Part shown: positions 1 to 64,000 of the stretch, piece by piece
Position numbering within the stretch: the stretch's first letter is position 1
Layout: each line of letters opens with the position of its first letter
Translations under genes and position numbers: made by a program
Assembly (NCBI GenBank): GCA_024720975.1
Contig: JANJXX010000003.1
Span: 68,555-132,554, forward strand
Length of the DNA: 64,000 bases
Source of the DNA: Thermoproteota archaeon
GTDB taxonomy: Archaea > Asgardarchaeota > Njordarchaeia > Njordarchaeales > Panguiarchaeaceae
Direction: 5' to 3'
The notes under the pieces: model-generated
The model's input: only the letters and a program-made list of their open reading frames with translations
What the model was told of the DNA's origin: nothing
Databases searched by the model: none

Positions 1-3000
1 GATCCAAGGCTCTGCTGTCCGACGAGTTCTGTGCTTAACCTGTATGCGAGATTATATGTGATATTAACATTTATCACTTCAATACCATAGAATGTTATGT
101 TCCCGTAACCCTTGATGGATGCATTGAAAATGCTATTTTCTATTAGATCCTTAAGAAACTTATAAGTCTCATTCCTGCTAAATACATACATGTCGACTAT
201 TAAACTGGATGTTTCTTTCGGTCGCACCAGAGCATCGCTTATGAACACTCTAGCAACGGTAAGTTGATCTCTGATTACTTCTATTGAGAATGGCCCAACA
301 GCGGCATCTACTCCGTACGGGTTCTTGAATGAAATTGATGTATTGAAATGATATGCTTTTATACCATTGATTATTTCCTCGCCTATGTACTTAAATTTAT
401 CTATGCTTACAGCAAGATTTGGAAGGGCACTAGCTTCGATAATCGCTTGAGTATTAGGAATTGATGTTATGTTGCTTAGCTTGAATGGCAAGGTTACATT
501 CACGCCAAATATTTCGGCTGTGACTTCTCCACTTATTACTAGCGAGTGAAGTTTACCCTCGATTATTCTCTTAAGAACCTCTGCTGTGTACTCTTTATTT
601 GATTTGTGTATCTTTATGTAAGCTTTTATTTGTTTTCCGTTGACAGTATTATACAAATCTATTGTAGAGTTTGAGCTCAAAGTTATTGCTGGAAGACTCC
701 AGCCAATAAGCGATATATTCACTTCATACTGAAATACCTTTACGGGCAAGTGATCAAGCCTAGCCGAAAGAGATATCTCTAGCAACGTCTCACTTTGATT
801 GTCATAAATTATGGAAATATCCTCTAGATCTAAACCTCCTAGTCCACCTATATCCTGATATCCACCCACGCCAACACTATCAGTTATATTCACTAGTAGT
901 CTTTGGATAAACGTTATTTGTGGAAATTCTACCCCAAATATTTTGATGCCCACTCTTCCATCGATTGAAGCATTTATAAGCCCATTACAAGCCAGATCAA
1001 CCAAGAAGTTTCTCATAGCCTCCTTTCCTTTGAATATGTATATGCTTACGCTTAGGAGTGTTACTTTCTTGCTTTCCAGTATGTATCTATCTTTCAACAT
1101 AATTTTTACTAGTCTCTGACCATCTCTGCTTAAGTATATGCTTGCATCCCAAAATTCTACCGTTATTCCCATCGTATTGTTAAATGTTACATTTACATCA
1201 AATCTAAAGGCATCCTCACCATCAACCTTTGTCTCTCCTGCATATTTAAATCCCGCGATACGGAATAGATTACTCAACCTAATTGAAGACAGAACTGACT
1301 GTTGAGTTTCCTCGGATGACATATCTATGCGAAAGTCTTTGAATGTTATCACTCCAAAGTCCCAATCAAATAACGACAAAGCTAATGTGGCATCTACGTA
1401 TAATTCACTAACGTTACCATAAACTAAGCTTCTAATCATATCTACAAATTCACTCGATTCGTTACGAAGCACTATTTTTAATATCACATCCTTGTTACCT
1501 GGTCCTCTTATTGGTTCCTCGAGTATAACTTGAACTGGCGGATTTATGCAGTCCTTCCTTAGGCTCACATCAGCAATTAGAAGACTTATAACCATCGGTA
1601 TAGGTATATCAACAACTGTCTTTATGCGTATTTCGATTCGATTTGGATACTCGGTCACATCAAGGAGCTCAACACTTCCACCGCCATAAGTCGATGTTAT
1701 ATCTTTCGTTCCTAAGAGCGTTAATGAGTCCATTAGCGAAACTACAAAATTCGTCTGAAAGTCTTCTAGGTTTATCTCAACTCCACCTAAGCATGCGGTA
1801 ATATTTCCACGTATGATCACATTAACTGCTTTTCCATGAAGTGTATCGTTTAAGAATTGACGTGCAGATTCCGTCTTGAATATATGTACATTAACAGCAA
1901 TCAATCTTGATTCGAACTGTGGGATTCGAGTGGATTGCGGTATGACAATTTCTAGTGCAGGTTCAATACTATTCGGAGGATATACATAGAGGTCTCCAGG
2001 TCCTATGTCTAATTCTGCACCAAATGGGTTAGTTATTGTCGCGTTAACATATATTGCATAGCCCTCTAGATTATTAATGACAACTTTACCAGCATATTTA
2101 ATGCCACTAATCTTGTAGAACTTAGATGCTTCTCCTGCTACTGGGACACTACCACTGGAGAGGGAAATCATGCCCCCTCCTGCGCGTATAGGGACGCTAT
2201 AGAACATTCTGCTGAGAAACTTCATGTCAATTGAACCAATGAACATTACATCACTAGTCCACGTGCCTTTGATGAAAGATTTTATAAATTCACCTATGTC
2301 TGGAGAGTCTTTTCTGATTCTTATCTCTATTGTTGGCTGGCAAGTTACTAGTCCTGTTTCTGACTCTTGATTAAGGTCTATATTTCTGATTTTCACACTT
2401 CCTATAGTACTAGAGTTGTATACTATGTTACCTCTAATTTCATATATTGCCAAGGGCATTCTTTTATAGGTCAGTGTAACAAGCGAGTTGACTATGAGGT
2501 ATTTATCTGTTGCGGTTATATTATACTTCATATCAGTTATATTGAACCCAGCCATAAGGCTCGATAAGTCGAACCCCTGCCTCATGAATTCGCCCATATC
2601 TACTGCAGGAGCACTCACTTGACTAGTAGAGAATGTAGATAGGTCTATCTTTTCTATCCATACGCCAGCAAAGTATACATCGGCTGTACCTGCCAAAGAG
2701 GCACTAAATTCATTGTTGTAGAGTAACCGGTTTAAGAATGCGTGTAAGTTCTCATTGTCTATAAAATCTGCACTTATGCGGAATGACCTGTTCTCATTAG
2801 GACTTACCAAGATTTTCTCATCTATTCTTACATTAAGAATTGATTCATCATTTTCCCCTAGTAGATCAATGTATAGTGGTCCAAAACCTATCGTCCAGTT
2901 TAATTTGTTCGTTAGTTCGATCGCTACATCAAATGAGTGCCTTACTTCACTTCCGATGATTTGTTCCCCTAAGTAGCTTATATCTAGATTGCTGATTCGA

Positions 3001-3986
3001 AGATTCTTACTCAGCAACTTAAATATCGCATCAAATATTGATGATGAAGCCCCTGGGGATTGCACTGGTGATAGAAAACCAGAGAATTGAGATATGTCAA
3101 ATTTTACCTCTGAATTTTCGACCTCTATTCCAAATATCTTCAAGGAGAGACTTCCTCTTAGCTTGCCACTGACTTTACCCTCTTTTATTGCAAGATTCAG
3201 GAAGTTTTCCAGGGCGCTTCCCTTTATAAAACGCAGATGTATTGATGTACTGAAGTTACCACTTGCTGAGTCTAGGATGTATTCCGGTATGGTTATATCA
3301 AGCACACGGCCGAGACTAGTTAGCAAGCTTAAACTGACATCCCTAATTTCTACGGTACCCACTTGGAGTAACTCGGTTGGAACGAAGCCACTTACGAATA
3401 CCTTTGCCTCGCAGAAGCTTTTTGTCTCGTTAGTGAGTTCGATCTCTTTGATCTCAAAACTTGGGAAGAAGCTCGAAATCGAGATCGATGCACCGCCTCC
3501 TGCCGGGCTTAGGTCAATTAGATCTTTTAACGAAATGTCTAATGGTATTCTAATAGCCTCTATCACCCCAAATAGTGATATCGGATATTCAACCCTTATT
3601 TTAGCATCTATTTGTTGGGAGGCTAGGTATGTCCTTATTAGTCTCTTCGTTGCCTCAGTTTTATATAATTTTAATGATACCGTTGATATACCCAACTGAC
3701 CTGGATCTAGTGTTATTGGACTAAGGTATCCAATACCTATTAACCCATCCGTCTGCGAATCTAATACTTTGAAGTTTATTGCAGGAACCCTCGTAGGTAA
3801 CCAGTGATTGTTTCTAATCAACATCTTTATGCTTAATATGCTAGAATCTTTCGTCTCACCAACGAATCTTATGGAGAGGGGCTTGAAGTCCATACCAAGG
3901 AGGGGCACTACTGAAATTACATTTACGGCAATATTACCTATAATTAGCAATATTACAATCGTCAATACTTTTCTCTTAAAGGTCAT
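1..3986 (-). CDS. Membrane-anchored protein built from at least nine tandem LEA_2/WHy-like (LEA14-type) repeats; partial, C-terminus lies beyond the window start
   Basis: Absent from the ORF track because it runs off the edge. Manual minus-strand translation from ATG 3986-3984 (MTFKRKVLTIVILLIIGNIAVNVISVVPLL...) stays open to position 1, about 1328 codons. An N-terminal hydrophobic anchor is followed by a ~140-145 aa unit recurring nine times. Each unit ends in a signature such as ALENFLNLAIKEGKVSGKLRGSLSLKIFGIEV, ARQFLNDTLHGKAVNVIIRGNITACLGGVEI, AMRNFLVDLACNGLINASIDGRVGIKIFGVEF or TYKFLKDLIENSIFNASIKGYGNITFYGIEV. Units contain NP(F/Y)G strands (ATITNPFGAELDI, ISFKNPYGVDAAV) like plant LEA14. 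CDS confidence is high; the family name is less certain. Confidence 0.8.
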   Translation of the reverse strand, partial: MTFKRKVLTIVILLIIGNIAVNVISVVPLLGMDFKPLSIRFVGETKDSSILSIKMLIRNNHWLPTRVPAINFKVLDSQTDGLIGIGYLSPITLDPGQLGISTVSLKLYKTEATKRLIRTYLASQQIDAKIRVEYPISLFGVIEAIRIPLDISLKDLIDLSPAGGGASISISSFFPSFEIKEIELTNETKSFCEAKVFVSGFVPTELLQVGTVEIRDVSLSLLTSLGRVLDITIPEYILDSASGNFSTSIHLRFIKGSALENFLNLAIKEGKVSGKLRGSLSLKIFGIEVENSEVKFDISQFSGFLSPVQSPGASSSIFDAIFKLLSKNLRISNLDISYLGEQIIGSEVRHSFDVAIELTNKLNWTIGFGPLYIDLLGENDESILNVRIDEKILVSPNENRSFRISADFIDNENLHAFLNRLLYNNEFSASLAGTADVYFAGVWIEKIDLSTFSTSQVSAPAVDMGEFMRQGFDLSSLMAGFNITDMKYNITATDKYLIVNSLVTLTYKRMPLAIYEIRGNIVYNSSTIGSVKIRNIDLNQESETGLVTCQPTIEIRIRKDSPDIGEFIKSFIKGTWTSDVMFIGSIDMKFLSRMFYSVPIRAGGGMISLSSGSVPVAGEASKFYKISGIKYAGKVVINNLEGYAIYVNATITNPFGAELDIGPGDLYVYPPNSIEPALEIVIPQSTRIPQFESRLIAVNVHIFKTESARQFLNDTLHGKAVNVIIRGNITACLGGVEINLEDFQTNFVVSLMDSLTLLGTKDITSTYGGGSVELLDVTEYPNRIEIRIKTVVDIPIPMVISLLIADVSLRKDCINPPVQVILEEPIRGPGNKDVILKIVLRNESSEFVDMIRSLVYGNVSELYVDATLALSLFDWDFGVITFKDFRIDMSSEETQQSVLSSIRLSNLFRIAGFKYAGETKVDGEDAFRFDVNVTFNNTMGITVEFWDASIYLSRDGQRLVKIMLKDRYILESKKVTLLSVSIYIFKGKEAMRNFLVDLACNGLINASIDGRVGIKIFGVEFPQITFIQRLLVNITDSVGVGGYQDIGGLGGLDLEDISIIYDNQSETLLEISLSARLDHLPVKVFQYEVNISLIGWSLPAITLSSNSTIDLYNTVNGKQIKAYIKIHKSNKEYTAEVLKRIIEGKLHSLVISGEVTAEIFGVNVTLPFKLSNITSIPNTQAIIEASALPNLAVSIDKFKYIGEEIINGIKAYHFNTSISFKNPYGVDAAVGPFSIEVIRDQLTVARVFISDALVRPKETSSLIVDMYVFSRNETYKFLKDLIENSIFNASIKGYGNITFYGIEVINVNITYNLAYRLSTELVGQQSLG

Positions 3987-3991
3987 ATACT

Positions 3992-3996
3992 TCACC
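3992..3996 (-). promoter_or_regulatory. Shine-Dalgarno-like GGTGA in the 10-nt spacer between the 1686-aa gene stop and the repeat-protein start
   Basis: Minus strand reads TAA GGTGAAGTAT ATG, so GGTGA sits 5 nt before the ATG. The same GGTGA/AGGTG motif recurs before other starts in the window (15012, 18697, 28427). Confidence 0.5.
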
Positions 3997-6900
3997 TTAA
4001 AGATCTAATTCTTCCGATTCGAATATCTCCAAGAACTCTTTCTCAATCTCTTCATAGCTTATTTCTCCTGTCACTGGCGCGGCTTTTTCATGGACACTAA
4101 ACCTACTTCTTGCAATGAACTTTCTGAGAGCTACAAAAATCGCCCCAACACAACTAAACGTACCAAGAACAATAAGACCATACATTAAACCGGCCTCACG
4201 AGCGGGTTTCACTTCAATCAATTTACTAAGCGATTTATCTTTGTAGTGCCCATTTCCAAGCACTTCGACTTTGATTAAATGCTCCCCATGCGAATCAGGA
4301 ACCCATATTATCTCTAGAGGTCCATTATAGATCGTTCTCACGAGTAGCCTATCACCGACAATTATCGACACAATAACACCAGCAACAGGCTCATTATCAT
4401 TGTCCGTAATATAAACTTTTATCCTAGCTGCATTCCCAATTTCCAATACGCTAGGCACATATACCTGGGCGTTCAAATCTTCTTCAAGAATAGTCAATTG
4501 CGTTTCAAATGAGCTGCTAGCATGAATACTCGTTGCTGAGCTTTGGATAATGAGTACATACTCGCCTGGTTTAAAGCTCATCCTTACTATAATTTTGGCC
4601 GTTCCATTTTCATCTGTTATTGTCGTTACCACTGGGTATTTCACATTACTACCATTTGAGAGATAAATTGATATAGGTATTCCCGCTAGAGTCTTATTAT
4701 CTTGATCGATAAGGATAACATAAATTTCTATGAAGTCGCCGTATTCTACCATTTGGGGTGATAGTGTAGCGATTATCTCGGTAGAAATCGCTTCTATAAC
4801 CAACGTGATCTTAGGACTATATACTAGCTCATAGAAGTTGCTCATAAGCTGTATCTCTAGGTAGTATGTTCCTGGTAGAAAATCTACATAGAATGGATAA
4901 GCAAGTCGTATTTGTGGTTTTAGAGTACCATTGTAAATGGTGTACAAGCCGCTGATAACGACGAATACTTGACCTGAATCATCTATAACTTCTTCTCCGT
5001 CGTTATCCGTAAGGAGTATTAATAGCTCCGAACTGTGTTGATAAGTTACAGTCCATGTGTAACTATTTGAGTATACCATCGCCCTTTCTTTGCATACATA
5101 CACGTAGTACGTATAGCAAGCTTCACCAACATAGAGGTCACTCCAAACTTTGACTATTATTGCTATTTGTTGGAGCGGAATGAACATATTCGTATTGACA
5201 CTAAGAACAGCTGTGCCATCTTTTACCTCCAGGATTTTACACAGAACAGTATTTCCTGAAACAATTGTTATATTAGCTATCCCTTGCACTATTGAGCAAT
5301 AATCGTCATCAAAGGCATGTATTTTTATTAATAAGGAATCTCCCCATTCAATGATACTTGCATTAGTACTTATATCGACGCCTTTGAGAACATCCTTCTC
5401 GACAATTAAATTGCGCGCCAGTGAAGCTTCATAAAACTTGTCACTTTCATAGATCATTATAATGTATACGTACTCGCCAGGAGTTAACCATTTCGGATAG
5501 CTACTACTGAGAATACGTACTACTAATCGACCGGATAACGAATAATTTCCTCCTAGCAAATAGATGTCATCATTTATTACTACATACACCTCGGCGTATG
5601 CGTTCACTGGCACACCGAGTTCGGTTGATACATTAGCGCAGATTGTACCACCATCAGAGAATACAATTGTAGCGTCGCTTGATTGAATTACCAAGTGAGC
5701 TTTGCTTACAGAAACCGCTACAAAGATCTCTGATGGATAATAACTCCTCACACTGTCCCCATCAAATGCTACACGAATTTCATATTCGCCCTCGGGCAGA
5801 TTCACAGCCCAGTTTATTATAGCCTTACCAGATCGGTCTGTATACCCTTCAGCTAGGATTTCTCCTCCGTACGATAGATACACATATGCGTTGGATACAG
5901 GATCTCCGAACATATCCACTAGGATTATCTGTGCCACGACTGTCTCGCTCCAAACCGGCGAATTTGTGCTTAGTGAAATTGTTATGCTCGTTAGTAACCA
6001 AACATGTACCCAAACAATGTTAGACTTTGATTTAAATACAGTGTCATTGAGACAAAACTCGAGTCTGAGGTAACCCGCTGGCGCGTGCAATGATGCCAGA
6101 TCCACAACCACTTGACTATTCTCTCCATTATAATATATTTCAATCGTATGCATTAAGCCACTTGAGTTATACACATTGATGTATACTTTTTGTCCTTCAA
6201 GGGGGATAATGCCTCCATCGTTTCGATATGCACTAAATACTATCGTGATAGTCTCGTTAGCTAGGGCATTTATTTCCGATGCATTGAATGAGAAAATTAC
6301 CTCTTCCTCCCTAATGGAAAGGCGCAAACAATATACAGAGAATGAGGAGTCACTTTCCCTATCATTATCCAGATCATAAATTGTTATCTCAATGTCGCAA
6401 TCCCCAGCACGCAGTGGAGTGTCTATGATTAGAAGCAGCTCGAATAGAGTTCCATTTGTGTACAATACTTGAGCTTGTTTCACTAGCACTATACTATAAA
6501 TCTTTATTACTATTGTTTCATTAACTCCGCTTGGATCACTCACAGATATTCTAATACTTAGGCCCTCGTCAGCCTCAATAATACCATCTCCAGTGCCACT
6601 ACTAAGATACTCTGATACACTTACATTGTGTATAACCGGTCCGTCGATGTCATCATCTAGAATTTCCCCGTATGTTATGAATGAGCGTGCTACGGCAGCA
6701 TCTCCCTGCCAATCATTATCTTTATCGTATGCTATTACTTCAAGAGAGAATGCAGACCCGACATAGTTTATCCAAATATTCCTCGGGATTATAATATATG
6801 CCGTATTTCCATTCCAGTAAATTGAATTGTTGTTGTATGTTATTGCTACATTGTACTTTTGGAAGTACACTATAAATGTCACAGAGCCTACTCCACTTTC

Positions 6901-9057
6901 TTGATCAGTTATAACGGCCCATATAACTAAGTCCTCGTTACTTGAGTCATATATCGTTATATAATTTCCAGGGAAGACTATTTCAGGCGGGTTTGGATCA
7001 TCATCAACAAGCTCGACATAGAATCTTTGACTTATAACAGCATTGCCAGCTTTGTCGATACACTTTGCCTCCCAATACAGTTTCTTCCCTACATGTGGTT
7101 TCCATTCACTTGCGGATATCACTATCCGAAACTCTCCACTTATATAACTTGCTACAATCCAATCACTCCAGTTTGTGCCACCATAACTATATCGTATTAG
7201 CACGCGCTCAACACCACTTATCTGGTCGCTGCACACAACACTAAGAACTATATTATTAGTCGCATTGTCTAGGAACACTGTTCCAATTTGAGGTGAATAG
7301 CTAAGAATTCTTGGGGCTATTGTGTCTATCTGAATCGGTCCTTTTCTAGCGCTCTCATTCTCATTACCGGCGCGATCTACTGCGACGACACTTATGCTCC
7401 AAACACCCGACGGCAATCCAATGGTTGCATAGAGTTGCTCGTATGGACCATACCAGTTAAAAAGAGAACCACTGCTATAGTTATAGACTCGTACCATATA
7501 GCATCTTATGCCACTCATACTATCCGTACTTTGACTCCATGCTATGTATACATTACTAGTATTGTACCATTTCGTGGAACTAGGTTGGGGATTTATGTTT
7601 ATTATCTCAGGTTTCGTTGGTGGTACAAAATCTACGTTTATTCCATGCTCCCAACAAAGCTCCCAAACTTTAGTTCTACTTAGATCAGTTCTCCAAGAGA
7701 GCAACCCATTTATAAACTCGAATATTGTTGTGGGTTTATAAGTTCTTACAACATACCAAATATCCGAAATACTGATACTCAGCGAATCTCCAATGCCATC
7801 GCCATCTTGATCATCATCACTTGAATCATATAGATCCCATAGAACAGCGGCGACACTACTTGCGACATCAAAATCATTGCGTGAGTTATCAGAATCGTAA
7901 AGCGTTTCTAAATCGCGAAGTTCAAAGTTTTCACTGCTTATGTAATAGCGCTTTATAACTTCTGAGAGAAATATCGACCAACCAACAACCCAAGCTGTTT
8001 TTGGGTCTGTGTGAACATTAAAGTTATAGTTGCGCTCAAAGCTAGGTAATACGCTGCGTTGTGCCAGCAAAAATTGTGCAAAGGCCATGAAGAACTCCGT
8101 GTAGTTTGTAGCAGCTGCTGCCCATAGTCTTTTATCGGTAGTGTTATAGAAATAAACGCTAGTTTGGGCTGGGTATGTTATATTTAATCCGGGTAAGCTG
8201 CTTTCACCTAAGACGCTGATTGCAAAATCTCTAGCTAGCATTGCAAATAACATGATCTCTCCAGCTGGTCCTCCAAGAACATATACAATGGATTGAGGGG
8301 GTGTTACATAGCTAACGGTTGTGGCATCATTCTTATAAAGTTGTTGCCCGGATATTGGATCGGTCCAATAAGAACCTTGGATATATAGACTGTACGCACC
8401 TCCACCTAAATTGGAGTAGTCGTTATACATTCGGTATAGGTAAACTCTGTTGCTCGGATCGTATATAGCAACAACATTGGATATATCTGTATAAAATTGA
8501 AGAACAGGGTCTCTATTGCTAAGCTCCCCCCAATCAAACGCATCGTAGACTACACAGAAAGCTCCTTGACTGTCGGTTCTCGTAGATATTATAAATTGCC
8601 CACTGGGAGTATAACCGTCGCTATAGGGCTCTCCAGAGTCCTGATCCCAAACGTCCACTAAGATGCCCTGTATAGTTTTATACGCACCAGAGGATGTCCG
8701 TGAATATGGATCTCTGACTTTGACATAACCATAAAGGCGAACATCGCCGCTAGGAATACTAGGTGTTCCTGAGGTTATGTAGTAGTATAGATAGGCTAAT
8801 ATGACTGGATCCGTGTTTACCCTAGCTTTAAGTATATCTGCCTCGTTGGCATGCTTGAGCTTTGTTTTGGAGTGCGATACCACAATTACATTTTGTGCAT
8901 TCTTGGTACCTCCTCTGTGAGCATCGGTATGCAAATCATCTGCTGCTTTGGAATCCACCCGCAGGTTTTTTATGTTTGCACTAATGATTGGATCTACTAT
9001 CACTGCTAAAAATATTATTGAGACGAGCATAAACCTAATTATTTGAATTTTGTCCAA
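3997..9057 (-). CDS. Giant (1686 aa) type-I membrane-anchored envelope protein with Ig/FN3-like beta-domain array
   Basis: Track ORF. N-terminal signal/anchor (KIQIIRFMLVSIIFLAVIVDPIISA). Single C-terminal TM (GLMYGLIVLGTFSCVGAIFVAL) followed by a roughly 50-aa acidic tail ending EFLEIFESEELDL. FN3/Ig-like segment with SGIRCYMVRV...AVDRAGNENE...IDTIAPRI. Acidic cluster DSSDDDQDGDGIGD and many N-x-S/T sequons. Start is TTG at 9057 or ATG at 9030. Confidence 0.85.
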   Translation of the reverse strand: MDKIQIIRFMLVSIIFLAVIVDPIISANIKNLRVDSKAADDLHTDAHRGGTKNAQNVIVVSHSKTKLKHANEADILKARVNTDPVILAYLYYYITSGTPSIPSGDVRLYGYVKVRDPYSRTSSGAYKTIQGILVDVWDQDSGEPYSDGYTPSGQFIISTRTDSQGAFCVVYDAFDWGELSNRDPVLQFYTDISNVVAIYDPSNRVYLYRMYNDYSNLGGGAYSLYIQGSYWTDPISGQQLYKNDATTVSYVTPPQSIVYVLGGPAGEIMLFAMLARDFAISVLGESSLPGLNITYPAQTSVYFYNTTDKRLWAAAATNYTEFFMAFAQFLLAQRSVLPSFERNYNFNVHTDPKTAWVVGWSIFLSEVIKRYYISSENFELRDLETLYDSDNSRNDFDVASSVAAVLWDLYDSSDDDQDGDGIGDSLSISISDIWYVVRTYKPTTIFEFINGLLSWRTDLSRTKVWELCWEHGINVDFVPPTKPEIININPQPSSTKWYNTSNVYIAWSQSTDSMSGIRCYMVRVYNYSSGSLFNWYGPYEQLYATIGLPSGVWSISVVAVDRAGNENESARKGPIQIDTIAPRILSYSPQIGTVFLDNATNNIVLSVVCSDQISGVERVLIRYSYGGTNWSDWIVASYISGEFRIVISASEWKPHVGKKLYWEAKCIDKAGNAVISQRFYVELVDDDPNPPEIVFPGNYITIYDSSNEDLVIWAVITDQESGVGSVTFIVYFQKYNVAITYNNNSIYWNGNTAYIIIPRNIWINYVGSAFSLEVIAYDKDNDWQGDAAVARSFITYGEILDDDIDGPVIHNVSVSEYLSSGTGDGIIEADEGLSIRISVSDPSGVNETIVIKIYSIVLVKQAQVLYTNGTLFELLLIIDTPLRAGDCDIEITIYDLDNDRESDSSFSVYCLRLSIREEEVIFSFNASEINALANETITIVFSAYRNDGGIIPLEGQKVYINVYNSSGLMHTIEIYYNGENSQVVVDLASLHAPAGYLRLEFCLNDTVFKSKSNIVWVHVWLLTSITISLSTNSPVWSETVVAQIILVDMFGDPVSNAYVYLSYGGEILAEGYTDRSGKAIINWAVNLPEGEYEIRVAFDGDSVRSYYPSEIFVAVSVSKAHLVIQSSDATIVFSDGGTICANVSTELGVPVNAYAEVYVVINDDIYLLGGNYSLSGRLVVRILSSSYPKWLTPGEYVYIIMIYESDKFYEASLARNLIVEKDVLKGVDISTNASIIEWGDSLLIKIHAFDDDYCSIVQGIANITIVSGNTVLCKILEVKDGTAVLSVNTNMFIPLQQIAIIVKVWSDLYVGEACYTYYVYVCKERAMVYSNSYTWTVTYQHSSELLILLTDNDGEEVIDDSGQVFVVISGLYTIYNGTLKPQIRLAYPFYVDFLPGTYYLEIQLMSNFYELVYSPKITLVIEAISTEIIATLSPQMVEYGDFIEIYVILIDQDNKTLAGIPISIYLSNGSNVKYPVVTTITDENGTAKIIVRMSFKPGEYVLIIQSSATSIHASSSFETQLTILEEDLNAQVYVPSVLEIGNAARIKVYITDNDNEPVAGVIVSIIVGDRLLVRTIYNGPLEIIWVPDSHGEHLIKVEVLGNGHYKDKSLSKLIEVKPAREAGLMYGLIVLGTFSCVGAIFVALRKFIARSRFSVHEKAAPVTGEISYEEIEKEFLEIFESEELDL

Positions 9058-9265
9058 GTTTCATCGCATGACCACACTCCCCATAAAAGTTTCTGAAAAC
9101 TTTATCCTAAAGATTTAAAAGCCAGAGGGGTTAAACTAAGAAATTTCAATAAAACTGTTAAATTTCCGTATAAATCTCGGCTAGTATCTAACATATAATT
9201 ATAGTAATTTGTGTTTATAAATATTTATCTCAGCGTTTCGAAGGAAGTATTACGCCAGTAGGATT

Positions 9266-11062
9266 CTATACTAGAATGGCTAATAAACTCAGCAGTACTG
9301 ATAGGGCGAATGATAGTAGCATGTCTCTGATAAACACTTTAACATAGACGATAGATAGTCCCTTAATTGCTGCCGCATTGTTTCTACCTAAAACACGTAG
9401 ATTAATAACTTTTGCCTTGTTTGACACTTCTGCCTCAGTCAAATTTTCAATGGCCTTCCTAACGGTTTGTATTGTGCATTCCTTAAGGATTTCGCCCTTT
9501 TTCTCACCTAATATTGTGTACAGCTTATTTGCGTCCAACGCGCAGACTGTGTGCGTGTCTGTAGATAGTAGTTCTACCGACTCAGCTCCAAACTCCTCTC
9601 TTATTTTCTCTTTCATGTCTAAGTAGAACTTGGGATTTATATTGTTGGAGTCATAGGTAATGAGTATATGCAATTTTTGTCCTATTTTCATCGCAATTGC
9701 TACAATGCCGAGTCCTCCCAGACCATCTTTAGGCTTGACTTGTTCGCATTTACACTGATCCACCCCGATCATGAACTTCTTTGGTTCACAGACTTTAGTT
9801 ATAGCATTTCTAATGAGTTTTCCAAGCATGTGATACTCTTTACTATCAATGTCAAGCACTAAACCTTCCACTGGTTCGGATAGAGAATTATGGGCATCTA
9901 CCAGAAATACATTCTTTCCTGACATATGACCAAGTTCCATTGCAAAATAACCAAGTGACGTTTCTAAATCATCCGAATTCTGAGGAGCGTTAGAGGCTAG
10001 CAGATATGTTTGATTTCCGAGTGATAATTTAGTTACATGCAAGGATCCATTATTAAATATTTCAGGTTCACATATTTCATCGTACCAAAAATTCTCATCA
10101 AAGATGCACTTTATTTCCCGCTCGATTACATCCAAGAGCTTGAATTGCTCCGCCAGGGACGGTAAATTGGCATCATGTGAGGATGCACCCTTGAGAAACA
10201 AAGTGGGAATTTTTAGCCTATTCTTCATCTCTCTGAAGAGTATCTCCGGAAAATCCGATGAACCGGAGTTAAGCAAGGGTCCTGGGTGTATTTGAGCCCC
10301 AACGATTGCGAATAGTGGCTCTTTTCTATCTTTGGATCTGAAAGCTGTTATTGCCACTGGTATTTCGCGATCGATGCTCATTCTCTCTAGTATTTTCTCG
10401 AACTCATCACGTTTTCGATCAAGTTTAAGCATTAGGAATGCTCTTACGAGCTTCAGTGTGCCAATTTTATTTGTAGTCGGCCATATTTTTTCATTGGAGT
10501 AAATTATTGCAAGCGCGGTAAGTATTACCAGAGCGATTAAGAGTGTCACCTTTGCGAAAGGTGTAATAAAATTCAAAGTTGGGTTATACTGTGCTGTTAA
10601 ACAATTGGTGCTTCGGATTAATGATAAACTTATGATGGAGACATTCGAAAAGACAAAGAAGGCCGACTTCCAAATGCCCCAATTTACCAATCCTAGCACA
10701 ATATATAGCTCCAGGACTGATAGTATGCAGAGAAAGATTGGACAAAACCACGCACGCAACAGAGTTAAAATTAATATGAGGTTAAGGAAACCTAGTAGTA
10801 TATTAGAAATGGCAAGCGCTCTTCTACGATTTAGAGCTCTTACCTCTTGTGGTAGCTTTAATAATAGTAATGGCATGAAAACAGCTGCAACTGTTAGGAT
10901 ATAGACATCTATTGATGTGACATCTACCCTGTAAAGATTCCATAGAATTACAAAGTATATAGAGAACTGAGCCATTAGTGTGAGAAGAGGAGATTTAAGA
11001 CTAGGGAAAAGAAACATGAGGCGATACAAACGATTGATCTCTTTCATCTCATTTTCGCTCAA
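9266..11062 (-). CDS. Archaeal polytopic membrane protein with large C-terminal soluble domain (DUF2070-like, tentative)
   Basis: 598-aa ORF. The N-terminal ~200 aa are multi-TM. The C-terminal domain has His/Asp-rich motifs IHPGPLLNSGSSDFPE, GASSHDANLPS, LVDAHNSL and STDTHTVCAL, and there is a final C-terminal TM. The family name is from memory of size and architecture only. Confidence 0.6.
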   Translation of the reverse strand: MSENEMKEINRLYRLMFLFPSLKSPLLTLMAQFSIYFVILWNLYRVDVTSIDVYILTVAAVFMPLLLLKLPQEVRALNRRRALAISNILLGFLNLILILTLLRAWFCPIFLCILSVLELYIVLGLVNWGIWKSAFFVFSNVSIISLSLIRSTNCLTAQYNPTLNFITPFAKVTLLIALVILTALAIIYSNEKIWPTTNKIGTLKLVRAFLMLKLDRKRDEFEKILERMSIDREIPVAITAFRSKDRKEPLFAIVGAQIHPGPLLNSGSSDFPEILFREMKNRLKIPTLFLKGASSHDANLPSLAEQFKLLDVIEREIKCIFDENFWYDEICEPEIFNNGSLHVTKLSLGNQTYLLASNAPQNSDDLETSLGYFAMELGHMSGKNVFLVDAHNSLSEPVEGLVLDIDSKEYHMLGKLIRNAITKVCEPKKFMIGVDQCKCEQVKPKDGLGGLGIVAIAMKIGQKLHILITYDSNNINPKFYLDMKEKIREEFGAESVELLSTDTHTVCALDANKLYTILGEKKGEILKECTIQTVRKAIENLTEAEVSNKAKVINLRVLGRNNAAAIKGLSIVYVKVFIRDMLLSFALSVLLSLLAILV

Positions 11063-11142
11063 AGGAAGGCACCAACTGCTGAACTTGATAGTGTTATGAT
11101 AGATTCATTGGTGAAATTTTACCTCCACCCGGTTAATGGCTG

Positions 11143-11853
11143 CTAATAGTATTCATAATCTGAATAATCTTCAGACTCGTTGTATCCGTGCTCCACTATT
11201 GTGTATACTATAGCAGTTTTATACCCCAGCATACGACGCATAAATTTACTACGAAAGACTATTGCAAAAAGTATCCCGCCTATGATGCCACCAATGTGCG
11301 CATAGTGAGCGATAGTTGGAAATATGCCCACAATAGCAAACAATGTGAAGAGTGCCACTAGCATTGTGATCATTGCCCATGCGGGAAGAACAAGGAATGC
11401 GAAAAAGACAAACATGGCTATTCTTCTTTGAGGATAGAGAACAGCATAAGCCCCTAAAATTCCAAAGACTGCTCCTGATGCTCCAAGCGCTGGGATGTCT
11501 TTGTAGGGACATAAGAGGATGTGCATAAACGCACCAAGAAGCCCAGAGAGAAAGTACAGAAGTGCAAATGCCTTATGACCAAAATTGCGTTCACACTCTG
11601 GCCCAAACATATATAGAGCGTACATGTTAAAGAATATGTGAAGAAAATCAGCATGGAGAAACATGTGAGTTATTATAGTCCAAAGCATGGCACCGCGTAG
11701 AACTGCATTCGGACGCAGAGCGAAGTAATTGATCATAAGCGCTGGATTAATGAGTTCTAAAACGAAGATAACTAGGTTTGATATTATTATAGATTTAACC
11801 ACAATAGGATTGAAACGATAGGGTTCTAGTCCGTGTTCGTACCAGAAAACCAT
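11143..11853 (-). CDS. Rhomboid-family intramembrane serine protease
   Basis: HADFLHIFFNMYALYMFG (H..H..N motif), catalytic GASGAVFGILGAY (GxSG) and AHYAHIGGIIGG (catalytic His helix); 6-7 TM profile. Confidence 0.85.
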   Translation of the reverse strand: MVFWYEHGLEPYRFNPIVVKSIIISNLVIFVLELINPALMINYFALRPNAVLRGAMLWTIITHMFLHADFLHIFFNMYALYMFGPECERNFGHKAFALLYFLSGLLGAFMHILLCPYKDIPALGASGAVFGILGAYAVLYPQRRIAMFVFFAFLVLPAWAMITMLVALFTLFAIVGIFPTIAHYAHIGGIIGGILFAIVFRSKFMRRMLGYKTAIVYTIVEHGYNESEDYSDYEYY

Positions 11854-11904
11854 TTTCTATCTCCTTAGTACTAAGCCAATTCTACCTTATAAGATAGTAC
11901 TGAC

Positions 11905-13125
11905 CTAAATTTCTTCCCATTCATACAGCGTCGAAAGCCAAATGTAATCCTCAACACCTTTTATTTTATCAAGTTCACTGGCTATCAACCCGTATGCTTT
12001 ACCTAGTGTTCTAAGTTTCACTTGAACCACATAGTCATACTTTCCGGTAACTGCTGAAACTCTTATTACGCCTCTAATCTTAGATAGACTCTCCAGAATT
12101 CCTCGTGGCGATGCACCAGCTCTAATTCTTATTAATACAATAGCTCTAACCTCTGATAATGCAAGCAGTATTATTCCCATTGCAACCAAAACCGCCCCAA
12201 TAACCTTTATAATGAGGATCCATACATTTGTACTTATCTCTACAAAGTAACCTGGAGATAATAAATTGCTAAGAATTGTGATAGGAATACCGAGAATTGC
12301 AGACACGGATGATACTGCCTGTACTATACTAGCCTTTCCCATGCCGACGGCGCGAATATAAGTAACCTTAGCAAAGAAGGTTATCGTCATAGATACTACA
12401 ACTATAATTATCACCTCGTTTCCAATTTTAAACATTTCAAGTACATAACTCGGGTTCATTATGTATGTGACCACAAGAAACATCAAAGTTGTTAGCAATA
12501 GGTACCAGAGTCTAATATTTATCGAATCGTATCTTCTGGCATCCACAACAACTGAGCGAACTTTCCTCTGAGATAAAGCTACTATCGTTGTTCCTCCATT
12601 TACTAGTGTCAGAACTATTATGAGACCGAGGACATCAATATTTCCGCTTGGAGACATCGAAGCGAGGAGTGCTCCAAACAATATCGAGGAGATAGCATGT
12701 AATTCAGAAATCGTAGGCGAATCTTTTTCGGTGAATATTTCGCATAGGATAATATAAGCTACCGCAGCCTGCATAAAAGGCAATATTGCAGATGGATCAC
12801 TGAATGCATAAAGTACATAGAAGTAACCCAAAGAGGCGATGGTATTTCCAAAGGCCATTAAAACAATCTGCTTAAACGCTTTACCACTGATGAATTTAAT
12901 TCTAGTAAAATTGGGATCGACGTACTTACCTAATGGCTTCCCTTTAATTGGTACTAGGAGAAAGAAAACGATTAAAACACTTATGAGAGACCCAACGACA
13001 AAGGAGACGTTAGCGTAAATCCATATGTTTGGCGCAGTTTTCTCACCAATTATGTCCAGTGGAATAACAATTGCACTAAGCACACCAGAGAGAATTCCTA
13101 GCAGGTAAAAGATTTTTCTTTTCAT
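11905..13125 (-). CDS. DMT/EamA-type 10-TM transporter fused to a C-terminal Lrp/AsnC ligand-binding (RAM) domain
   Basis: Two EamA-like halves (FGNTIASLGYFYVLYAFSDPSAILPFMQAAVAYIILCEIFTEKDSPT..., FFAKVTYIRAVGMGKASIVQAVSSVSAILGIPITIL...). The last ~78 aa read AIVLIRIRAGASPRGILESLSKIRGVIRVSAVTGKYDYVVQVKLRTLGKAYGLIASELDKIKGVEDYIWLSTL. This matches the AsnC_trans_reg pattern (..V....vtG.yD.....). Confidence 0.7.
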   Translation of the reverse strand: MKRKIFYLLGILSGVLSAIVIPLDIIGEKTAPNIWIYANVSFVVGSLISVLIVFFLLVPIKGKPLGKYVDPNFTRIKFISGKAFKQIVLMAFGNTIASLGYFYVLYAFSDPSAILPFMQAAVAYIILCEIFTEKDSPTISELHAISSILFGALLASMSPSGNIDVLGLIIVLTLVNGGTTIVALSQRKVRSVVVDARRYDSINIRLWYLLLTTLMFLVVTYIMNPSYVLEMFKIGNEVIIIVVVSMTITFFAKVTYIRAVGMGKASIVQAVSSVSAILGIPITILSNLLSPGYFVEISTNVWILIIKVIGAVLVAMGIILLALSEVRAIVLIRIRAGASPRGILESLSKIRGVIRVSAVTGKYDYVVQVKLRTLGKAYGLIASELDKIKGVEDYIWLSTLYEWEEI

Positions 13126-13137
13126 AGTAACCCCAAG

Positions 13138-13389
13138 CTATTCGGTAATGACTTCCTTCTCCACTATATGTGTTGTAGTTCGCTCCACACCATCAATAGC
13201 ATGAATCTTCTCCGTAACTTCGAATAGTTCCTCGAGACTATTGCTATGAACTCTCACAATGACATCGTACTCTCCTGCCACCACGGAAATTGATTTTACA
13301 TGCTCGATTTTCTTAAGCTCATTGATAACGCTACGCATTTTGCCAACAGTGACGTTTATCATTACATAAGCTATAATCAAGAAAGACAC
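13138..13389 (-). CDS. Stand-alone Lrp/AsnC RAM-domain protein (no HTH)
   Basis: 83 aa: AYVMINVTVGKMRSVINELKKIEHVKSISVVAGEYDVIVRVHSNSLEELFEVTEKIHAIDGVERTTTHIV. This is the ferredoxin-like RAM pattern with the G.YD motif. It lies 12 nt upstream of the transporter-RAM fusion. Confidence 0.75.
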   Translation of the reverse strand: MSFLIIAYVMINVTVGKMRSVINELKKIEHVKSISVVAGEYDVIVRVHSNSLEELFEVTEKIHAIDGVERTTTHIVEKEVITE

Positions 13390-13439
13390 CCGGTCACTGA
13401 GTTGAATTTATAATACACCGGATTCATATAATCAATTGG

Positions 13440-14831
13440 CTAGACTGTGTATTTATAAAGAGCTAAATCATACACACTCTCGATAATAAACCCACCAGGA
13501 GGGGCTTCTATAGAACCAACAGGTGCCGTAATGTACCACACTATATAAGCTACATGAAAACCTCTCTGCTTGGCTAAATTGAGATACCTCTCGAAATCAT
13601 CATCCGGATGTGTTACTAGAACATTATGACTATTGAGCGGCACCCCAGCCGCATAGGCACACGAAGCTTCTGCATGATGAACTATTATAGCTGAACTCTC
13701 ATCAAGATATTCAAGTGCTTTTCTGAAGAGCTGTTTTGCTGCCTCTAACTGCCACGGGAATCCATTTCCACCAACCAAGGCCGGTGGAACTGTTTTACGG
13801 AAGGAGTCTCTTATAGGGTATATATAGAAAATTGCCGGGTAAATTGCTGAGATAGTGATGTTATACAGTATTAACAATTTATATATTCTTCGCCTGTCAT
13901 GCAAGCCATTGATAAGCATAAATATAAATGCAAGCAGTGGATACGCTGCGAGAAATGTTATTCTGTATGTAAATTCGAAGACGAATGCGGCTGTCAAGAT
14001 TGCAAAAATCCATGTTAGTAGTTTTCTATTTTCGGTATTCAGAATTAATGTGCGTGAAATTTCAGGTCTTTTGTGAAGGATCATTAAAATGATCGGTATG
14101 ACTGGTGCGTACAACCAAAGTATGTATAGTGGAAGCTCTGCTCTAGATACGTACCAGTAGGATTCAAAAATCTCCATCATAGGGAAATTCCATAAGATCA
14201 TCTTAGTCAAAATCACTATACTCGCTCCAATAAGCACTCCAGAAGCCGGTATAACAGCTCGCATTTTCCGCATTACTAATAATTCATAAAGGATGCCAGC
14301 CCCGATAAAAATGGCACTATAGGGATGACCTAATCCGGCAAGAATAGACAAAATGAAGGCATTAACATCTTTGCCTTCCTTGTAGAATGCTAACGCCAAT
14401 AGCGATAATGATATTCCAACAACATTTCTGTGAAGATCCCATAAGATCCTTAGAATTACAAAGAAGGTGTAAGTAAAGGCGACAAATCTCAAAACATGAT
14501 CCTCCTTTACCCCATATTTTATAGCCCAGTACGCCGTTGAGAACGTAAAAAATCCAGAAACAAGTACTGATCCTATCTTTATAGCTATCAGTACATTACC
14601 AATTGCACGATATAACAAGTAAAGGAAAATCGGGTAGAGGGGGGCATCGGAAGCATAGTCCCACATTTCACATACACACATAAGCACGTACCACGCACTA
14701 GGGTCATATCCTACTGGAAATTCACCGTTGCAAATTTCAATAATTGCTCTCAAGATTACCCCTAGTAGAAATGCTTTCAGCAAAATTTTGGATCGTTTAG
14801 AAATCGCCCACCGGACCCGTATGTTGACCAT
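13440..14831 (-). CDS. Polytopic membrane protein with ~120-aa C-terminal soluble domain (possibly a GT-C-like glycosyltransferase; speculative)
   Basis: 463-aa ORF with about 10-11 hydrophobic segments and no catalytic motif that I recognise. Confidence 0.55.
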   Translation of the reverse strand: MVNIRVRWAISKRSKILLKAFLLGVILRAIIEICNGEFPVGYDPSAWYVLMCVCEMWDYASDAPLYPIFLYLLYRAIGNVLIAIKIGSVLVSGFFTFSTAYWAIKYGVKEDHVLRFVAFTYTFFVILRILWDLHRNVVGISLSLLALAFYKEGKDVNAFILSILAGLGHPYSAIFIGAGILYELLVMRKMRAVIPASGVLIGASIVILTKMILWNFPMMEIFESYWYVSRAELPLYILWLYAPVIPIILMILHKRPEISRTLILNTENRKLLTWIFAILTAAFVFEFTYRITFLAAYPLLAFIFMLINGLHDRRRIYKLLILYNITISAIYPAIFYIYPIRDSFRKTVPPALVGGNGFPWQLEAAKQLFRKALEYLDESSAIIVHHAEASCAYAAGVPLNSHNVLVTHPDDDFERYLNLAKQRGFHVAYIVWYITAPVGSIEAPPGGFIIESVYDLALYKYTV

Positions 14832-15011
14832 ATAGAACCCCTAAAGAATAGCATTTATTCCCGCTATTAGTGGCTTCTATATCAATTATTCACTAACCTG
14901 CTTTTGGACACCCCATTCAGCAAACGAACTAAGTGTTGCAAGATTTTAAAATGGCTCTTTTTTATTATCTTTTTCTCCTTTAATATTACCACCATCAGTT
15001 GGTGAACATTA

Positions 15012-15563
15012 ATGAAAACCTTGAAAGACGAATCAGGTGACATCGAAAGTTTGATAACAACGCTTCAGGAGAAAATTCGCGATGAGGCTCGAAAATTTAT
15101 AATAGAGGACGCTATGATAAAGATTCTTAAATACATCAAACTACTCAAGAAAGACTTCAGAGTCTTACCGGGCCTTGGTCTAGTTATCGAGGAAAAGGCT
15201 CAAGATCTTACCGTACCAATACACATAATTTTCATACCTCCGGAATGGATAGAGATGAAGACCCTACTTGCAAGCGGTAAAGAACTACCATCTAATCTGG
15301 CGAATCAATGCCGAGTTTATGAAATCCTACTGAAATTAGCAAATGATTTTGCTGAACTAAGTTTTAGCATAGATAAAGAGGAAAACCTATATGCGCGACA
15401 AAATATACTCGTGGGGGCTTTATCATTTGATGCCTTCAAGGAAGAATACAATGCTCTTGTTCTATCGGCAGTGATATTCAGAAAAGAACTTCTTAAAAAA
15501 TTCAAAGCATGCGTAAGAAAGTATGAGGAGTTTAAAAAGACTTTTGAATCTGAGTTGACTTAA
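15012..15563 (+). CDS. Hypothetical protein, paralog A of a tandem pair (YbjN / secretion-chaperone-like pattern, tentative)
   Basis: 183 aa; GGTGA lies 6 nt before the ATG. Shares FRVLPG..., W-I-x-hydrophobic, LL+L(A/I)N..(F/Y)AE(L/V)(S/N)FSID.E.N and F..EYNA(L/V) with the next ORF. It has an extra N-terminal coiled-coil-like segment. Confidence 0.6.
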   Translation: MKTLKDESGDIESLITTLQEKIRDEARKFIIEDAMIKILKYIKLLKKDFRVLPGLGLVIEEKAQDLTVPIHIIFIPPEWIEMKTLLASGKELPSNLANQCRVYEILLKLANDFAELSFSIDKEENLYARQNILVGALSFDAFKEEYNALVLSAVIFRKELLKKFKACVRKYEEFKKTFESELT

Positions 15564-15571
15564 AGTAGAGG

Positions 15572-16030
15572 ATGAATATGCTAGCTGTCACTGGATTTGA
15601 GTCCTTCTTTATTGACAAGCTGGTGGAATATCTGTCCCTTATGAATAAAAATTTCGAAGTACTACCAGAAGGAATTAACGTGTATGAAAAAATAAACGGT
15701 AAGGAAGTAAGAATTCTGATTCTGTTGTCCAATAAATGGATAAGAATCTACGCAAGGCTGGGCAATCTGGTAGAATTTCCGGACGAAATAAAGGAAGAGC
15801 TCCTGGAAAGGCTGCTAAGAATTAATTGGGATTACGCAGAAGTAAATTTCAGCATTGATTCTGAAGGCAATATATGCTCAGTTCAAGACGAATACATTCA
15901 TGCCTTCTATTATGATGTCTTCGAGCAAGAGTATAATGCTGTGCTAGCATCTGTAAAACTGTTTGAAGCTACTAAAGAAGAGATACTCAGATCTATAAGT
16001 GCAAAAGCAACACGCGGAGAAAGATCCTAG
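15572..16030 (+). CDS. Hypothetical protein, paralog B of the tandem pair
   Basis: 152 aa, 8 nt after paralog A. Shared motifs: NFEVLPEG, KWIRIYARL, LLERLLRINWDYAEVNFSIDSEGN, FEQEYNAVLASV. Confidence 0.6.
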   Translation: MNMLAVTGFESFFIDKLVEYLSLMNKNFEVLPEGINVYEKINGKEVRILILLSNKWIRIYARLGNLVEFPDEIKEELLERLLRINWDYAEVNFSIDSEGNICSVQDEYIHAFYYDVFEQEYNAVLASVKLFEATKEEILRSISAKATRGERS

Positions 16031-16179
16031 GGCTAAAACTTGCTGAATCTCTTGACTAAATCCCTTTCTTTACCCTGTCACCACCACTTACAAGTCAATC
16101 CAGCCTCCTCATACACTCAAGCTTCACACTATATGTACTCAGAATATGCGTTGGCACTCACAATAATTTTAAGCCCTTC

Positions 16180-17691
16180 TTAGTGCACTTTGCTAGCTAT
16201 CTTCCATCGTATAATGTAATTAACGTACGATTCTTTTTTATTCACTAGACTTTTTCCGTCAAGACCTTTTTGTATAGGTATATCCAATAAAGCATATAGC
16301 GACGGAGCTATATCATATATCGAGATTACGCGATGGTTTGTTCGAGGTATGCTCTCAGATTTTGCTATTAGAACAGCATCGAAGTCATGATAATTGGTTA
16401 TCTTGCGAATTGCTGGTACTCCCATAAGGACTGGCGATGTTATATATCCCGCCTTAACGTTACCAAAGATACAAATATCAGGCGCCTTATTGACAAATGC
16501 ACCCCAGTAAATCTGATCCTTCTTTGCCACGAGTCCAAATACCCTTCTGTTGTACTTATCTCTTATTCCTGACAGCAGCCTTACTACGTAGTTAGTATAC
16601 TTATCCTTAGCTTCTATTTTGCTGTTGATGTTAATAAAGAATGCGGGTATGCTCAATGAAGCAAACGCTAGGGAGATGTTCGAATCTACAAAGAATCTTA
16701 CATTGCTTGATATAACTTTTTTGTAAATTTGCCTATGAATGTTGTTAGCTAGGGGAACTCTTTGAAGGCTATCGAATAATACTGCCAGAGTCTTTTCTAT
16801 GATGCCAGTCCTGCTAGGTTTATGCATCTGAAGCTTCTTTACGGGCGCTTTCTCAGATACTCTTCTAATTGTAAAGCCTCTCGCCAGGCCCAGTTTTCTT
16901 AGAATCGTGTTTACAAATACAACTTTGCTGTACGTTTTGAAACCGTGATCTGAAGCAATAATTATATCTAAGTTTCGTCTTATTGCTCTCCCTATCAATG
17001 AATCTACAAGGCTATCAAATTCATCCAGGACTTTTTTTATGAAATTTGGCACTTCATTTTTGCCGGTAATTACATGGTAGAAGCTATGCATTATCCAGTC
17101 TAAATCGCTTAAAACGATAAAGTAATTCTCCAGGAAATGAAACTCTAACAGTCCCTCCAGAACCCATTTTCTTATCTTTAGCTCTTTCTCTAAAATTTCG
17201 GCGAATTTCCGCCAACCAAGCACGCTTCTAAGTAGTGGGTTAAGATATACCCTCCTTTTTACGATATCCTCAATAAGGTTTCTTTTTTCGTGTTTGATTA
17301 AAACTTTACCATTTCCGGCTAACCAGTCTGGAACGCCAACGCCATATAACACTCTGAATGGGTACGATAAGGGAACATTATATACCACCACGGATCTTTT
17401 ATGCATCGATAGAATCTCAAATATGTAAGGAAACTTTACATCTAGACTACTACAAACTCTGGTGCTGCCTCCTTCTGCATTAAAGAAACCAAACACACCA
17501 TGCTTTCCAGGATTTACCCCGGTGAATATGGATGTCCAAGCAGGCACTGTTTGTGGAGGAAAGCAAGCTTTGGCGATTGCCTTAAAATATCTCTCTGCTA
17601 AAAAGCTTATCGAATTTAGATGCCCTTTATTGGAAAGTCGCCTCAAACACTCCAAGCTAAGTCCATCGATACCAAGAACAAAAACACCCAT
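16180..17691 (-). CDS. Alkaline-phosphatase superfamily protein (type I phosphodiesterase / nucleotide pyrophosphatase family)
   Basis: GIDGLSLECL, PQTVPAWTSIFTGVNPGKHGVFGF (nucleophile Thr motif), LSDLDWIMHSF, IIASDHGF. Confidence 0.7.
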   Translation of the reverse strand: MGVFVLGIDGLSLECLRRLSNKGHLNSISFLAERYFKAIAKACFPPQTVPAWTSIFTGVNPGKHGVFGFFNAEGGSTRVCSSLDVKFPYIFEILSMHKRSVVVYNVPLSYPFRVLYGVGVPDWLAGNGKVLIKHEKRNLIEDIVKRRVYLNPLLRSVLGWRKFAEILEKELKIRKWVLEGLLEFHFLENYFIVLSDLDWIMHSFYHVITGKNEVPNFIKKVLDEFDSLVDSLIGRAIRRNLDIIIASDHGFKTYSKVVFVNTILRKLGLARGFTIRRVSEKAPVKKLQMHKPSRTGIIEKTLAVLFDSLQRVPLANNIHRQIYKKVISSNVRFFVDSNISLAFASLSIPAFFININSKIEAKDKYTNYVVRLLSGIRDKYNRRVFGLVAKKDQIYWGAFVNKAPDICIFGNVKAGYITSPVLMGVPAIRKITNYHDFDAVLIAKSESIPRTNHRVISIYDIAPSLYALLDIPIQKGLDGKSLVNKKESYVNYIIRWKIASKVH

Positions 17692-17827
17692 ATTTCAAGC
17701 ACCAGATTAAGGTATTAATTAATTCTGGTGATACAAAGGTTTGGTTTCTGTGAATGCTTCTCAGCGCCGCATCTGACCAAAGAAGTTGACTTATGCAGTA
17801 TTGTATCTAAAAATAAAATGCTTTAAT

Positions 17828-18697
17828 TCAATATGCACTTAGCTCCCCTCGCTTTCTTACGCTATCATATGCAATACTAAAGATCTTTATGGATATCGGA
17901 TATCCAACCACAATGTAAATGACCATATACAAGATGTCTCTAATGATTCTTGAATGCAGCAGATTTGCGCCCCATATAAGCGAGTACCTTATTGCATCCA
18001 AAGAGAATGTTAGAGGTAATAGAAGAGAGACAAATCGAAGCTGCGTTGGTAGCAGCAAGACTGGAAAGAAAACTCCACTTAGGAGATTGTTTATCCATGT
18101 TATAAGCCATCCTATAGGATCCCCCTGCTTAAATCTTAAGACCATAGCAGCAGATATTATGCCTATAGGCAAATTCGCGAGCACTAGCAATATAACAAGA
18201 ATAGAAAGAGTCAGCATTGTCTCCAGATTTATCACGAGTGCAGCATTCAATGCCAGTCCAATCCCAATTATTAAGACAAGGAAAGCCGTAGAATATAGGA
18301 AGTAGTACAATACATCGCCTAAGAAAATTATGATGAAGCTTGTAGGAGTGGATAAGACACTTTCTAGCGTCCCATGAAATTGCTCAAATCTAAGCGTTAT
18401 AGAGAGACTTCGAAGACTAGCTGTAACGTAGTGTGATACGGCAATCCCAATTAGAGCAAATGTGAAATAACTTTGTCCATAACCTGCTTGACTTATACTC
18501 TCAGGCTTAACTATGAAGGCAAGAAGAAAATACGTTAATACCATGAAGAACGTATTAGCAAAATCAAAAACGATCCATATCTTATAGTTAAATCGTATCT
18601 TTGCCCTCCTGATCATAGCGATTATAACTTTATCCCAAGGTGATACACTACTAGATTCCTTAGATCCAATAACTTCAAGAACTTCCTCAACACGCAT
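17828..18697 (-). CDS. ABC-2 type exporter permease
   Basis: The track ORF extends to 18742. The internal ATG at 18697 (MRVEEVLEVIGSK...) parallels the N-terminus of the upstream paralog (MVLNVVSEVDEVLN...). It is preceded by AGGTG overlapping the upstream stop (TAGGTGCCCTCTAATG). 6-TM ABC-2 profile. Confidence 0.7.
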   Translation of the reverse strand: MRVEEVLEVIGSKESSSVSPWDKVIIAMIRRAKIRFNYKIWIVFDFANTFFMVLTYFLLAFIVKPESISQAGYGQSYFTFALIGIAVSHYVTASLRSLSITLRFEQFHGTLESVLSTPTSFIIIFLGDVLYYFLYSTAFLVLIIGIGLALNAALVINLETMLTLSILVILLVLANLPIGIISAAMVLRFKQGDPIGWLITWINNLLSGVFFPVLLLPTQLRFVSLLLPLTFSLDAIRYSLIWGANLLHSRIIRDILYMVIYIVVGYPISIKIFSIAYDSVRKRGELSAY

Positions 18698-18707
18698 TAG
18701 AGGGCAC

Positions 18708-19601
18708 CTAATAGGCAGCCAGAATTCCCTCCTTCTTTGCAATTTCGAGATATTTATTGAAAACTTTGAAACCCAGGTAAACGAGCGGAAGGAACGCTAT
18801 AAGAAATACCATGTGAAAGATCATTTTAGGATGAAGGAGGGGTAGTTCATCCATAAGCGTCCTCCTAAAAAGTTCTAATCCATGCGTAAATGGGAGAGAT
18901 AAACTGATGTAATAAAGTGGCGCAATGTTATAGAGCAATGATATTGGATAGAGAACTCCACCTAGAAACTCCATAGCTACTGACAAGAAAAATAACATTG
19001 TCTCAAGCTCCTTATGCTTTATATACATTCCAGCGGCGATTACACCTATTCCGGAATGGACTACTATCGTTAGCAGCAATACAAATATTGCTTGAAACCA
19101 GGCTAGGAGGTTTGTAGATATACCAGCACCCAGGATCATGCCAATGATTATAGCGCCAACAAACCAAAAAGAGGACCAAGAAAAGCCGTACATTATCTGA
19201 CCAACAAGCCATGATTTGAGATTATCAACGTCTGCAACTACGAGGCTTTCAAGTGTTCCCTCTGATATTTCATGCGAGAGTTTGTGAGCTAATCTAGAAA
19301 TTGACGACCATAGATAGCGAGATAGACTTATCCCAAGCACTGCAAATGCTAGGTAGTCTGGAGAATATCCCAAAGAACTCAGAGCTTGTTTAGATATAAG
19401 AAAGCTCACGAAGTAGTATATCAGAACACTAATGGTTATGTCTATTATATCTATGGCGATAGCCATTCTATACTCAAAGAGAATCCTAAGTTGATAGTAT
19501 AGTGAGGCTACTGCTCTGGTAATAAAGGATTCATGCTTCTTTTCCTTAACCTGAAATATGTTTAAGACCTCATCAACCTCACTGACCACATTTAACACCA
19601 T
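18708..19601 (-). CDS. ABC-2 type exporter permease
   Basis: 297-aa multi-TM ORF, paralogous to the downstream permease and located directly after the ATPase gene. Confidence 0.7.
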   Translation of the reverse strand: MVLNVVSEVDEVLNIFQVKEKKHESFITRAVASLYYQLRILFEYRMAIAIDIIDITISVLIYYFVSFLISKQALSSLGYSPDYLAFAVLGISLSRYLWSSISRLAHKLSHEISEGTLESLVVADVDNLKSWLVGQIMYGFSWSSFWFVGAIIIGMILGAGISTNLLAWFQAIFVLLLTIVVHSGIGVIAAGMYIKHKELETMLFFLSVAMEFLGGVLYPISLLYNIAPLYYISLSLPFTHGLELFRRTLMDELPLLHPKMIFHMVFLIAFLPLVYLGFKVFNKYLEIAKKEGILAAY

Positions 19602-19615
19602 AACATCAAATTAGT

Positions 19616-20605
19616 CTAGACTCTCGGTTCCGTGCCTGCAAGTTTTAGAAAGGCTTCCTCCAATGTTGGGAGCATCCTCTGAACGGATTCTATATTGTAT
19701 TCCCGGAGAGTGCTGGTTATCTCCGGGATTGCTGTAAAGTAATCTGTTACCAAAACCCTAATTACTATGTTTCGCTCAGAGACTTCCTTAGATAGAATTC
19801 CATTTACGACCGGAAGTTGTTCGAGCTTTTTTATGATATCTTCGAGGACGCCCTTATCTTCAACTAGTCGTATCTCAACTACCTTCATATTTGCTACTTT
19901 CTCTCTTAGCTCCCTGGGAGTTCCTAAGAATATTATTTTACCACGATTGATCACAGCCATTCTATCGCAAAGCATTTCAACCTCTTGCATGTTATGAGAT
20001 GTAAAAAGTATTGTTTTCTTGGCTCTATCAACAAGTTCCCTAAGGAGCATTCTAACATTCCTTGCACTCTCTACATCAAGACCCAGCGTAGGTTCGTCGA
20101 GTATTAGTATATCAGGATTGTGAATTAGCGCTCTTATTAACATGAGCTTGACGCGCATACCAGTGGAGTAATTCATTACGAGCTTGTGAATATCCTTCTC
20201 GAGTCCAAGGAATTTAATCATTGCATTGATCCTACGCTTAGCAACGTCCTTCGGAACATTTTGCAATCTGGCGAAGAACATCAAGTTGTCATACCCAGAA
20301 AGCCGCCAGTATAAAGCCCTACCGCCCGTTTCTCCCATCATCCAGCCAACTCTTTTTCTCACTTCAACAGGCTCCTTCAGTATTGAAAATCCATCTATCC
20401 ATGCCTCACCTTCATCCGGAATTAACAATGTTACCAACATTTTTGTATAAGTTGTTTTACCAGCTCCATTAGGACCCAACAAACCAAAGAATTCTCCCCG
20501 CTTAATTTTCAATGAGATGTGATCCACAGCAACAACTTCTTTTTTCTTTGACTTAAATATCTTCGTCAAATCTTCTGATACAATCACATAATCCAACACA
20601 AACAC
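19616..20605 (-). CDS. ABC transporter ATP-binding protein (DrrA/ABC-2 exporter type)
   Basis: Walker A GLLGPNGAGKTT, signature-like YSTGMRVKL, Walker B ILILDEPTLGLD, H-loop TSHNM. Confidence 0.85.
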   Translation of the reverse strand: MFVLDYVIVSEDLTKIFKSKKKEVVAVDHISLKIKRGEFFGLLGPNGAGKTTYTKMLVTLLIPDEGEAWIDGFSILKEPVEVRKRVGWMMGETGGRALYWRLSGYDNLMFFARLQNVPKDVAKRRINAMIKFLGLEKDIHKLVMNYSTGMRVKLMLIRALIHNPDILILDEPTLGLDVESARNVRMLLRELVDRAKKTILFTSHNMQEVEMLCDRMAVINRGKIIFLGTPRELREKVANMKVVEIRLVEDKGVLEDIIKKLEQLPVVNGILSKEVSERNIVIRVLVTDYFTAIPEITSTLREYNIESVQRMLPTLEEAFLKLAGTEPRV

Positions 20606-20878
20606 CTAATAAGACCTTATTCTCTCAACAAGTTCTACTATTTTAGCGGATTCTTCCAATTTTCTTTGAAGCGTCAATTTCCCTTCATCTGTCAAAAAAT
20701 AAACACGACGGGCGGGGCCACGATTACTTATCTCCAACTTAGATTTCACAAGACCCTTCTTCTCCAGGCGTCTGAGTACTACATATACAAGAGCTCTTGA
20801 TATATCTTGATCCAGGATCTTTTTAAGAGCATCCGTCAATGCATATCCGTGAAGGGGCTCTTTTGATAGGATTTTCAA
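20606..20878 (-). CDS. PadR-family winged-helix transcriptional regulator (true N-terminus probably upstream of the annotated TTG)
   Basis: EPLHGYALTDALKKIL...SRALVYVVLRRLEKKGLVKS...RRVYFLTDEGK. Its stop abuts the ABC ATPase start (20606/20605). The in-frame upstream extension to 20941 encodes NLKTCIVSLAV, which would be helix 1. Confidence 0.8.
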   Translation of the reverse strand: MKILSKEPLHGYALTDALKKILDQDISRALVYVVLRRLEKKGLVKSKLEISNRGPARRVYFLTDEGKLTLQRKLEESAKIVELVERIRSY

Positions 20879-21083
20879 TACTGCTAGTGAAACTATACAG
20901 GTTTTAAGGTTCTTCCTTTGGTGTTTTTGGCCCCCACCCAGTTATAGTTCACCTAGTAAGCTAGTTAACAAAGTTATCTATGATGAAATTATAAGAAAAT
21001 CTATATATCGGGAGATTGTTAATGACTCTATTATTCTTATTGATTTTTGAATGTTTGCTTAATAGTTAGGTAGTCAAGCACTG

Positions 21084-21746
21084 GTGAAATCATTGAGAGC
21101 TTACGAGGAAGCTGATCCTAGTCGGTTAAGTTATCTGGTAATGCTTACGTTTGATAAATCTGTTGGACAAGATAAGATAGATGAATTCTCTGATTCTCTG
21201 CTTAGGAACTTAGGCGGAAGAAAGAGAATCTATAGTAATTTCTGTATCATATCCAGCAGAGAGCGAATAACATTTATCTGGCCGGCTCAGAGTCAAACAA
21301 ATAATGCTGTTGTAATTTCAAGAGCTAATACTATCCTATACAAAAAGCTCCAGAGGATACTCCTGAAGACATTATTAGGCTTAATTTTCGCTGCCCTAGC
21401 CGTAGCTGGTGTTGTAGCGTACTTGCTATGGACTGAATATTTTGAATGGTCATTGTTTGAACGTGCGTTCAGAGTGGCTACACGCTTAGCTGTGTACACA
21501 TTGAGTGCTTTCATAGCGGCATTAGCGCTAACTGAATTGATATCACTTGATTTAAATCGTAGGTTCATCCATAAACTGGACTGGCTGAGAAATATTATTT
21601 TAAACAACGCAGAGAAAGTGTTTAGTGAAAAAGTTGAGAAAACATCTGACTTACCAGAACCTCTTCGAGGAACTCTTGCTTGCATTAAAGCACAACAACT
21701 ACTAGCATGGGGTCAATTGGTAAGAATTAGGCTACCAGGACTCTAA
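21084..21746 (+). CDS. Hypothetical membrane protein
   Basis: 220-aa ORF (GTG start) with two clear TM helices (LLGLIFAALAVAGVVAYLLW, AVYTLSAFIAALALTELISL). The antisense 130-aa ORF is low complexity. Confidence 0.45.
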   Translation: MKSLRAYEEADPSRLSYLVMLTFDKSVGQDKIDEFSDSLLRNLGGRKRIYSNFCIISSRERITFIWPAQSQTNNAVVISRANTILYKKLQRILLKTLLGLIFAALAVAGVVAYLLWTEYFEWSLFERAFRVATRLAVYTLSAFIAALALTELISLDLNRRFIHKLDWLRNIILNNAEKVFSEKVEKTSDLPEPLRGTLACIKAQQLLAWGQLVRIRLPGL

Positions 21747-21797
21747 AATTTTCAATTTTCAGTTGCTCAAAATTAGATAAACGGAAAATGGAAGAAC

Positions 21798-22403
21798 TTA
21801 AAGTGATTTTAGAAGAACTTCGAGCTGCACCTTTGCCTTATTAATAACATCCATGTAAAGATTATTTCCGTGAGAATCTATCGCGACTATCAGTGGACCA
21901 AAATCCCTGACCTTAAATAACCATACAGCTTCCGGCACTCCTAACTCCTCTAACCAGAAGACGTCCTCTACATCCTCGATTGCCTTGGCTGCAAGCAGAG
22001 CTGCACCTCCAACAAATGCACCATAGAAAGCACCGAATTTTCTCATTGCCTCCGTTGTTCTTTCAAACATTCCTCCCTTACCTATGACTCCTCTTATTCC
22101 TGTCATCTCAATGAACTCTGCTTCCATTATCTCCATCCGTGCAGAGGTTGTTGGCCCAGCTGCTACAACTTGCCATTTATCACCCACTTTTTTGACAACA
22201 GGACCAACATGATATACTAATAGGCCCTGCGGGTCAAATGGTAGTCTTTCACCCTTCTTTAGTAACTCAAGTATCTTCTTATGAGCAGCATCACGTGCTG
22301 CGAATATTTTGCCACTTATGTAAACTATATCTCCGACTTTAAGCTTTCTAACATCTTCCTCACTTAGTGGGGTTTTAAGATGGTACTCGACCATGTTTCT
22401 CAC
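21798..22403 (-). CDS. Class I (Fe-S) fumarate hydratase / tartrate dehydratase family, beta subunit
   Basis: KVGDIVYISGKIFAARDAAHKKI, GPTTSARME, GIRGVIGKGGM. The GTG start at 22403 abuts the alpha-subunit stop at 22404. Confidence 0.85.
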   Translation of the reverse strand: MRNMVEYHLKTPLSEEDVRKLKVGDIVYISGKIFAARDAAHKKILELLKKGERLPFDPQGLLVYHVGPVVKKVGDKWQVVAAGPTTSARMEIMEAEFIEMTGIRGVIGKGGMFERTTEAMRKFGAFYGAFVGGAALLAAKAIEDVEDVFWLEELGVPEAVWLFKVRDFGPLIVAIDSHGNNLYMDVINKAKVQLEVLLKSL

Positions 22404-23273
22404 CTATTGATAGACCCTTATCTCATCACCAGAAACCTCAACAAAAGCTTTCCTTAGAGCCCAACAGCTGAAGCATACGCCAGTTAGGAGGGTTGCAGGG
22501 TGTCTAGACGCCCACTCTATTCTTGCATTAAATATTGTCCACCTACCTCCAAGACCCATAGGCCCTATCCCGAGACTATTTGCCTTATCTACGATTTCGC
22601 GCTCGAGTTTAGCTAACTCCTCATTTTTGCTATTCTCGTCCATCCTCGCTAACAAAGCTTTCTTAGCTAGTTTCATTGCTAGGTCTTCTGTGCCACCTAT
22701 TCCTATTCCAACGAATGTTGGAGGACATGGCATCGAACCGGCATCAAACACAGATCTTATGACAGCTTCAACAACACCTTTCAGACCCTTTGCAGGTGGA
22801 ATTGAATGCAGTTTTGCAACATAGCTTGATCCACCACCTTTAGGTAGCACTGCTATCCTGAGAGTGTTCCCATCTACATGATCCCACGAGATGTCTGGTA
22901 TGCCTTGTCCAACATTATTTCCAGTATTTTTCTCAGTTAACACGTCTATGGCATTGGGTCTTAACGGTATGCTTCTCGTAGCTTCAACTGTCGCATCGAT
23001 AAGAACTTTTTTAATTTTTGAGGCTCTTATAGGGAAATCATCACCAATCTCTACATAATAGCTAAATAGACCAGTATCTTGACAAATTGGTGCCCTCATC
23101 TCACGCGCAATACGCACATTCTCGAGAATCGCCTTTAATTGTGCTTTACCCATTTCTGTTTCAGTTTCATATGCTCTTCTAATCATGTTTTCTACGTCTG
23201 GAGGGAGATTACATTCAGCGAGAGTTATCGCCTCAACAACTTTTTTAAGCAATAAATTGCTCGATATTTCCAA
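22404..23273 (-). CDS. Class I (Fe-S) fumarate hydratase family, alpha subunit
   Basis: PICQDTGLFSYYVEIG, LPKGGGSSY, PCPPTFVGIGIGGT; TTG start at 23273. Confidence 0.85.
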   Translation of the reverse strand: MEISSNLLLKKVVEAITLAECNLPPDVENMIRRAYETETEMGKAQLKAILENVRIAREMRAPICQDTGLFSYYVEIGDDFPIRASKIKKVLIDATVEATRSIPLRPNAIDVLTEKNTGNNVGQGIPDISWDHVDGNTLRIAVLPKGGGSSYVAKLHSIPPAKGLKGVVEAVIRSVFDAGSMPCPPTFVGIGIGGTEDLAMKLAKKALLARMDENSKNEELAKLEREIVDKANSLGIGPMGLGGRWTIFNARIEWASRHPATLLTGVCFSCWALRKAFVEVSGDEIRVYQ

Positions 23274-23408
23274 GATTTTTCACCGGTGGGAGTTTTCAGA
23301 AAAGAGGCATAAAAAATCAGGATATATCACACAGTATATATAGATCTTTCCTTGGCTTTAGAATTACACAGTAAGAATAATAATGATACACTTCGACATT
23401 AAGCTATC

Positions 23409-24305
23409 TCATTTTTCTAGACCCGGATCCCATACCCTAATTGTTCTGTCCTCACCACCACTGACCATCTTTAAGTCGGGGCTCCAGTCAACTGATACTA
23501 CTTTTCCTGTGTGACCGTGCAGTTCTCTTACTAATTTTCCCTCAACATCCCATACTCTTATTACTCCATCATCACAGCCAGCTGCTATGTATAGCCCGTT
23601 TGGAGACCATTTCATAGTCATTATTCCTGCTGGACACCTAAAAGCTTTCACCGGTTTCCAATCTGGATAGCTCCAAATCCTTATTACTCTGCCTTCACAA
23701 GCACTAGCTAGGAGATTGGTTGCAGGATTCCAATGAACTAACTTCACTGCTCCCAAATGACCTGATAGTTTCGATAATATTGATCCTTTCTCAACATACC
23801 ATATAAATAGGTTATTGTCCGCACCACCTGTAGCTATATAAGCTCCTTCCCTCTTCTCCCAATCTACTGCTAAGACTGGGCCTAGGTGTCCTCTCAGTAT
23901 TTGCAAACACTCTCCTTTACCTACGTCCCAGATGTTTATTGCCTTATCAAATGATGCACTAGCTAATCTTTCTGACCTGTGGTCCCAGCTGAGCGCAGTT
24001 ATCTTGTCCGTGTGGCCAACGAGCTCAGCTACATTTCTTTGTAACCTAGTATCATATACAGCTATCCTTAAACCATCCAAGACAAACGCAAACATTGCCG
24101 AATTGGGAGCCCAGCTCGCAAGAGTGACTTCACCCTTAACTCCAATATACCTCCTGGGACGTAACGTGTCTGGATCCCACATAATGAATGCCTTATCTTT
24201 GGCTGAGCTTAGAAATAGCTTGCCGTCAGGAGACCATGCCACAAAGTTTATTTGTTCTTTATGCTCCTCAATAACTGCATGGGAGGGTTTATTCAAATTC
24301 ACCAC
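23409..24305 (-). CDS. Seven-bladed WD40 repeat protein
   Basis: Repeated GH..V..V.WSPDG...AS...D..IR(I/V)WD units (e.g. LVGHTDKITALSWDHRSERLASASFDKAINIWD, LHGHTGKVVSVDWSPDLKMVSGGEDRTIRVWD). Confidence 0.85.
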   Translation of the reverse strand: MVNLNKPSHAVIEEHKEQINFVAWSPDGKLFLSSAKDKAFIMWDPDTLRPRRYIGVKGEVTLASWAPNSAMFAFVLDGLRIAVYDTRLQRNVAELVGHTDKITALSWDHRSERLASASFDKAINIWDVGKGECLQILRGHLGPVLAVDWEKREGAYIATGGADNNLFIWYVEKGSILSKLSGHLGAVKLVHWNPATNLLASACEGRVIRIWSYPDWKPVKAFRCPAGIMTMKWSPNGLYIAAGCDDGVIRVWDVEGKLVRELHGHTGKVVSVDWSPDLKMVSGGEDRTIRVWDPGLEK

Positions 24306-24378
24306 CTAGGCTACTAAATATTGGTCTGAATTTTGGTTAAATAGGTTAGTATATGAAACTCTAGAAAGATTTGTATTC

Positions 24379-26274
24379 ATGACAAACCAAAATGCTGTTC
24401 AAGCGAGAAATTGTAGTGGTGAAAATGACAGCATGAAACCTCACGAACTCTTTCCTTACAGCTTTAGAACTGATCAGAAGAAACTCCTCGAGGATATTTA
24501 TGATTATGCTAAGATGGGAGCAACTATACTACTTCATGCTCCCGCTGGTTATGGAAAAACGATAGTTGTTCTCTCAGCACTACTACCAATAGCGCTTGAG
24601 GAGGATAAGACTATCATCTGGGCTGTTCGCACGGGGAATGAGACTGATCGACCAATCGAAGAGCTTCGTGCCATAATAGAGAAGACCAAATTGCCTATAT
24701 ATGGGATCTCAATACGCGGAAAAAAGGATATGTGTCTTCTAGCAAGGAAAAAGGGAATACTAGACCATGAAGGAGTGACAGTACTTTGCGATAAGATGAG
24801 AAATAAATGTCCATTTTTCTCTGGTCTTAAACTCTTTCGTAGTATTCCAGACAAACCCCTTACATTTACTGAGTTACTGGATTTTGCAGCGACGAAGAAA
24901 GTATGCCCGTATTATTACCAGCTTAGGACGATACCAAATGCAAGACTTGTGTCTGTCAACTATAATTATGTCTTCTCACCTTCTGTAAAATGGGCTTTGA
25001 TGAGTTACGTTGATTTTAAAGACTCAATCCTTGTTGTTGATGAGGCTCATAATTTACAGCACGTCATGGCGAACGTAAATTCTGATAAAATAACGATTGG
25101 AACTGTAGATAGAGCAATAGATGAATTGCGAGGACACGCACCTTCCCATGTGGAGCTTCTCCAAAAGGTTATGAAACTTAGGGAGATTCTTATTAAAGAG
25201 GGGGAAAGCATTCCGACTGAGGATGATGTTTTTGATCCAATTGAACTCATAGAAGGAGCTGACATAAATGAGGATGATTTTGAAACTGCGTGGGAAATTG
25301 TTGATGAAATTTACGCGCGAAAAATTGCTAAAGGCGTTTCACCCAGATCATCCTTGAGACATCTTTTCGATTTCTTAGAGACGGCAATCAAAAATCGGGG
25401 AAAGAGAGGAATAGCATTCATAAAATCCAAGGAAAAAAACCAGTATGCGTTTGAAGTGTGGGACATGCGCGCATCGGAGGTTCTCAAGCGTGTATGGAGG
25501 TTATTTAGTTCGAGGGTATTCATGTCTGGGACTTTAGAACCCCTAGACGAATTCGCAGAAGTCGTAGGAGTTTCTTCGTATAGGAAACTGAAAGGTACTT
25601 TTCCAATACCAAAGGAGAACGTCCTTGCACTGATTTTGGAGGGAGTAACTACGCGTGGAGAAGAACTTCCAGATGATATGGTAGATAGGTACGTTGATTG
25701 TCTTAAGAGAATTCTGCAGGCAGTTAATGTAAACACTGCCATCTTCTTCGCAAGCTATCGAATAATGAACAGAATACTTCCCAAGCTATTAGATAAGCTA
25801 AGTGCGTCTAACAAATATGTAATAATTGAAAGAGAGGAAATGCGAGGAGATGAAGCCAAGAGAGCCCTAAGCTTACTACGAGAGAAAAAGAATGTCGCTC
25901 TTTTTGCTAGTATCTCCGGGAGATTTGCCGAGGGAGTTGATCTACCAGGCGAGACCCTAGATGGTATTATTACTGTGGGAATACCATTCGAGAGACTAAC
26001 AGTAAGGACGATAGTTTACATGGAATATTACAAAGAGCTTTATGGAGATGAAAAGGGTGTATACTATAGTTACGTTTTGCCAGCCCTTCGGAAGGTTGCA
26101 CAGTCAATGGGACGTGCTATTCGTTCGCCGAATGATAGAGCTTTTATCGTCGCAGCAGATGAGCGATTCTCTGAAAGACGGAATTTTGAGCTCCTACCAG
26201 AATTCTTTAGAAAGTACTCTAAAAAAGTAGATATAGATGAAGCATTAGAGCTTCTGACCTCTTTCCTGTCTTAG
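24379..26274 (+). CDS. xpd: XPD/Rad3-family 5'-3' DNA helicase with 4Fe-4S domain
   Basis: Walker A HAPAGYGKT and DEAH box VVDEAHNL. Four-Cys cluster: DMCLLARKK...LCDKMRNKCPFF...KKVCPYYY. C-terminal motifs MSGTL and QSMGRAIRS. The likelier start is the ATG at 24433 (MKPHELFPYSFR). Confidence 0.88.
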   Translation: MTNQNAVQARNCSGENDSMKPHELFPYSFRTDQKKLLEDIYDYAKMGATILLHAPAGYGKTIVVLSALLPIALEEDKTIIWAVRTGNETDRPIEELRAIIEKTKLPIYGISIRGKKDMCLLARKKGILDHEGVTVLCDKMRNKCPFFSGLKLFRSIPDKPLTFTELLDFAATKKVCPYYYQLRTIPNARLVSVNYNYVFSPSVKWALMSYVDFKDSILVVDEAHNLQHVMANVNSDKITIGTVDRAIDELRGHAPSHVELLQKVMKLREILIKEGESIPTEDDVFDPIELIEGADINEDDFETAWEIVDEIYARKIAKGVSPRSSLRHLFDFLETAIKNRGKRGIAFIKSKEKNQYAFEVWDMRASEVLKRVWRLFSSRVFMSGTLEPLDEFAEVVGVSSYRKLKGTFPIPKENVLALILEGVTTRGEELPDDMVDRYVDCLKRILQAVNVNTAIFFASYRIMNRILPKLLDKLSASNKYVIIEREEMRGDEAKRALSLLREKKNVALFASISGRFAEGVDLPGETLDGIITVGIPFERLTVRTIVYMEYYKELYGDEKGVYYSYVLPALRKVAQSMGRAIRSPNDRAFIVAADERFSERRNFELLPEFFRKYSKKVDIDEALELLTSFLS

Positions 26275-26286
26275 AGAGTATCGCCT

Positions 26287-28023
26287 TTAGCCTTGACCCC
26301 AGCGGAATATCTTATCTTTGACAGTCTCTCTTATAAGATCAATTATCCTATCAGGACGACCCCCTTCTAGTATATTAGGTGACTCGTTAACAATCCCTCT
26401 AACTGCAGATATTATCTCATTTGCTAGCGCCTCATCCTTAATTTTCACTACATCTCTACCATCAATAAGCTTTATCCAAGGTGGAGTCACTTTCAGGCAA
26501 AATTTTCCGGCAACAACCTTAACGGCATCTTGTCTAATCTTAACCACAGTTTCTCCCCAAACAAGTTTATATTCTTGAGGACTCGCCACCGCAGTAAGCT
26601 TTCCCCTCCTAACACTAATTCCTCTAGGAGAACTCAATACCGAGGAACTACCCCAAGATACTTTGACTCTATTGCCCCTCACAGATATAAATACCCAGCC
26701 TCTATCAAGATCGCTTATGGCCAATAAAGTTCCTTCGAACGGCTTTTTAATTTCGTCTATCCTCCCCTCTTGGATCTTTATTGGACCAATTCCGACGTAC
26801 TCTCCACTCCTGGTATCTATTACCGTTATTGGTCCGACCTTGACATAATCCATATCCTCATCAGAGTACACCTTTATGAAGGGCAGCTCTACAATTGAAC
26901 GTCCATGCCTAGCAAAATGCTTTCTTAGCACTTCCAGCGCCTCCTTAGCACTGGAGAATAGTTCACCAAAGTATATAACATCTCTCTCTGGCTGCATGCG
27001 AAGACTGCCCAGTATTTGTTCATAGACATTCTCATCGGTAATAATACAAACTCTGTCGGCCTCACCTCTAAAGTTTCTTCCACTAACATCTACATCATAG
27101 GATATCTCTCCAAAGATGAACAATCCTCTAGGAGTCCCATCTATCGTTAGAGGCATCAGATATGAGTTGCTCTGAACTATGAGTTCTATATTACCAGGCA
27201 AAATCAAACTTTGAGTATGCTGGAGACTGTATATGTCGGTTTTTATGTTAATCTTCGCCAATCTTGGCGAAATTCCTTCGAATCTTATCAATGCTATGGC
27301 GACTATTGCTGCGACAAACAATAGCGCTGTCGCCTGCCAAATTTGCGACAGGAAGATGCTCCATGTGGGATTGACTAGTTTTAGCAAACCAAGTATGGAC
27401 GCAATTATACCTACCGCTAACATATACCAGAATGCTGTAATTACTGCACCTCTTATGGCCATTGCCGTGTAACCTAAGGACAAATTTATAGTGAAATTTC
27501 TGGCTACTGCGCTGACGATAAGCAGTAGTAATGACACTATTATTAGTTTGTCGGCGTCACCAAATATTGTTAATAGGCCTGTCATTATGTTCAATTTGAC
27601 TAGAATCCAATAAGCAAAGATTCCAATACACGTAGACCTAATGGCTCTCGCAATTGTCACTAATACACTCTGCGAGACTCCAAGGAATTCATCTTCAAGA
27701 TCTGTAGTTGACACGAAAGCCACTATTGATAACACAATGAATGCATCTTGAAGCCAGACCGGAGCATATACTCCGGTGTTGAGTTTAAACATATCTGCAA
27801 GGATAAGAGCAATGGCTGCCAGCAGGAATAGTGCAGCCGTGCTCTTATTAGCATTAGGATAATAGTTCCTCATTCGTATGATACCTATGCTCAGTAATAC
27901 TGAGGCAATCAATAAAATAACCCAGCTCTCAGCAACATGGCAATATTTGGTTATGTCGTCAAGACAAAGTATTATAGCGACACCCACAGCTACTAAAAGT
28001 GCATCAAGACCTCTACTCATCAT
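26287..28023 (-). CDS. Hypothetical membrane protein: ~8-TM N-terminal half plus ~320-aa beta-rich C-terminal domain
   Basis: 578-aa ORF. Its ATG overlaps the stop of the upstream wHTH gene (ATGA, 28020-28023). No recognisable catalytic motif. Confidence 0.65.
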   Translation of the reverse strand: MMSRGLDALLVAVGVAIILCLDDITKYCHVAESWVILLIASVLLSIGIIRMRNYYPNANKSTAALFLLAAIALILADMFKLNTGVYAPVWLQDAFIVLSIVAFVSTTDLEDEFLGVSQSVLVTIARAIRSTCIGIFAYWILVKLNIMTGLLTIFGDADKLIIVSLLLLIVSAVARNFTINLSLGYTAMAIRGAVITAFWYMLAVGIIASILGLLKLVNPTWSIFLSQIWQATALLFVAAIVAIALIRFEGISPRLAKINIKTDIYSLQHTQSLILPGNIELIVQSNSYLMPLTIDGTPRGLFIFGEISYDVDVSGRNFRGEADRVCIITDENVYEQILGSLRMQPERDVIYFGELFSSAKEALEVLRKHFARHGRSIVELPFIKVYSDEDMDYVKVGPITVIDTRSGEYVGIGPIKIQEGRIDEIKKPFEGTLLAISDLDRGWVFISVRGNRVKVSWGSSSVLSSPRGISVRRGKLTAVASPQEYKLVWGETVVKIRQDAVKVVAGKFCLKVTPPWIKLIDGRDVVKIKDEALANEIISAVRGIVNESPNILEGGRPDRIIDLIRETVKDKIFRWGQG

Positions 28024-28427
28024 TCTTTCTCACCTTGTAAGAATTTTTTATGAACGTCAACAATGAGAGAATATACTTCCTTACCCTTGTCGGAAATTAC
28101 ATACTTTCCTCGTGAACGTTCTTGAAGAACAAGATTAAATCTTTGGAGTTTAGACAAATGATGCTTCAGAGAGGATGGACCAAGTTCGAGTATAGATTCG
28201 AGTTCTGTAAAATATCTATCTCTCTCCCAGAGGAGTTCAAGTATCATTATTCTCTCTGGGCTGCTAAGAACTCCAAAGAACTCTGCCAGTAGCTCTATAT
28301 TCATCTTCATTTCTGGATAACGCATTATTCTCTTCTCTCTTTCTCGCTTAAGCTCTGCAATTTCCTGCTTAAGCCTCTCGATTTCCTGCAATAGCTCTTT
28401 AACCAAACTTGTTGAGTTGTTCGACAA
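28020..28427 (-). CDS. ArsR-type winged-helix regulator with N-terminal coiled coil
   Basis: LVKELLQEIERLKQEIAELKREREK followed by RIMILELLWERDRYFTELESILELGPSSLKHHLSKLQRFNLVLQERSRGKYVISDKG. TTG start is preceded by GGTGAT. Confidence 0.7.
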   Translation of the reverse strand: MSNNSTSLVKELLQEIERLKQEIAELKREREKRIMRYPEMKMNIELLAEFFGVLSSPERIMILELLWERDRYFTELESILELGPSSLKHHLSKLQRFNLVLQERSRGKYVISDKGKEVYSLIVDVHKKFLQGEKE

Positions 28428-28566
28428 TATGTATCACCAATACATATTATTGTAGTATAATTTTATGTATTTAAACTTTATATTTTTGAATAATGCTCAA
28501 CAGAAAAGAAAATAGGACAATCACCGAGCTCTGCATCGCTAGACCATCTAATTCTGTGTTGTAATA

Positions 28567-29322
28567 TCATGTCCTTCCATACTCAAGCTCAGGCATGTGC
28601 TTTTTAGCCATTCTTATTATCAACTCTCCGGTTGGCAACATTCCATGATTGTTATTAAGAAAGAAATATACTTCATCGCTAGGGTTGATCTTCTCTCGAA
28701 CTTTTACAAAAATTTCCAGGAGCTCCTCCTCTGAGTACACATGACTGTACCAGGCCGTCCTACCATGGAGTCGCATATAGAGTTTGTTTGTTGTCTTGAA
28801 TACTTGATTTACAAAGTCTGGAGCATCAACAGAAACCATCGTAGCTCCAAGATTTCTGAGCCACTTCTCCCACTTTTGATTGAACCACTCCTTATTTCTA
28901 AACTCTATCGCAAAAGTATCGCCTAAAGAGGTTTCTTGAATAAACTTCTCCAGTCTTTCTACCGCTGTTACTGTCGGTCTAAGCGATGGGGGACACTGGA
29001 AGAGGTAAAACTTTATTATACCCTCTTTTTCCATTGGTTCGAATAGACTCCTAAATTTTTTCCATAAATCAAATGCTTTCTCACCAAATCTACATCTATG
29101 TGTTATGAGTTGATTAACTTTGATTGCCCAGGCTAGCGTTCTTCCTCTTCTGGCCCAGCTCTTAGGCAGCGATGCGTGTGGAAATCTATAGAAGGACATA
29201 TTGAGCTCAATTGCATTAAACTCGACGTTCTCAATGTACCATTCAAGACTTCCGCCCTTGTTCCAGAAGTAGTTCCATCCGCTTGTTCCAACGTATAATA
29301 TCATCCAAGACACTTCATTCAC
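28567..29322 (-). CDS. DUF72 (UPF0759) family protein
   Basis: YVGTSGWNYFW...YIENVEFNAIELNMSFYRFP...W...FAIEFRNKEW...YMRLHGR...YSEEEL, the typical DUF72 layout. Confidence 0.75.
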   Translation of the reverse strand: MNEVSWMILYVGTSGWNYFWNKGGSLEWYIENVEFNAIELNMSFYRFPHASLPKSWARRGRTLAWAIKVNQLITHRCRFGEKAFDLWKKFRSLFEPMEKEGIIKFYLFQCPPSLRPTVTAVERLEKFIQETSLGDTFAIEFRNKEWFNQKWEKWLRNLGATMVSVDAPDFVNQVFKTTNKLYMRLHGRTAWYSHVYSEEELLEIFVKVREKINPSDEVYFFLNNNHGMLPTGELIIRMAKKHMPELEYGRT

Positions 29323-29385
29323 TAGAACTTTGGATTTGTATTGATTCTCTTACTAAAATTAATTTTAATGTATTGGTGATGATAT

Positions 29386-30267
29386 TTGACTACGAGATTA
29401 CAATGCGCTACGTTCTCTATAGTTGCAGCCGACGTGGAGGCCGGCCTTTGGGGAGTTGCAGTGGCCTCAAAATTTGTTGCTGTTGGTGCTTTGGTCCCCT
29501 GGGCAAAAGCTAAAGTCGGTGCTATAGCAACCCAAGCATGGGCGAACATATCATTTGGTCCGAGAGGGCTAGAACTACTCTCACAGGGATTCTCTTCTGA
29601 GGAGGTTCTTGATAAACTCCTACGTGACGACGATATGAGGGAACACAGACAAGTGGGTATAGTTGATTACTTAGGTAGAGTTGCTGCTTGGACTGGATCG
29701 CAATGCATAGCCTGGGCTGGACACGTTATTGGCGAAAATTATGTTGCCCTTGGAAACATTTTGAGAGGTCCAGAGGTTGTAGAAGCTATGGCTAAAGCCT
29801 TTGAGACAACGAAAGGAGATATAGTAGATAAGCTACTAGCAGCGCTTGAGGCTGGAGACAACGCAGGAGGTGATCGACGTGGAAAGCAATCTGCTGCCAT
29901 ACTTGTGGTGAAGGAAGGGGGTGGGTATGGAGGCTATACAGATCGATATGTAGATCTGAGAGTGGATGATCATCCTGATCCAGTAAAGGAGCTTAAGAGG
30001 ATATTTAGGATTTGGGACTTGACATTGCTTACAAGAGAAGATCCTAGCGACGTTGTAAAACTCGAGGATGTTGCAGAAAAATTACAGTTAGCACTCAGTA
30101 AGCTCGGATATTACAAGGAAGCAATCAATGGAAAGCTCACTGAGGAGACATTAAAAGCTTTGGAGGATTGGATGCTCATAAATAACTTTGAGAACAAAAT
30201 GAGAAAAGATGGTTATATTTGGGGCAGCGTTTATAGGTATCTCCTAGATCTAGCTGGCCTACATTAA
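29386..30267 (+). CDS. DUF1028 (Ntn-hydrolase fold) protein with C-terminal putative peptidoglycan-binding-like domain
   Basis: TFSIVAADVEAGLWGVAVASKFVAVGALVPWAKAKVGAIATQAW. C-terminal LQLALSKLGYYKEAINGKLTEETLKALEDWM. The TTG start gives an 8-aa extension before the expected nucleophile Thr. Confidence 0.75.
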   Translation: MTTRLQCATFSIVAADVEAGLWGVAVASKFVAVGALVPWAKAKVGAIATQAWANISFGPRGLELLSQGFSSEEVLDKLLRDDDMREHRQVGIVDYLGRVAAWTGSQCIAWAGHVIGENYVALGNILRGPEVVEAMAKAFETTKGDIVDKLLAALEAGDNAGGDRRGKQSAAILVVKEGGGYGGYTDRYVDLRVDDHPDPVKELKRIFRIWDLTLLTREDPSDVVKLEDVAEKLQLALSKLGYYKEAINGKLTEETLKALEDWMLINNFENKMRKDGYIWGSVYRYLLDLAGLH

Positions 30268-30287
30268 AACATGAAACCACTAAACCG

Positions 30288-30292
30288 TTTTT
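30288..30292 (+). terminator. T5 tract 21 nt after the DUF1028 stop (archaeal oligo-T terminator candidate)
   Basis: CCGTTTTTCTCC directly downstream of the TAA at 30265-30267. Confidence 0.3.
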
Positions 30293-30402
30293 CTCCATGA
30301 AATCTTTTAAGCCGTTTGAGCTGCTACAGGCACTTAGAACAAAAGAGAAACTAATGAAACAGAAAAATTTCTAAATACCCTTATGAACTAACATCAAGCC
30401 TC

Positions 30403-30636
30403 TTGCTTAATGGAGGCAAAATATCATCGGAAGCGGGAGGATATACCTATCTCTCGAGAAGGGCTCAGTGGTGCCCGTCGATGCAGCTCCTGATAACCCT
30501 GCTAACCAAATGAGCAGATGCTGGAGGAAAGTCCGTGTTGACAATATCTATATTCCAAAAATACCGAAAATAATAACACGGGCAGTCACAAAAAATCATA
30601 CTGCAATTCAGGATAAAGGGCATTAGCAGCTCCAGT
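30403..30636 (+). ncRNA. Candidate structured ncRNA in a 369-nt convergent spacer; contains an RNase P RNA CR-I-like 13-mer. Identity unresolved.
   Basis: A GC-rich island (about 30428-30540) sits in otherwise AT-rich DNA. GGAGGAAAGTCCG at 30523-30535. Possible helices: 30403-30412 with 30621-30629, 30521-30526 with 30630-30635, and 30531-30537 with 30577-30583. Strand and ends are guesses. Confidence 0.25.
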
Positions 30637-31953
30637 CTACTTATATGCGGAAAAGATAGGTTTTGTTTTAAGTACACGTCTATGCAACTCAAATACTACA
30701 AATCCGGCGAGAGAAATAATACTGGATACAAAAGATAAGCAGGCTATTGCAAATATTTCAACTTCGATACCACTATATCCCACACCAGAGTAGAAGCTTT
30801 TTAATGCATCCAGCAAAATTCCGGACGTTAGTATAGGTAATACACCAAAACTTAACGTTTCTACCATGTTGTATCGCCCTAAGTACTTGCCCCGAGCGTT
30901 TTCTGGAATAATATCAGCTACATAAGAGTAGGATACATTCATAAATATTACTCTATGCATACCCATCAATATGCTGACTGGAATAAACCAGATTATTTGT
31001 CTAGGAATAATATACAAGATTGGTAGGATTACACCTAAGAGAAAACCGACTCTAAGTACCGGAACCCTACCTTTTTTATCAGAAATTCTACCAATTATTG
31101 GGTTCATAGCAAATTGTGTCATAGACGATACATTACTTAGCATGCTCATTTCAAGACTTGAAGCCGAAAGAGCTATTCTTAGGTAATAGTTGAGTATCCT
31201 GAATATTGATGCAAATGCTAGAGTGCTCATAGACATTGCCAACATGAATGCATATAATACATTCTTAGCTGCAAAATCTGCGCTTTCTCCCACTGGATTT
31301 CTCCTCGTTGGTTCTACTCTTCTAGTTTCTCTGACAGCTAATGCTATCACTAGCACACTCACAAACATTATAGCTGAAGACATATAGAAGAGATAGGGAA
31401 AGCCTGCAGCTCTAGTTGGATAGTCATAAATTACGCCACCAAAGAAAACGCCAAACATTCTGCCTATGGCTTCGATGGAATATATTTGACCTACTACTAA
31501 TCCTCTTGTTTCTTTCACAGTTAGATCCGCTAAAAGAGCAGACCAAGCGACGTTGCTCATCGACCAAATACTTTCTAATATTGTCAAACCCACTATGAGA
31601 TAATACGCATATAGAGTTGGATTGTCGGTAACATCATACCCAGTAAATACACTCCACGCGTGAGGCGTGAGTAGGATAAAAAATATGCCAGCTACTGTTT
31701 CCCCGACAATAATAAACGGTTTTCTCTTTCCCATGTAGTCAGTACGAGGACCCCATATAATTGATTGCGTTATAGAATTGGCAAGCATAGGAAGAGTCAT
31801 GACAAGCATTGCTTCTGTAAAGCTTCGTTTAAGAACCTCAAGCATGTATAGGGTTAGAAATGCGTAGAATAGACCCCTTCTAACAGCCAACATAAATTGG
31901 AACGCGCCCAGACCCACAATATTTCGTTTTTCCAATTTCAGCGCCGAGGACAA
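30637..31953 (-). CDS. MFS transporter (12 TM)
   Basis: 438-aa ORF with a 12-TM profile and a loop 2-3 motif-like GPRTDYMGKRKP. Confidence 0.75.
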   Translation of the reverse strand: MSSALKLEKRNIVGLGAFQFMLAVRRGLFYAFLTLYMLEVLKRSFTEAMLVMTLPMLANSITQSIIWGPRTDYMGKRKPFIIVGETVAGIFFILLTPHAWSVFTGYDVTDNPTLYAYYLIVGLTILESIWSMSNVAWSALLADLTVKETRGLVVGQIYSIEAIGRMFGVFFGGVIYDYPTRAAGFPYLFYMSSAIMFVSVLVIALAVRETRRVEPTRRNPVGESADFAAKNVLYAFMLAMSMSTLAFASIFRILNYYLRIALSASSLEMSMLSNVSSMTQFAMNPIIGRISDKKGRVPVLRVGFLLGVILPILYIIPRQIIWFIPVSILMGMHRVIFMNVSYSYVADIIPENARGKYLGRYNMVETLSFGVLPILTSGILLDALKSFYSGVGYSGIEVEIFAIACLSFVSSIISLAGFVVFELHRRVLKTKPIFSAYK

Positions 31954-32103
31954 ACATTCACTAAGCTTACGAAAAATTCTATCGAACTTTCCGTACTCGA
32001 TAAAAATAATTATGGCACTATATCCAAACGCTTCCTACTTTTATAAATAGCATATTAATTAACATCTCTACGAAAAAAGAGCTCTATTAGTATTTCTCGA
32101 ACA

Positions 32104-32676
32104 CTATAAGAATTCTAACACTCTCCTTGGGTCTGTAGCTATGAACTTTCCTTTTCCTAGATAGTATGCCTGGCTGGCCTTGGAGACGTCGAGAGTATAA
32201 TCTTTGCTGAATAAATCCTCTCTATACCAGGCGTAAACTATTTCGCCTATAAAGAAATCATGGTCGCCAGTTCTAACAGTGTCAGTAACTTTACACTCGA
32301 GAACTACTATGCTATCAGCAATTAAAGGGGCTCTTATCTTTTCGCCATTGAAGGTTTTAATGTTAAATTTCTCAAACTTGTCAATTTTAGCTCCACTTAC
32401 GCTACCAACATCCCAAATCAGCTTGGATAATTCGAATGGAAGGAAGTTTACTCCAAATTCCCTATGTTCTGTAATCAACTTATGTGTGAATCTTTTCGGT
32501 GCTATGGATACACCATACAGCGGAGGATCCAAGGACAGGTACGTATGCCAGGACGCCGCCATCGCTGTCGCTCTTCCCGGAATACCCGCTGTTACTACCA
32601 CCGTTAATTTAGGATATGTTAGATATGCATAATTTTTGTCCTTGAATGGCTTAAGCATAGCTGCATCACCACACAC
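32104..32676 (-). CDS. Flavin reductase-like FMN-binding split-barrel protein
   Basis: LTVVVTAG....ATAMAASWHTYLSLDPPLYGVSIAPKRFTHKLI....FGVNFL. The likelier start is the internal Met (MLKPF). Confidence 0.65.
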   Translation of the reverse strand: MCGDAAMLKPFKDKNYAYLTYPKLTVVVTAGIPGRATAMAASWHTYLSLDPPLYGVSIAPKRFTHKLITEHREFGVNFLPFELSKLIWDVGSVSGAKIDKFEKFNIKTFNGEKIRAPLIADSIVVLECKVTDTVRTGDHDFFIGEIVYAWYREDLFSKDYTLDVSKASQAYYLGKGKFIATDPRRVLEFL

Positions 32677-32735
32677 TCATTGAACCTAAAATTAGTTTTA
32701 ATTTTAGATCGTATGAGATGCCTATCTTCCAAACT

Positions 32736-33890
32736 TTATGGCGGCTCATTTTGACTCAGGACAGGCTTTCCTGCAATGTACGTTTGAATTACATTCATTT
32801 CAGATCCCCTTAGGACAATAGTTTTATAAATATCACCCACGAAGGCTACATTAGGTTTCGCTAGGTCAAATACGAAGAAGTCCGCTTGATAACCGATGTC
32901 TATTATTCCAGTCTTTAATTTAAGGGCTTTGCTGGGTGTTGCTGTAACGGCAGATAGTAGCTGCTTTGGGTCAGGTGTTGCTCCTTGGATTCTAGACAAC
33001 CTGACAGCAGTTTCAAGTTCTCTAAATATATCTGGCGAATTCAACATTATATTGTCTGTCCCTAAAGCAAATGGAATGCTTAGTTCGATCGCATCAGCTA
33101 TAGGTGGCGGCTTGAGTCCTAGATATAAGTTAGCTCGAGGACAAAAAGTGATTAGCTTGTTTTTCTGAGCAAGCAAAGCTAATTCTTCGTCTTCTGCATA
33201 ATTTAAATGAATAACAAAATCAAAGTCCAAGTTCAATTCTAGGGCTCTGCTAATATCTGATACTCCAAACTTCTTGATACTTTCCTCACGCTGTTCTATT
33301 GTCTCTGAACAGTGAAATGCTAGATACTTATTCATTTCCTTTGTTTTTTCCGCGAAACTAATAAGTTCTTCATTCCGATATGCGTTAAGAGAACTCAATC
33401 CAAGACCGTCAGAAATTTCTAAGACATCCTCCACTGAGCATCCGTCAGGCCTTCCCATAGCAAATCCGTTGAGTGGAAATTTAGAAATAGCATCTCTCAA
33501 AAGCTTTACTCCTAGCACTCCACCCTCTCGAAAATCAAAGAAAGTCGTTATTCCCCTGGCAGCCATTTCTTTTAACGCCGTTACCATACCATCGACTAAT
33601 TTTTCGGGTGGTGTCTCTGAGAGGATCTTAAACTTAATGCTATCTGGCCTGGCCACAGACTCAAATATTGTCAACCCGTAGGCCTTCTCACGAGCAATAG
33701 CATCACCGATATGAGTGTGCATATTTATGAATCCAGGAACAAGTACAGCCTCCTCATAAAAGACATGAGCCTCACTTCGTTTTCCACCTATAAGTAACCT
33801 CGATATTTTGCCACTCTCAATGTAAACTAACACGTCTTTGCATAGTCTGAGGTCAGGACCTATTAGTGCGTATGTTGCACCAATAATCAC
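32736..33890 (-). CDS. Metal-dependent amidohydrolase (ATZ/TRZ/SsnA-like aminohydrolase family)
   Basis: PGFINMHTHIGD (HxH), AFHCSET, LGTDNIMLNSPD, and ADFFVFD near the C-terminus. Confidence 0.75.
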   Translation of the reverse strand: MIIGATYALIGPDLRLCKDVLVYIESGKISRLLIGGKRSEAHVFYEEAVLVPGFINMHTHIGDAIAREKAYGLTIFESVARPDSIKFKILSETPPEKLVDGMVTALKEMAARGITTFFDFREGGVLGVKLLRDAISKFPLNGFAMGRPDGCSVEDVLEISDGLGLSSLNAYRNEELISFAEKTKEMNKYLAFHCSETIEQREESIKKFGVSDISRALELNLDFDFVIHLNYAEDEELALLAQKNKLITFCPRANLYLGLKPPPIADAIELSIPFALGTDNIMLNSPDIFRELETAVRLSRIQGATPDPKQLLSAVTATPSKALKLKTGIIDIGYQADFFVFDLAKPNVAFVGDIYKTIVLRGSEMNVIQTYIAGKPVLSQNEPP

Positions 33891-33978
33891 GTTATGCTCC
33901 CCACTTATAGAACCTAAGCACTGATTGAAGGAATGAAACCTCTGCCTAAATATATCATAGCTATATTCTTAATCATTT

Positions 33979-34974
33979 ATGCAGTTTGTATTAGCCAACA
34001 AGTTTTTGGTGAATTTCATGAGAATGACCATAGATCTTCATGACAAGAGGCTTGGAGACGTCATCATTCACAATCCTAGGGATCCTGTAGATATTGGAAT
34101 AATTGGAGCACCATTTGACGGCTCAACAAGGGGTAGACCAGGCGCGCGCTTTGCTCCTAGGTGTATCAGAGAAAGCCTGTATTCTATGACTACTTTTGTT
34201 AATGATGTAGACCTAGAGAATATTCGCATCGGTGACTTTGGAGATATCGAAACGTCATTCAGCTCGGTTGAACGAAATAAGGAAGAAATATACTCAGCAG
34301 TTAGGGAGGCGCTAAGAAAGTGCAAAAGGATAATAGTAATTGGGGGAGATCACTCAATAACTGAACCAGCTTTCAAAGCCTTTAGCGAGAGTAGGGAAAG
34401 CGTAGGACTCATCGTTTTTGATGCACATCTGGATCTTAGAGATTTAAAAGCCGGAACAGTTTCTAGTGGTACCGTTATGGAAGATATTCTCAAGAATTTA
34501 GGCAATAAGATAAAGCCAGCGAACTTGGTCTATATAGGCATAAGAGATTTTGTTAATCCTAAATATTACGTCGAGAAAGCAAGAAGACTGGGGGTTAAAA
34601 TATACAAAGCACAAGATATACTTTACAGCACACCTGAAACATTTAGTGCACTACTTGAAGATGCTATAAGCAGGGCATCAGATGGCACTAATGGGGTTTA
34701 CATAAGCTTTGATGCTGATGTTATTGATTGCTCCTTTGCGCCTGGACTAAATGCTCCTAGTCCACTAGGATTAAGACCCGAACACGTTGTACAAGCACTT
34801 ACATTCTTTGGATCTAAGGACGTAGGAGCTCTTGACATTACTGAAGTTTCGCCACCCTATGATCCGACAGGAAACACGTGCAAAATTGTATCCGCATGCA
34901 TAATTGGTTTTATTGCCGGTTCGGCAAAAGTTTTAATGGAAACTCCACATAAAGTAACTAGAACTGATCAGTAG
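33979..34974 (+). CDS. Arginase-family ureohydrolase (agmatinase / formimidoylglutamase type)
   Basis: GAPFDGSTRGRPGARFAP, GGDHSIT, FDAHLDLRD, SFDADVID, DITEVSPPYD. The true start is probably an internal Met (MRMTIDL). Confidence 0.8.
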   Translation: MQFVLANKFLVNFMRMTIDLHDKRLGDVIIHNPRDPVDIGIIGAPFDGSTRGRPGARFAPRCIRESLYSMTTFVNDVDLENIRIGDFGDIETSFSSVERNKEEIYSAVREALRKCKRIIVIGGDHSITEPAFKAFSESRESVGLIVFDAHLDLRDLKAGTVSSGTVMEDILKNLGNKIKPANLVYIGIRDFVNPKYYVEKARRLGVKIYKAQDILYSTPETFSALLEDAISRASDGTNGVYISFDADVIDCSFAPGLNAPSPLGLRPEHVVQALTFFGSKDVGALDITEVSPPYDPTGNTCKIVSACIIGFIAGSAKVLMETPHKVTRTDQ

Positions 34975-35036
34975 CGATGCAATAATAGGGCATTTTTATC
35001 TCTCAATCAGAACTAAAAGATAAGAAGTGAAGGATT

Positions 35037-35462
35037 ATGAATGAAAGAATAAAGACTGGCGTGAGCCTACCAAAGGAAATCATTAGAATCCTGGACGAAT
35101 ACATGAAGCTCACTGGACTAAAAAGTAGATCAAAGGTTCTATCTGATGCCGTTTTGAATTTCATTAATGAGCAAATTTGGCTAGAGACTGAAAGGGATAT
35201 AACTGGAGTTCTCATAGTCGTCTACAATGAAAAGAGAGGAGATACTGTAAGGAGGTTCCTAGACGTCCAACACGATCATTTAGGTGAGATAGTAGCTACA
35301 ATGCATACCCATGTAACGCACGATAAATGTTTGGAGGTCATACTAGTTAAGAGTAAATCAACATATATACGCCGCCTTGTAGGAGAAATCCAGAACATCA
35401 CTGGCATTGAATACACTAAATTTGTCCCAATACCCATGCAACAGGATTCTAAGCATGACTAA
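35037..35462 (+). CDS. nikR: NikR-type nickel-responsive regulator (ribbon-helix-helix plus ACT-like metal-binding domain)
   Basis: RHH: RIKTGVSLPKEIIRILDEYMKLTGLKSRSKVLSDAV. C-domain: GVLIVVYNEK...QHDHLGEIVATMHTHVTHDKCLEVILV (His/Cys nickel ligands). Confidence 0.75.
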   Translation: MNERIKTGVSLPKEIIRILDEYMKLTGLKSRSKVLSDAVLNFINEQIWLETERDITGVLIVVYNEKRGDTVRRFLDVQHDHLGEIVATMHTHVTHDKCLEVILVKSKSTYIRRLVGEIQNITGIEYTKFVPIPMQQDSKHD

Positions 35463-35704
35463 TGGTGGAGAACTCTTTAAACATTTTTGAAATAGATGAG
35501 CTTAAAATAAACTCCACCTGTCGAATTCCTCGGCGCAGAACCTACTATGAAGACGACCCCCTGTGGATGATACGATTCTCAATAGATGACTTTTCCTAGC
35601 ACACGGACTCATGCTTGAAAAAGCTTTGACGCGAAGTGGTTTGACCCTAATAGTGACAGAAAACGTGACAAGCTCTGGAGGAAGCAAGGCTAATTAAAAC
35701 TGAT

Positions 35705-35726
35705 GTCTACGTGCACTCACGTAGAC
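35705..35726. repeat. Perfect 9-bp inverted repeat with 4-nt loop between convergent genes (possible bidirectional terminator or structured element)
   Basis: GTCTACGTG cact CACGTAGAC; every position pairs. Lies 28 nt beyond the ttuA-like stop. Confidence 0.5.
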
Positions 35727-35753
35727 TAGAATTAACCCACGGATATCTTAATT

Positions 35754-36695
35754 TCAACTGACTAACCCCAGAGTTTCCGTGTTTCGTTTGCCGGCGCTAT
35801 CTATGAGTCTACAGAAGGCACACAATTCTGTCTCGCTTTCAGTTGGAAATTCACACTTCTTGCATAAATGTGTGGGTTGCTTGAATGCGGCCATCTGCTC
35901 ACGCAGCTTAAGAATGGAACGAATAAAATTTATTTGAGACACAGGATTCGTTTTTAGTATGTGGTCCCATAGGCTCCTATACTTATGCAATGTTGCCCCT
36001 TTACTCAGAGGACAATCCTCTCCAATCACTGGAATCTTATTAAGTTCTGCGTACAATCTGTTTTCCATTTCTGATAAGTAAAACTGAGGCCTTATTTTCC
36101 CAACTAGTTTGATGTCATTTCGAGGTGGTGAAAACTCCGATTGCATCCTCAGTATCGTATACATGTCTTGAGAAAGTAAAGCCTTGAGAAGTATTGTTGA
36201 TATATCATCTATGTTATGTCCCGTGGCTAAGTAATCGAAACCACACTCATAAGCAACCTTGTTCAGCACCCATCTCTTAACAATACCACAAACAGCACAT
36301 GGAGGTCTTTTACTCACTCTAATTAGCTCAGGTATTGTGTAACCTATCTCCTTCTTGAGATCGTATACTATTAGTACGACCCCTAATTTTTTTGAGAACT
36401 CTCTCACTATCTCCTCGCTCTTTCTAGAGTAGTCGAAGATTCCTAGATTTATGTGAAATGCAGTAAAGTTAGCTCTATCATCAACTTTGCTTATTTCACT
36501 AAGCGCGTGAAGTAAGGCCATTGAATCCTTCCCGCCTGAGGTAGCTACAAGTACCTCTCCATGAATTTTATGCTTATCGAGGACTCTCCTGATCCTACCA
36601 ATATAGTATCCTTTAAAATGCTCGCCGCACAAGGATAGGTTTGCATACGGGAGACGAACTATCGCAGAACTATCACAAAATCTACACTTTTTCAA
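35754..36695 (-). CDS. ttuA: PP-loop tRNA 2-thiolation enzyme (TtuA/NcsA family)
   Basis: N-terminal zinc finger CRFCDSSA...CGEHF, PP-loop ATSGGKDS, Fe-S ligands PPCAVCGIVKR, C-terminal zinc finger CKKCEFP...CAFC. Confidence 0.75.
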   Translation of the reverse strand: MKKCRFCDSSAIVRLPYANLSLCGEHFKGYYIGRIRRVLDKHKIHGEVLVATSGGKDSMALLHALSEISKVDDRANFTAFHINLGIFDYSRKSEEIVREFSKKLGVVLIVYDLKKEIGYTIPELIRVSKRPPCAVCGIVKRWVLNKVAYECGFDYLATGHNIDDISTILLKALLSQDMYTILRMQSEFSPPRNDIKLVGKIRPQFYLSEMENRLYAELNKIPVIGEDCPLSKGATLHKYRSLWDHILKTNPVSQINFIRSILKLREQMAAFKQPTHLCKKCEFPTESETELCAFCRLIDSAGKRNTETLGLVS

Positions 36696-37013
36696 AAGCC
36701 TTCACCCTTAGTGCTTTTCTCTTCCCGATCATTTAAGTAAATCAATTTGTCAACGGTCCTCCCATGTACACGCACATGATATGCGGAATATGTGACTAAA
36801 AAATCGTTCAGAATGATTTAATGTGCAGAAGACTCATAGCAACTTAGTCTCTAGCGGTTTAATATTTAAAAAGATTTTTAATATTTGTATTCGAATCAAC
36901 AGTCGTCTAAATCTTGCTAGATCAACTGATAGATGTTTTTGAAAATTTTAAACGCCCTGAATTCCGATGCCATATGCACGAATAAGCAAGCACGGCGGGG
37001 AGAGTGATCCCCC

Positions 37014-37919
37014 TTGGAGCTTTCAGTTATAATTCCGACGCTTAATGAGGAAAAAAACATAGGTTATGTGCTCTACAAGATACCTAAGCAAGTCTGGGAG
37101 ATGGGAGAAGTCATTGTTGTTGATTCGTCAAGAGACAAAACTCCAGTTATAGCACAAAAGTTCGGTGCAAAAGTAGTGAGAACGCCTCCTAAAGGTAAGG
37201 GTCATGCCATGAAAATTGGAGCTCAGGAGGCTAGCGGGGATATTCTAGTATTCATGGATGGAGATAGAACAGATCCTCCCGAATACATACCACTAGCGGC
37301 TGAAGCTGCTAATGAATACGATGTTGTGATCTGCGCTAGAAATCCTGATCACAAACGAGGTAGCTATCGATACAGGTTATTTTCATACGTTTATATGCCC
37401 CCGCTCTGCAGGCTATTTCGCGAAATAGGCTTTGAAATACGAGGCGATCCTCTTGCCGGTTTCAGAGCTATGAGAAAAAGTATCTGGAATAAACTCAAAC
37501 TGAGATCTAACAACTTTCTCATCGAAACTGAAATGAATATCAAGATTTTGCTCCTTGGATTAAGCGTTCTAGAAATACCTATACCGACTTTGCCGAGAGG
37601 CAATGGTATCCTAAAAAGCAAATTCATCAGAAGCTTCGACCAGCAGATGCAGATCATAAGAACTCTTCTCTATCTTAAGAACTCAAACATTTTGCCCAGA
37701 TTGAGCCGAGCCAAATTTACGTTCTTAAGTGAGGAACTCCTGAATACGTTCAATGAGGAAGAACGCCTAATAATCGAAGAGGCACTTCTAGGAAGGCTAA
37801 GAGCGCATATATTCTGCTCCAAACTACCAACTCCATCAGGCTATGGTGGATACTATGGAGACTTCCTCATAAATTACATTAACTTTCAAGGATTCAATCA
37901 AAGATTGAAGATTTGCTAA
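37014..37919 (+). CDS. Family 2 glycosyltransferase (dolichyl-phosphate sugar synthase-like)
   Basis: LSVIIPTLNEEKNIG, VVDSSRDKT, FMDGDRTD (DxD); TTG start preceded by GGGGAGAGTGATCC. Confidence 0.7.
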   Translation: MELSVIIPTLNEEKNIGYVLYKIPKQVWEMGEVIVVDSSRDKTPVIAQKFGAKVVRTPPKGKGHAMKIGAQEASGDILVFMDGDRTDPPEYIPLAAEAANEYDVVICARNPDHKRGSYRYRLFSYVYMPPLCRLFREIGFEIRGDPLAGFRAMRKSIWNKLKLRSNNFLIETEMNIKILLLGLSVLEIPIPTLPRGNGILKSKFIRSFDQQMQIIRTLLYLKNSNILPRLSRAKFTFLSEELLNTFNEEERLIIEEALLGRLRAHIFCSKLPTPSGYGGYYGDFLINYINFQGFNQRLKIC

Positions 37920-37947
37920 GTTAGAAGCATCTAATTGCTACCACTCT

Positions 37948-38643
37948 TTATGCATCCAAAATTTTCTCCAACTGTTTTGTAGACGACTTCTCATCGCTTC
38001 TCATAGCCATATACATGATTCCTATGATAAGCCATATTGTTGCAAGATCTGCAATAAGGCTATTATTACCAATAGTATTAATGAACATCTCAGAGAAGAA
38101 TATTATAGCGGCAATTAATATTAGTTTTCCAAAGAAACATGGAATGATACTCCTGAGAAATCCAAATCTAGCAAACCCCAGTGGCACCAAGATTACATCA
38201 TCTGGTATTGGAGTCATAGCCGCAAAAAATACGGCCGAGCAAACTTTCCATTTGTTTCTTTCTAGCACTTTTCTCAATTTTAAGTAGAATGCTTCATGTT
38301 TCTCTGTAATCTTCCTTCCTAGAGCGCCTAAGACATAACTAGACATCTCCCCAATGGCCGCTGCTGACGCCGCTACAATTGCAAGAATCACTAAGTTTAC
38401 GCTCGATTGAGCAGCATACATTAATACGAGAGGATAGGGGATTACTATAAGCACACTAGCATTGCTTATGATTGTTACGATAAAGACAATTAAATAAATT
38501 GTCATTGGGTCTGCAGATTTGATAATGTCTAAAAAGTACTGTGATATTGACATGCCGTGGTACATTGACGGATCATACAGGTTTATGCCTATTAAAACAA
38601 ACGAGATAGCGAATCCAATCAGTAGCAATAGATTAGGCTTCAT
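37948..38643 (-). CDS. DedA/VTT (SNARE-associated) family membrane protein, tentative
   Basis: 231 aa, multi-TM. YLIVFIVTIISNASVLIVIPYPLVL and TPIPDDVILVPLGFARFGFLRSIIPCFFGKL resemble the VTT-domain re-entrant motifs. Confidence 0.5.
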   Translation of the reverse strand: MKPNLLLLIGFAISFVLIGINLYDPSMYHGMSISQYFLDIIKSADPMTIYLIVFIVTIISNASVLIVIPYPLVLMYAAQSSVNLVILAIVAASAAAIGEMSSYVLGALGRKITEKHEAFYLKLRKVLERNKWKVCSAVFFAAMTPIPDDVILVPLGFARFGFLRSIIPCFFGKLILIAAIIFFSEMFINTIGNNSLIADLATIWLIIGIMYMAMRSDEKSSTKQLEKILDA

Positions 38644-38850
38644 TCAATTCACTTTGATATTTTGGAACAAAGATTTAAAACACTTCTAGTAGAAAGTTTT
38701 CACTATGCACATTTTAAGTCTCTAGTGATTCTTACTTTAAAAAATTTAAAAACTATGGCTTAATCACTGGATCATTTTGGTGGCTTAATTACCCTAATTA
38801 AAGAAGAACCTCAGAAATAAAAGTTAGTAATAGGCTTGATGCTCTAAATT

Positions 38851-41043
38851 TTATAACCACAACAATACAAACAACGCACCAAAGACTATAGCGACGTTAT
38901 TGACCAGTTTTAGGACTATATGTATACTTGGACCTGCCGTATCCTTTAAAGGATCACCAACGGTATCGCCTACAACAGCTGCTTTGTGCGTGTCTGTGCC
39001 CTTCATACCTAACCTCTCTAGGTATTTCTTGGCATTATCCATTGCCGCACCTCCTGTGTTCATAAAGAAGGCTAGGGCTATTCCAGACACTGTAACACCT
39101 AAAAGAAATCCTCCCACCGCAGTATAACCCAATGCAATGCCAACTGCTATTGGTGCAGCAAGAGATAGTAAGCTAGGTATTACCATACTCTTTTGCGCAG
39201 CCTTGGTTGTTATATCAACAACTTTCGCGTAATCAGGTTTTTCCTTCCACTCGAGTATTCCGGGTTTTTCTCTAAATTGTCTTCTGACTTCATTAATAAT
39301 CTCTCCTGCAGCCGAACCTACCGCCCTGATTGCAAATGCAGAAAACACAAATGGCAGTATAGCACCTAACATTAGACCTATTATTATTGCAGGCTCAGCC
39401 AAATTTAGAACAATATTTTGACCATACTGTACGATTTGACCTGTGAATTCATGAAGCGCTTTGACGATAACCTCTAAATATGCTTGAAACAGTAGTAAAG
39501 CAGCCATAGCGGCACTTCCCATAGCGAAGCCTTTAGCTAGAGCTTTTGTAGTATTCCCTGCAGCATCCAGAACATCAGCGGTCTTTCCGACTTCCTCCTC
39601 AATACCCGACATTTCTATTATACCACCTGCATTGTCAGCTATAGGACCGTAGCCATCCATTGCTAGTATAATACCTGTCAGCGAAAGCATTCCTATTGTA
39701 GCTGCTACAGTTCCATAAATCCCTCCCAAGAATTTAGGATCAAAGAATGCTATACCCTCTTGCACCTTGAGTGGGTAAACCTCCGCGAATTTCTGACCAA
39801 GAATGTATGCAAATATCAATGCCATAGCTACAATCACCACTGGCAGGCCTGTTGACTCCATACCAACTGATAATCCCATGTGTATATCCGTTGCTGGACC
39901 TGTCTCTGCCGCTTTAGCTATTCTTTTCACTGGAATGTGCTCGCCAGTGTAATACTCCGTGATAACTTCTATTGCTAATGCCGCCAACAGACCAGCGAGT
40001 GATGCTATATATAGGTATATACCCGCACTCCCAAACATGTAGATCATAATGAAGTAAAACATCACCGATATAATTAATACGGACGCTATCAGACCATTTC
40101 TAAGCGATACTAATGGATTTATGAGTTCGTCCTTAGACTTTGGCTCTTTGGGTCTAACAAATAATGCACCACCTAGCGTAGCTAATAAGCCAAATGCTCT
40201 TGCCACTATGGGGAATAGTATGAAGTATACCTGTTTTGTTAGTAAAAATAGTGATGCTCCTATTATCATCGAACCTATGTTCTCTGCGGATATAGACTCA
40301 AAGAGGTCAGCACCGCGTCCGGCACAATCACCAACATTATCTCCCACGTTGTCGGCTATTGTTGCCGGGTTCCTCGGATCATCTTCTGGAATTCCAACCT
40401 CGACCTTTCCGACTAAGTCAGCTCCAACATCAGCGCCTTTCGTATAGATACCTCCTCCTAGCTGCGCGAACAAGGCTGCAAGGCTCGCTCCAAATCCAAA
40501 TCCCATTATTAGTTCCGGCACCTTGTCAAGCTTACCGAATGCTGCCCAGTATCCAAAGAATAGTATTGCAATTCCGAGTAAACTCATACTCACGACCATT
40601 AATCCTAGGACTAGCCCACCGTAAAAGGCTATTTTTAAGGGCTTTGCCTGAGATCCTCTGGCCGCTTGAGCTACTTTCACATTTGCTAGGGTTGCAACAT
40701 CCATTGAAAGCCATCCTGCTAGGAGTGAGAATATTGCTCCTAGAAGAAAGGAAAATGATATGTAAGGTATTCCCGTATATATCTTTAGGTCTATTGCTAG
40801 ATACACTATTAGAGCTATAACTATAGAGATCATCAGAACCGTTCGGTACTGTCGCTTTAGGTAAGCTTCGGAACCTTCTCTGATCGCCCTGTGAACTAGT
40901 ATCATTCTCTCTGTGCCAGACGGCAGGGAGATTATGTACTTTCGCAAATATAAAGCTACTAATACTCCAACAACAGCAGACACAAATATTATTATGGAGA
41001 ATGGATTCAGTAAGACGTCATGTAAATTGATCGAGTCAGTCAT
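38851..41043 (-). CDS. hppA: Membrane-integral H+/Na+-translocating inorganic pyrophosphatase
   Basis: GADLVGKVEVGIPEDDPRNPATIADNVGDNVGDCAGRGADLFES, DNAGGIIEM, GDTVGDPLKDTAGPS; 730 aa, about 16 TM. Confidence 0.95.
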   Translation of the reverse strand: MTDSINLHDVLLNPFSIIIFVSAVVGVLVALYLRKYIISLPSGTERMILVHRAIREGSEAYLKRQYRTVLMISIVIALIVYLAIDLKIYTGIPYISFSFLLGAIFSLLAGWLSMDVATLANVKVAQAARGSQAKPLKIAFYGGLVLGLMVVSMSLLGIAILFFGYWAAFGKLDKVPELIMGFGFGASLAALFAQLGGGIYTKGADVGADLVGKVEVGIPEDDPRNPATIADNVGDNVGDCAGRGADLFESISAENIGSMIIGASLFLLTKQVYFILFPIVARAFGLLATLGGALFVRPKEPKSKDELINPLVSLRNGLIASVLIISVMFYFIMIYMFGSAGIYLYIASLAGLLAALAIEVITEYYTGEHIPVKRIAKAAETGPATDIHMGLSVGMESTGLPVVIVAMALIFAYILGQKFAEVYPLKVQEGIAFFDPKFLGGIYGTVAATIGMLSLTGIILAMDGYGPIADNAGGIIEMSGIEEEVGKTADVLDAAGNTTKALAKGFAMGSAAMAALLLFQAYLEVIVKALHEFTGQIVQYGQNIVLNLAEPAIIIGLMLGAILPFVFSAFAIRAVGSAAGEIINEVRRQFREKPGILEWKEKPDYAKVVDITTKAAQKSMVIPSLLSLAAPIAVGIALGYTAVGGFLLGVTVSGIALAFFMNTGGAAMDNAKKYLERLGMKGTDTHKAAVVGDTVGDPLKDTAGPSIHIVLKLVNNVAIVFGALFVLLWL

Positions 41044-41237
41044 TCAGGACCCCCCACATAAGTCGACGATTTCATGAAATAGCTACTTAAATGCCGAATT
41101 TTAAGTGATTAGAATTTTAACGCGAACTCAATGCAGAGATCACTAGAAGCGATATTGATTATAGAAATATTCACTAAATTTTAAAGCTGTAAAATTCGTC
41201 ATTGTTAGTACTGTCTTCACAATGATTAATTGTATAG

Positions 41238-42692
41238 ATGACTAATTTGGTAAAAGAACAGCTGGGATCAACTAAGGAGATATTCACTGTAATTTCTATC
41301 GCAACACTAGCCAATTTTCTAACTGGCTTTAATGCTCGACTTGCCATAGTTGGCTTGCCTACTATTATGTATGAATTAAGTGCTGATGTGTTCCAGCTGA
41401 TATGGGTAATTCAGGGATTCATGCTTGGTTCAACTGCCATTCAGCTCATAGTTGGCAAATTAGCAGATCAATTTGGAAGAGTGAAGTTATTCAACTTCGG
41501 AATACTAGTCTTTAGCCTGGGGACTTTAGCTGCAGGCTTAAGCACTAACCCACTTTCTCTGATAATTTCTAGAATTATTCAGGGTATTGGAGGAGCATTT
41601 TTAATATCTCTGACTGTAACTATCTTAGCAGATAGTGTTTCGCCGAGCAGGCTTGCTACTTGGCTTGGCTTGAGTCAAGTTGCATGGAGAGCTGGAGCTC
41701 TAATGGGATTAACAATAAGCGGGTTCATAATAGACTATCTCGGCTGGAGATGGATTTTCTTGATACAATTACCTCTGGGTCTGTTTGCATTGACTTGGAG
41801 CCTTTTAAAACTTAGAGAAAGGTACAAGCCCTCTGAAAAACCTTTTATAGACCTCATCGGATTCATCTCATTCACTGTAGCTATAGTTTCAATACTCCTT
41901 GGTCTGACTTTTCATGGATATGGCCTCTTAGAAGAATCGCTTTACATTCTACTTCTCGGATTAGCCGTCATGGCATTCTTCATAATTTGGGAACTTAAGT
42001 CAAAGCATCCAGCATTGGATTTAAGAGTCTTCAAGATATGGCAATTCAGTGGTGGTATAGTATCACAACTACTTTATTCTATAGGATTTGGTGCATCATT
42101 GACACTACTTGCTATATATCTTCAATCTGTAGATGGGTTTACTCCATCACAAACAGGACTACTACTGATACCATTTGAGCTTACCTTTCTCGTGTTTGGA
42201 CTTATTGGCGGTAGACTTGCAGACGCCATCGGTTTTGCCCCCGTGGCAGCCACAGGCCTTGCCATTGGATCTATTGCACTCTACAAATTATCAACAATGA
42301 ATACACTAACAGAAATACTCCTTGGGGAATTTCTACTCGGAGCTGGAACTGGCCTCTTTGTATCACCAAACACGGGCTCTATAATGAATTCTGTGCCACC
42401 ACACAGAAGAGGAGTAGCCTCTTCACTCAGGACAGTATCATTTCAGATTGGTTTCATCGCTAGCCTAAACATAGCTATTCTCTCTATGACTCAGATTCTA
42501 CCTTATGAAGTTGTCTCAGCACTAATAACACATAGACATACAACCGGATTGAACAACAATCTTGGAGTTGAAATATGTAAATTATCAGGCGCTATCAAGC
42601 ATTCACTTGGAATTCAAGCATTTATAATGGCACTTGGAATACCATTCACGATATCCAGACTTACTCTAAAGCGCAAAAACGTAGGTAAATAG
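41238..42692 (+). CDS. MFS transporter, DHA2 (14-TM, EmrB/QacA-like) type
   Basis: GKLADQFGRVKLF (motif A), IISRIIQGIGGAF, 14 hydrophobic segments. Confidence 0.75.
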   Translation: MTNLVKEQLGSTKEIFTVISIATLANFLTGFNARLAIVGLPTIMYELSADVFQLIWVIQGFMLGSTAIQLIVGKLADQFGRVKLFNFGILVFSLGTLAAGLSTNPLSLIISRIIQGIGGAFLISLTVTILADSVSPSRLATWLGLSQVAWRAGALMGLTISGFIIDYLGWRWIFLIQLPLGLFALTWSLLKLRERYKPSEKPFIDLIGFISFTVAIVSILLGLTFHGYGLLEESLYILLLGLAVMAFFIIWELKSKHPALDLRVFKIWQFSGGIVSQLLYSIGFGASLTLLAIYLQSVDGFTPSQTGLLLIPFELTFLVFGLIGGRLADAIGFAPVAATGLAIGSIALYKLSTMNTLTEILLGEFLLGAGTGLFVSPNTGSIMNSVPPHRRGVASSLRTVSFQIGFIASLNIAILSMTQILPYEVVSALITHRHTTGLNNNLGVEICKLSGAIKHSLGIQAFIMALGIPFTISRLTLKRKNVGK

Positions 42693-42769
42693 ATAGTTAA
42701 AGTCTTACTCTTTATGCTAATTACAATTATTAGATAATGCACCTCTAACTCGTTATATCACTACTATGA

Positions 42770-43651
42770 GTGTTCAAGGAGAGACAAATGAGAGAACGAC
42801 TTTCGAGTGAGTTCGTAATTGGACTACTTTACACGATACTGATTGGTCTCATTACTATTTTCATGCTATATGTTCCAGCTATTTGGATCGCTAGTAGCTT
42901 TCTTATAACTGTTATAATTTTTGTATCACGTTTCTTAGCTGGATTTGGATTGCTCGGACTTATATTTACAGCCATACTTTACATACTGAAATACATCCCG
43001 AAGGATTACAGAAAAAAGAAGACGACCTTGGTACTCGTCCGTTTTATACTTTGCTTGTCGTTAATAGCCTCGATAATTCTACCACTTTGGGGTTTGATTC
43101 CGATTGCTATAGGTGATGCGCATATATCACTGCCCAGCGTACTCTATGGTTTAACCTCCTTCGTAATAACAATGTACCTAGTTCCATTGTGGCGCGAGAG
43201 AAAATTGCCAGAGGAGGAAAGAGGCTTCATTGAGTCTATAAGAGCAACTTTCGGTAGATTTTTGAGAAAAGTGAAGAAAGGTTACTACTATTACTTTTCG
43301 AAGGATTATATAAAAGCATTTTCAGTCGATTTCATATATCTAAAAACGCAGATAGATTCTAAACGCACTCGACTCGGAAAGCTTTTCTTTCCGCTGGTAA
43401 TAGCAGCAACTGCTTACTGCCCCCCAGCTCTGGCCATTGGACTAGTGTATATTGCAAGACTTCGCAGGGAATTAATACGTATTGTCGACAATGTAGCACT
43501 TAGCATAATGCTTCTAGTCTCTCTTGTCGCACCGATGATAGTGTTATCAGTCACGGGTTATGTCCTAATCTGGAATCTAGCATACTTTTTAGGTAGCGCA
43601 CTGGCAGCAATGACTTTTGGTCCCACTGTTATCGACTTAATCAGAGGCTAA
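42770..43651 (+). CDS. Hypothetical polytopic membrane protein
   Basis: 293-aa ORF with about 7 TM segments and no recognised motif. Confidence 0.55.
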   Translation: MFKERQMRERLSSEFVIGLLYTILIGLITIFMLYVPAIWIASSFLITVIIFVSRFLAGFGLLGLIFTAILYILKYIPKDYRKKKTTLVLVRFILCLSLIASIILPLWGLIPIAIGDAHISLPSVLYGLTSFVITMYLVPLWRERKLPEEERGFIESIRATFGRFLRKVKKGYYYYFSKDYIKAFSVDFIYLKTQIDSKRTRLGKLFFPLVIAATAYCPPALAIGLVYIARLRRELIRIVDNVALSIMLLVSLVAPMIVLSVTGYVLIWNLAYFLGSALAAMTFGPTVIDLIRG

Positions 43652-43782
43652 TTAGGGAAAGATTTTAACTCAGAGACACTAAAAGCTTAATACAGAATTG
43701 CTAATGGAAACTCGGTTACGGACAAGATTCAATCTAGTAACCATTCATTAATATGAGAATGTCTCTATCTCGACGGCGAAAC

Positions 43783-44460
43783 TTAGATTGCGTCTGGAAG
43801 GCTTAGTAATACTCCTAGCAAATCCAATAACATAAGGAATATTCCTCCTCCAAGTAAAACAAACGAGAGTACTGATACAAAAAGATACACGCGAGCTATC
43901 AGAATTAGCCCTAGTGACAACAAAATTCTCGATGGGAAAGTTCCAAGGAAAGTGCGTCTGGCATCTACTAGTAGATACTCCTGGAGTTCATTTTTACCTT
44001 TTAGAATTTTTCTAAGGAGGTTTTCTGCTCTCTCCAGGTATTTTTCTTCAGAGTAAAATACATAAACTTCAGCTATGTGACCCTGATTTATATCTTTGGT
44101 GCTATTTAGCAGCTTCCTATGATAATCTTGAACAACTATTAGTAGTCTCTTCACTAGATTCATGCTCGACACATACTCTAACAACAAGCCAGAAGCTATT
44201 ACGCCTAGGCCTATTGTTAGTGCACTTTCGTAGTCTAGGACTAAACCCACTAGATCTAGAGTTAAGACGATGAGAATTATTACTAGGACTATTCCAGTGT
44301 ACCGCTTTAGCTTATGCATTAGGGTATTAATGTCTTCTAGTTCCGTTTCTGAAATCACTAGATAACCGCGCAACTCGTCTACTTTCACTTTTGCTATACG
44401 AAGTGATAACTCGGACTCAGAGTTCAAATTCTCCTTCGTACAGAACCCCCCGCTTTCCAC
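43783..44460 (-). CDS. Hypothetical membrane protein
   Basis: 225-aa ORF with TM helices IVLVIILIVLTLDLVGLVL, GLGVIASGLLL and a C-terminal pair. The start is uncertain because it overlaps the upstream ORF by 44 nt. Confidence 0.5.
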   Translation of the reverse strand: MESGGFCTKENLNSESELSLRIAKVKVDELRGYLVISETELEDINTLMHKLKRYTGIVLVIILIVLTLDLVGLVLDYESALTIGLGVIASGLLLEYVSSMNLVKRLLIVVQDYHRKLLNSTKDINQGHIAEVYVFYSEEKYLERAENLLRKILKGKNELQEYLLVDARRTFLGTFPSRILLSLGLILIARVYLFVSVLSFVLLGGGIFLMLLDLLGVLLSLPDAI

Positions 44461-44776
44461 GGTGGTAATATTCTAATTTTAGCATGCATTTTTGGGAATT
44501 GAAAAGCTCTCGATAATAATAACGATTGATCTTGATGCGAAATTCCAAATTCGCCAGACATTGAACGCAAATTTTTTTAATTGCTTTGACTTGGAGGAAT
44601 ATGCTCAGCATCTTCTTATCTGTATCTACTTGCTCACGGAGGTCAATTGTGTGACAGGGATTTGCAACATTAATGAAACCCCTAATAACTGTAAGACCGC
44701 CTATTGTCTCTAATGTTACCTGTTCTTGCACTGTTCCACACTTACTCGATAGGATTTCAAAGACGATACCACTCAT
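44417..44776 (-). CDS. Hypothetical small Cys-containing protein
   Basis: 119-aa ORF with a CVQC pair plus three other Cys; no family recognised. Confidence 0.4.
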   Translation of the reverse strand: MSGIVFEILSSKCGTVQEQVTLETIGGLTVIRGFINVANPCHTIDLREQVDTDKKMLSIFLQVKAIKKICVQCLANLEFRIKINRYYYRELFNSQKCMLKLEYYHRGKRGVLYEGEFEL

Positions 44777-44885
44777 ATGAAACCCCAGCGAAGCAGCACA
44801 TAATAGCTAAACGGAAAAATTAATAAATATGTGATACTTATGCACCTGATACATCTTTAAATACTCACTGACCTTATATGTAATT

Positions 44886-45401
44886 TTGGGTGAGCTTGTG
44901 TTAAGGTTCTCTTATGATGAGTTGAAGTCATTCTTAACCGGAGCGAGGAAGGTCTCTATATTGGCTGTTGGTAACCTATTAAGAGGAGACGATGGCGTAG
45001 GTATAGTTGTGGGAAATATGATAAGAAATAGCGCTCCCGTGGATGTATATATATGTGAAACAACACCAGAAAATTACCTGTACCGAATAGTCTCCGGAAA
45101 TTATACGCACGTTATAATTATTGACTCTGCCATGGCAAATGCTAGTCCTGGTGACGTATTTTTTATTGATCACAATAAATTAGTGGAAACTACGATATCT
45201 ACTCATGGCATTCCACTTTCTCTCATTGTTGAGTTTCTAGAGATGAACAATATTAGAGTCCTGGTAATTGGCATACAACCGGAGGATACTTCTATCAGAG
45301 AAGGCTTGTCTGAGGCTGTTAGGAGGGCTGCAGTAAATCTGTCTCAAGTACTGATCAAAGCTTTTAATGAAGTTCTCAGCAAAGACCAAATCTCATCATG
45401 A
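44886..45401 (+). CDS. Hydrogenase maturation endopeptidase (HycI/HyaD/FrhD family)
   Basis: ILAVGNLLRGDDGVGIVVG, VIIIDSAMANASPGDV, STHGIPL; TTG/GTG start. Confidence 0.7.
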   Translation: MGELVLRFSYDELKSFLTGARKVSILAVGNLLRGDDGVGIVVGNMIRNSAPVDVYICETTPENYLYRIVSGNYTHVIIIDSAMANASPGDVFFIDHNKLVETTISTHGIPLSLIVEFLEMNNIRVLVIGIQPEDTSIREGLSEAVRRAAVNLSQVLIKAFNEVLSKDQISS

Positions 45402-45490
45402 ATCAGCGATTCTGGGGCTCATCATAGGAGTAACTCGCTAATAAGATAAATTAATAGATTAAAGTGGGAATAAAAATATTTGGCAACTAT

Positions 45491-48400
45491 TCAGAGTTTT
45501 TGCATTTTGCGCTTCTTAATAAATAACAGTCCCACAAATACTACAGTAACTAAAATCGTTATAATCAGCGATATGAGGAATGGGCCAAGGATTATTATAG
45601 TTACTTTCATTGGCTTCCACAGATAAATGCTTCTTGATGCACTAAAGCCCCCAACACTGGCCCTTATTTCATATTCACCTAAGTCTAGTCTCTCATATTC
45701 TCTTACAATTCCTTGATAAAGGACGATTTTGCACTTTCCTTTTGGCGCATCTAGCTCATAAGTCCTTGAGTCTCTTCCAATTATCGTGACTTTAGCGAAT
45801 TCGGGCTCCCTTAGATCATAGAGAACTTCGATAGTCAAGGTATACAGTATATGTATCTCGGACAGGTCTTCAGCAAATATTGGATACTCCAACAAGGTAT
45901 CTATTAGCCAAATTCTCGAAAATCCATCAGCTCCCAGTGTAAAGATTTGTGAGTTGATCACAGTAACGTTGGAGAACATCATTGCTAATATCGTTAGATC
46001 GATGAGTTCAGACGCATAAGCATCTATTCTATAGCCCATTTGTTCATTGTAAAATTTAGTAACTCCCAGTATATTCTTAAGCTCTACGTGACCATAAACA
46101 AATACATCAACAATTCCAACTTGTGATTTACTGATGTATAGTCTGGTTCCATAGCCTGGATTTAATAGGCGCACAAAGGATGAAGAAATTTCCAGGTCGC
46201 TTGGGCCTCCTACAATGAGATATAATGATCTTGAATTATTCATCAGGATACTTGAAGACGCATTTATGAGAATTATTGACGCGCTTAAATTTTCAAGACT
46301 TACTAAAGCTCCATGAACCGTAATGTTGAGCATAGTTATCTCTACTTGACTAACACTTATGTTCCACGGCGCTCTATCAGCTATGTCAGTTGTTGTTGAC
46401 TTGGGTAAAGAACCTTCTCCTAGATTTCTTAGAGTTAATCCAAGGTTAACGATGCTGAAGTTTAAACCAATCTTTGATTCATTTATAACAATGTCACCAC
46501 CATATCTCATAGAGACGGAACCCACAGTACTAGACTTGATAATTACTGTTGAGGTATACGATGAAACATCCACTTTATGTACCTTGGAGTCGCGTAATTC
46601 TAATCTCGAGAACTCCCCAACTACAAAGCTCCACCTTGATATTTTTGTATCGATAAATAATCCCCTTGAGAATAGCGGGATGTCTTCTGGGGCTGATGCT
46701 TTGTATAGATATGTTGGTTGAACCCCCTGAGCATAGGCTTCAGTGAAGATTATATATATCGATAACCCTATCTCTGACCCAACTATTGAGAACTCCGTGA
46801 GATAAGGCATGAAATCTCCAATATTTGAGTTTAATAACACGACATCACAAAGAACCAATCGAGCTTTTTCAACGTAACTCGATGATATGTATGCCTCCGA
46901 TCCTTCTGCTAGTATTTCATTTATTCTAGAATTTTCTACGAGAATTTTCGATTCCACTAGGTTCATAGTACGTATTTTGGAATTTCGTATGCTTATGTTT
47001 GAACGATATGCATCGATGCTTACCTCGAGAATCGTTGTGTTTATTATCCTCAGGTTTTTGGAGATATCCAAGGAAATCGGCTTGTATGCCCCAACACCAT
47101 CGATATTTACAACATCCTCGATCTGGGATAATCCAAGATAGAGGCGCGTAGCTGAGTTCCTAATTATCGCTGAGACGTTCGCTCCTCCTTCAAGATGCAC
47201 CTCTGAGTATCCATAAACTCTACTATTTTCTAAGATCAACATTCCATTGTAGGCAATTCCTACCGATATCACATCAGACTCGATAATCTCTAATTCAACG
47301 CGTCCATAAATTCCGAGTCCGATTGCATACCAACCAGTTATGGATGTATTAACCAACGTGAGCTTTATTGGTGTTGATGCGTTAACAAATTCGCTTAGGG
47401 TCGCATTCTCATAGTACCCAGGCCTTAGCTTTAGTCTATAACTACCCTCAAGAAATCCTAGTATTATGTTTGCTGTCGTCTTTGTCATAAAAACGTCTGA
47501 TTCAATAATATATGTGTATATAGACGTAGTTTCATTGAAGGCAACGCTAGAGCCCCAGATTATTGTTATTGACGATAATTTTGAATTGTATATCACTAGT
47601 TTTGATCCGTAAATTCCCATTAAGTCGCTAACTATAACGTTTTTAACTCTCGCTGTGGCATTGGATATGTAAAGTTGCGATAAAAGCGAATTCTCCACGG
47701 TGAATTCTCCTAGAGATAGATCTAAGATCCAAGACCCATGAGAGTTTACAACATTTATTCGCCAACTCTCATCAACATTTAGAACATCTGAATTCCAACT
47801 GGATATGTACCCAGGTTTAAGGTTGCGAATTACGGCATTTTCTTCTGATATTGCTATGTATATTGTGACCACGGATTTATCAATAAAAATGTCTGTACCA
47901 CTTATTGCAGCTACAACACCTCCATAAGATGACAAGATACGTGCTTTAGCAGCATTGCCAAGGCCAGCTACGATATCAAATACCACGCTATTCAGGTTAA
48001 TCTCGGCATTTCCAAGGACATAAACAGTGTTCAGAATTGATCTATAAGCATTTGTCTTAGATCCCCCCGATGCAAATATTGTATCAATTATTGACTCTAC
48101 TATATCCACACTGGAATCATGTGTTACACGTACTAGTGACGCCTCAGAGGATTCAATCGATAATCGGCTGTTGTAGAAGAGATATATCCAGCCTAGGATT
48201 GAGCTTTTTACAACTATATTGCTATCGTAAGAAAGTATATCCCAGCCAAGTACATATACATTAGACAGATTTATCGACCAACCACCGCTTTTAACAAGAA
48301 TCATATAATGTATATCGCCTGGCTTTAGATTCTCGATCTCCACATTTTCAAGCTTATAAACGAGACCGAACCAGATCATGCTGTCTCTTGCCAGTATGTT

Positions 48401-51400
48401 AGCCGAATCATAGACTCTAAGCCAGTATAGAATCTTCGACTTTTCCGAGATTAGTTTAGACGAATTCTCAACATCGATTACCGCAGATCTTGAGTCGGAT
48501 AACGTTACATTTGAGATGCCACTTATTCTCGCCTCAACTATAGTTGAATTGACTATAGTCACCTCTGAGGTTCTTGCTTGTATGCATTCTACTCTCGATG
48601 ATGATACTTCCATCTCGGAATTTTCAAGATCCATTACAGTTACGAAACTAGTGCTAATGCTTCCAACTGAGCTATTTAACTCAACATTTTTAGCTTTCAC
48701 ATTCTGAGCACTAAGCTCAGAGTTTTCTGCTATATATACCCTCAACAAATCCGATACATTTTCAAGAGCAACAGTACTCGTTTTCAATACTGATAGGAAT
48801 GTTAAGTTTGCACATAAAATAGTAAGCGTCGAATTTTCTGATTCTATTATCAAGAGCCTGGAATTCTCTATCCTAATTGACACGTTCTTTAGAAGGAGAC
48901 TCCAGCCTCTAACATAAGCATCTTGGAAGGTTATATTGGAATCTCCTACTGCTAGGATTCGATCATGTTTTCCAGGCATCAATTCATGCAGTATTAGATC
49001 TCTAAAATTGGCTAGTACTAACGAAACTGTAATGTTAGATGCGAAGAGAGAGGCTTTAGAAGAGTTGATATAGATATTAGCAATTATCGAACTTCGCACT
49101 GTGACGTTGCCTTTAGTGGTATAAACGCTTGTTACTGTTACATTATCTAAGTATATAGACCCGTTCCAAGATATAATGCCAAGTGCTATCGTTGAATTCA
49201 AAACGAGACAGTCAAAACCTATATGCGACAAGTTTAGGTATTCTATAAGACCTTCACGCAGATTCGATAGCTCAATTGAGCTGTCCACCGCCTTCAATAC
49301 TAGACTAAAAGTCGAGTTAGACGCATTTAAGGTATTACCTGGGACTATCTCGATGCTACTAAGCACTGTCTTGTAAATTTTTAGTGACGAATTTGACGCA
49401 ACTAATCTTGCTACCATAAGAGAATCTGTCAAATTGGCTTTAGCGTTTCTAAGGTATACGTCCATGCTACTCAGTATCGTACTATTTCTTACGGTTATAT
49501 TAGAGTTAGCAATGTCTACCCAGCCGTTCAATATCATTATTGAGTTTTCAACTATGATGGTTGAATTATCGCAGAGTAAGTCATGTATTATAACGGTTTC
49601 ATTCTTCACTAACAGGCTGCCGTTGATTATTGTCACATTCCCCTTATCAATAATGTTACCAATAGTTTTGGGTACTATAGAGAGTGTAGGATCGCCTAGT
49701 AAGACATACTCAGCAACGGTTTTCCAATCAATGTAATAGCCCGTGATAACATTCGTTATTGGATTTCCTGCAACATATTCTGCAATTGTTCGTGCCCAAA
49801 CCTGTCCAAGATTTCGCACTGATGCGTCGAATACGTTCTTTATTGTTCTCCAGAAGATCTCACCCATAAGCCCAGTTGTTACTAACTCTCCTATGTATCC
49901 CCAGGCTATTTTCGTGGATCCCAAGAACGCAATAGCACCGCCATTCGGGTTTAGAACTAAAGCTTCGCCAAGGCCATCTATATCCTTAAACCATCCGGCA
50001 TCACATGAAAGTGCTATGAATATGGGATATATCTTGTTTATCTGGGCATATGCATCTCCGATGGTATACATCTGCGAGAATGTAAGAGCGAGACTGTCTG
50101 GTAAACCATGACCAGTGAACGCTATAAGATATGCTCCCTTATCGAACTCTACTCTGAAAGTTGCTCGGGTTAGGTTTCCTAGAGTCTCATAAAGCTTCAC
50201 TATTGTTGCATTCCTCACGAAGTTCTTTGAGAATTCAAGCAGGTACTCACCCTCGGGGTAACCTATTTGGAAGGTATCAGTTCCAGCGAATATGACCCTT
50301 GAGTACATAGGACTTGTAGGATAGTACTGCGCTATCTTTTCGATGACGCCGATAGCTTCAGTCAGATTACTCGCAGGTATACGCCCGATAAGCACATCTG
50401 GAATTCCATCTACCTTGTCATATCTAAGATCTCCCCAAAGACCATCTCCATTATCGTCCCAAGAGTACTGTAAATCTGCATAGTACAGATCTGTCTCCAC
50501 GAATTTACCATCTATCTCTGGATCATCGTCATAAGCACCGTCTGGTATGTATACCTCCCTGACTGGGACAACATCACTATCTCCTAGAATAATGACATAT
50601 ATAACGTTGTAGTTCTGAACAAAACTTCTTATGCAGTTTCTTATTTTCTCTGGAGAATCTCGTCCTTCGAATTCACTATATATGTCTTCTACGAATTTTA
50701 CTACAGATCTTAGACCCTCCCTGGATTTTAGACTTACTAGTTTTTCTGCAGCTGTTGATAAATGTCTTGACGTTATTATCAGTAGATCAATTGAATCTTC
50801 ACGAGCCTTCGTTGCTGGCTCTCGTACTTGGTACCTTAGATCCATGCGAATATCTTCATAGATTACTACTTGATTTTTGTCCAATAGTCTTAAGGGATAT
50901 ATGCGAATCACAAGATACGTTGTTCTCTCCAAAGTTGCTGGGTCTATACCGCGATAAATGTTCACCGTGTAAAGTGGAAAGTCTGCTTTGGGGTATGGTC
51001 TCACCAATCTGAGATCTCCAGCAGTTGAAGCTAGTGCTATTGGGTAATTACCGCTACTGTATCCATATAGGTATCTTTTTGAAATAGGCTCCAAGAACAC
51101 TCTCACATTTTCTGCATTGTAAGGCAATTTTATTATTGTAATATTGACCGGAAGTAAATTGCCCTCCACCGGCAGAATCTTAGTGTTCGAAATAGAAGGT
51201 ATGGCTCCGGTAGACCAAGTATCATCAAGCAACCTAAATCTCAGATGAATAGACATTTTAAGTGTCTTGTCGGGGTTCGTTATTAATTGATTGAGAATTC
51301 TACTTTCCTTGATGTAATTTGGATCCTGGTAATCATTCATAATATTTGCGGTGGCGTTATCTTTATCGAGTACGAATATCACTTGTAGTGACTGAGCAGC

Positions 51401-51457
51401 GGCCACTGGCGTCATGCTCATTAATATTACTATTGCAAGTGTGGCGTATTTATTCAT
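45491..51457 (-). CDS. Giant (1988 aa) surface-anchored peptidase C25 (gingipain-type cysteine protease) fused to a long beta-helix-like repeat stalk
   Basis: Signal peptide MNKYATLAIVILMSMTPVAAAQS. C25 core: DLLIITSRHL...YVIILGDSDVVPV...ETDLYYADL...PDVLIGRIPASNLTEA...FTGHGLPDS (His)...IFIALSCDAGWF (Cys)...GGAIAFLGST...LLGDPTLSI. About 1300 aa of short hydrophobic/N-x-S/T repeats follow. C-terminal TM ILGPFLISLIITILVTVVFVGLLFI plus KKRKMQKL. Confidence 0.88.
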   Translation of the reverse strand: MNKYATLAIVILMSMTPVAAAQSLQVIFVLDKDNATANIMNDYQDPNYIKESRILNQLITNPDKTLKMSIHLRFRLLDDTWSTGAIPSISNTKILPVEGNLLPVNITIIKLPYNAENVRVFLEPISKRYLYGYSSGNYPIALASTAGDLRLVRPYPKADFPLYTVNIYRGIDPATLERTTYLVIRIYPLRLLDKNQVVIYEDIRMDLRYQVREPATKAREDSIDLLIITSRHLSTAAEKLVSLKSREGLRSVVKFVEDIYSEFEGRDSPEKIRNCIRSFVQNYNVIYVIILGDSDVVPVREVYIPDGAYDDDPEIDGKFVETDLYYADLQYSWDDNGDGLWGDLRYDKVDGIPDVLIGRIPASNLTEAIGVIEKIAQYYPTSPMYSRVIFAGTDTFQIGYPEGEYLLEFSKNFVRNATIVKLYETLGNLTRATFRVEFDKGAYLIAFTGHGLPDSLALTFSQMYTIGDAYAQINKIYPIFIALSCDAGWFKDIDGLGEALVLNPNGGAIAFLGSTKIAWGYIGELVTTGLMGEIFWRTIKNVFDASVRNLGQVWARTIAEYVAGNPITNVITGYYIDWKTVAEYVLLGDPTLSIVPKTIGNIIDKGNVTIINGSLLVKNETVIIHDLLCDNSTIIVENSIMILNGWVDIANSNITVRNSTILSSMDVYLRNAKANLTDSLMVARLVASNSSLKIYKTVLSSIEIVPGNTLNASNSTFSLVLKAVDSSIELSNLREGLIEYLNLSHIGFDCLVLNSTIALGIISWNGSIYLDNVTVTSVYTTKGNVTVRSSIIANIYINSSKASLFASNITVSLVLANFRDLILHELMPGKHDRILAVGDSNITFQDAYVRGWSLLLKNVSIRIENSRLLIIESENSTLTILCANLTFLSVLKTSTVALENVSDLLRVYIAENSELSAQNVKAKNVELNSSVGSISTSFVTVMDLENSEMEVSSSRVECIQARTSEVTIVNSTIVEARISGISNVTLSDSRSAVIDVENSSKLISEKSKILYWLRVYDSANILARDSMIWFGLVYKLENVEIENLKPGDIHYMILVKSGGWSINLSNVYVLGWDILSYDSNIVVKSSILGWIYLFYNSRLSIESSEASLVRVTHDSSVDIVESIIDTIFASGGSKTNAYRSILNTVYVLGNAEINLNSVVFDIVAGLGNAAKARILSSYGGVVAAISGTDIFIDKSVVTIYIAISEENAVIRNLKPGYISSWNSDVLNVDESWRINVVNSHGSWILDLSLGEFTVENSLLSQLYISNATARVKNVIVSDLMGIYGSKLVIYNSKLSSITIIWGSSVAFNETTSIYTYIIESDVFMTKTTANIILGFLEGSYRLKLRPGYYENATLSEFVNASTPIKLTLVNTSITGWYAIGLGIYGRVELEIIESDVISVGIAYNGMLILENSRVYGYSEVHLEGGANVSAIIRNSATRLYLGLSQIEDVVNIDGVGAYKPISLDISKNLRIINTTILEVSIDAYRSNISIRNSKIRTMNLVESKILVENSRINEILAEGSEAYISSSYVEKARLVLCDVVLLNSNIGDFMPYLTEFSIVGSEIGLSIYIIFTEAYAQGVQPTYLYKASAPEDIPLFSRGLFIDTKISRWSFVVGEFSRLELRDSKVHKVDVSSYTSTVIIKSSTVGSVSMRYGGDIVINESKIGLNFSIVNLGLTLRNLGEGSLPKSTTTDIADRAPWNISVSQVEITMLNITVHGALVSLENLSASIILINASSSILMNNSRSLYLIVGGPSDLEISSSFVRLLNPGYGTRLYISKSQVGIVDVFVYGHVELKNILGVTKFYNEQMGYRIDAYASELIDLTILAMMFSNVTVINSQIFTLGADGFSRIWLIDTLLEYPIFAEDLSEIHILYTLTIEVLYDLREPEFAKVTIIGRDSRTYELDAPKGKCKIVLYQGIVREYERLDLGEYEIRASVGGFSASRSIYLWKPMKVTIIILGPFLISLIITILVTVVFVGLLFIKKRKMQKL

Positions 51458-52351
51458 CTAAACCACCCCCACAACTTTAAGGCTCATAAGACGTTTACGC
51501 ACATTTTCAATAATTCTTCGCCCTCGCCCTGCATTTAAAACTCCTAAGATGAAGAATATGAAGGCAAGAGTGGCAAGACCTTGGATAAATATTGAGAGCA
51601 GATCTAAAACACCACATGCAATGTACATATTTCCTCCACTCCTCATACTTTTGGCTCCTGACATAATTTCTCTCATGATATCGAGACCTATCATTCCTTC
51701 CTTAGATACTTTCTCATACCCAGCTGGGGAGGCCATAGTCATTGATCCTGTAGATATTCCATAGCCACTAAATGTTGCCATTGCCTGAATACTAGAAATC
51801 AGCTTGTTCGCAAACTCCTTTATGCTAATTCCAATAAAAATAAATGCTAAGCCTATGCAAAGGTATACTACAGCGTTTGAGGCCGTTGCATATAAATTTA
51901 AACCTAGTGATATATGTTGCAATCTACTCTGAATGTAATCAAAATCTAGAAGAGGCAGGTGCGTATTTATGTAGTCGAGTTCTGCAATATAACCCCATAG
52001 AATAAGAGCTATGATTAATTCAGCCAAACCGCTAACGAAGAAAAGTACTCCTGATGCTATATTGTACTTCTCTCGGCGTTCAATTCGAAGCGCCGAATAC
52101 AGTATGTAGAGGGTCACGATAAACCATATTACACTAGAGATTACGTTAAGCGTAAATATCTGATTTTGCGCACTAAGTATCTTTCTCATATAATACAACT
52201 CCGTATATTCAACTACACTGTAGTATATCTGAAGACTCCAACCCTGGAATACAAACATTAGAATCCATAAAGCGAATATTCCATGCTCAAAAGCTCTGCC
52301 CCTTCGTTCCTCTCTCACGCCAAGAAGCTCATCTAACTTCGAAATTTCCAT
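51458..52351 (-). CDS. Hypothetical polytopic membrane protein, translationally coupled to the C25 giant gene
   Basis: 297-aa ORF, about 7 TM. Its stop TAG (51460-51458) directly abuts the ATG at 51457, with GGGGGTGG just upstream. Confidence 0.65.
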   Translation of the reverse strand: MEISKLDELLGVREERRGRAFEHGIFALWILMFVFQGWSLQIYYSVVEYTELYYMRKILSAQNQIFTLNVISSVIWFIVTLYILYSALRIERREKYNIASGVLFFVSGLAELIIALILWGYIAELDYINTHLPLLDFDYIQSRLQHISLGLNLYATASNAVVYLCIGLAFIFIGISIKEFANKLISSIQAMATFSGYGISTGSMTMASPAGYEKVSKEGMIGLDIMREIMSGAKSMRSGGNMYIACGVLDLLSIFIQGLATLAFIFFILGVLNAGRGRRIIENVRKRLMSLKVVGVV

Positions 52352-52421
52352 GTCGAACGTCCTCTTTTAGAGCCGAGTTTAGAAATGCAAAAATGTCTAC
52401 ATAAAGCTGCATCCAACATTA

Positions 52422-53297
52422 CTACAAAGTAAAAGGAGGCCTGCTCAGTTTTATAGGCTTTCCATTAACAAAAGTTTCGATTTCAACATAATCGGAGAGA
52501 ATCCCTGCTCTGACCTTTTTCATTAATACTTCCTCTACTTGGAAAACTCCCGCTCCATCGGTCATATTAATTTCTATCCTTATTGGCTTCTGATGTCCCT
52601 TCTTTATATCAACCTCAACTATGCTCAGCGCTGACAAAGAATGTATATCGACTTTTCCAATGCTGTAGGGACGCCTGCTACGGCCAGCGGCCATATCACA
52701 ACCATCAGCAATTTTAATCACAGAACCTTCCACAGTATATGCAAACACATCTTCATCGTGGCTGTATATTGCATTTGCTACATGCGCATAGATAAGCCAC
52801 TTCTTTTCTAACGGCTCGTCTCTCCAGATTCTCCTGACGTACTTCCAAATAATCTTATTTGCTACAAGCAACGAGAAGCCATAGTGAAATTCTCTGTGAA
52901 CCATATTACCTAAGTCGTGAATAAACGCTGCCAGTGCCACAACTGCAGCAGCGTCGTCGAAAGAGCCAACATTTGACGATACAATATTTGGTTGCACATG
53001 ATCCTTGAGTAATATTAGAATCTTCAGCGCATTTCTAGTTGTTATTATTGCATGCGCACGTCCATGATCATTATACTTTAGGTACTGGACTATTATGTGA
53101 TTGGTGGCATTCTGTGCAGCTTTTATTTCTGGATCGCGGAGCATGGTCTCAATGAGGGCCATAGTCCTACTCAGACCGTTCTGCCTTGGAATATCTCTTA
53201 GCTCACTTACGATGTTCTTAATGCGCATTTTTTCTGAAATCTGAGGCTTTATTTCCAGGTAGTCGCTCATGGAATACACACTCTTACAACCAAACAA
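52422..53297 (-). CDS. HD-domain metal-dependent phosphohydrolase
   Basis: NDHGRAHA ... AAFIHDLGN ... IYSHDED ... IADGCD. Confidence 0.65.
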   Translation of the reverse strand: MFGCKSVYSMSDYLEIKPQISEKMRIKNIVSELRDIPRQNGLSRTMALIETMLRDPEIKAAQNATNHIIVQYLKYNDHGRAHAIITTRNALKILILLKDHVQPNIVSSNVGSFDDAAAVVALAAFIHDLGNMVHREFHYGFSLLVANKIIWKYVRRIWRDEPLEKKWLIYAHVANAIYSHDEDVFAYTVEGSVIKIADGCDMAAGRSRRPYSIGKVDIHSLSALSIVEVDIKKGHQKPIRIEINMTDGAGVFQVEEVLMKKVRAGILSDYVEIETFVNGKPIKLSRPPFTL

Positions 53298-53380
53298 CAG
53301 AGGTAAAAGAACGCAGGTAGTATCAAAGCGTTTTGGAGAATTTTAAAGACAATTAAAGGAGTCGAGTTAAAAATAAGAGA

Positions 53381-55246
53381 TCAAAACATATGCCATTCTT
53401 TTTCTAGTGCTATTGGGTCAGCACCCAATGCCCTGCGGATTAATTCTTTTATCTCAGTCGAAATTAAAATTGGTGGCCTCTTCAACCTGTAGCGTACCTC
53501 TCTTATAAGGCTTTCTACTTCATCTTTTCTTCCACTAAGGTCTAGCTGCACTAAGTTAGCTTTTGTTCCTTTTAGTAGCGTCTCCGCCGTGTATACTATC
53601 AGACCGATTCCTACGATCCATCCTATTATAGGTATCATCATCAAAGCCACCCCGATGAGTATTAAGACAACTCCTAGAGCTGTATTTAAGGCTGTTGGCT
53701 CCGCTTTCAGGATGCTTATCGTTTCAGTTATTGACATGTCTCCCCAACATGGATATTGTAATACTAGCCTGTCACCTCTTTTCCTGAAGAGCATTTTCGA
53801 AATCGCAGTCTTTTTATCAATACTACAATAACTTCTATATGATGATGAACTTATTATTGCTTCAGTCACATCAGTGATTTTTAGTTTAGGATTGCCCTGA
53901 AATGGACTAAATACTCTTGTTGCAATTGCGTAAAGCCTCACTGATGTGCGCATTTCCCGCTCAATAGATGGTTTCGGAAGCTCTTCCTTTACTCGCGCTT
54001 CTTCCATTGGTTTAGGCATAACGGGAATTTTAGTCTCCACACTTATTTGCTCTAATTGTTTAGCTTCTGACACTATTCCCCGCTTGCTGATTATGTCTCC
54101 AAACCCAATGAGATTTACCTGTCTTATAAACTCTCGTATTCTATTTGGATCTTTAGACTTCGAGATTGCCTCCTCAAAAGCTCGTTCAGCGGCTTTTCTT
54201 AGCAGCTCTCTAAAGCTAGCTTCTGGGAAAATATAAAGTAAGTCGGCAATTTCTCCACTTAACAGGCCCCGGCTTTTTCCCTTAAGAACGTCTGCCCAAG
54301 AATCGTGAGGCAATCTGAAGGAGTAGTGAGGTGCTCTAGCAAGGTATCTTCTAATCTTATTCAAAGTTTGGCTTCCTAACAAAACTGCTCGAGGGGGTGC
54401 CTCCTCACCTTTTATCTCTCTTCTAGCCTCAATATACACCGCATCAAACAAATCCTGGTGCATTTCATACTCGGGCATTAGTGTCATTGTCATTAATGTC
54501 AGGAGAGTTTCCAATCTATCATCAGCATCACCGACAACACTCCAGAGTATTCTATCAACATACTCAAGCATACCCTCCGGTATCTTATTAGCAAAATCGA
54601 TGTCTAAAACATTCCTACGGGAGATCACAAGATCCCTTATGACTTGCCAAATGTACACTGGAAGCCTTCCAGCCTTCTTGACAACCACATCCGCTGCTTC
54701 GGGTTTTACCTCTATACCCTCCCTACGAGCAAACCTAGATAATATCTCATTCAAATACTTCTCAGCCATTTCCTCAACTAATACTATTCTGAAAATCGAA
54801 TCCGGTTTTTCTCCAAGCTTCGATCTAAGTTCATCTAGTAACTCAATCCTAGAAGTAGCTATAAGCATTCTCGGACGGTTCTCAACAATTGATCTCAAAG
54901 ACCGGATATCCATCCCAGGAATATCATCATAAAACAAAACTATACCAGCGGATTCATGATCCCTTCTCAAAACCTCCCCATTTATAACCTTAGCCACACG
55001 ATAACCCATGTCCATGAGTCTCCTGAGAACCATAGATAATAAAGCGGTCTTCCCAGTACCAGCTTTACCAATTATTAGAACGCACTCACCTCTCTTAATG
55101 TGTTCTATTGCTTCATCCAGAGCCTTTGAGCGATTATCATCGAACACGAACTCATCGTAGATATAACTAGGTAATCTTAGGAATCCCTCCGCACCTACCA
55201 GTTGATCAGGAGAGTTTATGACTTCATAATACGACATTGTTATCAC
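53381..55246 (-). CDS. AAA+/P-loop NTPase with helical middle region and C-terminal TM hairpin
   Basis: Walker A LIIGKAGTGKTAL, Walker B IVLFYDDIPG, sensor-like LIATSR. C-terminal GVVLILIGVALMMIPIIGWIVGIGLIVY is followed by a ~70-aa tail. Confidence 0.7.
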   Translation of the reverse strand: MITMSYYEVINSPDQLVGAEGFLRLPSYIYDEFVFDDNRSKALDEAIEHIKRGECVLIIGKAGTGKTALLSMVLRRLMDMGYRVAKVINGEVLRRDHESAGIVLFYDDIPGMDIRSLRSIVENRPRMLIATSRIELLDELRSKLGEKPDSIFRIVLVEEMAEKYLNEILSRFARREGIEVKPEAADVVVKKAGRLPVYIWQVIRDLVISRRNVLDIDFANKIPEGMLEYVDRILWSVVGDADDRLETLLTLMTMTLMPEYEMHQDLFDAVYIEARREIKGEEAPPRAVLLGSQTLNKIRRYLARAPHYSFRLPHDSWADVLKGKSRGLLSGEIADLLYIFPEASFRELLRKAAERAFEEAISKSKDPNRIREFIRQVNLIGFGDIISKRGIVSEAKQLEQISVETKIPVMPKPMEEARVKEELPKPSIEREMRTSVRLYAIATRVFSPFQGNPKLKITDVTEAIISSSSYRSYCSIDKKTAISKMLFRKRGDRLVLQYPCWGDMSITETISILKAEPTALNTALGVVLILIGVALMMIPIIGWIVGIGLIVYTAETLLKGTKANLVQLDLSGRKDEVESLIREVRYRLKRPPILISTEIKELIRRALGADPIALEKEWHMF

Positions 55247-55359
55247 AATTAAAACGACTAAGATAACGTGCGGTCAATTAATTAAAATATTATTAATTGA
55301 AAAATAAATTAGCTACTATATCGAGAACAAAAACGAAGAAAAATCTCTGAGAATGATAC

Positions 55360-55692
55360 CTAACGAACACGCGAACCAAGTTTGACTGGCTTATCTATTG
55401 TCAAGACGGATACTTGTGAACCATCGTCAGCGGCGAGAAGCATTCCCTGGCTAGTTACTCCTCTAATAACTTTAGTCTCTAGATTAGCTAACACTATTAC
55501 GTACTTTCCTAGAAGTTCCTCCTTAGGATACCAAGGTTTTATACCTGCCACTAGCGTTCTTACTTCATTTCCAATATCTACTTTAAGAATATATAGCTTA
55601 TCTGCCTTAGGGTGATCAATAACTTCTGTTATTTTACCAACACGTAGTTCCAATTTTTCAAAGTCTTCGAGGGACACCACTTTCATGTGCAT
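55360..55692 (-). CDS. tRNA-binding domain protein (CsaA/Trbp111 OB-fold)
   Basis: FEKLELRVGKITEVIDHPKADKLYILKVDIGNEVRTLVAGI...GVTSQGMLLAA. The start overlaps the upstream stop (TAATG). Confidence 0.85.
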   Translation of the reverse strand: MHMKVVSLEDFEKLELRVGKITEVIDHPKADKLYILKVDIGNEVRTLVAGIKPWYPKEELLGKYVIVLANLETKVIRGVTSQGMLLAADDGSQVSVLTIDKPVKLGSRVR

Positions 55693-56333
55693 TACCCCAT
55701 AACTAAAAGCCTCTTTCTTAGATTATCGAGTATTTTTTCCCTAGCTACTGATGCATCCCACTCTCCTTTTGTGAAATACTTTTGCGTAACAGAACAAAGT
55801 CCAGCTCTAGATAAGTCCTCCAATAAGGTATTGATTATGGACTCTATAGTTTTGTCATCGAGTTTATTCAGGAGCTCAGGAGCATGTTCTTTGACCGCAT
55901 CTGCGAAGACCTCAGTTATTTTTCTAATTTCTCTTCTCTTAGCTGTATCCATAAATTCTACTAGCTTTTCTGCGATTTTCGTAATGACATCCCCTAAGGC
56001 TCTCCTCGTCACACCTGCTGCCTCCTCAGCAATTTCACTAATTGGAGGTTTAGCACTTGGTAGTGTTATACCGTACTTTTCTAGGATTCTTCTTAAGAGA
56101 TCGATATTAATCTCGTGCATAGATTTTCTTCGCTCGTCTACTGGGAGACCTAATTTCTTCACCAATGGAAAACTCAATCCTAAAGCTTCAATTTCTTTTC
56201 TAGAAAATCCTTTTCCTCTCACCAAACGTTTTACTCGGGGGCTTAAGACGAGAATTTCGTTTCTTAGTAGGATGATATCCTCATTAGAGACCCTAGGGAA
56301 TTTTCCATGTGACATTTGAGAGTCACCTATCAA
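55692..56333 (-). CDS. Ribosomal protein L13e-domain protein with ~115-aa helical C-terminal extension
   Basis: VRGKGFSRKEIEALGLSFPLVKKLGLPVDERRKSMHEINIDLLRRILEKY aligns with eukaryotic L13 ([50 protein letters not shown]). Confidence 0.6.
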   Translation of the reverse strand: MIGDSQMSHGKFPRVSNEDIILLRNEILVLSPRVKRLVRGKGFSRKEIEALGLSFPLVKKLGLPVDERRKSMHEINIDLLRRILEKYGITLPSAKPPISEIAEEAAGVTRRALGDVITKIAEKLVEFMDTAKRREIRKITEVFADAVKEHAPELLNKLDDKTIESIINTLLEDLSRAGLCSVTQKYFTKGEWDASVAREKILDNLRKRLLVMG

Positions 56334-56606
56334 AGATTCGTACCAGAGTTTAATTCCGATGAATTTGATCTATTGAGGATTATTGTATAAACTTTATAAT
56401 GGAGACCTTAAGCTAGAATGTTCTACCAACAATCACATAAGCATTATTGAGCCCCTGAACGCTCAGTACTGTGACACCAAAGTAAATAGTAAGCTCAAGA
56501 GTGTTGAAGACACTTAATCCAGAGCTACGGATCACTTTTGCGCGTGTGATGCATCTGCTTTAGGTACTGCATGCAGCGTTAGTTGCTGATGTTCTTCGTT
56601 TTTATT

Positions 56607-57998
56607 CTATAATGTTTCTATTAGGACCTGTTGTTTTGGACCAATTTCCGGTCTCCAACCATAACTGAAAACTATATTCTCACCGCTGCGGGCTAGGTTT
56701 CTTTTTATGAGCTCCTTTTTCATCGTCTCAAAATCAGGCATGGACTTTGTGTAGATTGGTTTTGCTCCCCATATAACGTTCAAGTATCTTGAGGTCCTCT
56801 TAGAATTTGCAAAGCCGTATACAGTGATTTTTGGTCTAAACCTCACTATTGCCAGCACGGTTCTACCATATGTCGTATACACTGCTATTTTGGCGTTGAT
56901 CATATTGGCCAGTGCTACTAATCCCCTGTTAAATTTAACGTACGTTGGATCATCCTTATCCGCTTTTAATTCACTGAGCTCGATATGTTCTTCTGCTTCA
57001 CTAGCTATCTTCGCAACGGTTCTGACTGCATTTATGGGGTCATTACCTATAGCAGTTTCGCTACATAGTATGACGCCATCAAAACCTTTCGCTACCAAAT
57101 TTGCGAGAATTACTGCATCACTTCTCTTTATCTTTGAGTTGAAGACTAAAGACTCTAACATTGGAGGTACAACTAAAATTGGCTTTAGGGTCTTCAGGGC
57201 TACTCGAATGGCCAAATCTTCTAGGAACATATCCGAAATAGGTCGTTCCTCCTCGACTAGCATATTTTCGATATTTTCCTTTGCAAAAACGATTCCATCG
57301 CTTTTTTCGGCGATTGCTTCTAGCTTGGGTAGAGCTTCAGCATTTTCAATTCTAGCCAGAATACGAACATCTTGTTTATACGTGTCTAGAAAACTTCGAA
57401 CAACTTCTAGATCACTTGGATCAAGAACATCGGGTATCATTAAAATATCTATGTCTCTTTTCATCAGAAAATCTATTATTTTCTCATCCTCACGAGTTAT
57501 AGGAGGTAAGTTTAAGAGGGATTTTCGGCGAAGAGCTATGCGGGCGCTTGATCTAAGAATACCCCCATCTATTACTGTCCCCTCAACTTCAAAGTCTTTT
57601 ATATCATCTACACGAATAGCGATCCTACCGTCAGCAAGAAGTATTCTATCATTTGGACTTATAATCCTGGTTGGAATCTCATATGGTACCGGAATCACGT
57701 GAGTTTCCTCACTTCTTTCAGTGCCAAATTCTAAGACAACTTTTTCTCCGGGATCCAGACGCGTCTCCGGCATATTACCTATTCTCAGCGTGCGCCCCTT
57801 GATCTCTGCAATGATGGGTATAGGCTCCTCTAGTTCATCCTCAATTTTTCTTATGGACTTTATTATCTGATCCTTCTCGTCTAGTGATCCGTAGACCATA
57901 TTTATCCTAAAGGCGGAGACTCCAGCTTTTATCATTTCATATATCGTTTTTAGGTTGCTTGATGATGGACCTAATGTTGCAGCTAACTTTATTTTCAT
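56607..57998 (-). CDS. Pyruvate kinase-fold protein with divergent active-site motifs
   Basis: KIKLAATLGPSS, FRINMVYGS, AEIKGRTLRIG, LARIENAEAL, SDGIVFAKENIEN, PPMLESL, GFDGVILCSETAIGNDP and a C-terminal alpha/beta domain. Collinear with E. coli PykF throughout. Confidence 0.7.
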   Translation of the reverse strand: MKIKLAATLGPSSSNLKTIYEMIKAGVSAFRINMVYGSLDEKDQIIKSIRKIEDELEEPIPIIAEIKGRTLRIGNMPETRLDPGEKVVLEFGTERSEETHVIPVPYEIPTRIISPNDRILLADGRIAIRVDDIKDFEVEGTVIDGGILRSSARIALRRKSLLNLPPITREDEKIIDFLMKRDIDILMIPDVLDPSDLEVVRSFLDTYKQDVRILARIENAEALPKLEAIAEKSDGIVFAKENIENMLVEEERPISDMFLEDLAIRVALKTLKPILVVPPMLESLVFNSKIKRSDAVILANLVAKGFDGVILCSETAIGNDPINAVRTVAKIASEAEEHIELSELKADKDDPTYVKFNRGLVALANMINAKIAVYTTYGRTVLAIVRFRPKITVYGFANSKRTSRYLNVIWGAKPIYTKSMPDFETMKKELIKRNLARSGENIVFSYGWRPEIGPKQQVLIETL

Positions 57999-58004
57999 AG
58001 TATT

Positions 58005-59498
58005 CTACCAGTAAATTTCTCTTTCAAAAAGGGAGATAAGCTCTTCCTCTATGCCTTTCTCCTCCATTTTAGCAAGTATATACATGCACGTAAGAGGCCC
58101 AGTTCCGCTTTCTTTCAGAGCTTTGTTAAGTAACTCTCCCGTTTTTTTAAGTGCCCTCACAGCAGTTCTCAGGGTGACTATGGGTCTGTATCCAGAAAGA
58201 ATCATTTTAGACACAACGAATGGAACATTACTGAGTGCTAGGTTTCTTAGTGCACATGGAACTTCAACAAATCCCATAAGAGGATCGCAGGCAAGTCCTT
58301 GTATAGCTTGTAATGCGATAGAAGCCGCGTCTAAAACCATTTTTGACCTTACTTTTGGTTCCTGACTGCCGGCGAGCAGGTCGACAATCGCTGATGCCGC
58401 CATGGCGAGGGAAACACCTATCTCTGCCTGGCATCCATGTAGAGATCCTGATAACGACATATTATTACCAATGAAGCCACCTATCAGACCTCCAACGTAG
58501 ATTCCATTCGTTATTTCCTCAATGCTAAGACCAAATTCTTCCATAGCCGCTCTAAGAACCGCTGGGAATACACTTGAGGCTCCGCCTGTTGGAGCACTAA
58601 CAACGATTTCCATTTCAGAATTACGTACAGCTACATTCAGTGCATAACTAAGAACTCTTGAGTGAAGATCATCATTTGAAAAACCCTTCATTGGAATCTC
58701 GTGCCTGAGGAACTTGGAGTATCTTAAGCTATCCGGGGGGCTGCTCGTAGAGTTATACATAACATCCCAAAGTTCCCTGATAATTCTTCTGGATTCCGTT
58801 ATGATGCTAGATTCCCTGTAGGCTACATACTCGCCAACGGTTCCCTCTTTAACTTCTTTGAGGATAATCTCATCAGCATTTTTAAGAAATTCTGCTCCGG
58901 AATTTATGTCTTTTTTTGAGAAAGGAAGCCTATCTTCCAAATGATTCAGAGTGTCAGCTGATAGGTAGATCCATATCGGTATCGATTCTGAAAATAAATT
59001 TGCTAGTACATCTTTCATATTATTCTTAATATTTGGAATGTTTAATATACCGCCTCCAATAGAATCAAACAGCGCGTTGGTGACACCATAGGTGAGCTCC
59101 AGCCTCCACACTATATCCTCATCTTCTAGACTGCTAAATGCTACCTCGAGTGAGTGCGTTAGATCGTATTCATTTTCATTTTCAAATGTTCGCTTAATCT
59201 CTGAGAAGACCTGTCTTCCCTTGTCAGAAAAATATGCACCAAGTAGACCTAAGATAAGTGCTCTAATAGATCTATGTCCTATGAAGGAATACATCGTTTT
59301 TGACGGATTCTTACACGATATTACGATTCTAAGCTTTTCTTTTAATAAGTCTAGTGTTATGTCCTGACCTAGATTTGCCAGGTAATTGCGGAATATATAT
59401 CCCATTACGAGCGGGGCCGCTGAATGAGAACTCGAAGGCCCTACTATGGGTTTCATCACTTGATGAACTGTCCAAACGTAACTCATGAGAGCACCCAC
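58005..59498 (-). CDS. sdaA: Iron-sulfur L-serine dehydratase (fused beta/alpha type)
   Basis: VGPSSSHSAAP, SAPTGGASSVFPAVLRA, LHGCQAEIGVSLAMAA, LACDPLMGFVEVPCALRN. Confidence 0.8.
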   Translation of the reverse strand: MGALMSYVWTVHQVMKPIVGPSSSHSAAPLVMGYIFRNYLANLGQDITLDLLKEKLRIVISCKNPSKTMYSFIGHRSIRALILGLLGAYFSDKGRQVFSEIKRTFENENEYDLTHSLEVAFSSLEDEDIVWRLELTYGVTNALFDSIGGGILNIPNIKNNMKDVLANLFSESIPIWIYLSADTLNHLEDRLPFSKKDINSGAEFLKNADEIILKEVKEGTVGEYVAYRESSIITESRRIIRELWDVMYNSTSSPPDSLRYSKFLRHEIPMKGFSNDDLHSRVLSYALNVAVRNSEMEIVVSAPTGGASSVFPAVLRAAMEEFGLSIEEITNGIYVGGLIGGFIGNNMSLSGSLHGCQAEIGVSLAMAASAIVDLLAGSQEPKVRSKMVLDAASIALQAIQGLACDPLMGFVEVPCALRNLALSNVPFVVSKMILSGYRPIVTLRTAVRALKKTGELLNKALKESGTGPLTCMYILAKMEEKGIEEELISLFEREIYW

Positions 59499-59634
59499 GG
59501 ACTTTTCCTATTCGTGAAAATTTAACTTTATTGAAATTTGAAGTATAAGCATCCTTTCTCTACCTTTAACTTAATCAAAAGTTCTTCAAGGACTTAAAAA
59601 TGATCGAGAGACTCTAAGGCCCCAACTTCAGGAC

Positions 59635-60105
59635 TTATCTCAAAAATCTTAATTCCCTGTACATGGGGTCTTTCCTAAGTGCATCTAATAATTTGTTAAG
59701 AGCGACTACATATCGACAGAGTTTTTTGATCTCCTCCTCTGTAATTGCATAGGCGAATTTACAATACTCAAAGTCTACTGTGCATGTTCCATCAACCTCA
59801 ATAATTGGATATAGTCTACACCCAATTGGTTTATGTTTATGGATTTCGCAAAGCCCGCGTTCATTCAAGAAGACGCACTTTCCGTTAACATTTTTGAGAC
59901 GCCAGAGTCCGTTATTAAACTCCATAAAATGCTCTGGCTCGTAGCCCAACCTTACGATTCTCTTTATGTCGTCTATTGTTAGTGGCATCTCCGTCTCTAA
60001 GCAGCAATCGAAGCATTTGTTGTTAGTGCATAAAGTTCCATCTAGAAGGCTCACACAATTACACCAGACTTTAGATAATTTACCTGAATAGTAATAGTAT
60101 TTCAA
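59635..60105 (-). CDS. Cys-rich YkgJ/UPF0153-like zinc/iron-chelating domain protein (tentative)
   Basis: 156 aa. Cys cluster CNCVSLLDGTLCTNNKCFDCC, plus later CVFL..GLCEIH..PIGCRLYP. Confidence 0.45.
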   Translation of the reverse strand: MKYYYYSGKLSKVWCNCVSLLDGTLCTNNKCFDCCLETEMPLTIDDIKRIVRLGYEPEHFMEFNNGLWRLKNVNGKCVFLNERGLCEIHKHKPIGCRLYPIIEVDGTCTVDFEYCKFAYAITEEEIKKLCRYVVALNKLLDALRKDPMYRELRFLR

Positions 60106-60138
60106 AATCTTTCATCTGAATTAGTTATTGACTTCTTG

Positions 60139-60969
60139 CTAGTAGTTAAGTAGCCTTCTAATTCTAAAATTATGATACAAACGCGACACAACCGCCACCA
60201 CTATTGATGATGTAATAATTGATAATGCTATCGTTGCGCCGATCGGTAAGTCGAAGTAGAAGCTCACAAGAACACCGAAAATACCAGCAGCTGATCCAAC
60301 AAGAGCCCCTACTAGTGCTTGCCTTCTATGTGTCACAGTTGTTGCTGAGACAGCTGGACCAAATATCATTGAGAAGAGTAATAGCCCCCCAATGAATCTT
60401 AGCATTACGGAGATTATACCAGCTGAAAATACTATGAGGGCCATTGCATGAAACTCTATATTAATGCCCTCTGATTCGGCTAGCCTTGAGTCAAATAATA
60501 ACGAGTTCAATTCAAGACGGAAGGCCCTAGTATAAATGAGCATTGCGGCTAGTATTGCTAGAAGCAGTATAATCTTGCCTAATGTTATCACAAGAATACT
60601 TCCCCAAAGCAGTAAGCTAGCTATATCACTCGTTAGTAACATTGTAGGGGTTAGATAAATAGCTATTATCGCCACTGCCGAGGAAAATGAGAATAAAAAC
60701 ATCGATGCCAAATCTCTTTCGACGTTAAATTTAGCATGAAGTGTTTCTATAGTCATTGCAATAAGAATTCCGAAAGCAAATGCGAGAATTTCGACATTAC
60801 AACTCATCATTATTGCTATTGAAGCTCCAGCTAGGGCTCCATGCGCGACAGCGAAGCCGAGAGTTATCAATTTCAACCTTTGCAGATATACGCCAAGATA
60901 GCCGCATATACCACCGGAAACGCTTGATGCTACTATCGCCTCGAGTAGAAGCGCTATCATGAAGTCCAT
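60139..60969 (-). CDS. ABC-3 family metal (Zn/Mn/Fe) transporter permease
   Basis: 276 aa, 8-9 TM, ZnuB/TroC-like profile. Overlaps the upstream ATPase gene by 13 nt. Confidence 0.7.
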   Translation of the reverse strand: MDFMIALLLEAIVASSVSGGICGYLGVYLQRLKLITLGFAVAHGALAGASIAIMMSCNVEILAFAFGILIAMTIETLHAKFNVERDLASMFLFSFSSAVAIIAIYLTPTMLLTSDIASLLLWGSILVITLGKIILLLAILAAMLIYTRAFRLELNSLLFDSRLAESEGINIEFHAMALIVFSAGIISVMLRFIGGLLLFSMIFGPAVSATTVTHRRQALVGALVGSAAGIFGVLVSFYFDLPIGATIALSIITSSIVVAVVSRLYHNFRIRRLLNY

Positions 60970-61646
60970 TTTTCATCAACAATATGGCCATCTTTGAGTT
61001 TAATTATTCCGTCGACCAAGTCTTCTAATGGTTCAGTGTCATGGCTAACGACAAGAATTGTAGTTTTGTATGAATTTCTAATGTCGTATAGGAGCTCTGC
61101 GAATTCTCTTCTAGATTCCCTATCAATGCTTGAAAAAGGTTCATCGAGAAGTAATAATTTGGGCCTTCTAATCAGAGCTCTAGCAAGCATAATCCTTTGC
61201 TGCTGACCGCCACTTAGTGTCCCAAATGGCTTATCAATGATATTATCAATGCCCAATAGTTGGAGCACATTTTCCACAAGATCTTTCTCCCATTCGCTCA
61301 AACCATCAAAAGGCTTTTTGAATGGAGCCAAACCCATAAGAACAACCTCTAATGCGGTGTATGGAGTTTCTGGCGGTTTCATAAAATTTTGCATAACATA
61401 ACCGCACATTCTCCGAACTCTCATACGGTTCTCGGGCATCTTTAAGCCAAGAACGTATAAAGCTCCTCGCAGTGGCTTTAGAAAGCCTATGATAAGCTCG
61501 AGAAGTGTCGTTTTCCCGGCTCCATTTGGTCCTGTAATCAAGACAAAGTCTCCTTGAAGCACAGTGAGATTTATGTTACTTAAAGCTACGTCATTACTCT
61601 TAGGATATGCTGTTGAGACATTATACATCTCTACGGCATATTCCAA
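60957..61646 (-). CDS. Metal ABC transporter ATP-binding protein (ZnuC/TroB-like)
   Basis: Walker A ITGPNGAGKTT, signature LSGGQQQR, Walker B LLLLDEPFSSID, H-loop VSHD. Confidence 0.85.
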   Translation of the reverse strand: MEYAVEMYNVSTAYPKSNDVALSNINLTVLQGDFVLITGPNGAGKTTLLELIIGFLKPLRGALYVLGLKMPENRMRVRRMCGYVMQNFMKPPETPYTALEVVLMGLAPFKKPFDGLSEWEKDLVENVLQLLGIDNIIDKPFGTLSGGQQQRIMLARALIRRPKLLLLDEPFSSIDRESRREFAELLYDIRNSYKTTILVVSHDTEPLEDLVDGIIKLKDGHIVDEKWTS

Positions 61647-61750
61647 ACTAAATTCACCAAGCTAGATTAGAGCGCAGACTCATATATTATTCCAGAGGTT
61701 TTATTTATAGTTATATTACACACGCTTAAGCAAGATAGAATTAACGAAAG

Positions 61751-62737
61751 GTGTCACTTGTGGGAGATATAAGATTATCTACATTTATACTGGTAATTCT
61801 AGTCTGCCTTATTCCTTGCTATGGATTTGTTCATACTGATCAGAGCAACTCAAAACCCTTAGTAGTGGCAACAACATCGGTGATATCAAGCATCGTAAAA
61901 GATCTGGCCAGCGATGCCCTAAATGTTGTGTATATAGTCCCTCCTTCACTCTGTCCCGGACACTACGATATTAGACCCGGCGATGTCGAGTTAGTTAGAT
62001 CGGCAAATCTTATACTAAAACATGGTATCGCAGGCGAATTTTGGTTAGATACGCTAATAAGCAAGGCAAATGAAAGCGGAGATTTGCATGTTCCAGTGGT
62101 TTCAATTGGTGGAAGCTGGAATACACCTACTGCAGCAAGAGCTTTGTATGAGAATGTAGCACTAGCAATCCAGGATCATCTAGGAATCGACGTTTCTCAA
62201 AGATTAAATTCATGCCTACAAGCGATAAATAATACGGAGGCCGAGCTTATGAAATTGGCCAGTGAGAATCAATTTATGGGTGTTCCAGTTGTCGCTATGC
62301 TGTGGCAAAAGCCTTTTGTAGAATTCCTCGGATTTAAAGTCGTCGCAACATATGGTCCACCCGAAAAACTGAGCGAGAGTGACATTGCAAAGATTATAGA
62401 AAATGCTACAAGGGAAAATGCTAAGCTTGTAATAGATAACGTCCACAGTGGAGTCTCTGTAGGAGAAAAAATAGCTACCCATGTTGGAGCAGTTCATGTA
62501 GCGCTAATAAACTTTCCGGAAATTTTACCTGAGGCGAATAATCTGACAACAATGATGATCTACAATGCAAGACTTTTGGCAAATGCTATTAATGAGTATG
62601 AATACCGACTTGAAATCCAACGATTGAAAGCAACAAATGATTTGCTAGTTCAGATCGCGATATCCATTGGGTTAATAGCCGCCGTTGAGACTTCATTGAT
62701 ACTAATGATAGTAATGAGAAGGAAGCGACAAACATAA
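61751..62737 (+). CDS. Cluster A-1 (ZnuA/TroA-like) metal solute-binding protein with C-terminal TM anchor
   Basis: N-terminal anchor/signal, VVATTSVISSIVKDLA, PPSLCPGHYDIRPGDV. C-terminal TM LLVQIAISIGLIAAVETSLILMIV plus RRKRQT. Divergent from the ATPase-permease pair. Confidence 0.7.
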   Translation: MSLVGDIRLSTFILVILVCLIPCYGFVHTDQSNSKPLVVATTSVISSIVKDLASDALNVVYIVPPSLCPGHYDIRPGDVELVRSANLILKHGIAGEFWLDTLISKANESGDLHVPVVSIGGSWNTPTAARALYENVALAIQDHLGIDVSQRLNSCLQAINNTEAELMKLASENQFMGVPVVAMLWQKPFVEFLGFKVVATYGPPEKLSESDIAKIIENATRENAKLVIDNVHSGVSVGEKIATHVGAVHVALINFPEILPEANNLTTMMIYNARLLANAINEYEYRLEIQRLKATNDLLVQIAISIGLIAAVETSLILMIVMRRKRQT

Positions 62738-62743
62738 GTTATT

Positions 62744-62760
62744 AGAAGCTTTCTGCTTCT
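62744..62760 (+). terminator. Small hairpin 7 nt after the solute-binding protein stop
   Basis: AGAAGC tttct GCTTCT (6-bp stem) in a T-rich context. Confidence 0.25.
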
Positions 62761-62870
62761 TGACACACGTAAAGATACTTAATTAAGGAATCAGCTCTAA
62801 ATTTTTACATAATTTTCTGTATATATTTTAGCATATATTACTACATTTTTTGAAGATGCCATTAGACTTA

Positions 62871-64000
62871 ATGGTGAATCTTATGGAGAGGGTAACAAAG
62901 GAAGAATTAATAGAGAAATCTAAAATCTGGAGTAGCATTGCCGAGAAGCTGCATAAGTTCTACAGAGGCAAAGTGATGGTATTACCAAAGTGCGCAATAG
63001 AGAGCTACGATGATTTTGCTTGGACTTATACACCAGGCGTTGCTGAGCCATGTAAGATCATAAAGAACAATGTAGAGACCGTATGGGAGTATACAAACAG
63101 ATGGAATTACGCTGCCATAGTCAGCGATGGTTCCAGAATACTAGGACTTGGCGATATAGGACCTGAAGCTGGATTACCAGTTATGGAAGGAAAAGCACTA
63201 CTATTCAAATATCTTGGAGGTGTTGATGCATTTCCACTTGTAACAAGAGCCAAGACAGCTGAAGATCTAGTAAAGTTCTTAGAGTGGATAGAACCCAACT
63301 TTGGAGCAATAAACCTGGAGGATATAGAGAAGCCCAAATGCTTCGATGTCTTGGAGGAGGCTAGAAAAAGGCTTAATATCTGTGTTTGGCACGACGACCA
63401 GCAGGGAACGGCAACTGTTGTCTATGCTGCGCTTAAAAACGCATTAAAGATCGTAGGAAAGAAACTTAGCGAAGTAAAAATCGTGTTTTTAGGATTTGGA
63501 GCATCAAACAAAAAATGCGCAGATGTCCTTATACTAGCTGGAGCGAAGCCGGAGAATATGGTAATTGTAGATAGTGCAGGGACACTAGGACCTCATAGAA
63601 AAGATTGCATAGGAACATACAAGGAATGGTGGTGCTATCATACAAATAGGTGGGGAATTGAGGGCGGCCTCAAGGAGGCGCTAAAAGATGCCGACGTTTT
63701 TATCGCCATGAGCCAACCTGGTCCTGGAGTAGTTAAAAAAGAAGAGATGGCTCAAATGGCACATGACTCTATAGTATTCCTATGTGCGAATCCGATACCC
63801 GAGGCATGGCCTTGGGAAGCAAAGGAAGCCGGTGCGCGAATAGTAGCGACAGGTAGGAGTGATTTCCCTAATCAAGTTAACAATTCTCTTGGATTTCCTG
63901 CTATTTTCAGAGGTGTTCTAGACGCCATGGCGAGAACCGTAACAGATGAAATGTGCTTAGCAGCCGGCGATGCAATTGCTGAATATACTGAAAAACACGG
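62871..64000 (+). CDS. NAD(P)-dependent malic enzyme (short prokaryotic type); partial, continues past the window end
   Basis: Absent from the track because it is open-ended. Manual translation: (MVNL)MERVTKEELIEKS...YTPGVAEPCK...AAIVSDGSRILGLGDIGPEAGLPVMEGKALLFKYLGGVDAFPL...EPNFGAINLEDI..P.CF...VWHDDQQGTATV...FLGFGASN. Start is the ATG at 62871 or 62883. Confidence 0.88.
   Translation, partial: MVNLMERVTKEELIEKSKIWSSIAEKLHKFYRGKVMVLPKCAIESYDDFAWTYTPGVAEPCKIIKNNVETVWEYTNRWNYAAIVSDGSRILGLGDIGPEAGLPVMEGKALLFKYLGGVDAFPLVTRAKTAEDLVKFLEWIEPNFGAINLEDIEKPKCFDVLEEARKRLNICVWHDDQQGTATVVYAALKNALKIVGKKLSEVKIVFLGFGASNKKCADVLILAGAKPENMVIVDSAGTLGPHRKDCIGTYKEWWCYHTNRWGIEGGLKEALKDADVFIAMSQPGPGVVKKEEMAQMAHDSIVFLCANPIPEAWPWEAKEAGARIVATGRSDFPNQVNNSLGFPAIFRGVLDAMARTVTDEMCLAAGDAIAEYTEKH

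What the first reader, a model, noticed from the sequence alone, without database searches (positions are those of the whole stretch)
1..3986. Nine or more tandem LEA_2/WHy-like domains on one membrane-anchored archaeal protein, missing from the ORF track
The minus strand from 3986 to the window edge is one unbroken frame of about 1328 codons. After a single N-terminal hydrophobic anchor it consists of a ~140-145 aa unit repeated nine times. Each unit ends with an amphipathic helix followed by a G-rich strand. The nine endings are: ATKRLIRTYLASQQIDAKIRVEYPISLFGVIE; ALENFLNLAIKEGKVSGKLRGSLSLKIFGIEV; LHAFLNRLLYNNEFSASLAGTADVYFAGVWIE; IGEFIKSFIKGTWTSDVMFIGSIDMKF; ARQFLNDTLHGKAVNVIIRGNITACLGGVEI; SEFVDMIRSLVYGNVSELYVDATLALSLFDWDFG; AMRNFLVDLACNGLINASIDGRVGIKIFGVEF; TAEVLKRIIEGKLHSLVISGEVTAEIFGVNV; TYKFLKDLIENSIFNASIKGYGNITFYGIEV. 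The units also contain NP(F/Y)G strands as in LEA14. LEA_2/WHy domains normally occur singly or in pairs in small desiccation or stress proteins. A string of nine or more, tethered outside the membrane, suggests a structural envelope role such as a spacer, sheath or matrix component. The repeats are diverged at the DNA level, so this is an old array rather than a recent amplification.
Basis: partly seen in the sequence, partly recalled or inferred. Interest (0 to 1): 0.72.

Follow-up and report, generated by a model that had tools for sequence, protein, structure and literature searches.

The report
Giant archaeal surface protein of LEA-2 domains
The window holds the first 45% of a 2962-residue membrane-anchored archaeal surface protein built from 17 LEA-2-type beta-sandwich domains plus a conserved end-piece of unknown fold: a real, conserved gene and an unusually long archaeal version of an architecture already known from fungi.

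Summary
Window 1-3986 (minus strand) is an unbroken 1328-codon frame, and all nine quoted unit endings are present at 140-156 aa spacing. The source contig shows the whole gene: 2962 aa, one N-terminal membrane helix, 17 units of about 140 aa, and a conserved C-terminal region of about 500 aa with no detectable relatives.

The LEA-2 reading is supported:
- Pfam hits DUF3712 (an out-of-register LEA-2 model) and LEA_2 on the full protein.
- The best PDB fold matches include TMEM106B, Af_0446 (3BUT) and LEA14 (1XO8).
- Seven of the nine window units match an external LEA_2 profile. U6 is moderate and U4 is weak.

- The units alternate between two subtypes, so the array grew from a two-domain module.
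- "Missing from the ORF track" is a window-edge artefact.
- Arrays of 15 or more LEA-2 domains are already known in fungi, and arrays of 6-13 occur in other archaea.

Orthologs at 62% and 40% identity keep exactly 17 units and the neighbouring giant Ig-like gene. The function is inferred, not shown: a glycosylated surface tether that displays the conserved end-piece. I rate it a new variant of a known kind, of moderate interest.

The parts
1..3986 (-). First 1328 codons (45%) of a 2962-codon gene. The gene continues past window position 1 and is complete on the source contig at L001:12005-20893.
   Evidence: Open frame. Identical to the N-terminus of the 2962-aa product on JAWBRX010000005.1. 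In GenBank as MEM2222375.1, hypothetical protein.
3992..3996 (-). GGTGA Shine-Dalgarno-like motif, 5 nt before the ATG, within the 10-nt gap after the upstream gene's stop codon (3999-3997).
   Evidence: Sequence read directly. Co-transcription with the upstream gene is inferred from this spacing.
3894..3968 (-). N-terminal membrane helix (about aa 7-31), preceded by the basic stretch MTFKRK. Read as a signal-anchor with the N-terminus inside the cell (type II). It has no cysteine lipobox and no obvious cleavage site.
   Evidence: Hydropathy scan finds a single N-terminal segment at aa 6-32. The same feature is present in orthologs P0001 and L009 (sequence). The orientation is inferred.
3537..3890 (-). 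Unit 1 (aa 33-150). This LEA-2 domain starts directly after the membrane helix.
   Evidence: External LEA_2 profile E 6.6e-9. hhalign 96% to Pfam-certified LEA_2 segments.
3099..3536 (-). Unit 2 (aa 151-296): G/S-rich linker plus LEA-2 domain.
   Evidence: External LEA_2 profile E 1.4e-8. hhalign 95%. phmmer 1.5e-7 to U7.
2631..3098 (-). Unit 3 (aa 297-452): LEA-2 domain, odd (A) subtype.
   Evidence: phmmer 4.8e-12 to U9. External LEA_2 profile E 4.1e-7. hhalign 73% to LEA_2 segments. The DUF3712 hit at aa 406-505 starts here.
2193..2630 (-). Unit 4 (aa 453-598): even (B) subtype and the weakest unit. It fits the period and aligns end to end, but homology is only marginal.
   Evidence: hhalign 83% to U14 at best. 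22% to external LEA_2 segments. External profile E 0.027. The DUF3712 hit covers its first strands. No structure model was made.
1749..2192 (-). Unit 5 (aa 599-746): LEA-2 domain, A subtype, with a TNPFG motif.
   Evidence: [quoted passage not shown]
1329..1748 (-). Unit 6 (aa 747-886): B subtype, highly diverged. Probably a LEA-2 fold.
   Evidence: No significant link to sister units (31% at best). 80% over 105 in-register columns to external LEA_2 segments. AF2 gives the same strand and helix order at pLDDT 56-78. External profile E 0.069.
900..1328 (-). Unit 7 (aa 887-1029): LEA-2 domain, A subtype. This is the unit modelled first.
   Evidence: AF2 domain pLDDT about 90 with LEA-2 topology. 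Foldseek top hits are 8b7d and 3but, with 1xo8 fifth. phmmer 5.5e-19 to U9.
471..899 (-). Unit 8 (aa 1030-1172): LEA-2 domain, B subtype.
   Evidence: hhalign 90-95% to U10, U14 and U16. 78% to LEA_2 segments. External profile E 2.4e-5.
51..470 (-). Unit 9 (aa 1173-1312): LEA-2 domain, A subtype, with a KNPYG motif.
   Evidence: phmmer 7e-19 to U7. hhalign 94% to LEA_2 segments. External profile E 1.3e-6.
3..50 (-). First 16 codons of unit 10, cut by the window edge.
   Evidence: The full protein continues with units 10-17 and a C-terminal region of about 500 aa.
3997..9057 (-). Partner gene: a 1686-aa protein with an N-terminal signal-like segment, Ig-like domains (Big_1, CarboxypepD_reg) and a C-terminal membrane helix followed by an acidic tail. 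It lies immediately upstream on the same strand.
   Evidence: Pfam and sequence. The ortholog lies directly upstream of the LEA-2 ortholog in L009 (32% identity over 1663 aa). Paralogs also lie downstream in L009 and L008. Sequons: 24 observed against 13 expected.

Best explanation
SHOWN.
- The window carries the 5' 45% of a conserved 2962-codon gene. Its source MAGs are labelled Korarchaeota or Crenarchaeota in NCBI. Its closest orthologs come from MAGs labelled Njordarchaeota, an Asgard-affiliated lineage.
- The product has a short basic N-terminus, one membrane helix and 17 consecutive units of about 140 aa. [quoted passage not shown]
- After the units comes a C-terminal region of about 500 aa with no detectable relatives. 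It is the best conserved part of the protein.
- Units 3-16 alternate between two subtypes.
- The gene sits 10 nt downstream of a giant Ig-like membrane protein gene, and this pairing recurs in orthologous loci.

INFERRED.
- The array arose by roughly sevenfold amplification of a two-domain module, which is the usual archaeal LEA-2 architecture. Its length then became fixed.
- The N-terminus stays in the cytoplasm, and everything after the helix is outside the cell and N-glycosylated.
- The 17 domains act as a long, flexible, beads-on-a-string stalk. At about 4 nm per beta-sandwich this is roughly 70 nm, and more if the linkers extend.
- The stalk holds the conserved C-terminal region away from the membrane, where it binds a surface, another cell or the co-encoded Ig-like giant.
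- In short, it works like the giant repeat adhesins and tethers of bacteria, but is built from LEA-2 domains.
For: Gene reality and extent:
- Open frame and full 2962-aa gene on the source contig.
- Colinear orthologs of 2973 aa (61.6% identity) and 2966 aa (40.5% identity) without stops.

LEA-2 identity:
- Pfam DUF3712 E 6.9e-18 and LEA_2 E 1.4e-6, both above curated cut-offs.
- DUF3712 is a published out-of-register LEA-2 model, which explains why its hit straddles units.
- AF2 model of U7 with domain pLDDT about 90 and LEA-2 topology.
- Foldseek ranks 1, 2 and 5 of 350,542 chains are TMEM106B (8b7d), Af_0446 (3but) and LEA14 (1xo8).
- An HMM of eight external Pfam-certified LEA_2 segments places 17 regularly spaced envelopes on the protein, 13 of them matched at E < 1e-3 over at least 50 profile columns.
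- hhalign gives 73-96% for 8 of the 9 window units.
- The profile built only from window units retrieves just 56 proteins out of 1.84 billion. Of 10 sampled, 9 carry LEA_2 and/or DUF3712 above cut-off.

Two-unit module: odd-odd hhalign mean score 67 against 28 for odd-even, permutation 1/5000.

Fixed length: 17 units at the same positions in all three orthologs. Full-length cluster members are all 2962 aa, or 2973-2974 aa in the P0001 cluster.

Outside location: 75 N-X-S/T sequons against 29 expected, as in the two other giant surface-type proteins of the window. Cytoplasmic neighbours have 0-0.7 per 100 aa.

Linkers: pLDDT below 50 in both models.

Functional end-piece: identity to L009 is 52-59% for U16 to C2 against 27-43% for the body units.

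Partner: conserved adjacency.
Against: - No expression, localisation or binding data exist, so the function is inference from architecture.
- TM-scores to solved LEA-2 structures are only 0.33-0.45 with rmsd about 7 A. Generic Ig-like folds such as ApaG score nearly as well.
- A sequence-only profile search against PDB finds nothing.
- U4 is not convincingly LEA-2. U6 rests on a pLDDT 56-78 model and an 80% hhalign probability.
- The structure MSAs consisted only of paralogous units from the window (9 and 6 rows).
- The C-terminal region has no recognisable fold or family, so calling it a binding head is a guess based on its conservation.
- Flexible linkers could let the chain fold back rather than extend.
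- Type II orientation was not predicted with a dedicated tool.

Confidence: 0.6

Rival explanations
1. Static envelope component. Many copies, together with the Ig-like giants, form a glycosylated canopy, sheath or matrix. They set a fixed distance between the membrane and an outer layer, and do not engage an external target.
For: The unit number is fixed at 17 across orthologs at 40-62% identity, as expected of a molecular ruler. The protein is heavily sequon-enriched. It is co-encoded with one to three giant Ig-like membrane proteins. No S-layer gene was recognised in the window, although only 64 kb was seen.
Against: The linkers are predicted to be disordered, which suits a tether better than a rigid spacer. 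The strongest conservation is at the membrane-distal end, not spread along the body. Nothing is known about abundance.
Confidence: 0.2
2. Lipid handling. [quoted passage not shown] This could run between the cell membrane and a second membrane, such as a partner cell or vesicle.
For: The LEA-2 superfamily assignment. The lipid-groove hypothesis is published for 3BUT, TMEM106B, Vac7 and Tag1. The first domain abuts the membrane helix, as in those proteins (envelope starting at aa 36). A member of the wider clade has been described as genome-reduced (title of PMC12411855).
Against: The hypothesis itself is not experimentally established, and the paper notes that the groove is absent from the plant NMR structures. 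Domains separated by disordered linkers of about 25 aa cannot form a continuous conduit, unlike VPS13-type bridges. Heavy glycosylation and the Ig-like partner fit a surface protein.
Confidence: 0.13
3. Stress protectant in the sense of plant LEA14/WHy proteins. The domains protect the membrane or envelope against desiccation, heat or osmotic stress.
For: The same domain superfamily. Tethering to the membrane would place the domains where protection is needed.
Against: Plant LEA_2 stress proteins are small and have one or two domains. A fixed 17-unit array, a conserved orphan end-piece and an Ig-like partner are not explained by bulk protection. The relatives retrieved are membrane-anchored arrays, not small soluble proteins.
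Confidence: 0.04
4. Not a functional gene: an assembly chimera, a decaying pseudogene or a chance open frame.
For: The frame is cut by the window edge. Two word-index homolog searches over the repeat region returned nothing.
Against: At least five separate MAG assemblies encode a full-length 2962-aa protein at 90% identity or more. Full-length colinear orthologs exist at 62% and 40% identity without stops. Unit boundaries and gene neighbour are conserved. The search failures reflect the word index, because the exact protein is in the collection.
Confidence: 0.01

Closest known systems
Fungal DUF3712 / Tag1-type multi-LEA-2 proteins (e.g. Ustilago maydis UM15053 with 15 LEA-2 domains; yeast Tag1 with 3)
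   Same: Single N-terminal membrane helix followed by a head-to-tail run of LEA-2 beta-sandwiches. Best Pfam hit is DUF3712, out of register with the true domains. Comparable unit numbers: 15-22 in fungal-type hits against 17 here. The window-unit profile hits such proteins directly, e.g. Sorochytrium at 3034 aa, E 5.5e-14.
   Different: Those are eukaryotic and face the lumen of vacuoles or endosomes, with domains reported as gapless. This protein is archaeal and most likely extracellular. It has disordered linkers of about 25 aa between domains, alternating A/B subtypes, an orphan C-terminal region of about 500 aa and a conserved Ig-like partner gene. No phylogeny was done, so the relationship (descent, transfer or parallel amplification) is open.
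Typical archaeal tandem LEA-2 proteins (A. fulgidus Af_0446, PDB 3BUT; T. litoralis WP_148290494.1, 311 aa)
   Same: Archaeal, N-terminally anchored, with LEA-2 domains outside the cell arranged as a two-domain A-B pair. 3BUT is the second-best structural match to unit 7. The two-unit super-repeat here looks like that pair multiplied.
   Different: 2 domains in about 300 aa against 17 domains in 2962 aa. No extra C-terminal region. Some are predicted lipoproteins, whereas this protein has no cysteine in its anchor. Sequence similarity is too low for a plain HMM search against PDB sequences.
Plant LEA14 / NHL / WHy proteins (Pfam LEA_2, PDB 1XO8, 1YYC)
   Same: [quoted passage not shown] 1XO8 ranks fifth in the fold search. 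The NP(F/Y)G-type motif after strand 2 occurs in some units.
   Different: Those are small stress-associated proteins with one or two domains. The motif is present in only 2 of 9 window units. Sequence identity is 12-13%.
Other archaeal-type multi-LEA-2 arrays found here (P0005, P0014, P0022, P0026 and others, 6-13 units; Promethearchaeota giants P0016, P0020, P0037)
   Same: N-terminal membrane helix plus repeated LEA-2 units, with Pfam LEA_2 and/or DUF3712 hits. The one locus examined (P0026) is archaeal, with an archaeal proteasome alpha subunit, HerA and an Arf/Ras-family GTPase.
   Different: Less than 30% identity and only local matches. Fewer units. A different C-terminal cap domain (YDVYFDDxDG...DEY) that is unrelated to this protein's C-terminus. 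None appears to be described in the literature I could search.
Giant bacterial repeat adhesins built from Ig-like domains (SiiE, LapA and BapA types); comparison by analogy only, from general knowledge
   Same: Several thousand residues, made mostly of tandem beta-sandwich repeats that form a long stalk, with a distinct distal region and a surface location.
   Different: A different domain family (Big/cadherin-like rather than LEA-2). They are secreted by type I systems and retained at the outer membrane, not anchored by an N-terminal helix. No homology is claimed.

Membership tests
LEA-2 superfamily (Pfam LEA_2 PF03168 / DUF3712 PF12505; LEA14, WHy, NHL, TMEM106B, Vac7, Tag1) | Significant match to the family's sequence models | tested here: met
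   Full protein: DUF3712 65.6 bits (cut-off 24.1) and LEA_2 29.1 bits (cut-off 25.4). Window part alone: DUF3712 37.9 bits, but no single unit hits LEA_2 on its own. An HMM of external Pfam-certified LEA_2 segments matches 7 of 9 window units at E 7e-9 to 6e-4.
LEA-2 superfamily | [quoted passage not shown] | tested here: met
   AF2 models of U7 (pLDDT about 90) and U5 (82-91) show exactly this order, and U6 does at pLDDT 56-78. The feature is as defined.
LEA-2 superfamily | Closest solved structures are LEA-2 domains | tested here: met
   Foldseek ranks 1, 2 and 5 are 8b7d (TMEM106B), 3but and 1xo8, at E 6.6e-6 to 4.9e-4. TM-scores are modest (0.33-0.45), and ApaG-type sandwiches rank 3-4.
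LEA-2 superfamily | Every one of the nine window units is a LEA-2 domain | tested here: inconclusive
   U1-U3, U5 and U7-U9 are supported. U6 has 80% hhalign, a moderate model and external-profile E 0.069. U4 has 22% hhalign, E 0.027, 83% to U14 at best, and no model.
LEA-2 superfamily | Single membrane helix directly preceding the first LEA-2 domain (type II topology) | tested here: met
   There is one hydrophobic segment at aa 6-32, and the first domain envelope starts at aa 36-37. The orientation itself is inferred from the basic N-terminus and was not computed with a topology predictor.
LEA-2 superfamily | [quoted passage not shown] | not testable with these tools
   Model coordinates are not returned by the structure tool, so no surface analysis was possible.
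WHy domain (SMART) / NPN-type motif | Match to the SMART WHy model and the conserved NP-type motif after strand 2 | tested here: inconclusive
   No SMART library was available. The motif is present in U5 (TNPFG) and U9 (KNPYG) only, and degenerate in U7 (NNTMG) and U3 (TNKLN) (sequences).
Plant-type LEA stress proteins (functional class) | Small hydrophilic or stress-induced protein with one or two domains | tested here: not met
   2962 aa, 17 domains, membrane-anchored, with a conserved extra C-terminal region. Expression was not testable.
Archaeal S-layer proteins | Match to known S-layer families or lattice-forming domains | tested here: not met
   There are no Pfam or NCBIfam hits other than LEA_2 and DUF3712. 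Lattice formation is not testable here.

The most novel reading that the evidence does not exclude
Membrane-anchored multi-LEA-2 arrays may be an Asgard-lineage invention that eukaryotes inherited. On this reading, the Njordarchaeia-type 17-domain protein, the Promethearchaeota giants of 2-2.6 kaa and the archaeal arrays that hit DUF3712 strongly are the prokaryotic relatives of the eukaryotic Tag1/DUF3712 family, and more distantly of TMEM106B and Vac7. In the archaeon the chain would work at cell-cell or cell-vesicle contacts, tethering a second membrane and possibly handling lipids there. It would then be a candidate component of the membrane-contact biology invoked for eukaryogenesis. The supporting hints are thin. 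Pfam's 'fungal' DUF3712 model is the best hit. The window-unit profile reaches fungal and Anaeramoeba arrays at E 1e-14 to 1e-4, whereas only about a dozen of its 56 hits are short proteins of one or two LEA_2 domains. Several hits come from Asgard MAGs. No phylogeny was made. The DUF3712 preference may simply reflect that any tandem LEA-2 array fits a two-domain-spanning model better.
Probability: 0.1. Interest if true: 0.8.

Novelty: new variant of a known kind. Interest (0 to 1): 0.5.

Why it matters
It gives a domain-level description to a gene that is annotated only as "hypothetical protein" in every MAG where it was found. It also shows that the LEA-2 fold, best known from small plant stress proteins and from TMEM106B, Vac7 and Tag1, is used in archaea to build very long, length-fixed surface molecules.

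The published picture of archaeal LEA-2 proteins is a tandem pair of about 300 aa. This family, along with the other 6-13-unit arrays seen here, extends that picture. The A/B alternation suggests how it happened: amplification of the pair.

The lineage is affiliated with Asgard archaea, whose surface structures and cell-cell contacts are of wide interest. The cassette of this protein plus the giant Ig-like partner is therefore a concrete candidate for surface filaments or contact structures that could be sought in cryo-ET and proteomics of hot-spring enrichments.

It is not a new kind of system. The domain, the type II anchoring and long concatenation are all already known.

Tried and rejected
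1. Plain BLAST self-comparison of the 1328-aa fragment found no internal repeats. Profile methods were needed.
2. Pfam scan of each unit on its own gave no LEA_2 hit.
3. The word-index homolog search failed twice on the repeat region, although the exact protein is in the collection. The exhaustive HMMER search and the exact look-up solved this.
4. phmmer of the protein, and hmmsearch of the unit profile, against PDB sequences gave only chance hits.
5. Is the C-terminal region related to the cap domain (YDVYFDDxDG...DEY) of the other archaeal arrays? Rejected, with all E-values above 0.1.
6. Are the C-terminal regions C1-C3 further LEA-2 units? C1 is marginal (63% to U12, and a weak envelope at 2575-2662 with E 0.014). 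C2 and C3 show no relation.
7. The C-terminal profile against PDB, Pfam and NCBIfam gave nothing.
8. A first three-unit alignment for modelling was discarded because MAFFT left U6 uncovered.
9. The fold search of the two-unit model returned only generic tandem beta-sandwiches at TM about 0.2.
10. Do the rhomboid protease and DUF2070 genes upstream belong to the cassette? Rejected, because they are not conserved in L009.
11. Is the window's C25-peptidase giant a homolog of the giant downstream in L009? Rejected.
12. Partner protein against PDB sequences gave nothing useful.
13. A search for the assembly accessions in the literature found none.

Full report
OBSERVATION.
- The minus strand of window 1-3986 is an unbroken frame of 1328 codons. 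It starts at ATG 3986-3984, which lies 10 nt after the TAA stop of the upstream gene and 5 nt after a GGTGA motif.
- The ORF is absent from the mechanical ORF list only because that list omits ORFs that run off the window.
- At the DNA level there is no repeat with the ~430-nt period, so the units are old and diverged.

THE WHOLE GENE.
- An exact-sequence look-up of the upstream 1686-aa protein found the source contig, JAWBRX010000005.1 of assembly GCA_038843635.1. Window 1-9057 is identical to it.
- There the gene runs to 2962 codons. GenBank lists the product as MEM2222375.1, a hypothetical protein, and at least five separate MAG assemblies encode a full-length 2962-aa protein at 90% identity or more.
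- The window therefore shows only the first 45% of the gene.

HOW MANY UNITS, AND ARE THEY ALIKE.
- Pairwise phmmer shows that U3, U5, U7 and U9 are clearly homologous (1e-12 to 5e-19), and U2 joins them. U4, U6 and U8 are nearly undetectable.
- An HMM iterated on the full protein finds 17 units up to residue 2446.
- An HMM built only from LEA_2 segments of unrelated proteins also places 17 regularly spaced envelopes.
- For a non-circular test I cut the three-way ortholog alignment into units and compared the unit profiles with hhalign. All units except U4 (83% at best) and U6 (31% at best) join one homology network at 90% probability or more.
- Odd and even units form two classes. The odd-odd mean score is 67, even-even is 34 and odd-even is 28. 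A permutation of the parity labels reaches the observed contrast in 1 of 5000 trials.
- The array is therefore a two-domain module repeated about seven times (U3-U16), with U1, U2 and U17 at the ends.

IS IT LEA-2?
- On the window fragment, Pfam reports only DUF3712 (E 2.6e-9), at aa 406-505, which straddles U3/U4. No single unit hits LEA_2 on its own.
- On the full protein, DUF3712 reaches E 6.9e-18 in three stretches, and LEA_2 itself scores 29.1 bits (cut-off 25.4) in unit 16.
- Levine's analysis (bioRxiv 10.1101/2021.03.12.435176) explains the pattern. DUF3712 is a LEA-2 model out of register, running from strand 4 of one domain to strand 3 of the next.
- AlphaFold2 of U7, using the nine window units as its alignment, gave a domain pLDDT of about 90. 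[quoted passage not shown]
- Among 350,542 PDB chains, the best Foldseek matches were the TMEM106B luminal domain (8b7d) and Af_0446 (3but). LEA14 (1xo8) was fifth. TM-scores were modest, at 0.33-0.45.
- A second model, of U5-U6, gave U5 the same fold at pLDDT 82-91. U6 had the same strand and helix order at pLDDT 56-78.
- Each unit's ortholog profile was compared with an alignment of eight Pfam-certified LEA_2 segments from other proteins. The window units scored 96, 95, 73, 22, 95, 80, 87, 78 and 94% for U1-U9, over 90-108 in-register columns except for U4.
- Reciprocally, the profile built only from window units retrieved just 56 proteins out of 1.84 billion. Of ten sampled, nine carry LEA_2 and/or DUF3712 above the curated cut-offs.
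- Membership in the LEA-2 superfamily is therefore well supported for the protein and for seven of the nine window units. It is moderate for U6 and weak for U4.

ORTHOLOGS, LINEAGE AND NEIGHBOURS.
- P0001 (2973 aa) is 61.6% identical over the full length and has 17 units.
- A scan of GTDB species genomes found fragments in a MAG titled Candidatus Njordarchaeota. It also found a full-length ortholog on a 90-kb contig titled uncultured Nitrososphaerota.
- That ortholog (2966 aa) is 40.5% identical, colinear, and has 17 units at the same positions.
- The source MAGs carry Korarchaeota, Crenarchaeota or Thermoproteota labels in NCBI. The literature records that the placement of Njordarchaeia relative to Korarchaeota has been unstable, and that it is now treated as an Asgard lineage (PMC10989867, PMC12411855). 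I did not place the MAG myself.
- Unit number is fixed. Full-length cluster members are all 2962 aa, or 2973-2974 aa in the P0001 cluster.
- Conservation is highest at the membrane-distal end. Identity to the 40% ortholog is 52-59% for U16, U17, C1 and C2, against 27-43% for the body units.
- The last 500 aa or so have only three hits in 5.8 billion proteins, all fragments of orthologs. They have no match in Pfam, NCBIfam or PDB sequences.
- The upstream 1686-aa gene encodes a protein with a signal-like N-terminus, Ig-like domains and a C-terminal membrane helix. Its ortholog lies directly upstream of the LEA-2 ortholog in L009 (32% identity over 1663 aa). Paralogs also lie downstream in L009 and L008.
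- The rhomboid and DUF2070 genes further upstream are not conserved neighbours.

LOCATION.
- The protein has one hydrophobic helix after a basic N-terminus.
- It carries 75 N-X-S/T sequons against 29 expected from its composition. The enrichment is similar in the Ig-like partner (24 against 13) and in a 1988-aa C25-peptidase giant (48 against 20). Cytoplasmic and polytopic neighbours have 0-0.7 per 100 aa.
- I infer a type II orientation with an extracellular, N-glycosylated body.

MECHANISM.
- The anatomy above is shown. The following is inferred.
- The 17 beta-sandwiches joined by disordered linkers would form a long flexible stalk. At about 4 nm per Ig-like domain (general knowledge) this is roughly 70 nm.
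- The stalk would display the conserved C-terminal region far from the membrane, probably working together with the co-encoded Ig-like giants in adhesion, cell-cell contact or a surface coat.
The last is effectively excluded.

COMPARISON AND NOVELTY.
- The premise that LEA_2 domains occur only singly or in pairs is out of date. Fungal DUF3712 proteins with 15 gapless LEA-2 domains, and lengths above 4000 aa, are published.
- Some of the hits come from Promethearchaeota MAGs. The one locus I examined is archaeal.
- What is new here is the specific family:
  - the longest array seen among the archaeal-type hits;
  - a strict count of 17 units;
  - an A/B super-repeat that mirrors the typical archaeal tandem pair;
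  - linkers between domains;
  - an orphan conserved end-piece;
  - a conserved Ig-like partner gene.
- I found no paper that describes archaeal arrays of this kind.
- I rate it a new variant of a known kind, with interest 0.5.
- The most novel reading not excluded is an Asgard origin of the eukaryotic Tag1/DUF3712 arrays, with a role at membrane contacts. It rests on thin hints and no phylogeny (probability about 0.1).

LIMITS.
- The structure alignments contained only paralogous window units.
- TM-scores to solved LEA-2 structures are modest.
- U4 was not modelled.
- No coordinates were available for surface analysis.
- The taxonomy rests on record titles.
- The function is inferred from architecture and gene context alone.

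Noticed in passing
window 45491-51457 (-): A 1988-aa protein with a Peptidase_C25 (gingipain-type) domain at aa 226-593 (E 1.3e-56). It is sequon-enriched, with 48 observed against 20 expected. This is a third giant, probably surface-exposed, protein in the same 64 kb. It is not homologous to the giant downstream of the LEA-2 ortholog in L009.
   Followed up: partly
window 3094-3699 (+): A 201-aa ATG-initiated ORF lies antisense inside the LEA-2 gene, spanning units 1-2. The same ORF is present on the source contig. It is probably a chance frame and was not tested for conservation in orthologs.
   Followed up: no
window 3997-9057 (-), about aa 414-424 of the product: The Ig-like partner protein carries an acidic DDDQDGDGIGD motif that is conserved in the L009 ortholog at 32% overall identity. 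Its N-terminal 480 aa have no Pfam hit. This could be a calcium-binding site in an uncharacterised head domain.
   Followed up: no
window 9266-11062 (-) and 11143-11853 (-): A DUF2070 membrane protein and a rhomboid-family intramembrane protease lie just upstream of the two giant single-pass membrane protein genes. Rhomboids shed single-pass surface proteins in other organisms, but this adjacency is not conserved in L009.
   Followed up: partly
window 53381-55246 (-): A 621-aa protein with nSTAND3/AAA_16 NTPase signatures lies next to an HD-domain protein at 52422-53297. This could be a STAND-type signalling or defence gene.
   Followed up: no
proteins P0007, P0043, P0016, P0020, P0037 (hits): The profile made from the archaeal units reaches eukaryotic multi-LEA-2 proteins (Sorochytrium, 3034 aa; Anaeramoeba, 1414 aa). 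It also reaches Promethearchaeota giants of 2-2.6 kaa that share a conserved N-terminal cytoplasmic segment, LKKLREVRKKLQESL. This hints at an Asgard-eukaryote connection for such arrays. No phylogeny was made.
   Followed up: partly
whole window: There are no tRNA genes and no Rfam family at gathering threshold in 64 kb. G+C is even at 38-42%.
   Followed up: yes
L011 8001-12317 (P0026 locus): The precomputed Pfam record lists a family named LEA-2_4 (PF26150) for this other archaeal array, so Pfam now holds further LEA-2-type models. None of them was reported for the window protein at E up to 10.
   Followed up: no
tool behaviour: The word-indexed protein search returned nothing for two queries from the repeat region, although the exact protein is in the underlying collection. 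'No homologs' from that tool should not be read as absence for queries of this kind.
   Followed up: yes

Follow-up and report, generated by a model that had tools for sequence, protein, structure and literature searches.

Two adjacent genes at the edge of the window (the whole 64,000-nt stretch of DNA that was analysed) encode P1 and P2, the largest cell-surface proteins of this Njordarchaeia archaeon, and the question they raise is whether they act as a unit and what such a unit would be for. The answer that we favour, at a probability of about 60%, is that they form a conserved operon of two surface-protein genes in a genome-reduced, Panguiarchaeum-like archaeon, a bicistronic unit whose two stalked glycoproteins make contact fibres. 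All features given window coordinates below lie on its minus strand.

The gene pair and its junction

The P1 gene (3997-9057) runs from a TTG start to a TAA stop at 3999-3997 and encodes a 1686-aa type-I membrane protein, a probable glycoprotein. P2 follows from an ATG at 3986; the window holds the first 1328 of its 2962 codons (1-3986), and the gene continues past the window edge to G000:C23:63655. Complete in the assembly at G000:C23:63655-72540, P2 is at 2962 aa the genome's largest open frame. A first-pass annotation of this DNA had put the pair at more than 9 kb, which is right for the window; because P2 is cut by the window edge, a truncation unknown to that annotation, the module in fact extends over ~13.96 kb, ~1% of the ~1.7 Mb genome.

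The junction reads TAA GGTGAAGTAT ATG, and its 10-nt spacer (3987-3996) contains a Shine-Dalgarno sequence, GGTGA, at 3996-3992; the P1 length, stop, spacing and P2 start that had been described from the letters are all present. Genome-wide, GGTG starts at -12 to -10 in 170 of 1098 long ORFs, against ~2.7 expected per position. In the junction it starts at -10, within this peak, and GGTGA is here a credible ribosome-binding site. The two genes thus have the arrangement of a coupled pair in the window: same strand, no more than ~10 nt apart, and a Shine-Dalgarno sequence at the genome-typical position. The gap is too short for a promoter, and an oligo-T terminator-like tract follows P2 only, with none after P1. 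RNA folding of the junction gave no significant structure hiding the P2 start (z = -1.18). Upstream of P1, the 208-nt AT-rich spacer (9058-9265), with the TATA-like TTTATAAA and TTTTAAAT, is the likely promoter region; the gene beyond it, encoding a DUF2070 protein, ends at 9266. These signals argue for co-transcription and co-expression: a single promoter upstream of P1 would yield a bicistronic mRNA, P2 would be translated from the Shine-Dalgarno sequence directly after the P1 stop, and the transcript would end at the oligo-T tract after P2.

Domain architecture of the two proteins

P1 begins with a signal peptide (8977-9057; residues 1-27, MDKIQIIRFMLVSIIFLAVIVDPIISA) that has K and R in its n-region and a hydropathy peak at residues 9-27, and that would be cleaved on export. 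Hydropathy finds one TM helix besides this N-terminal segment (4123-4197; ~residues 1621-1645; 2.15 at 1624-1642), followed by the cytoplasmic tail (4000-4122), which has 44 aa after the hydropathy segment 1624-1642 and ends in EKEFLEIFESEELDL. Alignment of tails across homologues shows this end to be a conserved acidic motif, EEFLExFESEELxL, and other giant type-I proteins of the source genome (G000) have similar tails. The sequence of the TM helix varies among distant orthologues; P1 orthologues in general measure 1672-1736 aa. P2 has a single clear TM segment by hydropathy, at residues 9-27, preceded by MTFKRK. This N-terminal signal-anchor helix (3900-3968; hydropathy 2.55) carries an N-x-x-x-N motif (IIGNIAVNVISVV), both Asn of which are kept in all seven P2-family N-termini seen; the presence of the pair in P2 proteins without a P1 partner points to self-association of the anchor rather than pairing with P1. 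Two other modes of attachment were ruled out for P2: lipoprotein anchoring, as the sequence N-terminal to residue 192 has neither Cys nor lipobox, and an archaeosortase-type sorting signal, as the C-terminus has no hydrophobic segment. Hydropathy therefore agrees with the complementary topologies proposed in the first-pass annotation, with an N-terminal signal, C-terminal TM helix and acidic tail in P1 and an N-terminal anchor in P2.

Sequons for N-glycosylation are dense in both proteins: P2 has 2.53 per 100 aa and ranks 11th among 885 ORFs, P1 has 1.42 and ranks 40th, and the genome median is 0.31. AglB/STT3 is present in the genome. P1 and P2 are thus probably extracytoplasmic and N-glycosylated, and the idea that they are surface proteins gains from sequon density as well as hydropathy. 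Neither matches an envelope or S-layer family in Pfam or NCBIfam, in keeping with the earlier view that they belong to no described archaeal envelope system.

The outer part of P1 consists of a prealbumin/transthyretin-like beta-sandwich (8509-8808; ~residues 84-183; strands from the AF2 model), which weakly matches the lipoxygenase N-terminal sandwich 5ek8, TTR-52 and SpaA, and a thermolysin-like head without catalytic residues (7618-8508; ~residues 184-480; AF2 and Foldseek), in which an acidic loop, DDDQDGDGIGD, is invariant. Below them lies a stalk of ~11 Ig-like beta-sandwich domains (4207-7575; residues 495-1617; Pfam and self-HMM), which the self-HMM divides into three class-A domains (495-782), six Big_1-like domains (1036-1617) and ~2 more between. 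Its Pfam matches (Big_1, Big_3_5, Big_13 and the MG-type domain MG4) recall the giant Ig-repeat adhesins of bacteria (Big_1/Big_3; invasin- or intimin-like); unlike those, P1 has an archaeal type-I topology with a C-terminal TM helix and an acidic cytoplasmic tail, and is tipped by a pseudo-protease.

The AF2 model of the head (pLDDT 77.5, pTM 0.84) has a predicted two-lobe thermolysin-like fold, with a beta-rich N-lobe and a helical C-lobe, in common with the M4 zinc metallopeptidases. Foldseek matched it to vibriolysin MCP-02 (3nqx, E 1.8e-6), 7ecc, 8cr4, LasB and thermolysin 4tln, all at probability 1.0, with E from 1.8e-6 to 2.6e-4 and TM-scores on the target of 0.50-0.54. At the sequence level, P1 has no Pfam M4 match, and PDB sequence searches with P1 and with a profile of its head gave nothing significant. 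HExxH is absent throughout P1 and six other P2-adjacent homologues (7/7), and the Glu that serves as third zinc ligand is lost (TAWVVGWS in P1 versus TAWIEGWA, TAWVEGFA and LAWSEGWS in motif-bearing relatives), with Val or Asn at its position in the P2-adjacent proteins. Three relatives not seen beside P2 (P0014, G013_499 and G012_501) keep HEYGH or HEYAH together with EGW or EGF; those from G013 and G012 are ~500-aa proteins of sister genera. These short, active-looking relatives surfaced only by genome search, and a head-alignment search of a 5.8-billion-sequence set returned no stand-alone relatives of the head. We predict from these residues that the P1 head is best called a pseudo-protease: lacking zinc and catalytic residues, it should bind rather than cut. 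It differs from the M4 peptidases in having lost HExxH and Glu, and also in being carried by a membrane protein, at the end of a stalk of 11 domains. As a protease head presumably converted to binding, it would be a clean example of such a change.

P2 is built from LEA-2/DUF3712-like domains, 17 in all, each of ~100 aa with a ~40-aa linker (iterative self-HMM); domains 1-9 lie in the window (60-3842). They are 8-31% identical to one another, and their number is 17 in all four complete paired orthologues, whose lengths span 2962-2983 aa. Whole P2 (P0003) scores 65.6 bits against DUF3712 (cut-off 24.1) and 29.1 bits against LEA_2 (cut-off 25.4), and a paralogue, P0008, scores 93.3 and 59.5 bits, respectively. 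Single repeats are seldom significant alone against Pfam, and P2 escaped a six-frame Pfam LEA_2 search of G000, the scores of individual domains being too low. In the AF2 model of repeats 5-8, every domain has seven to eight strands and a single helix, which precedes the last two strands; pLDDT is 80-90 in the domains and <50 in the linkers. Together, the Pfam scores and the predicted fold place P2 in the LEA-2 superfamily, for which the solved references for structural comparison are 3BUT and 1XO8. With the uncut four-repeat model, Foldseek placed no LEA-2 entry in its top 50 and retrieved only generic proteins with tandem beta-sandwiches, whose TM-scores did not exceed 0.2, and neither the repeat profile nor the C-terminal head found anything significant among PDB sequences. 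That head, of 510 aa, is strongly conserved and an orphan: a search of 1.84 billion cluster representatives yielded five related proteins, three of them at E <= 1e-10, and thus no informative relatives.

Multi-copy LEA-2/DUF3712 type-II membrane proteins are known in fungi, e.g. yeast Tag1 and Ustilago UM15053 with 15 LEA-2 domains, while archaeal LEA-2 proteins typically contain two domains in ~311 aa (Levine 2021, bioRxiv 10.1101/2021.03.12.435176). P2 shares with the fungal proteins an N-terminal membrane anchor that leads directly into tandem LEA-2 domains and a size in the thousands of residues, and its strongest Pfam match, DUF3712, is offset from the LEA-2 unit in precisely the way already reported (bioRxiv 10.1101/2021.03.12.435176). 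It differs in being archaeal and extracellular rather than lumenal, in its 17 copies with ~40-aa linkers, in its 510-aa orphan head, and in the pairing of its gene with a second giant gene. With P2, the giant multi-LEA-2 proteins so far described in fungi extend to archaea.

Conservation of the pair

The order P1-then-P2 on the same strand holds at eight of the eight loci where a head-bearing P1 homologue has visible downstream DNA (the window, L023/24, L025/26, L034, L033, L027=G004, G001:C123 and L035), a count that does not stand for eight independent events because a single genus-level clade contains all the paired loci. This is the gene-neighbourhood conservation for which the first-pass annotation had proposed to look. 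The two genes remain adjacent where P1 identity is as low as 34-37%, and the flanks around them are of at least three kinds; both flanks are changed in L027 and L033 relative to the window, with the pair kept. P1 and P2 identities co-vary across the loci (r = 0.99), and the same pair in the same order is found in independent assemblies from ENA, JGI, Logan and NCBI. On this comparative evidence, drawn from genomes that are all MAGs, 73-91% complete, the pair is neither chance nor assembly artefact. The spacing is less constant. The window junction, with its genome-typical Shine-Dalgarno sequence, is consistent with the translational coupling that had been proposed, but the 10-nt spacer with GGTGA occurs in only four of the eight loci (the window, L023, L025 and L034, though their stop and start codons differ). 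At the other four, the spacers measure 24, 68, 99 and 102 nt; TTATAAA-like boxes and T-tracts lie in the two longest, those of the G004 and G001 type, from which P2 could be transcribed separately.

Such conservation leads to the question of physical association. Direct binding of P1 to P2 in a stoichiometric complex is hypothetical, and its strong form, an obligate heteromer bound in fixed proportion into a single scaffold or canopy, is one that we entertain only tentatively; the dead protease cleft of P1 might grip a segment of P2, or the TM helices might make the contact. Such a complex would fit the strict adjacency at all eight loci, and also the finding that catalysis is lost in just those P1 proteins that adjoin P2 (7/7, versus 0/3 among relatives not seen beside P2). 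The two membrane anchors are encoded ~155-300 nt apart on what would be one mRNA, and the head is the most conserved part of P2 (in the G004 orthologue, 54% identity versus 41% over P2 as a whole). However, only half of the loci keep the tight junction, and the long spacers seem promoter-capable; the TM sequence of P1 is unconserved in distant orthologues, and the N-x-x-x-N of P2 is kept where P1 is absent. Three P2-family genes (L028, G001:C78 and G005:C257) have no upstream P1, so an adjacent P1 is not strictly needed by P2.

These unpaired genes, together with the origin of all paired loci in one clade, also fit a reading in which P1 and P2 are independent surface proteins that adjoin through shared descent in a narrow lineage, within a variable island of giant genes, and have no joint function. 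G000 encodes many further giant type-I surface proteins, and in G004, where three or four giants stand in a row, a second P1 paralogue lies downstream of P2; instead of a fixed pair, the locus may represent an island of surface-protein genes that varies in content. We regard independence as unlikely nonetheless: adjacency outlasts divergence to ~34% identity and the replacement of both flanks, order and strand never vary, and the Shine-Dalgarno-linked 10-nt junction is retained despite changed stop and start codons.

A proposed contact role in a host apparently unable to make its lipid core

Among the 151 genomes of the phylum that were sampled, the module is confined to one genus and a single neighbouring genus. 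The first of these appears to lack the ether-lipid core enzymes: PcrB/GGGPS, UbiA and G1PDH-type Fe-ADH_2 are found in none of its five genomes, versus eight of nine others of the same order, and the host thus appears unable to make its own lipid core. The absence agrees with the lipid-gene loss reported for Panguiarchaeum, for which obligate symbiosis has been proposed (bioRxiv 10.1101/2025.02.13.637844). That study proposes Njordarchaeia, and Panguiarchaeum especially, as the first obligate symbionts among Asgard archaea, with the clade obtaining lipids from partner organisms; its main text makes no mention of cell surfaces or adhesion (bioRxiv 10.1101/2025.02.13.637844).

This setting brings to mind a lipid-harvesting tether, in which the 17 LEA-2 domains of P2, each with the hydrophobic groove proposed for the superfamily, would bind isoprenoid lipids of a partner cell and pass them to the archaeon's membrane while P1 docks the partner by its pseudo-protease head. 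The P2 scores above the Pfam cut-offs for both LEA_2 and DUF3712, the apparent loss of G1P dehydrogenase, GGGP synthase and DGGGP synthase from the genus and the partner lipids proposed for the clade are all consistent with it. If true, it would give prokaryotes an equivalent of the eukaryotic LEA-2 proteins (Tag1, Vac7, TMEM106B), which are predicted to transfer lipids, and would be a concrete route of foreign-lipid uptake into an Asgard-related cell. It is improbable, however, since lipid binding by LEA-2 is itself prediction only, the P2 model consists of separate beads with low-confidence linkers rather than a continuous groove, heavy glycosylation suggests a structural coat, and G005, which has a P2-like giant, keeps all three lipid genes.

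In Sulfolobales, slaA and slaB are two adjacent co-transcribed genes for large glycosylated envelope proteins that act together. P1-P2 resembles them as a two-gene envelope operon for large glycosylated proteins, in a region where no other recognisable S-layer gene was noted, but an S-layer of one lattice protein and one membrane stalk is highly improbable here, as P1 and P2 show no relationship to slaA-slaB by sequence or family and match no S-layer family in Pfam or NCBIfam, each has its own membrane anchor so that neither is an anchorless lattice protein, their bead-like domains on flexible linkers suggest no lattice, and their family is limited to two genera.

Under the preferred reading of an operon for contact fibres, P1 would be exported by its signal peptide, anchored by its C-terminal TM helix and projected outward on its stalk of ~11 Ig-like domains, presenting the prealbumin-like sandwich and the thermolysin-like domain at its tip for binding. 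P2, held by its N-terminal signal-anchor, would form a longer string of 17 LEA-2 domains on flexible linkers with the 510-aa head at its end. With membrane anchors encoded within ~300 nt of each other, the two would enter the membrane side by side. Both proteins would have an extended shape, and together they would make tall fibres of tens of nanometres in contact with partner cells or surfaces. Given their size, their conserved lengths and repeat number, and the confinement of the module, it is the obvious candidate contact apparatus of these archaea.

A role in cell contact is probable, and adhesion is proposed by analogy with other archaea of small genome size. Among these, Nanohaloarchaeota have the SPEARE proteins, giant surface proteins of host-dependent cells; like P1 and P2, they are very large, lineage-specific and extracellular, and take up a sizeable share of a reduced genome in organisms presumed to depend on a partner. 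Unlike them, P1 and P2 have no active protease or nuclease domains, come from Njordarchaeia rather than DPANN, and are encoded in a conserved pair. For antibodies, cryo-ET and binding assays, the P1-P2 module is a well-delimited target.

Gene structure and expression signals

Two open frames lie on the minus strand within window positions 1-9057. The P1 gene, for a type-I surface protein of 1686 aa, has its TTG start at 9057 and its TAA stop at 3999-3997; the gene for the repeat protein P2 starts at 3986, ten bases past that stop (TAA-GGTGAAGTAT-ATG). ORF and junction reading thus bear out the two adjacent giant genes at 10-nt spacing of the first-pass annotation, but its figure of more than 9 kb of coding sequence was too low, since P2 reaches past the window edge: its frame is still open at window base 1, and 16 kb more upstream contig was needed to close it. 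Complete, P2 has 2962 aa (63655-72540 of contig C23 of the source genome G000, minus strand; the window occupies 68555-132554 of C23), which is the longest open frame of that genome (assembly 1.36 Mb, 81% complete) and brings the module to ~14 kb. The claimed topologies are likewise backed by hydropathy. P1 has a hydrophobic stretch at residues 9-27, preceded by a K/R-bearing start, and a single TM helix (1624-1642) followed by a 44-aa tail terminating in EKEFLEIFESEELDL. In P2 a single strong hydrophobic segment follows MTFKRK and spans residues 9-27; lipoprotein anchoring is ruled out because no cysteine occurs before residue 192, making this N-terminus a signal-anchor. In all family members seen, unpaired P2 proteins included, the anchor helix has a pair of Asn residues spaced by four positions, which suggests self-association in the membrane.

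Shine-Dalgarno statistics rest on 1098 G000 ORFs of 150 aa or longer, each taken from its first start codon. GGTG starts at position -12 in 48 of them, at -11 in 94 and at -10 in 28, against 2.7 expected per position; at the P1-P2 junction it starts at -10, and a candidate 16S 3' end on contig C11 carries complementary GATCACCTCC. The 208 nt 5' of P1 are AT-rich with TATA-like boxes, and directly 3' of the P2 stop lies TTTTTGTTTTTTT, an archaeal terminator-like tract. The gap between the genes is too short for a promoter, though one may lie within P1; folding of the junction RNA gave no significant structure (z = -1.18). The flanks are ordinary genes: DUF2070 and rhomboid protease upstream; ferredoxin, aldehyde:ferredoxin oxidoreductase, aldo-keto reductase, FGase and urocanase downstream.

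Conservation of the pair

Both families are rare: among 5.8 billion sequences, the P2 head found six full-length P2 proteins and the P1 head six proteins, P1 itself included. Contigs pulled for these have head-bearing P1 followed by P2 on the same strand at eight loci. The spacer is 10 nt at four of them (the window and the related DNA pieces L023/L024, L025/L026 and L034), and is 24 nt at L033, 68 nt at L035, 99 nt at G001:C123 and 102 nt at L027 (G004:C5), G001 and G004 being other genomes of the genus. All four 10-nt junctions keep GGTGA, with TAA or TGA as stop and ATG or GTG as start. Among head-bearing, HExxH-less P1 genes with visible downstream DNA, none lacks a P2. P1 identity between loci goes down to 34-37%, and the flanking genes vary (the window type has DUF2070 and rhomboid, L033 only rhomboid, and L027 an NTP-transferase). 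Lengths are held (P1 1672-1736 aa, P2 2962-2983 aa), as is the P2 repeat number, 17 in 4/4 complete paired orthologues. Between loci, P1 identity tracks P2 identity (r = 0.99, 15 pairs); this shows co-inheritance without shuffling, although it is expected of any two linked genes.

Four observations speak against an obligatory pair. (i) In the spacers of 99 and 102 nt, a T-tract at the start and a TTATAAA-like box may give P2 a promoter of its own. (ii) P2-family genes occur without an upstream P1 at L028 (3400 aa, 20 repeats), G001:C78 and G005:C257. (iii) In G004 a further HExxH-less P1 paralogue lies just downstream of P2 (L027 19093-27251, on G004:C5) as a 1901-aa open frame, broken by an N run, then an 825-aa open frame; three giant surface-protein genes thus cluster at that locus. 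(iv) All paired loci come from one narrow clade, and so the eight are not independent observations. Of the translationally coupled module proposed in the first-pass annotation, gene order and strand hold at eight loci, with P2-family genes also found unpaired, and the 10-nt GGTGA junction holds at four, the others having spacers of 24-102 nt.

A predicted pseudo-protease and an array of LEA-2 domains

The P1 head (residues 84-482) was aligned with seven homologues. The distant relative P0014 has HEYGH and a downstream EGW, where P1 has MAFAQ and VGW. An AlphaFold2 model of the head region from eight sequences (pLDDT 77.5, pTM 0.84) consists of a small beta-sandwich, then a two-lobe domain, which Foldseek matches to M4 metallopeptidases (probability 1.0 and TM-score on target 0.50-0.54 for all four): vibriolysin MCP-02 (3nqx, E 1.8e-6), PlM4P (7ecc, E 2.5e-6), LasB (8cr4, E 1.2e-4) and thermolysin (4tln, E 2.6e-4). 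The helical lobe holds an invariant DDDQDGDGIGD loop. HExxH is absent anywhere in 7/7 P1 proteins adjoining a P2 gene, and present in 3/3 relatives with no known P2 neighbour. The first helix is placed four residues apart by MAFFT and BLAST, neither register giving P1 an HExxH; the Glu-to-Val change is aligned unambiguously. Because of the missing motif and this change, P1 is a predicted pseudo-protease head on a long stalk. Two sister-genus genomes encode membrane-anchored proteins of ~500 aa with a P1-type head and intact motif: VVHEYGHF...TAWIEGWA in G013 (L008 1330-2829, G013:C135) and IVHEYAHF...TAWVEGFA in G012 (L009 272-1777, G012:C98). These are probably active thermolysin-like ectoproteases, and likely the ancestral form of the head.

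Between residues 540 and 1520, Pfam finds only Ig-like families in P1 (Big_1, Big_3_5, Big_13, MG4, CarboxypepD_reg). Self-profile search places three domains in residues 495-782 and a further six in 1036-1617, and with about two fitting between 782 and 1036 the stalk would have roughly 11 beta-sandwich domains. Acidic cytoplasmic tails like that of P1 end several unrelated-looking giant type-I surface proteins of G000 (EEFLEIFESEELDL, EIAEELDELFTDEL, EIEEEFRRIFEEE; sites at window 4000-4122, G000:C29:12296-16993 and C29:1-3567), and may be a shared docking or sorting motif. The rhomboid intramembrane protease gene upstream of P1 (window 11143-11853, minus strand) also lies 5' of P1 in L023, L025 and L033, in the last as immediate neighbour; P1 could be a rhomboid substrate, shed from the surface, as its TM helix is Gly- and Ser-rich.

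Iterative self-profile searches divide P2 residues 49-2450 into 17 repeats of ~100 aa with ~40-aa linkers. Their mutual identity of only 8-31% indicates that they are old. Scored against Pfam, full-length P2 clears the cut-offs of two families, with 65.6 bits (E 7e-18) for DUF3712 and 29.1 bits (E 1.4e-6) for LEA_2. The stretch matched by DUF3712 runs from the final part of one repeat into the first part of its successor, an out-of-register match shared with fungal LEA-2/DUF3712 proteins, for which Levine described the identical shift (bioRxiv 10.1101/2021.03.12.435176). Repeats 5-8 were modelled with AlphaFold2 from an alignment of 42 four-repeat segments of six family members (pLDDT 74 overall, 80-90 within domains, <50 in linkers). 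Every domain comprises one helix and seven to eight strands, the secondary structure characteristic of LEA-2, and the model suggests beads on a flexible string; in Foldseek the four-domain model gave generic tandem beta-sandwich matches only, with no solved LEA-2 domain matched directly. The last 510 residues form a separate head, the best conserved part of P2 (50-72% identity among full-length members, vs 41% over the whole protein for the G004 orthologue). It has five matches only among 1.84 billion cluster representatives, and no relative by PDB sequence search. A short relative from the representative library, P0016 (672 aa), joins one LEA-2 repeat to a P2 head with a ~130-aa insertion resembling a pre-peptidase C-terminal domain; the head can therefore exist on a much shorter stalk.

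Probable surface location, host and possible role

P2 contains 75 N-X-S/T sequons where its composition would predict 30, and P1 contains 24 where 14 would be predicted. Per 100 aa these are densities of 2.53 (rank 11) and 1.42 (rank 40) among the 885 ORFs that reach 200 aa, where the median is 0.31 and the 95th percentile 1.29; other long proteins of top rank are also giants with signal peptide and TM helix. An STT3/AglB oligosaccharyltransferase is encoded in G000. On the best-supported reading of these sequences, P1 and P2 are giant glycosylated stalk proteins with opposite anchoring, whose genes form a conserved and co-expressed pair. On the mRNA, 155-300 nt separate the coding segments of the two anchors (P1 TM, 4123-4197; P2 TM, 3900-3968), so that a ribosome ending P1 and one starting P2 would deliver both anchors into the same membrane patch.

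Placement of the lineage, with Asgard or near Korarchaeota, has been debated. A recent preprint assigns it to Asgard, under the name Njordarchaeia, and portrays the Panguiarchaeum clade as having a reduced genome, no lipid or purine synthesis and possibly an obligately symbiotic lifestyle (bioRxiv 10.1101/2025.02.13.637844). PcrB/GGGPS (PF01884), UbiA (PF01040) and Fe-ADH_2 (PF13685, the family that includes G1P dehydrogenase) are each found in 0/5 genomes of the genus (75-83% complete) and in 8/9 other genomes of the order, which fits that lipid-gene loss; G000 has a CarS-like gene (G000:C11:275166-275669). Among 151 phylum genomes sampled, P2-type repeat arrays occur in this genus and one neighbouring genus only; the P1 head in giant form is confined to this genus.

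Since the host apparently depends on others, the most economical proposal for the pair is a function in contact with partner cells, with the dead protease cleft of P1 as a putative binding site. That P2 carries lipids from a partner is improbable: LEA-2 domains have a predicted lipid groove and the genus appears to lack the lipid genes, but the groove is a predicted domain property, the bead-like model weakens the idea, and G005 has a P2-like giant alongside the three lipid genes.

Giant lineage-specific surface proteins are a known theme in small-genome, partner-dependent archaea. Multi-copy LEA-2 type-II proteins are also known, from fungi. A literature search found no description of P1 or P2; new here are the archaeal LEA-2 form with 17 domains and an orphan head, a thermolysin-like pseudo-protease borne on an Ig stalk, and the conserved pairing of both giants in this Njordarchaeia lineage.

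The window encodes a further giant surface protein (45494-51457, minus strand; 1988 aa), with a signal peptide, C-terminal TM helix and basic tail. It has 2.41 sequons per 100 aa, one of the highest densities in the genome.
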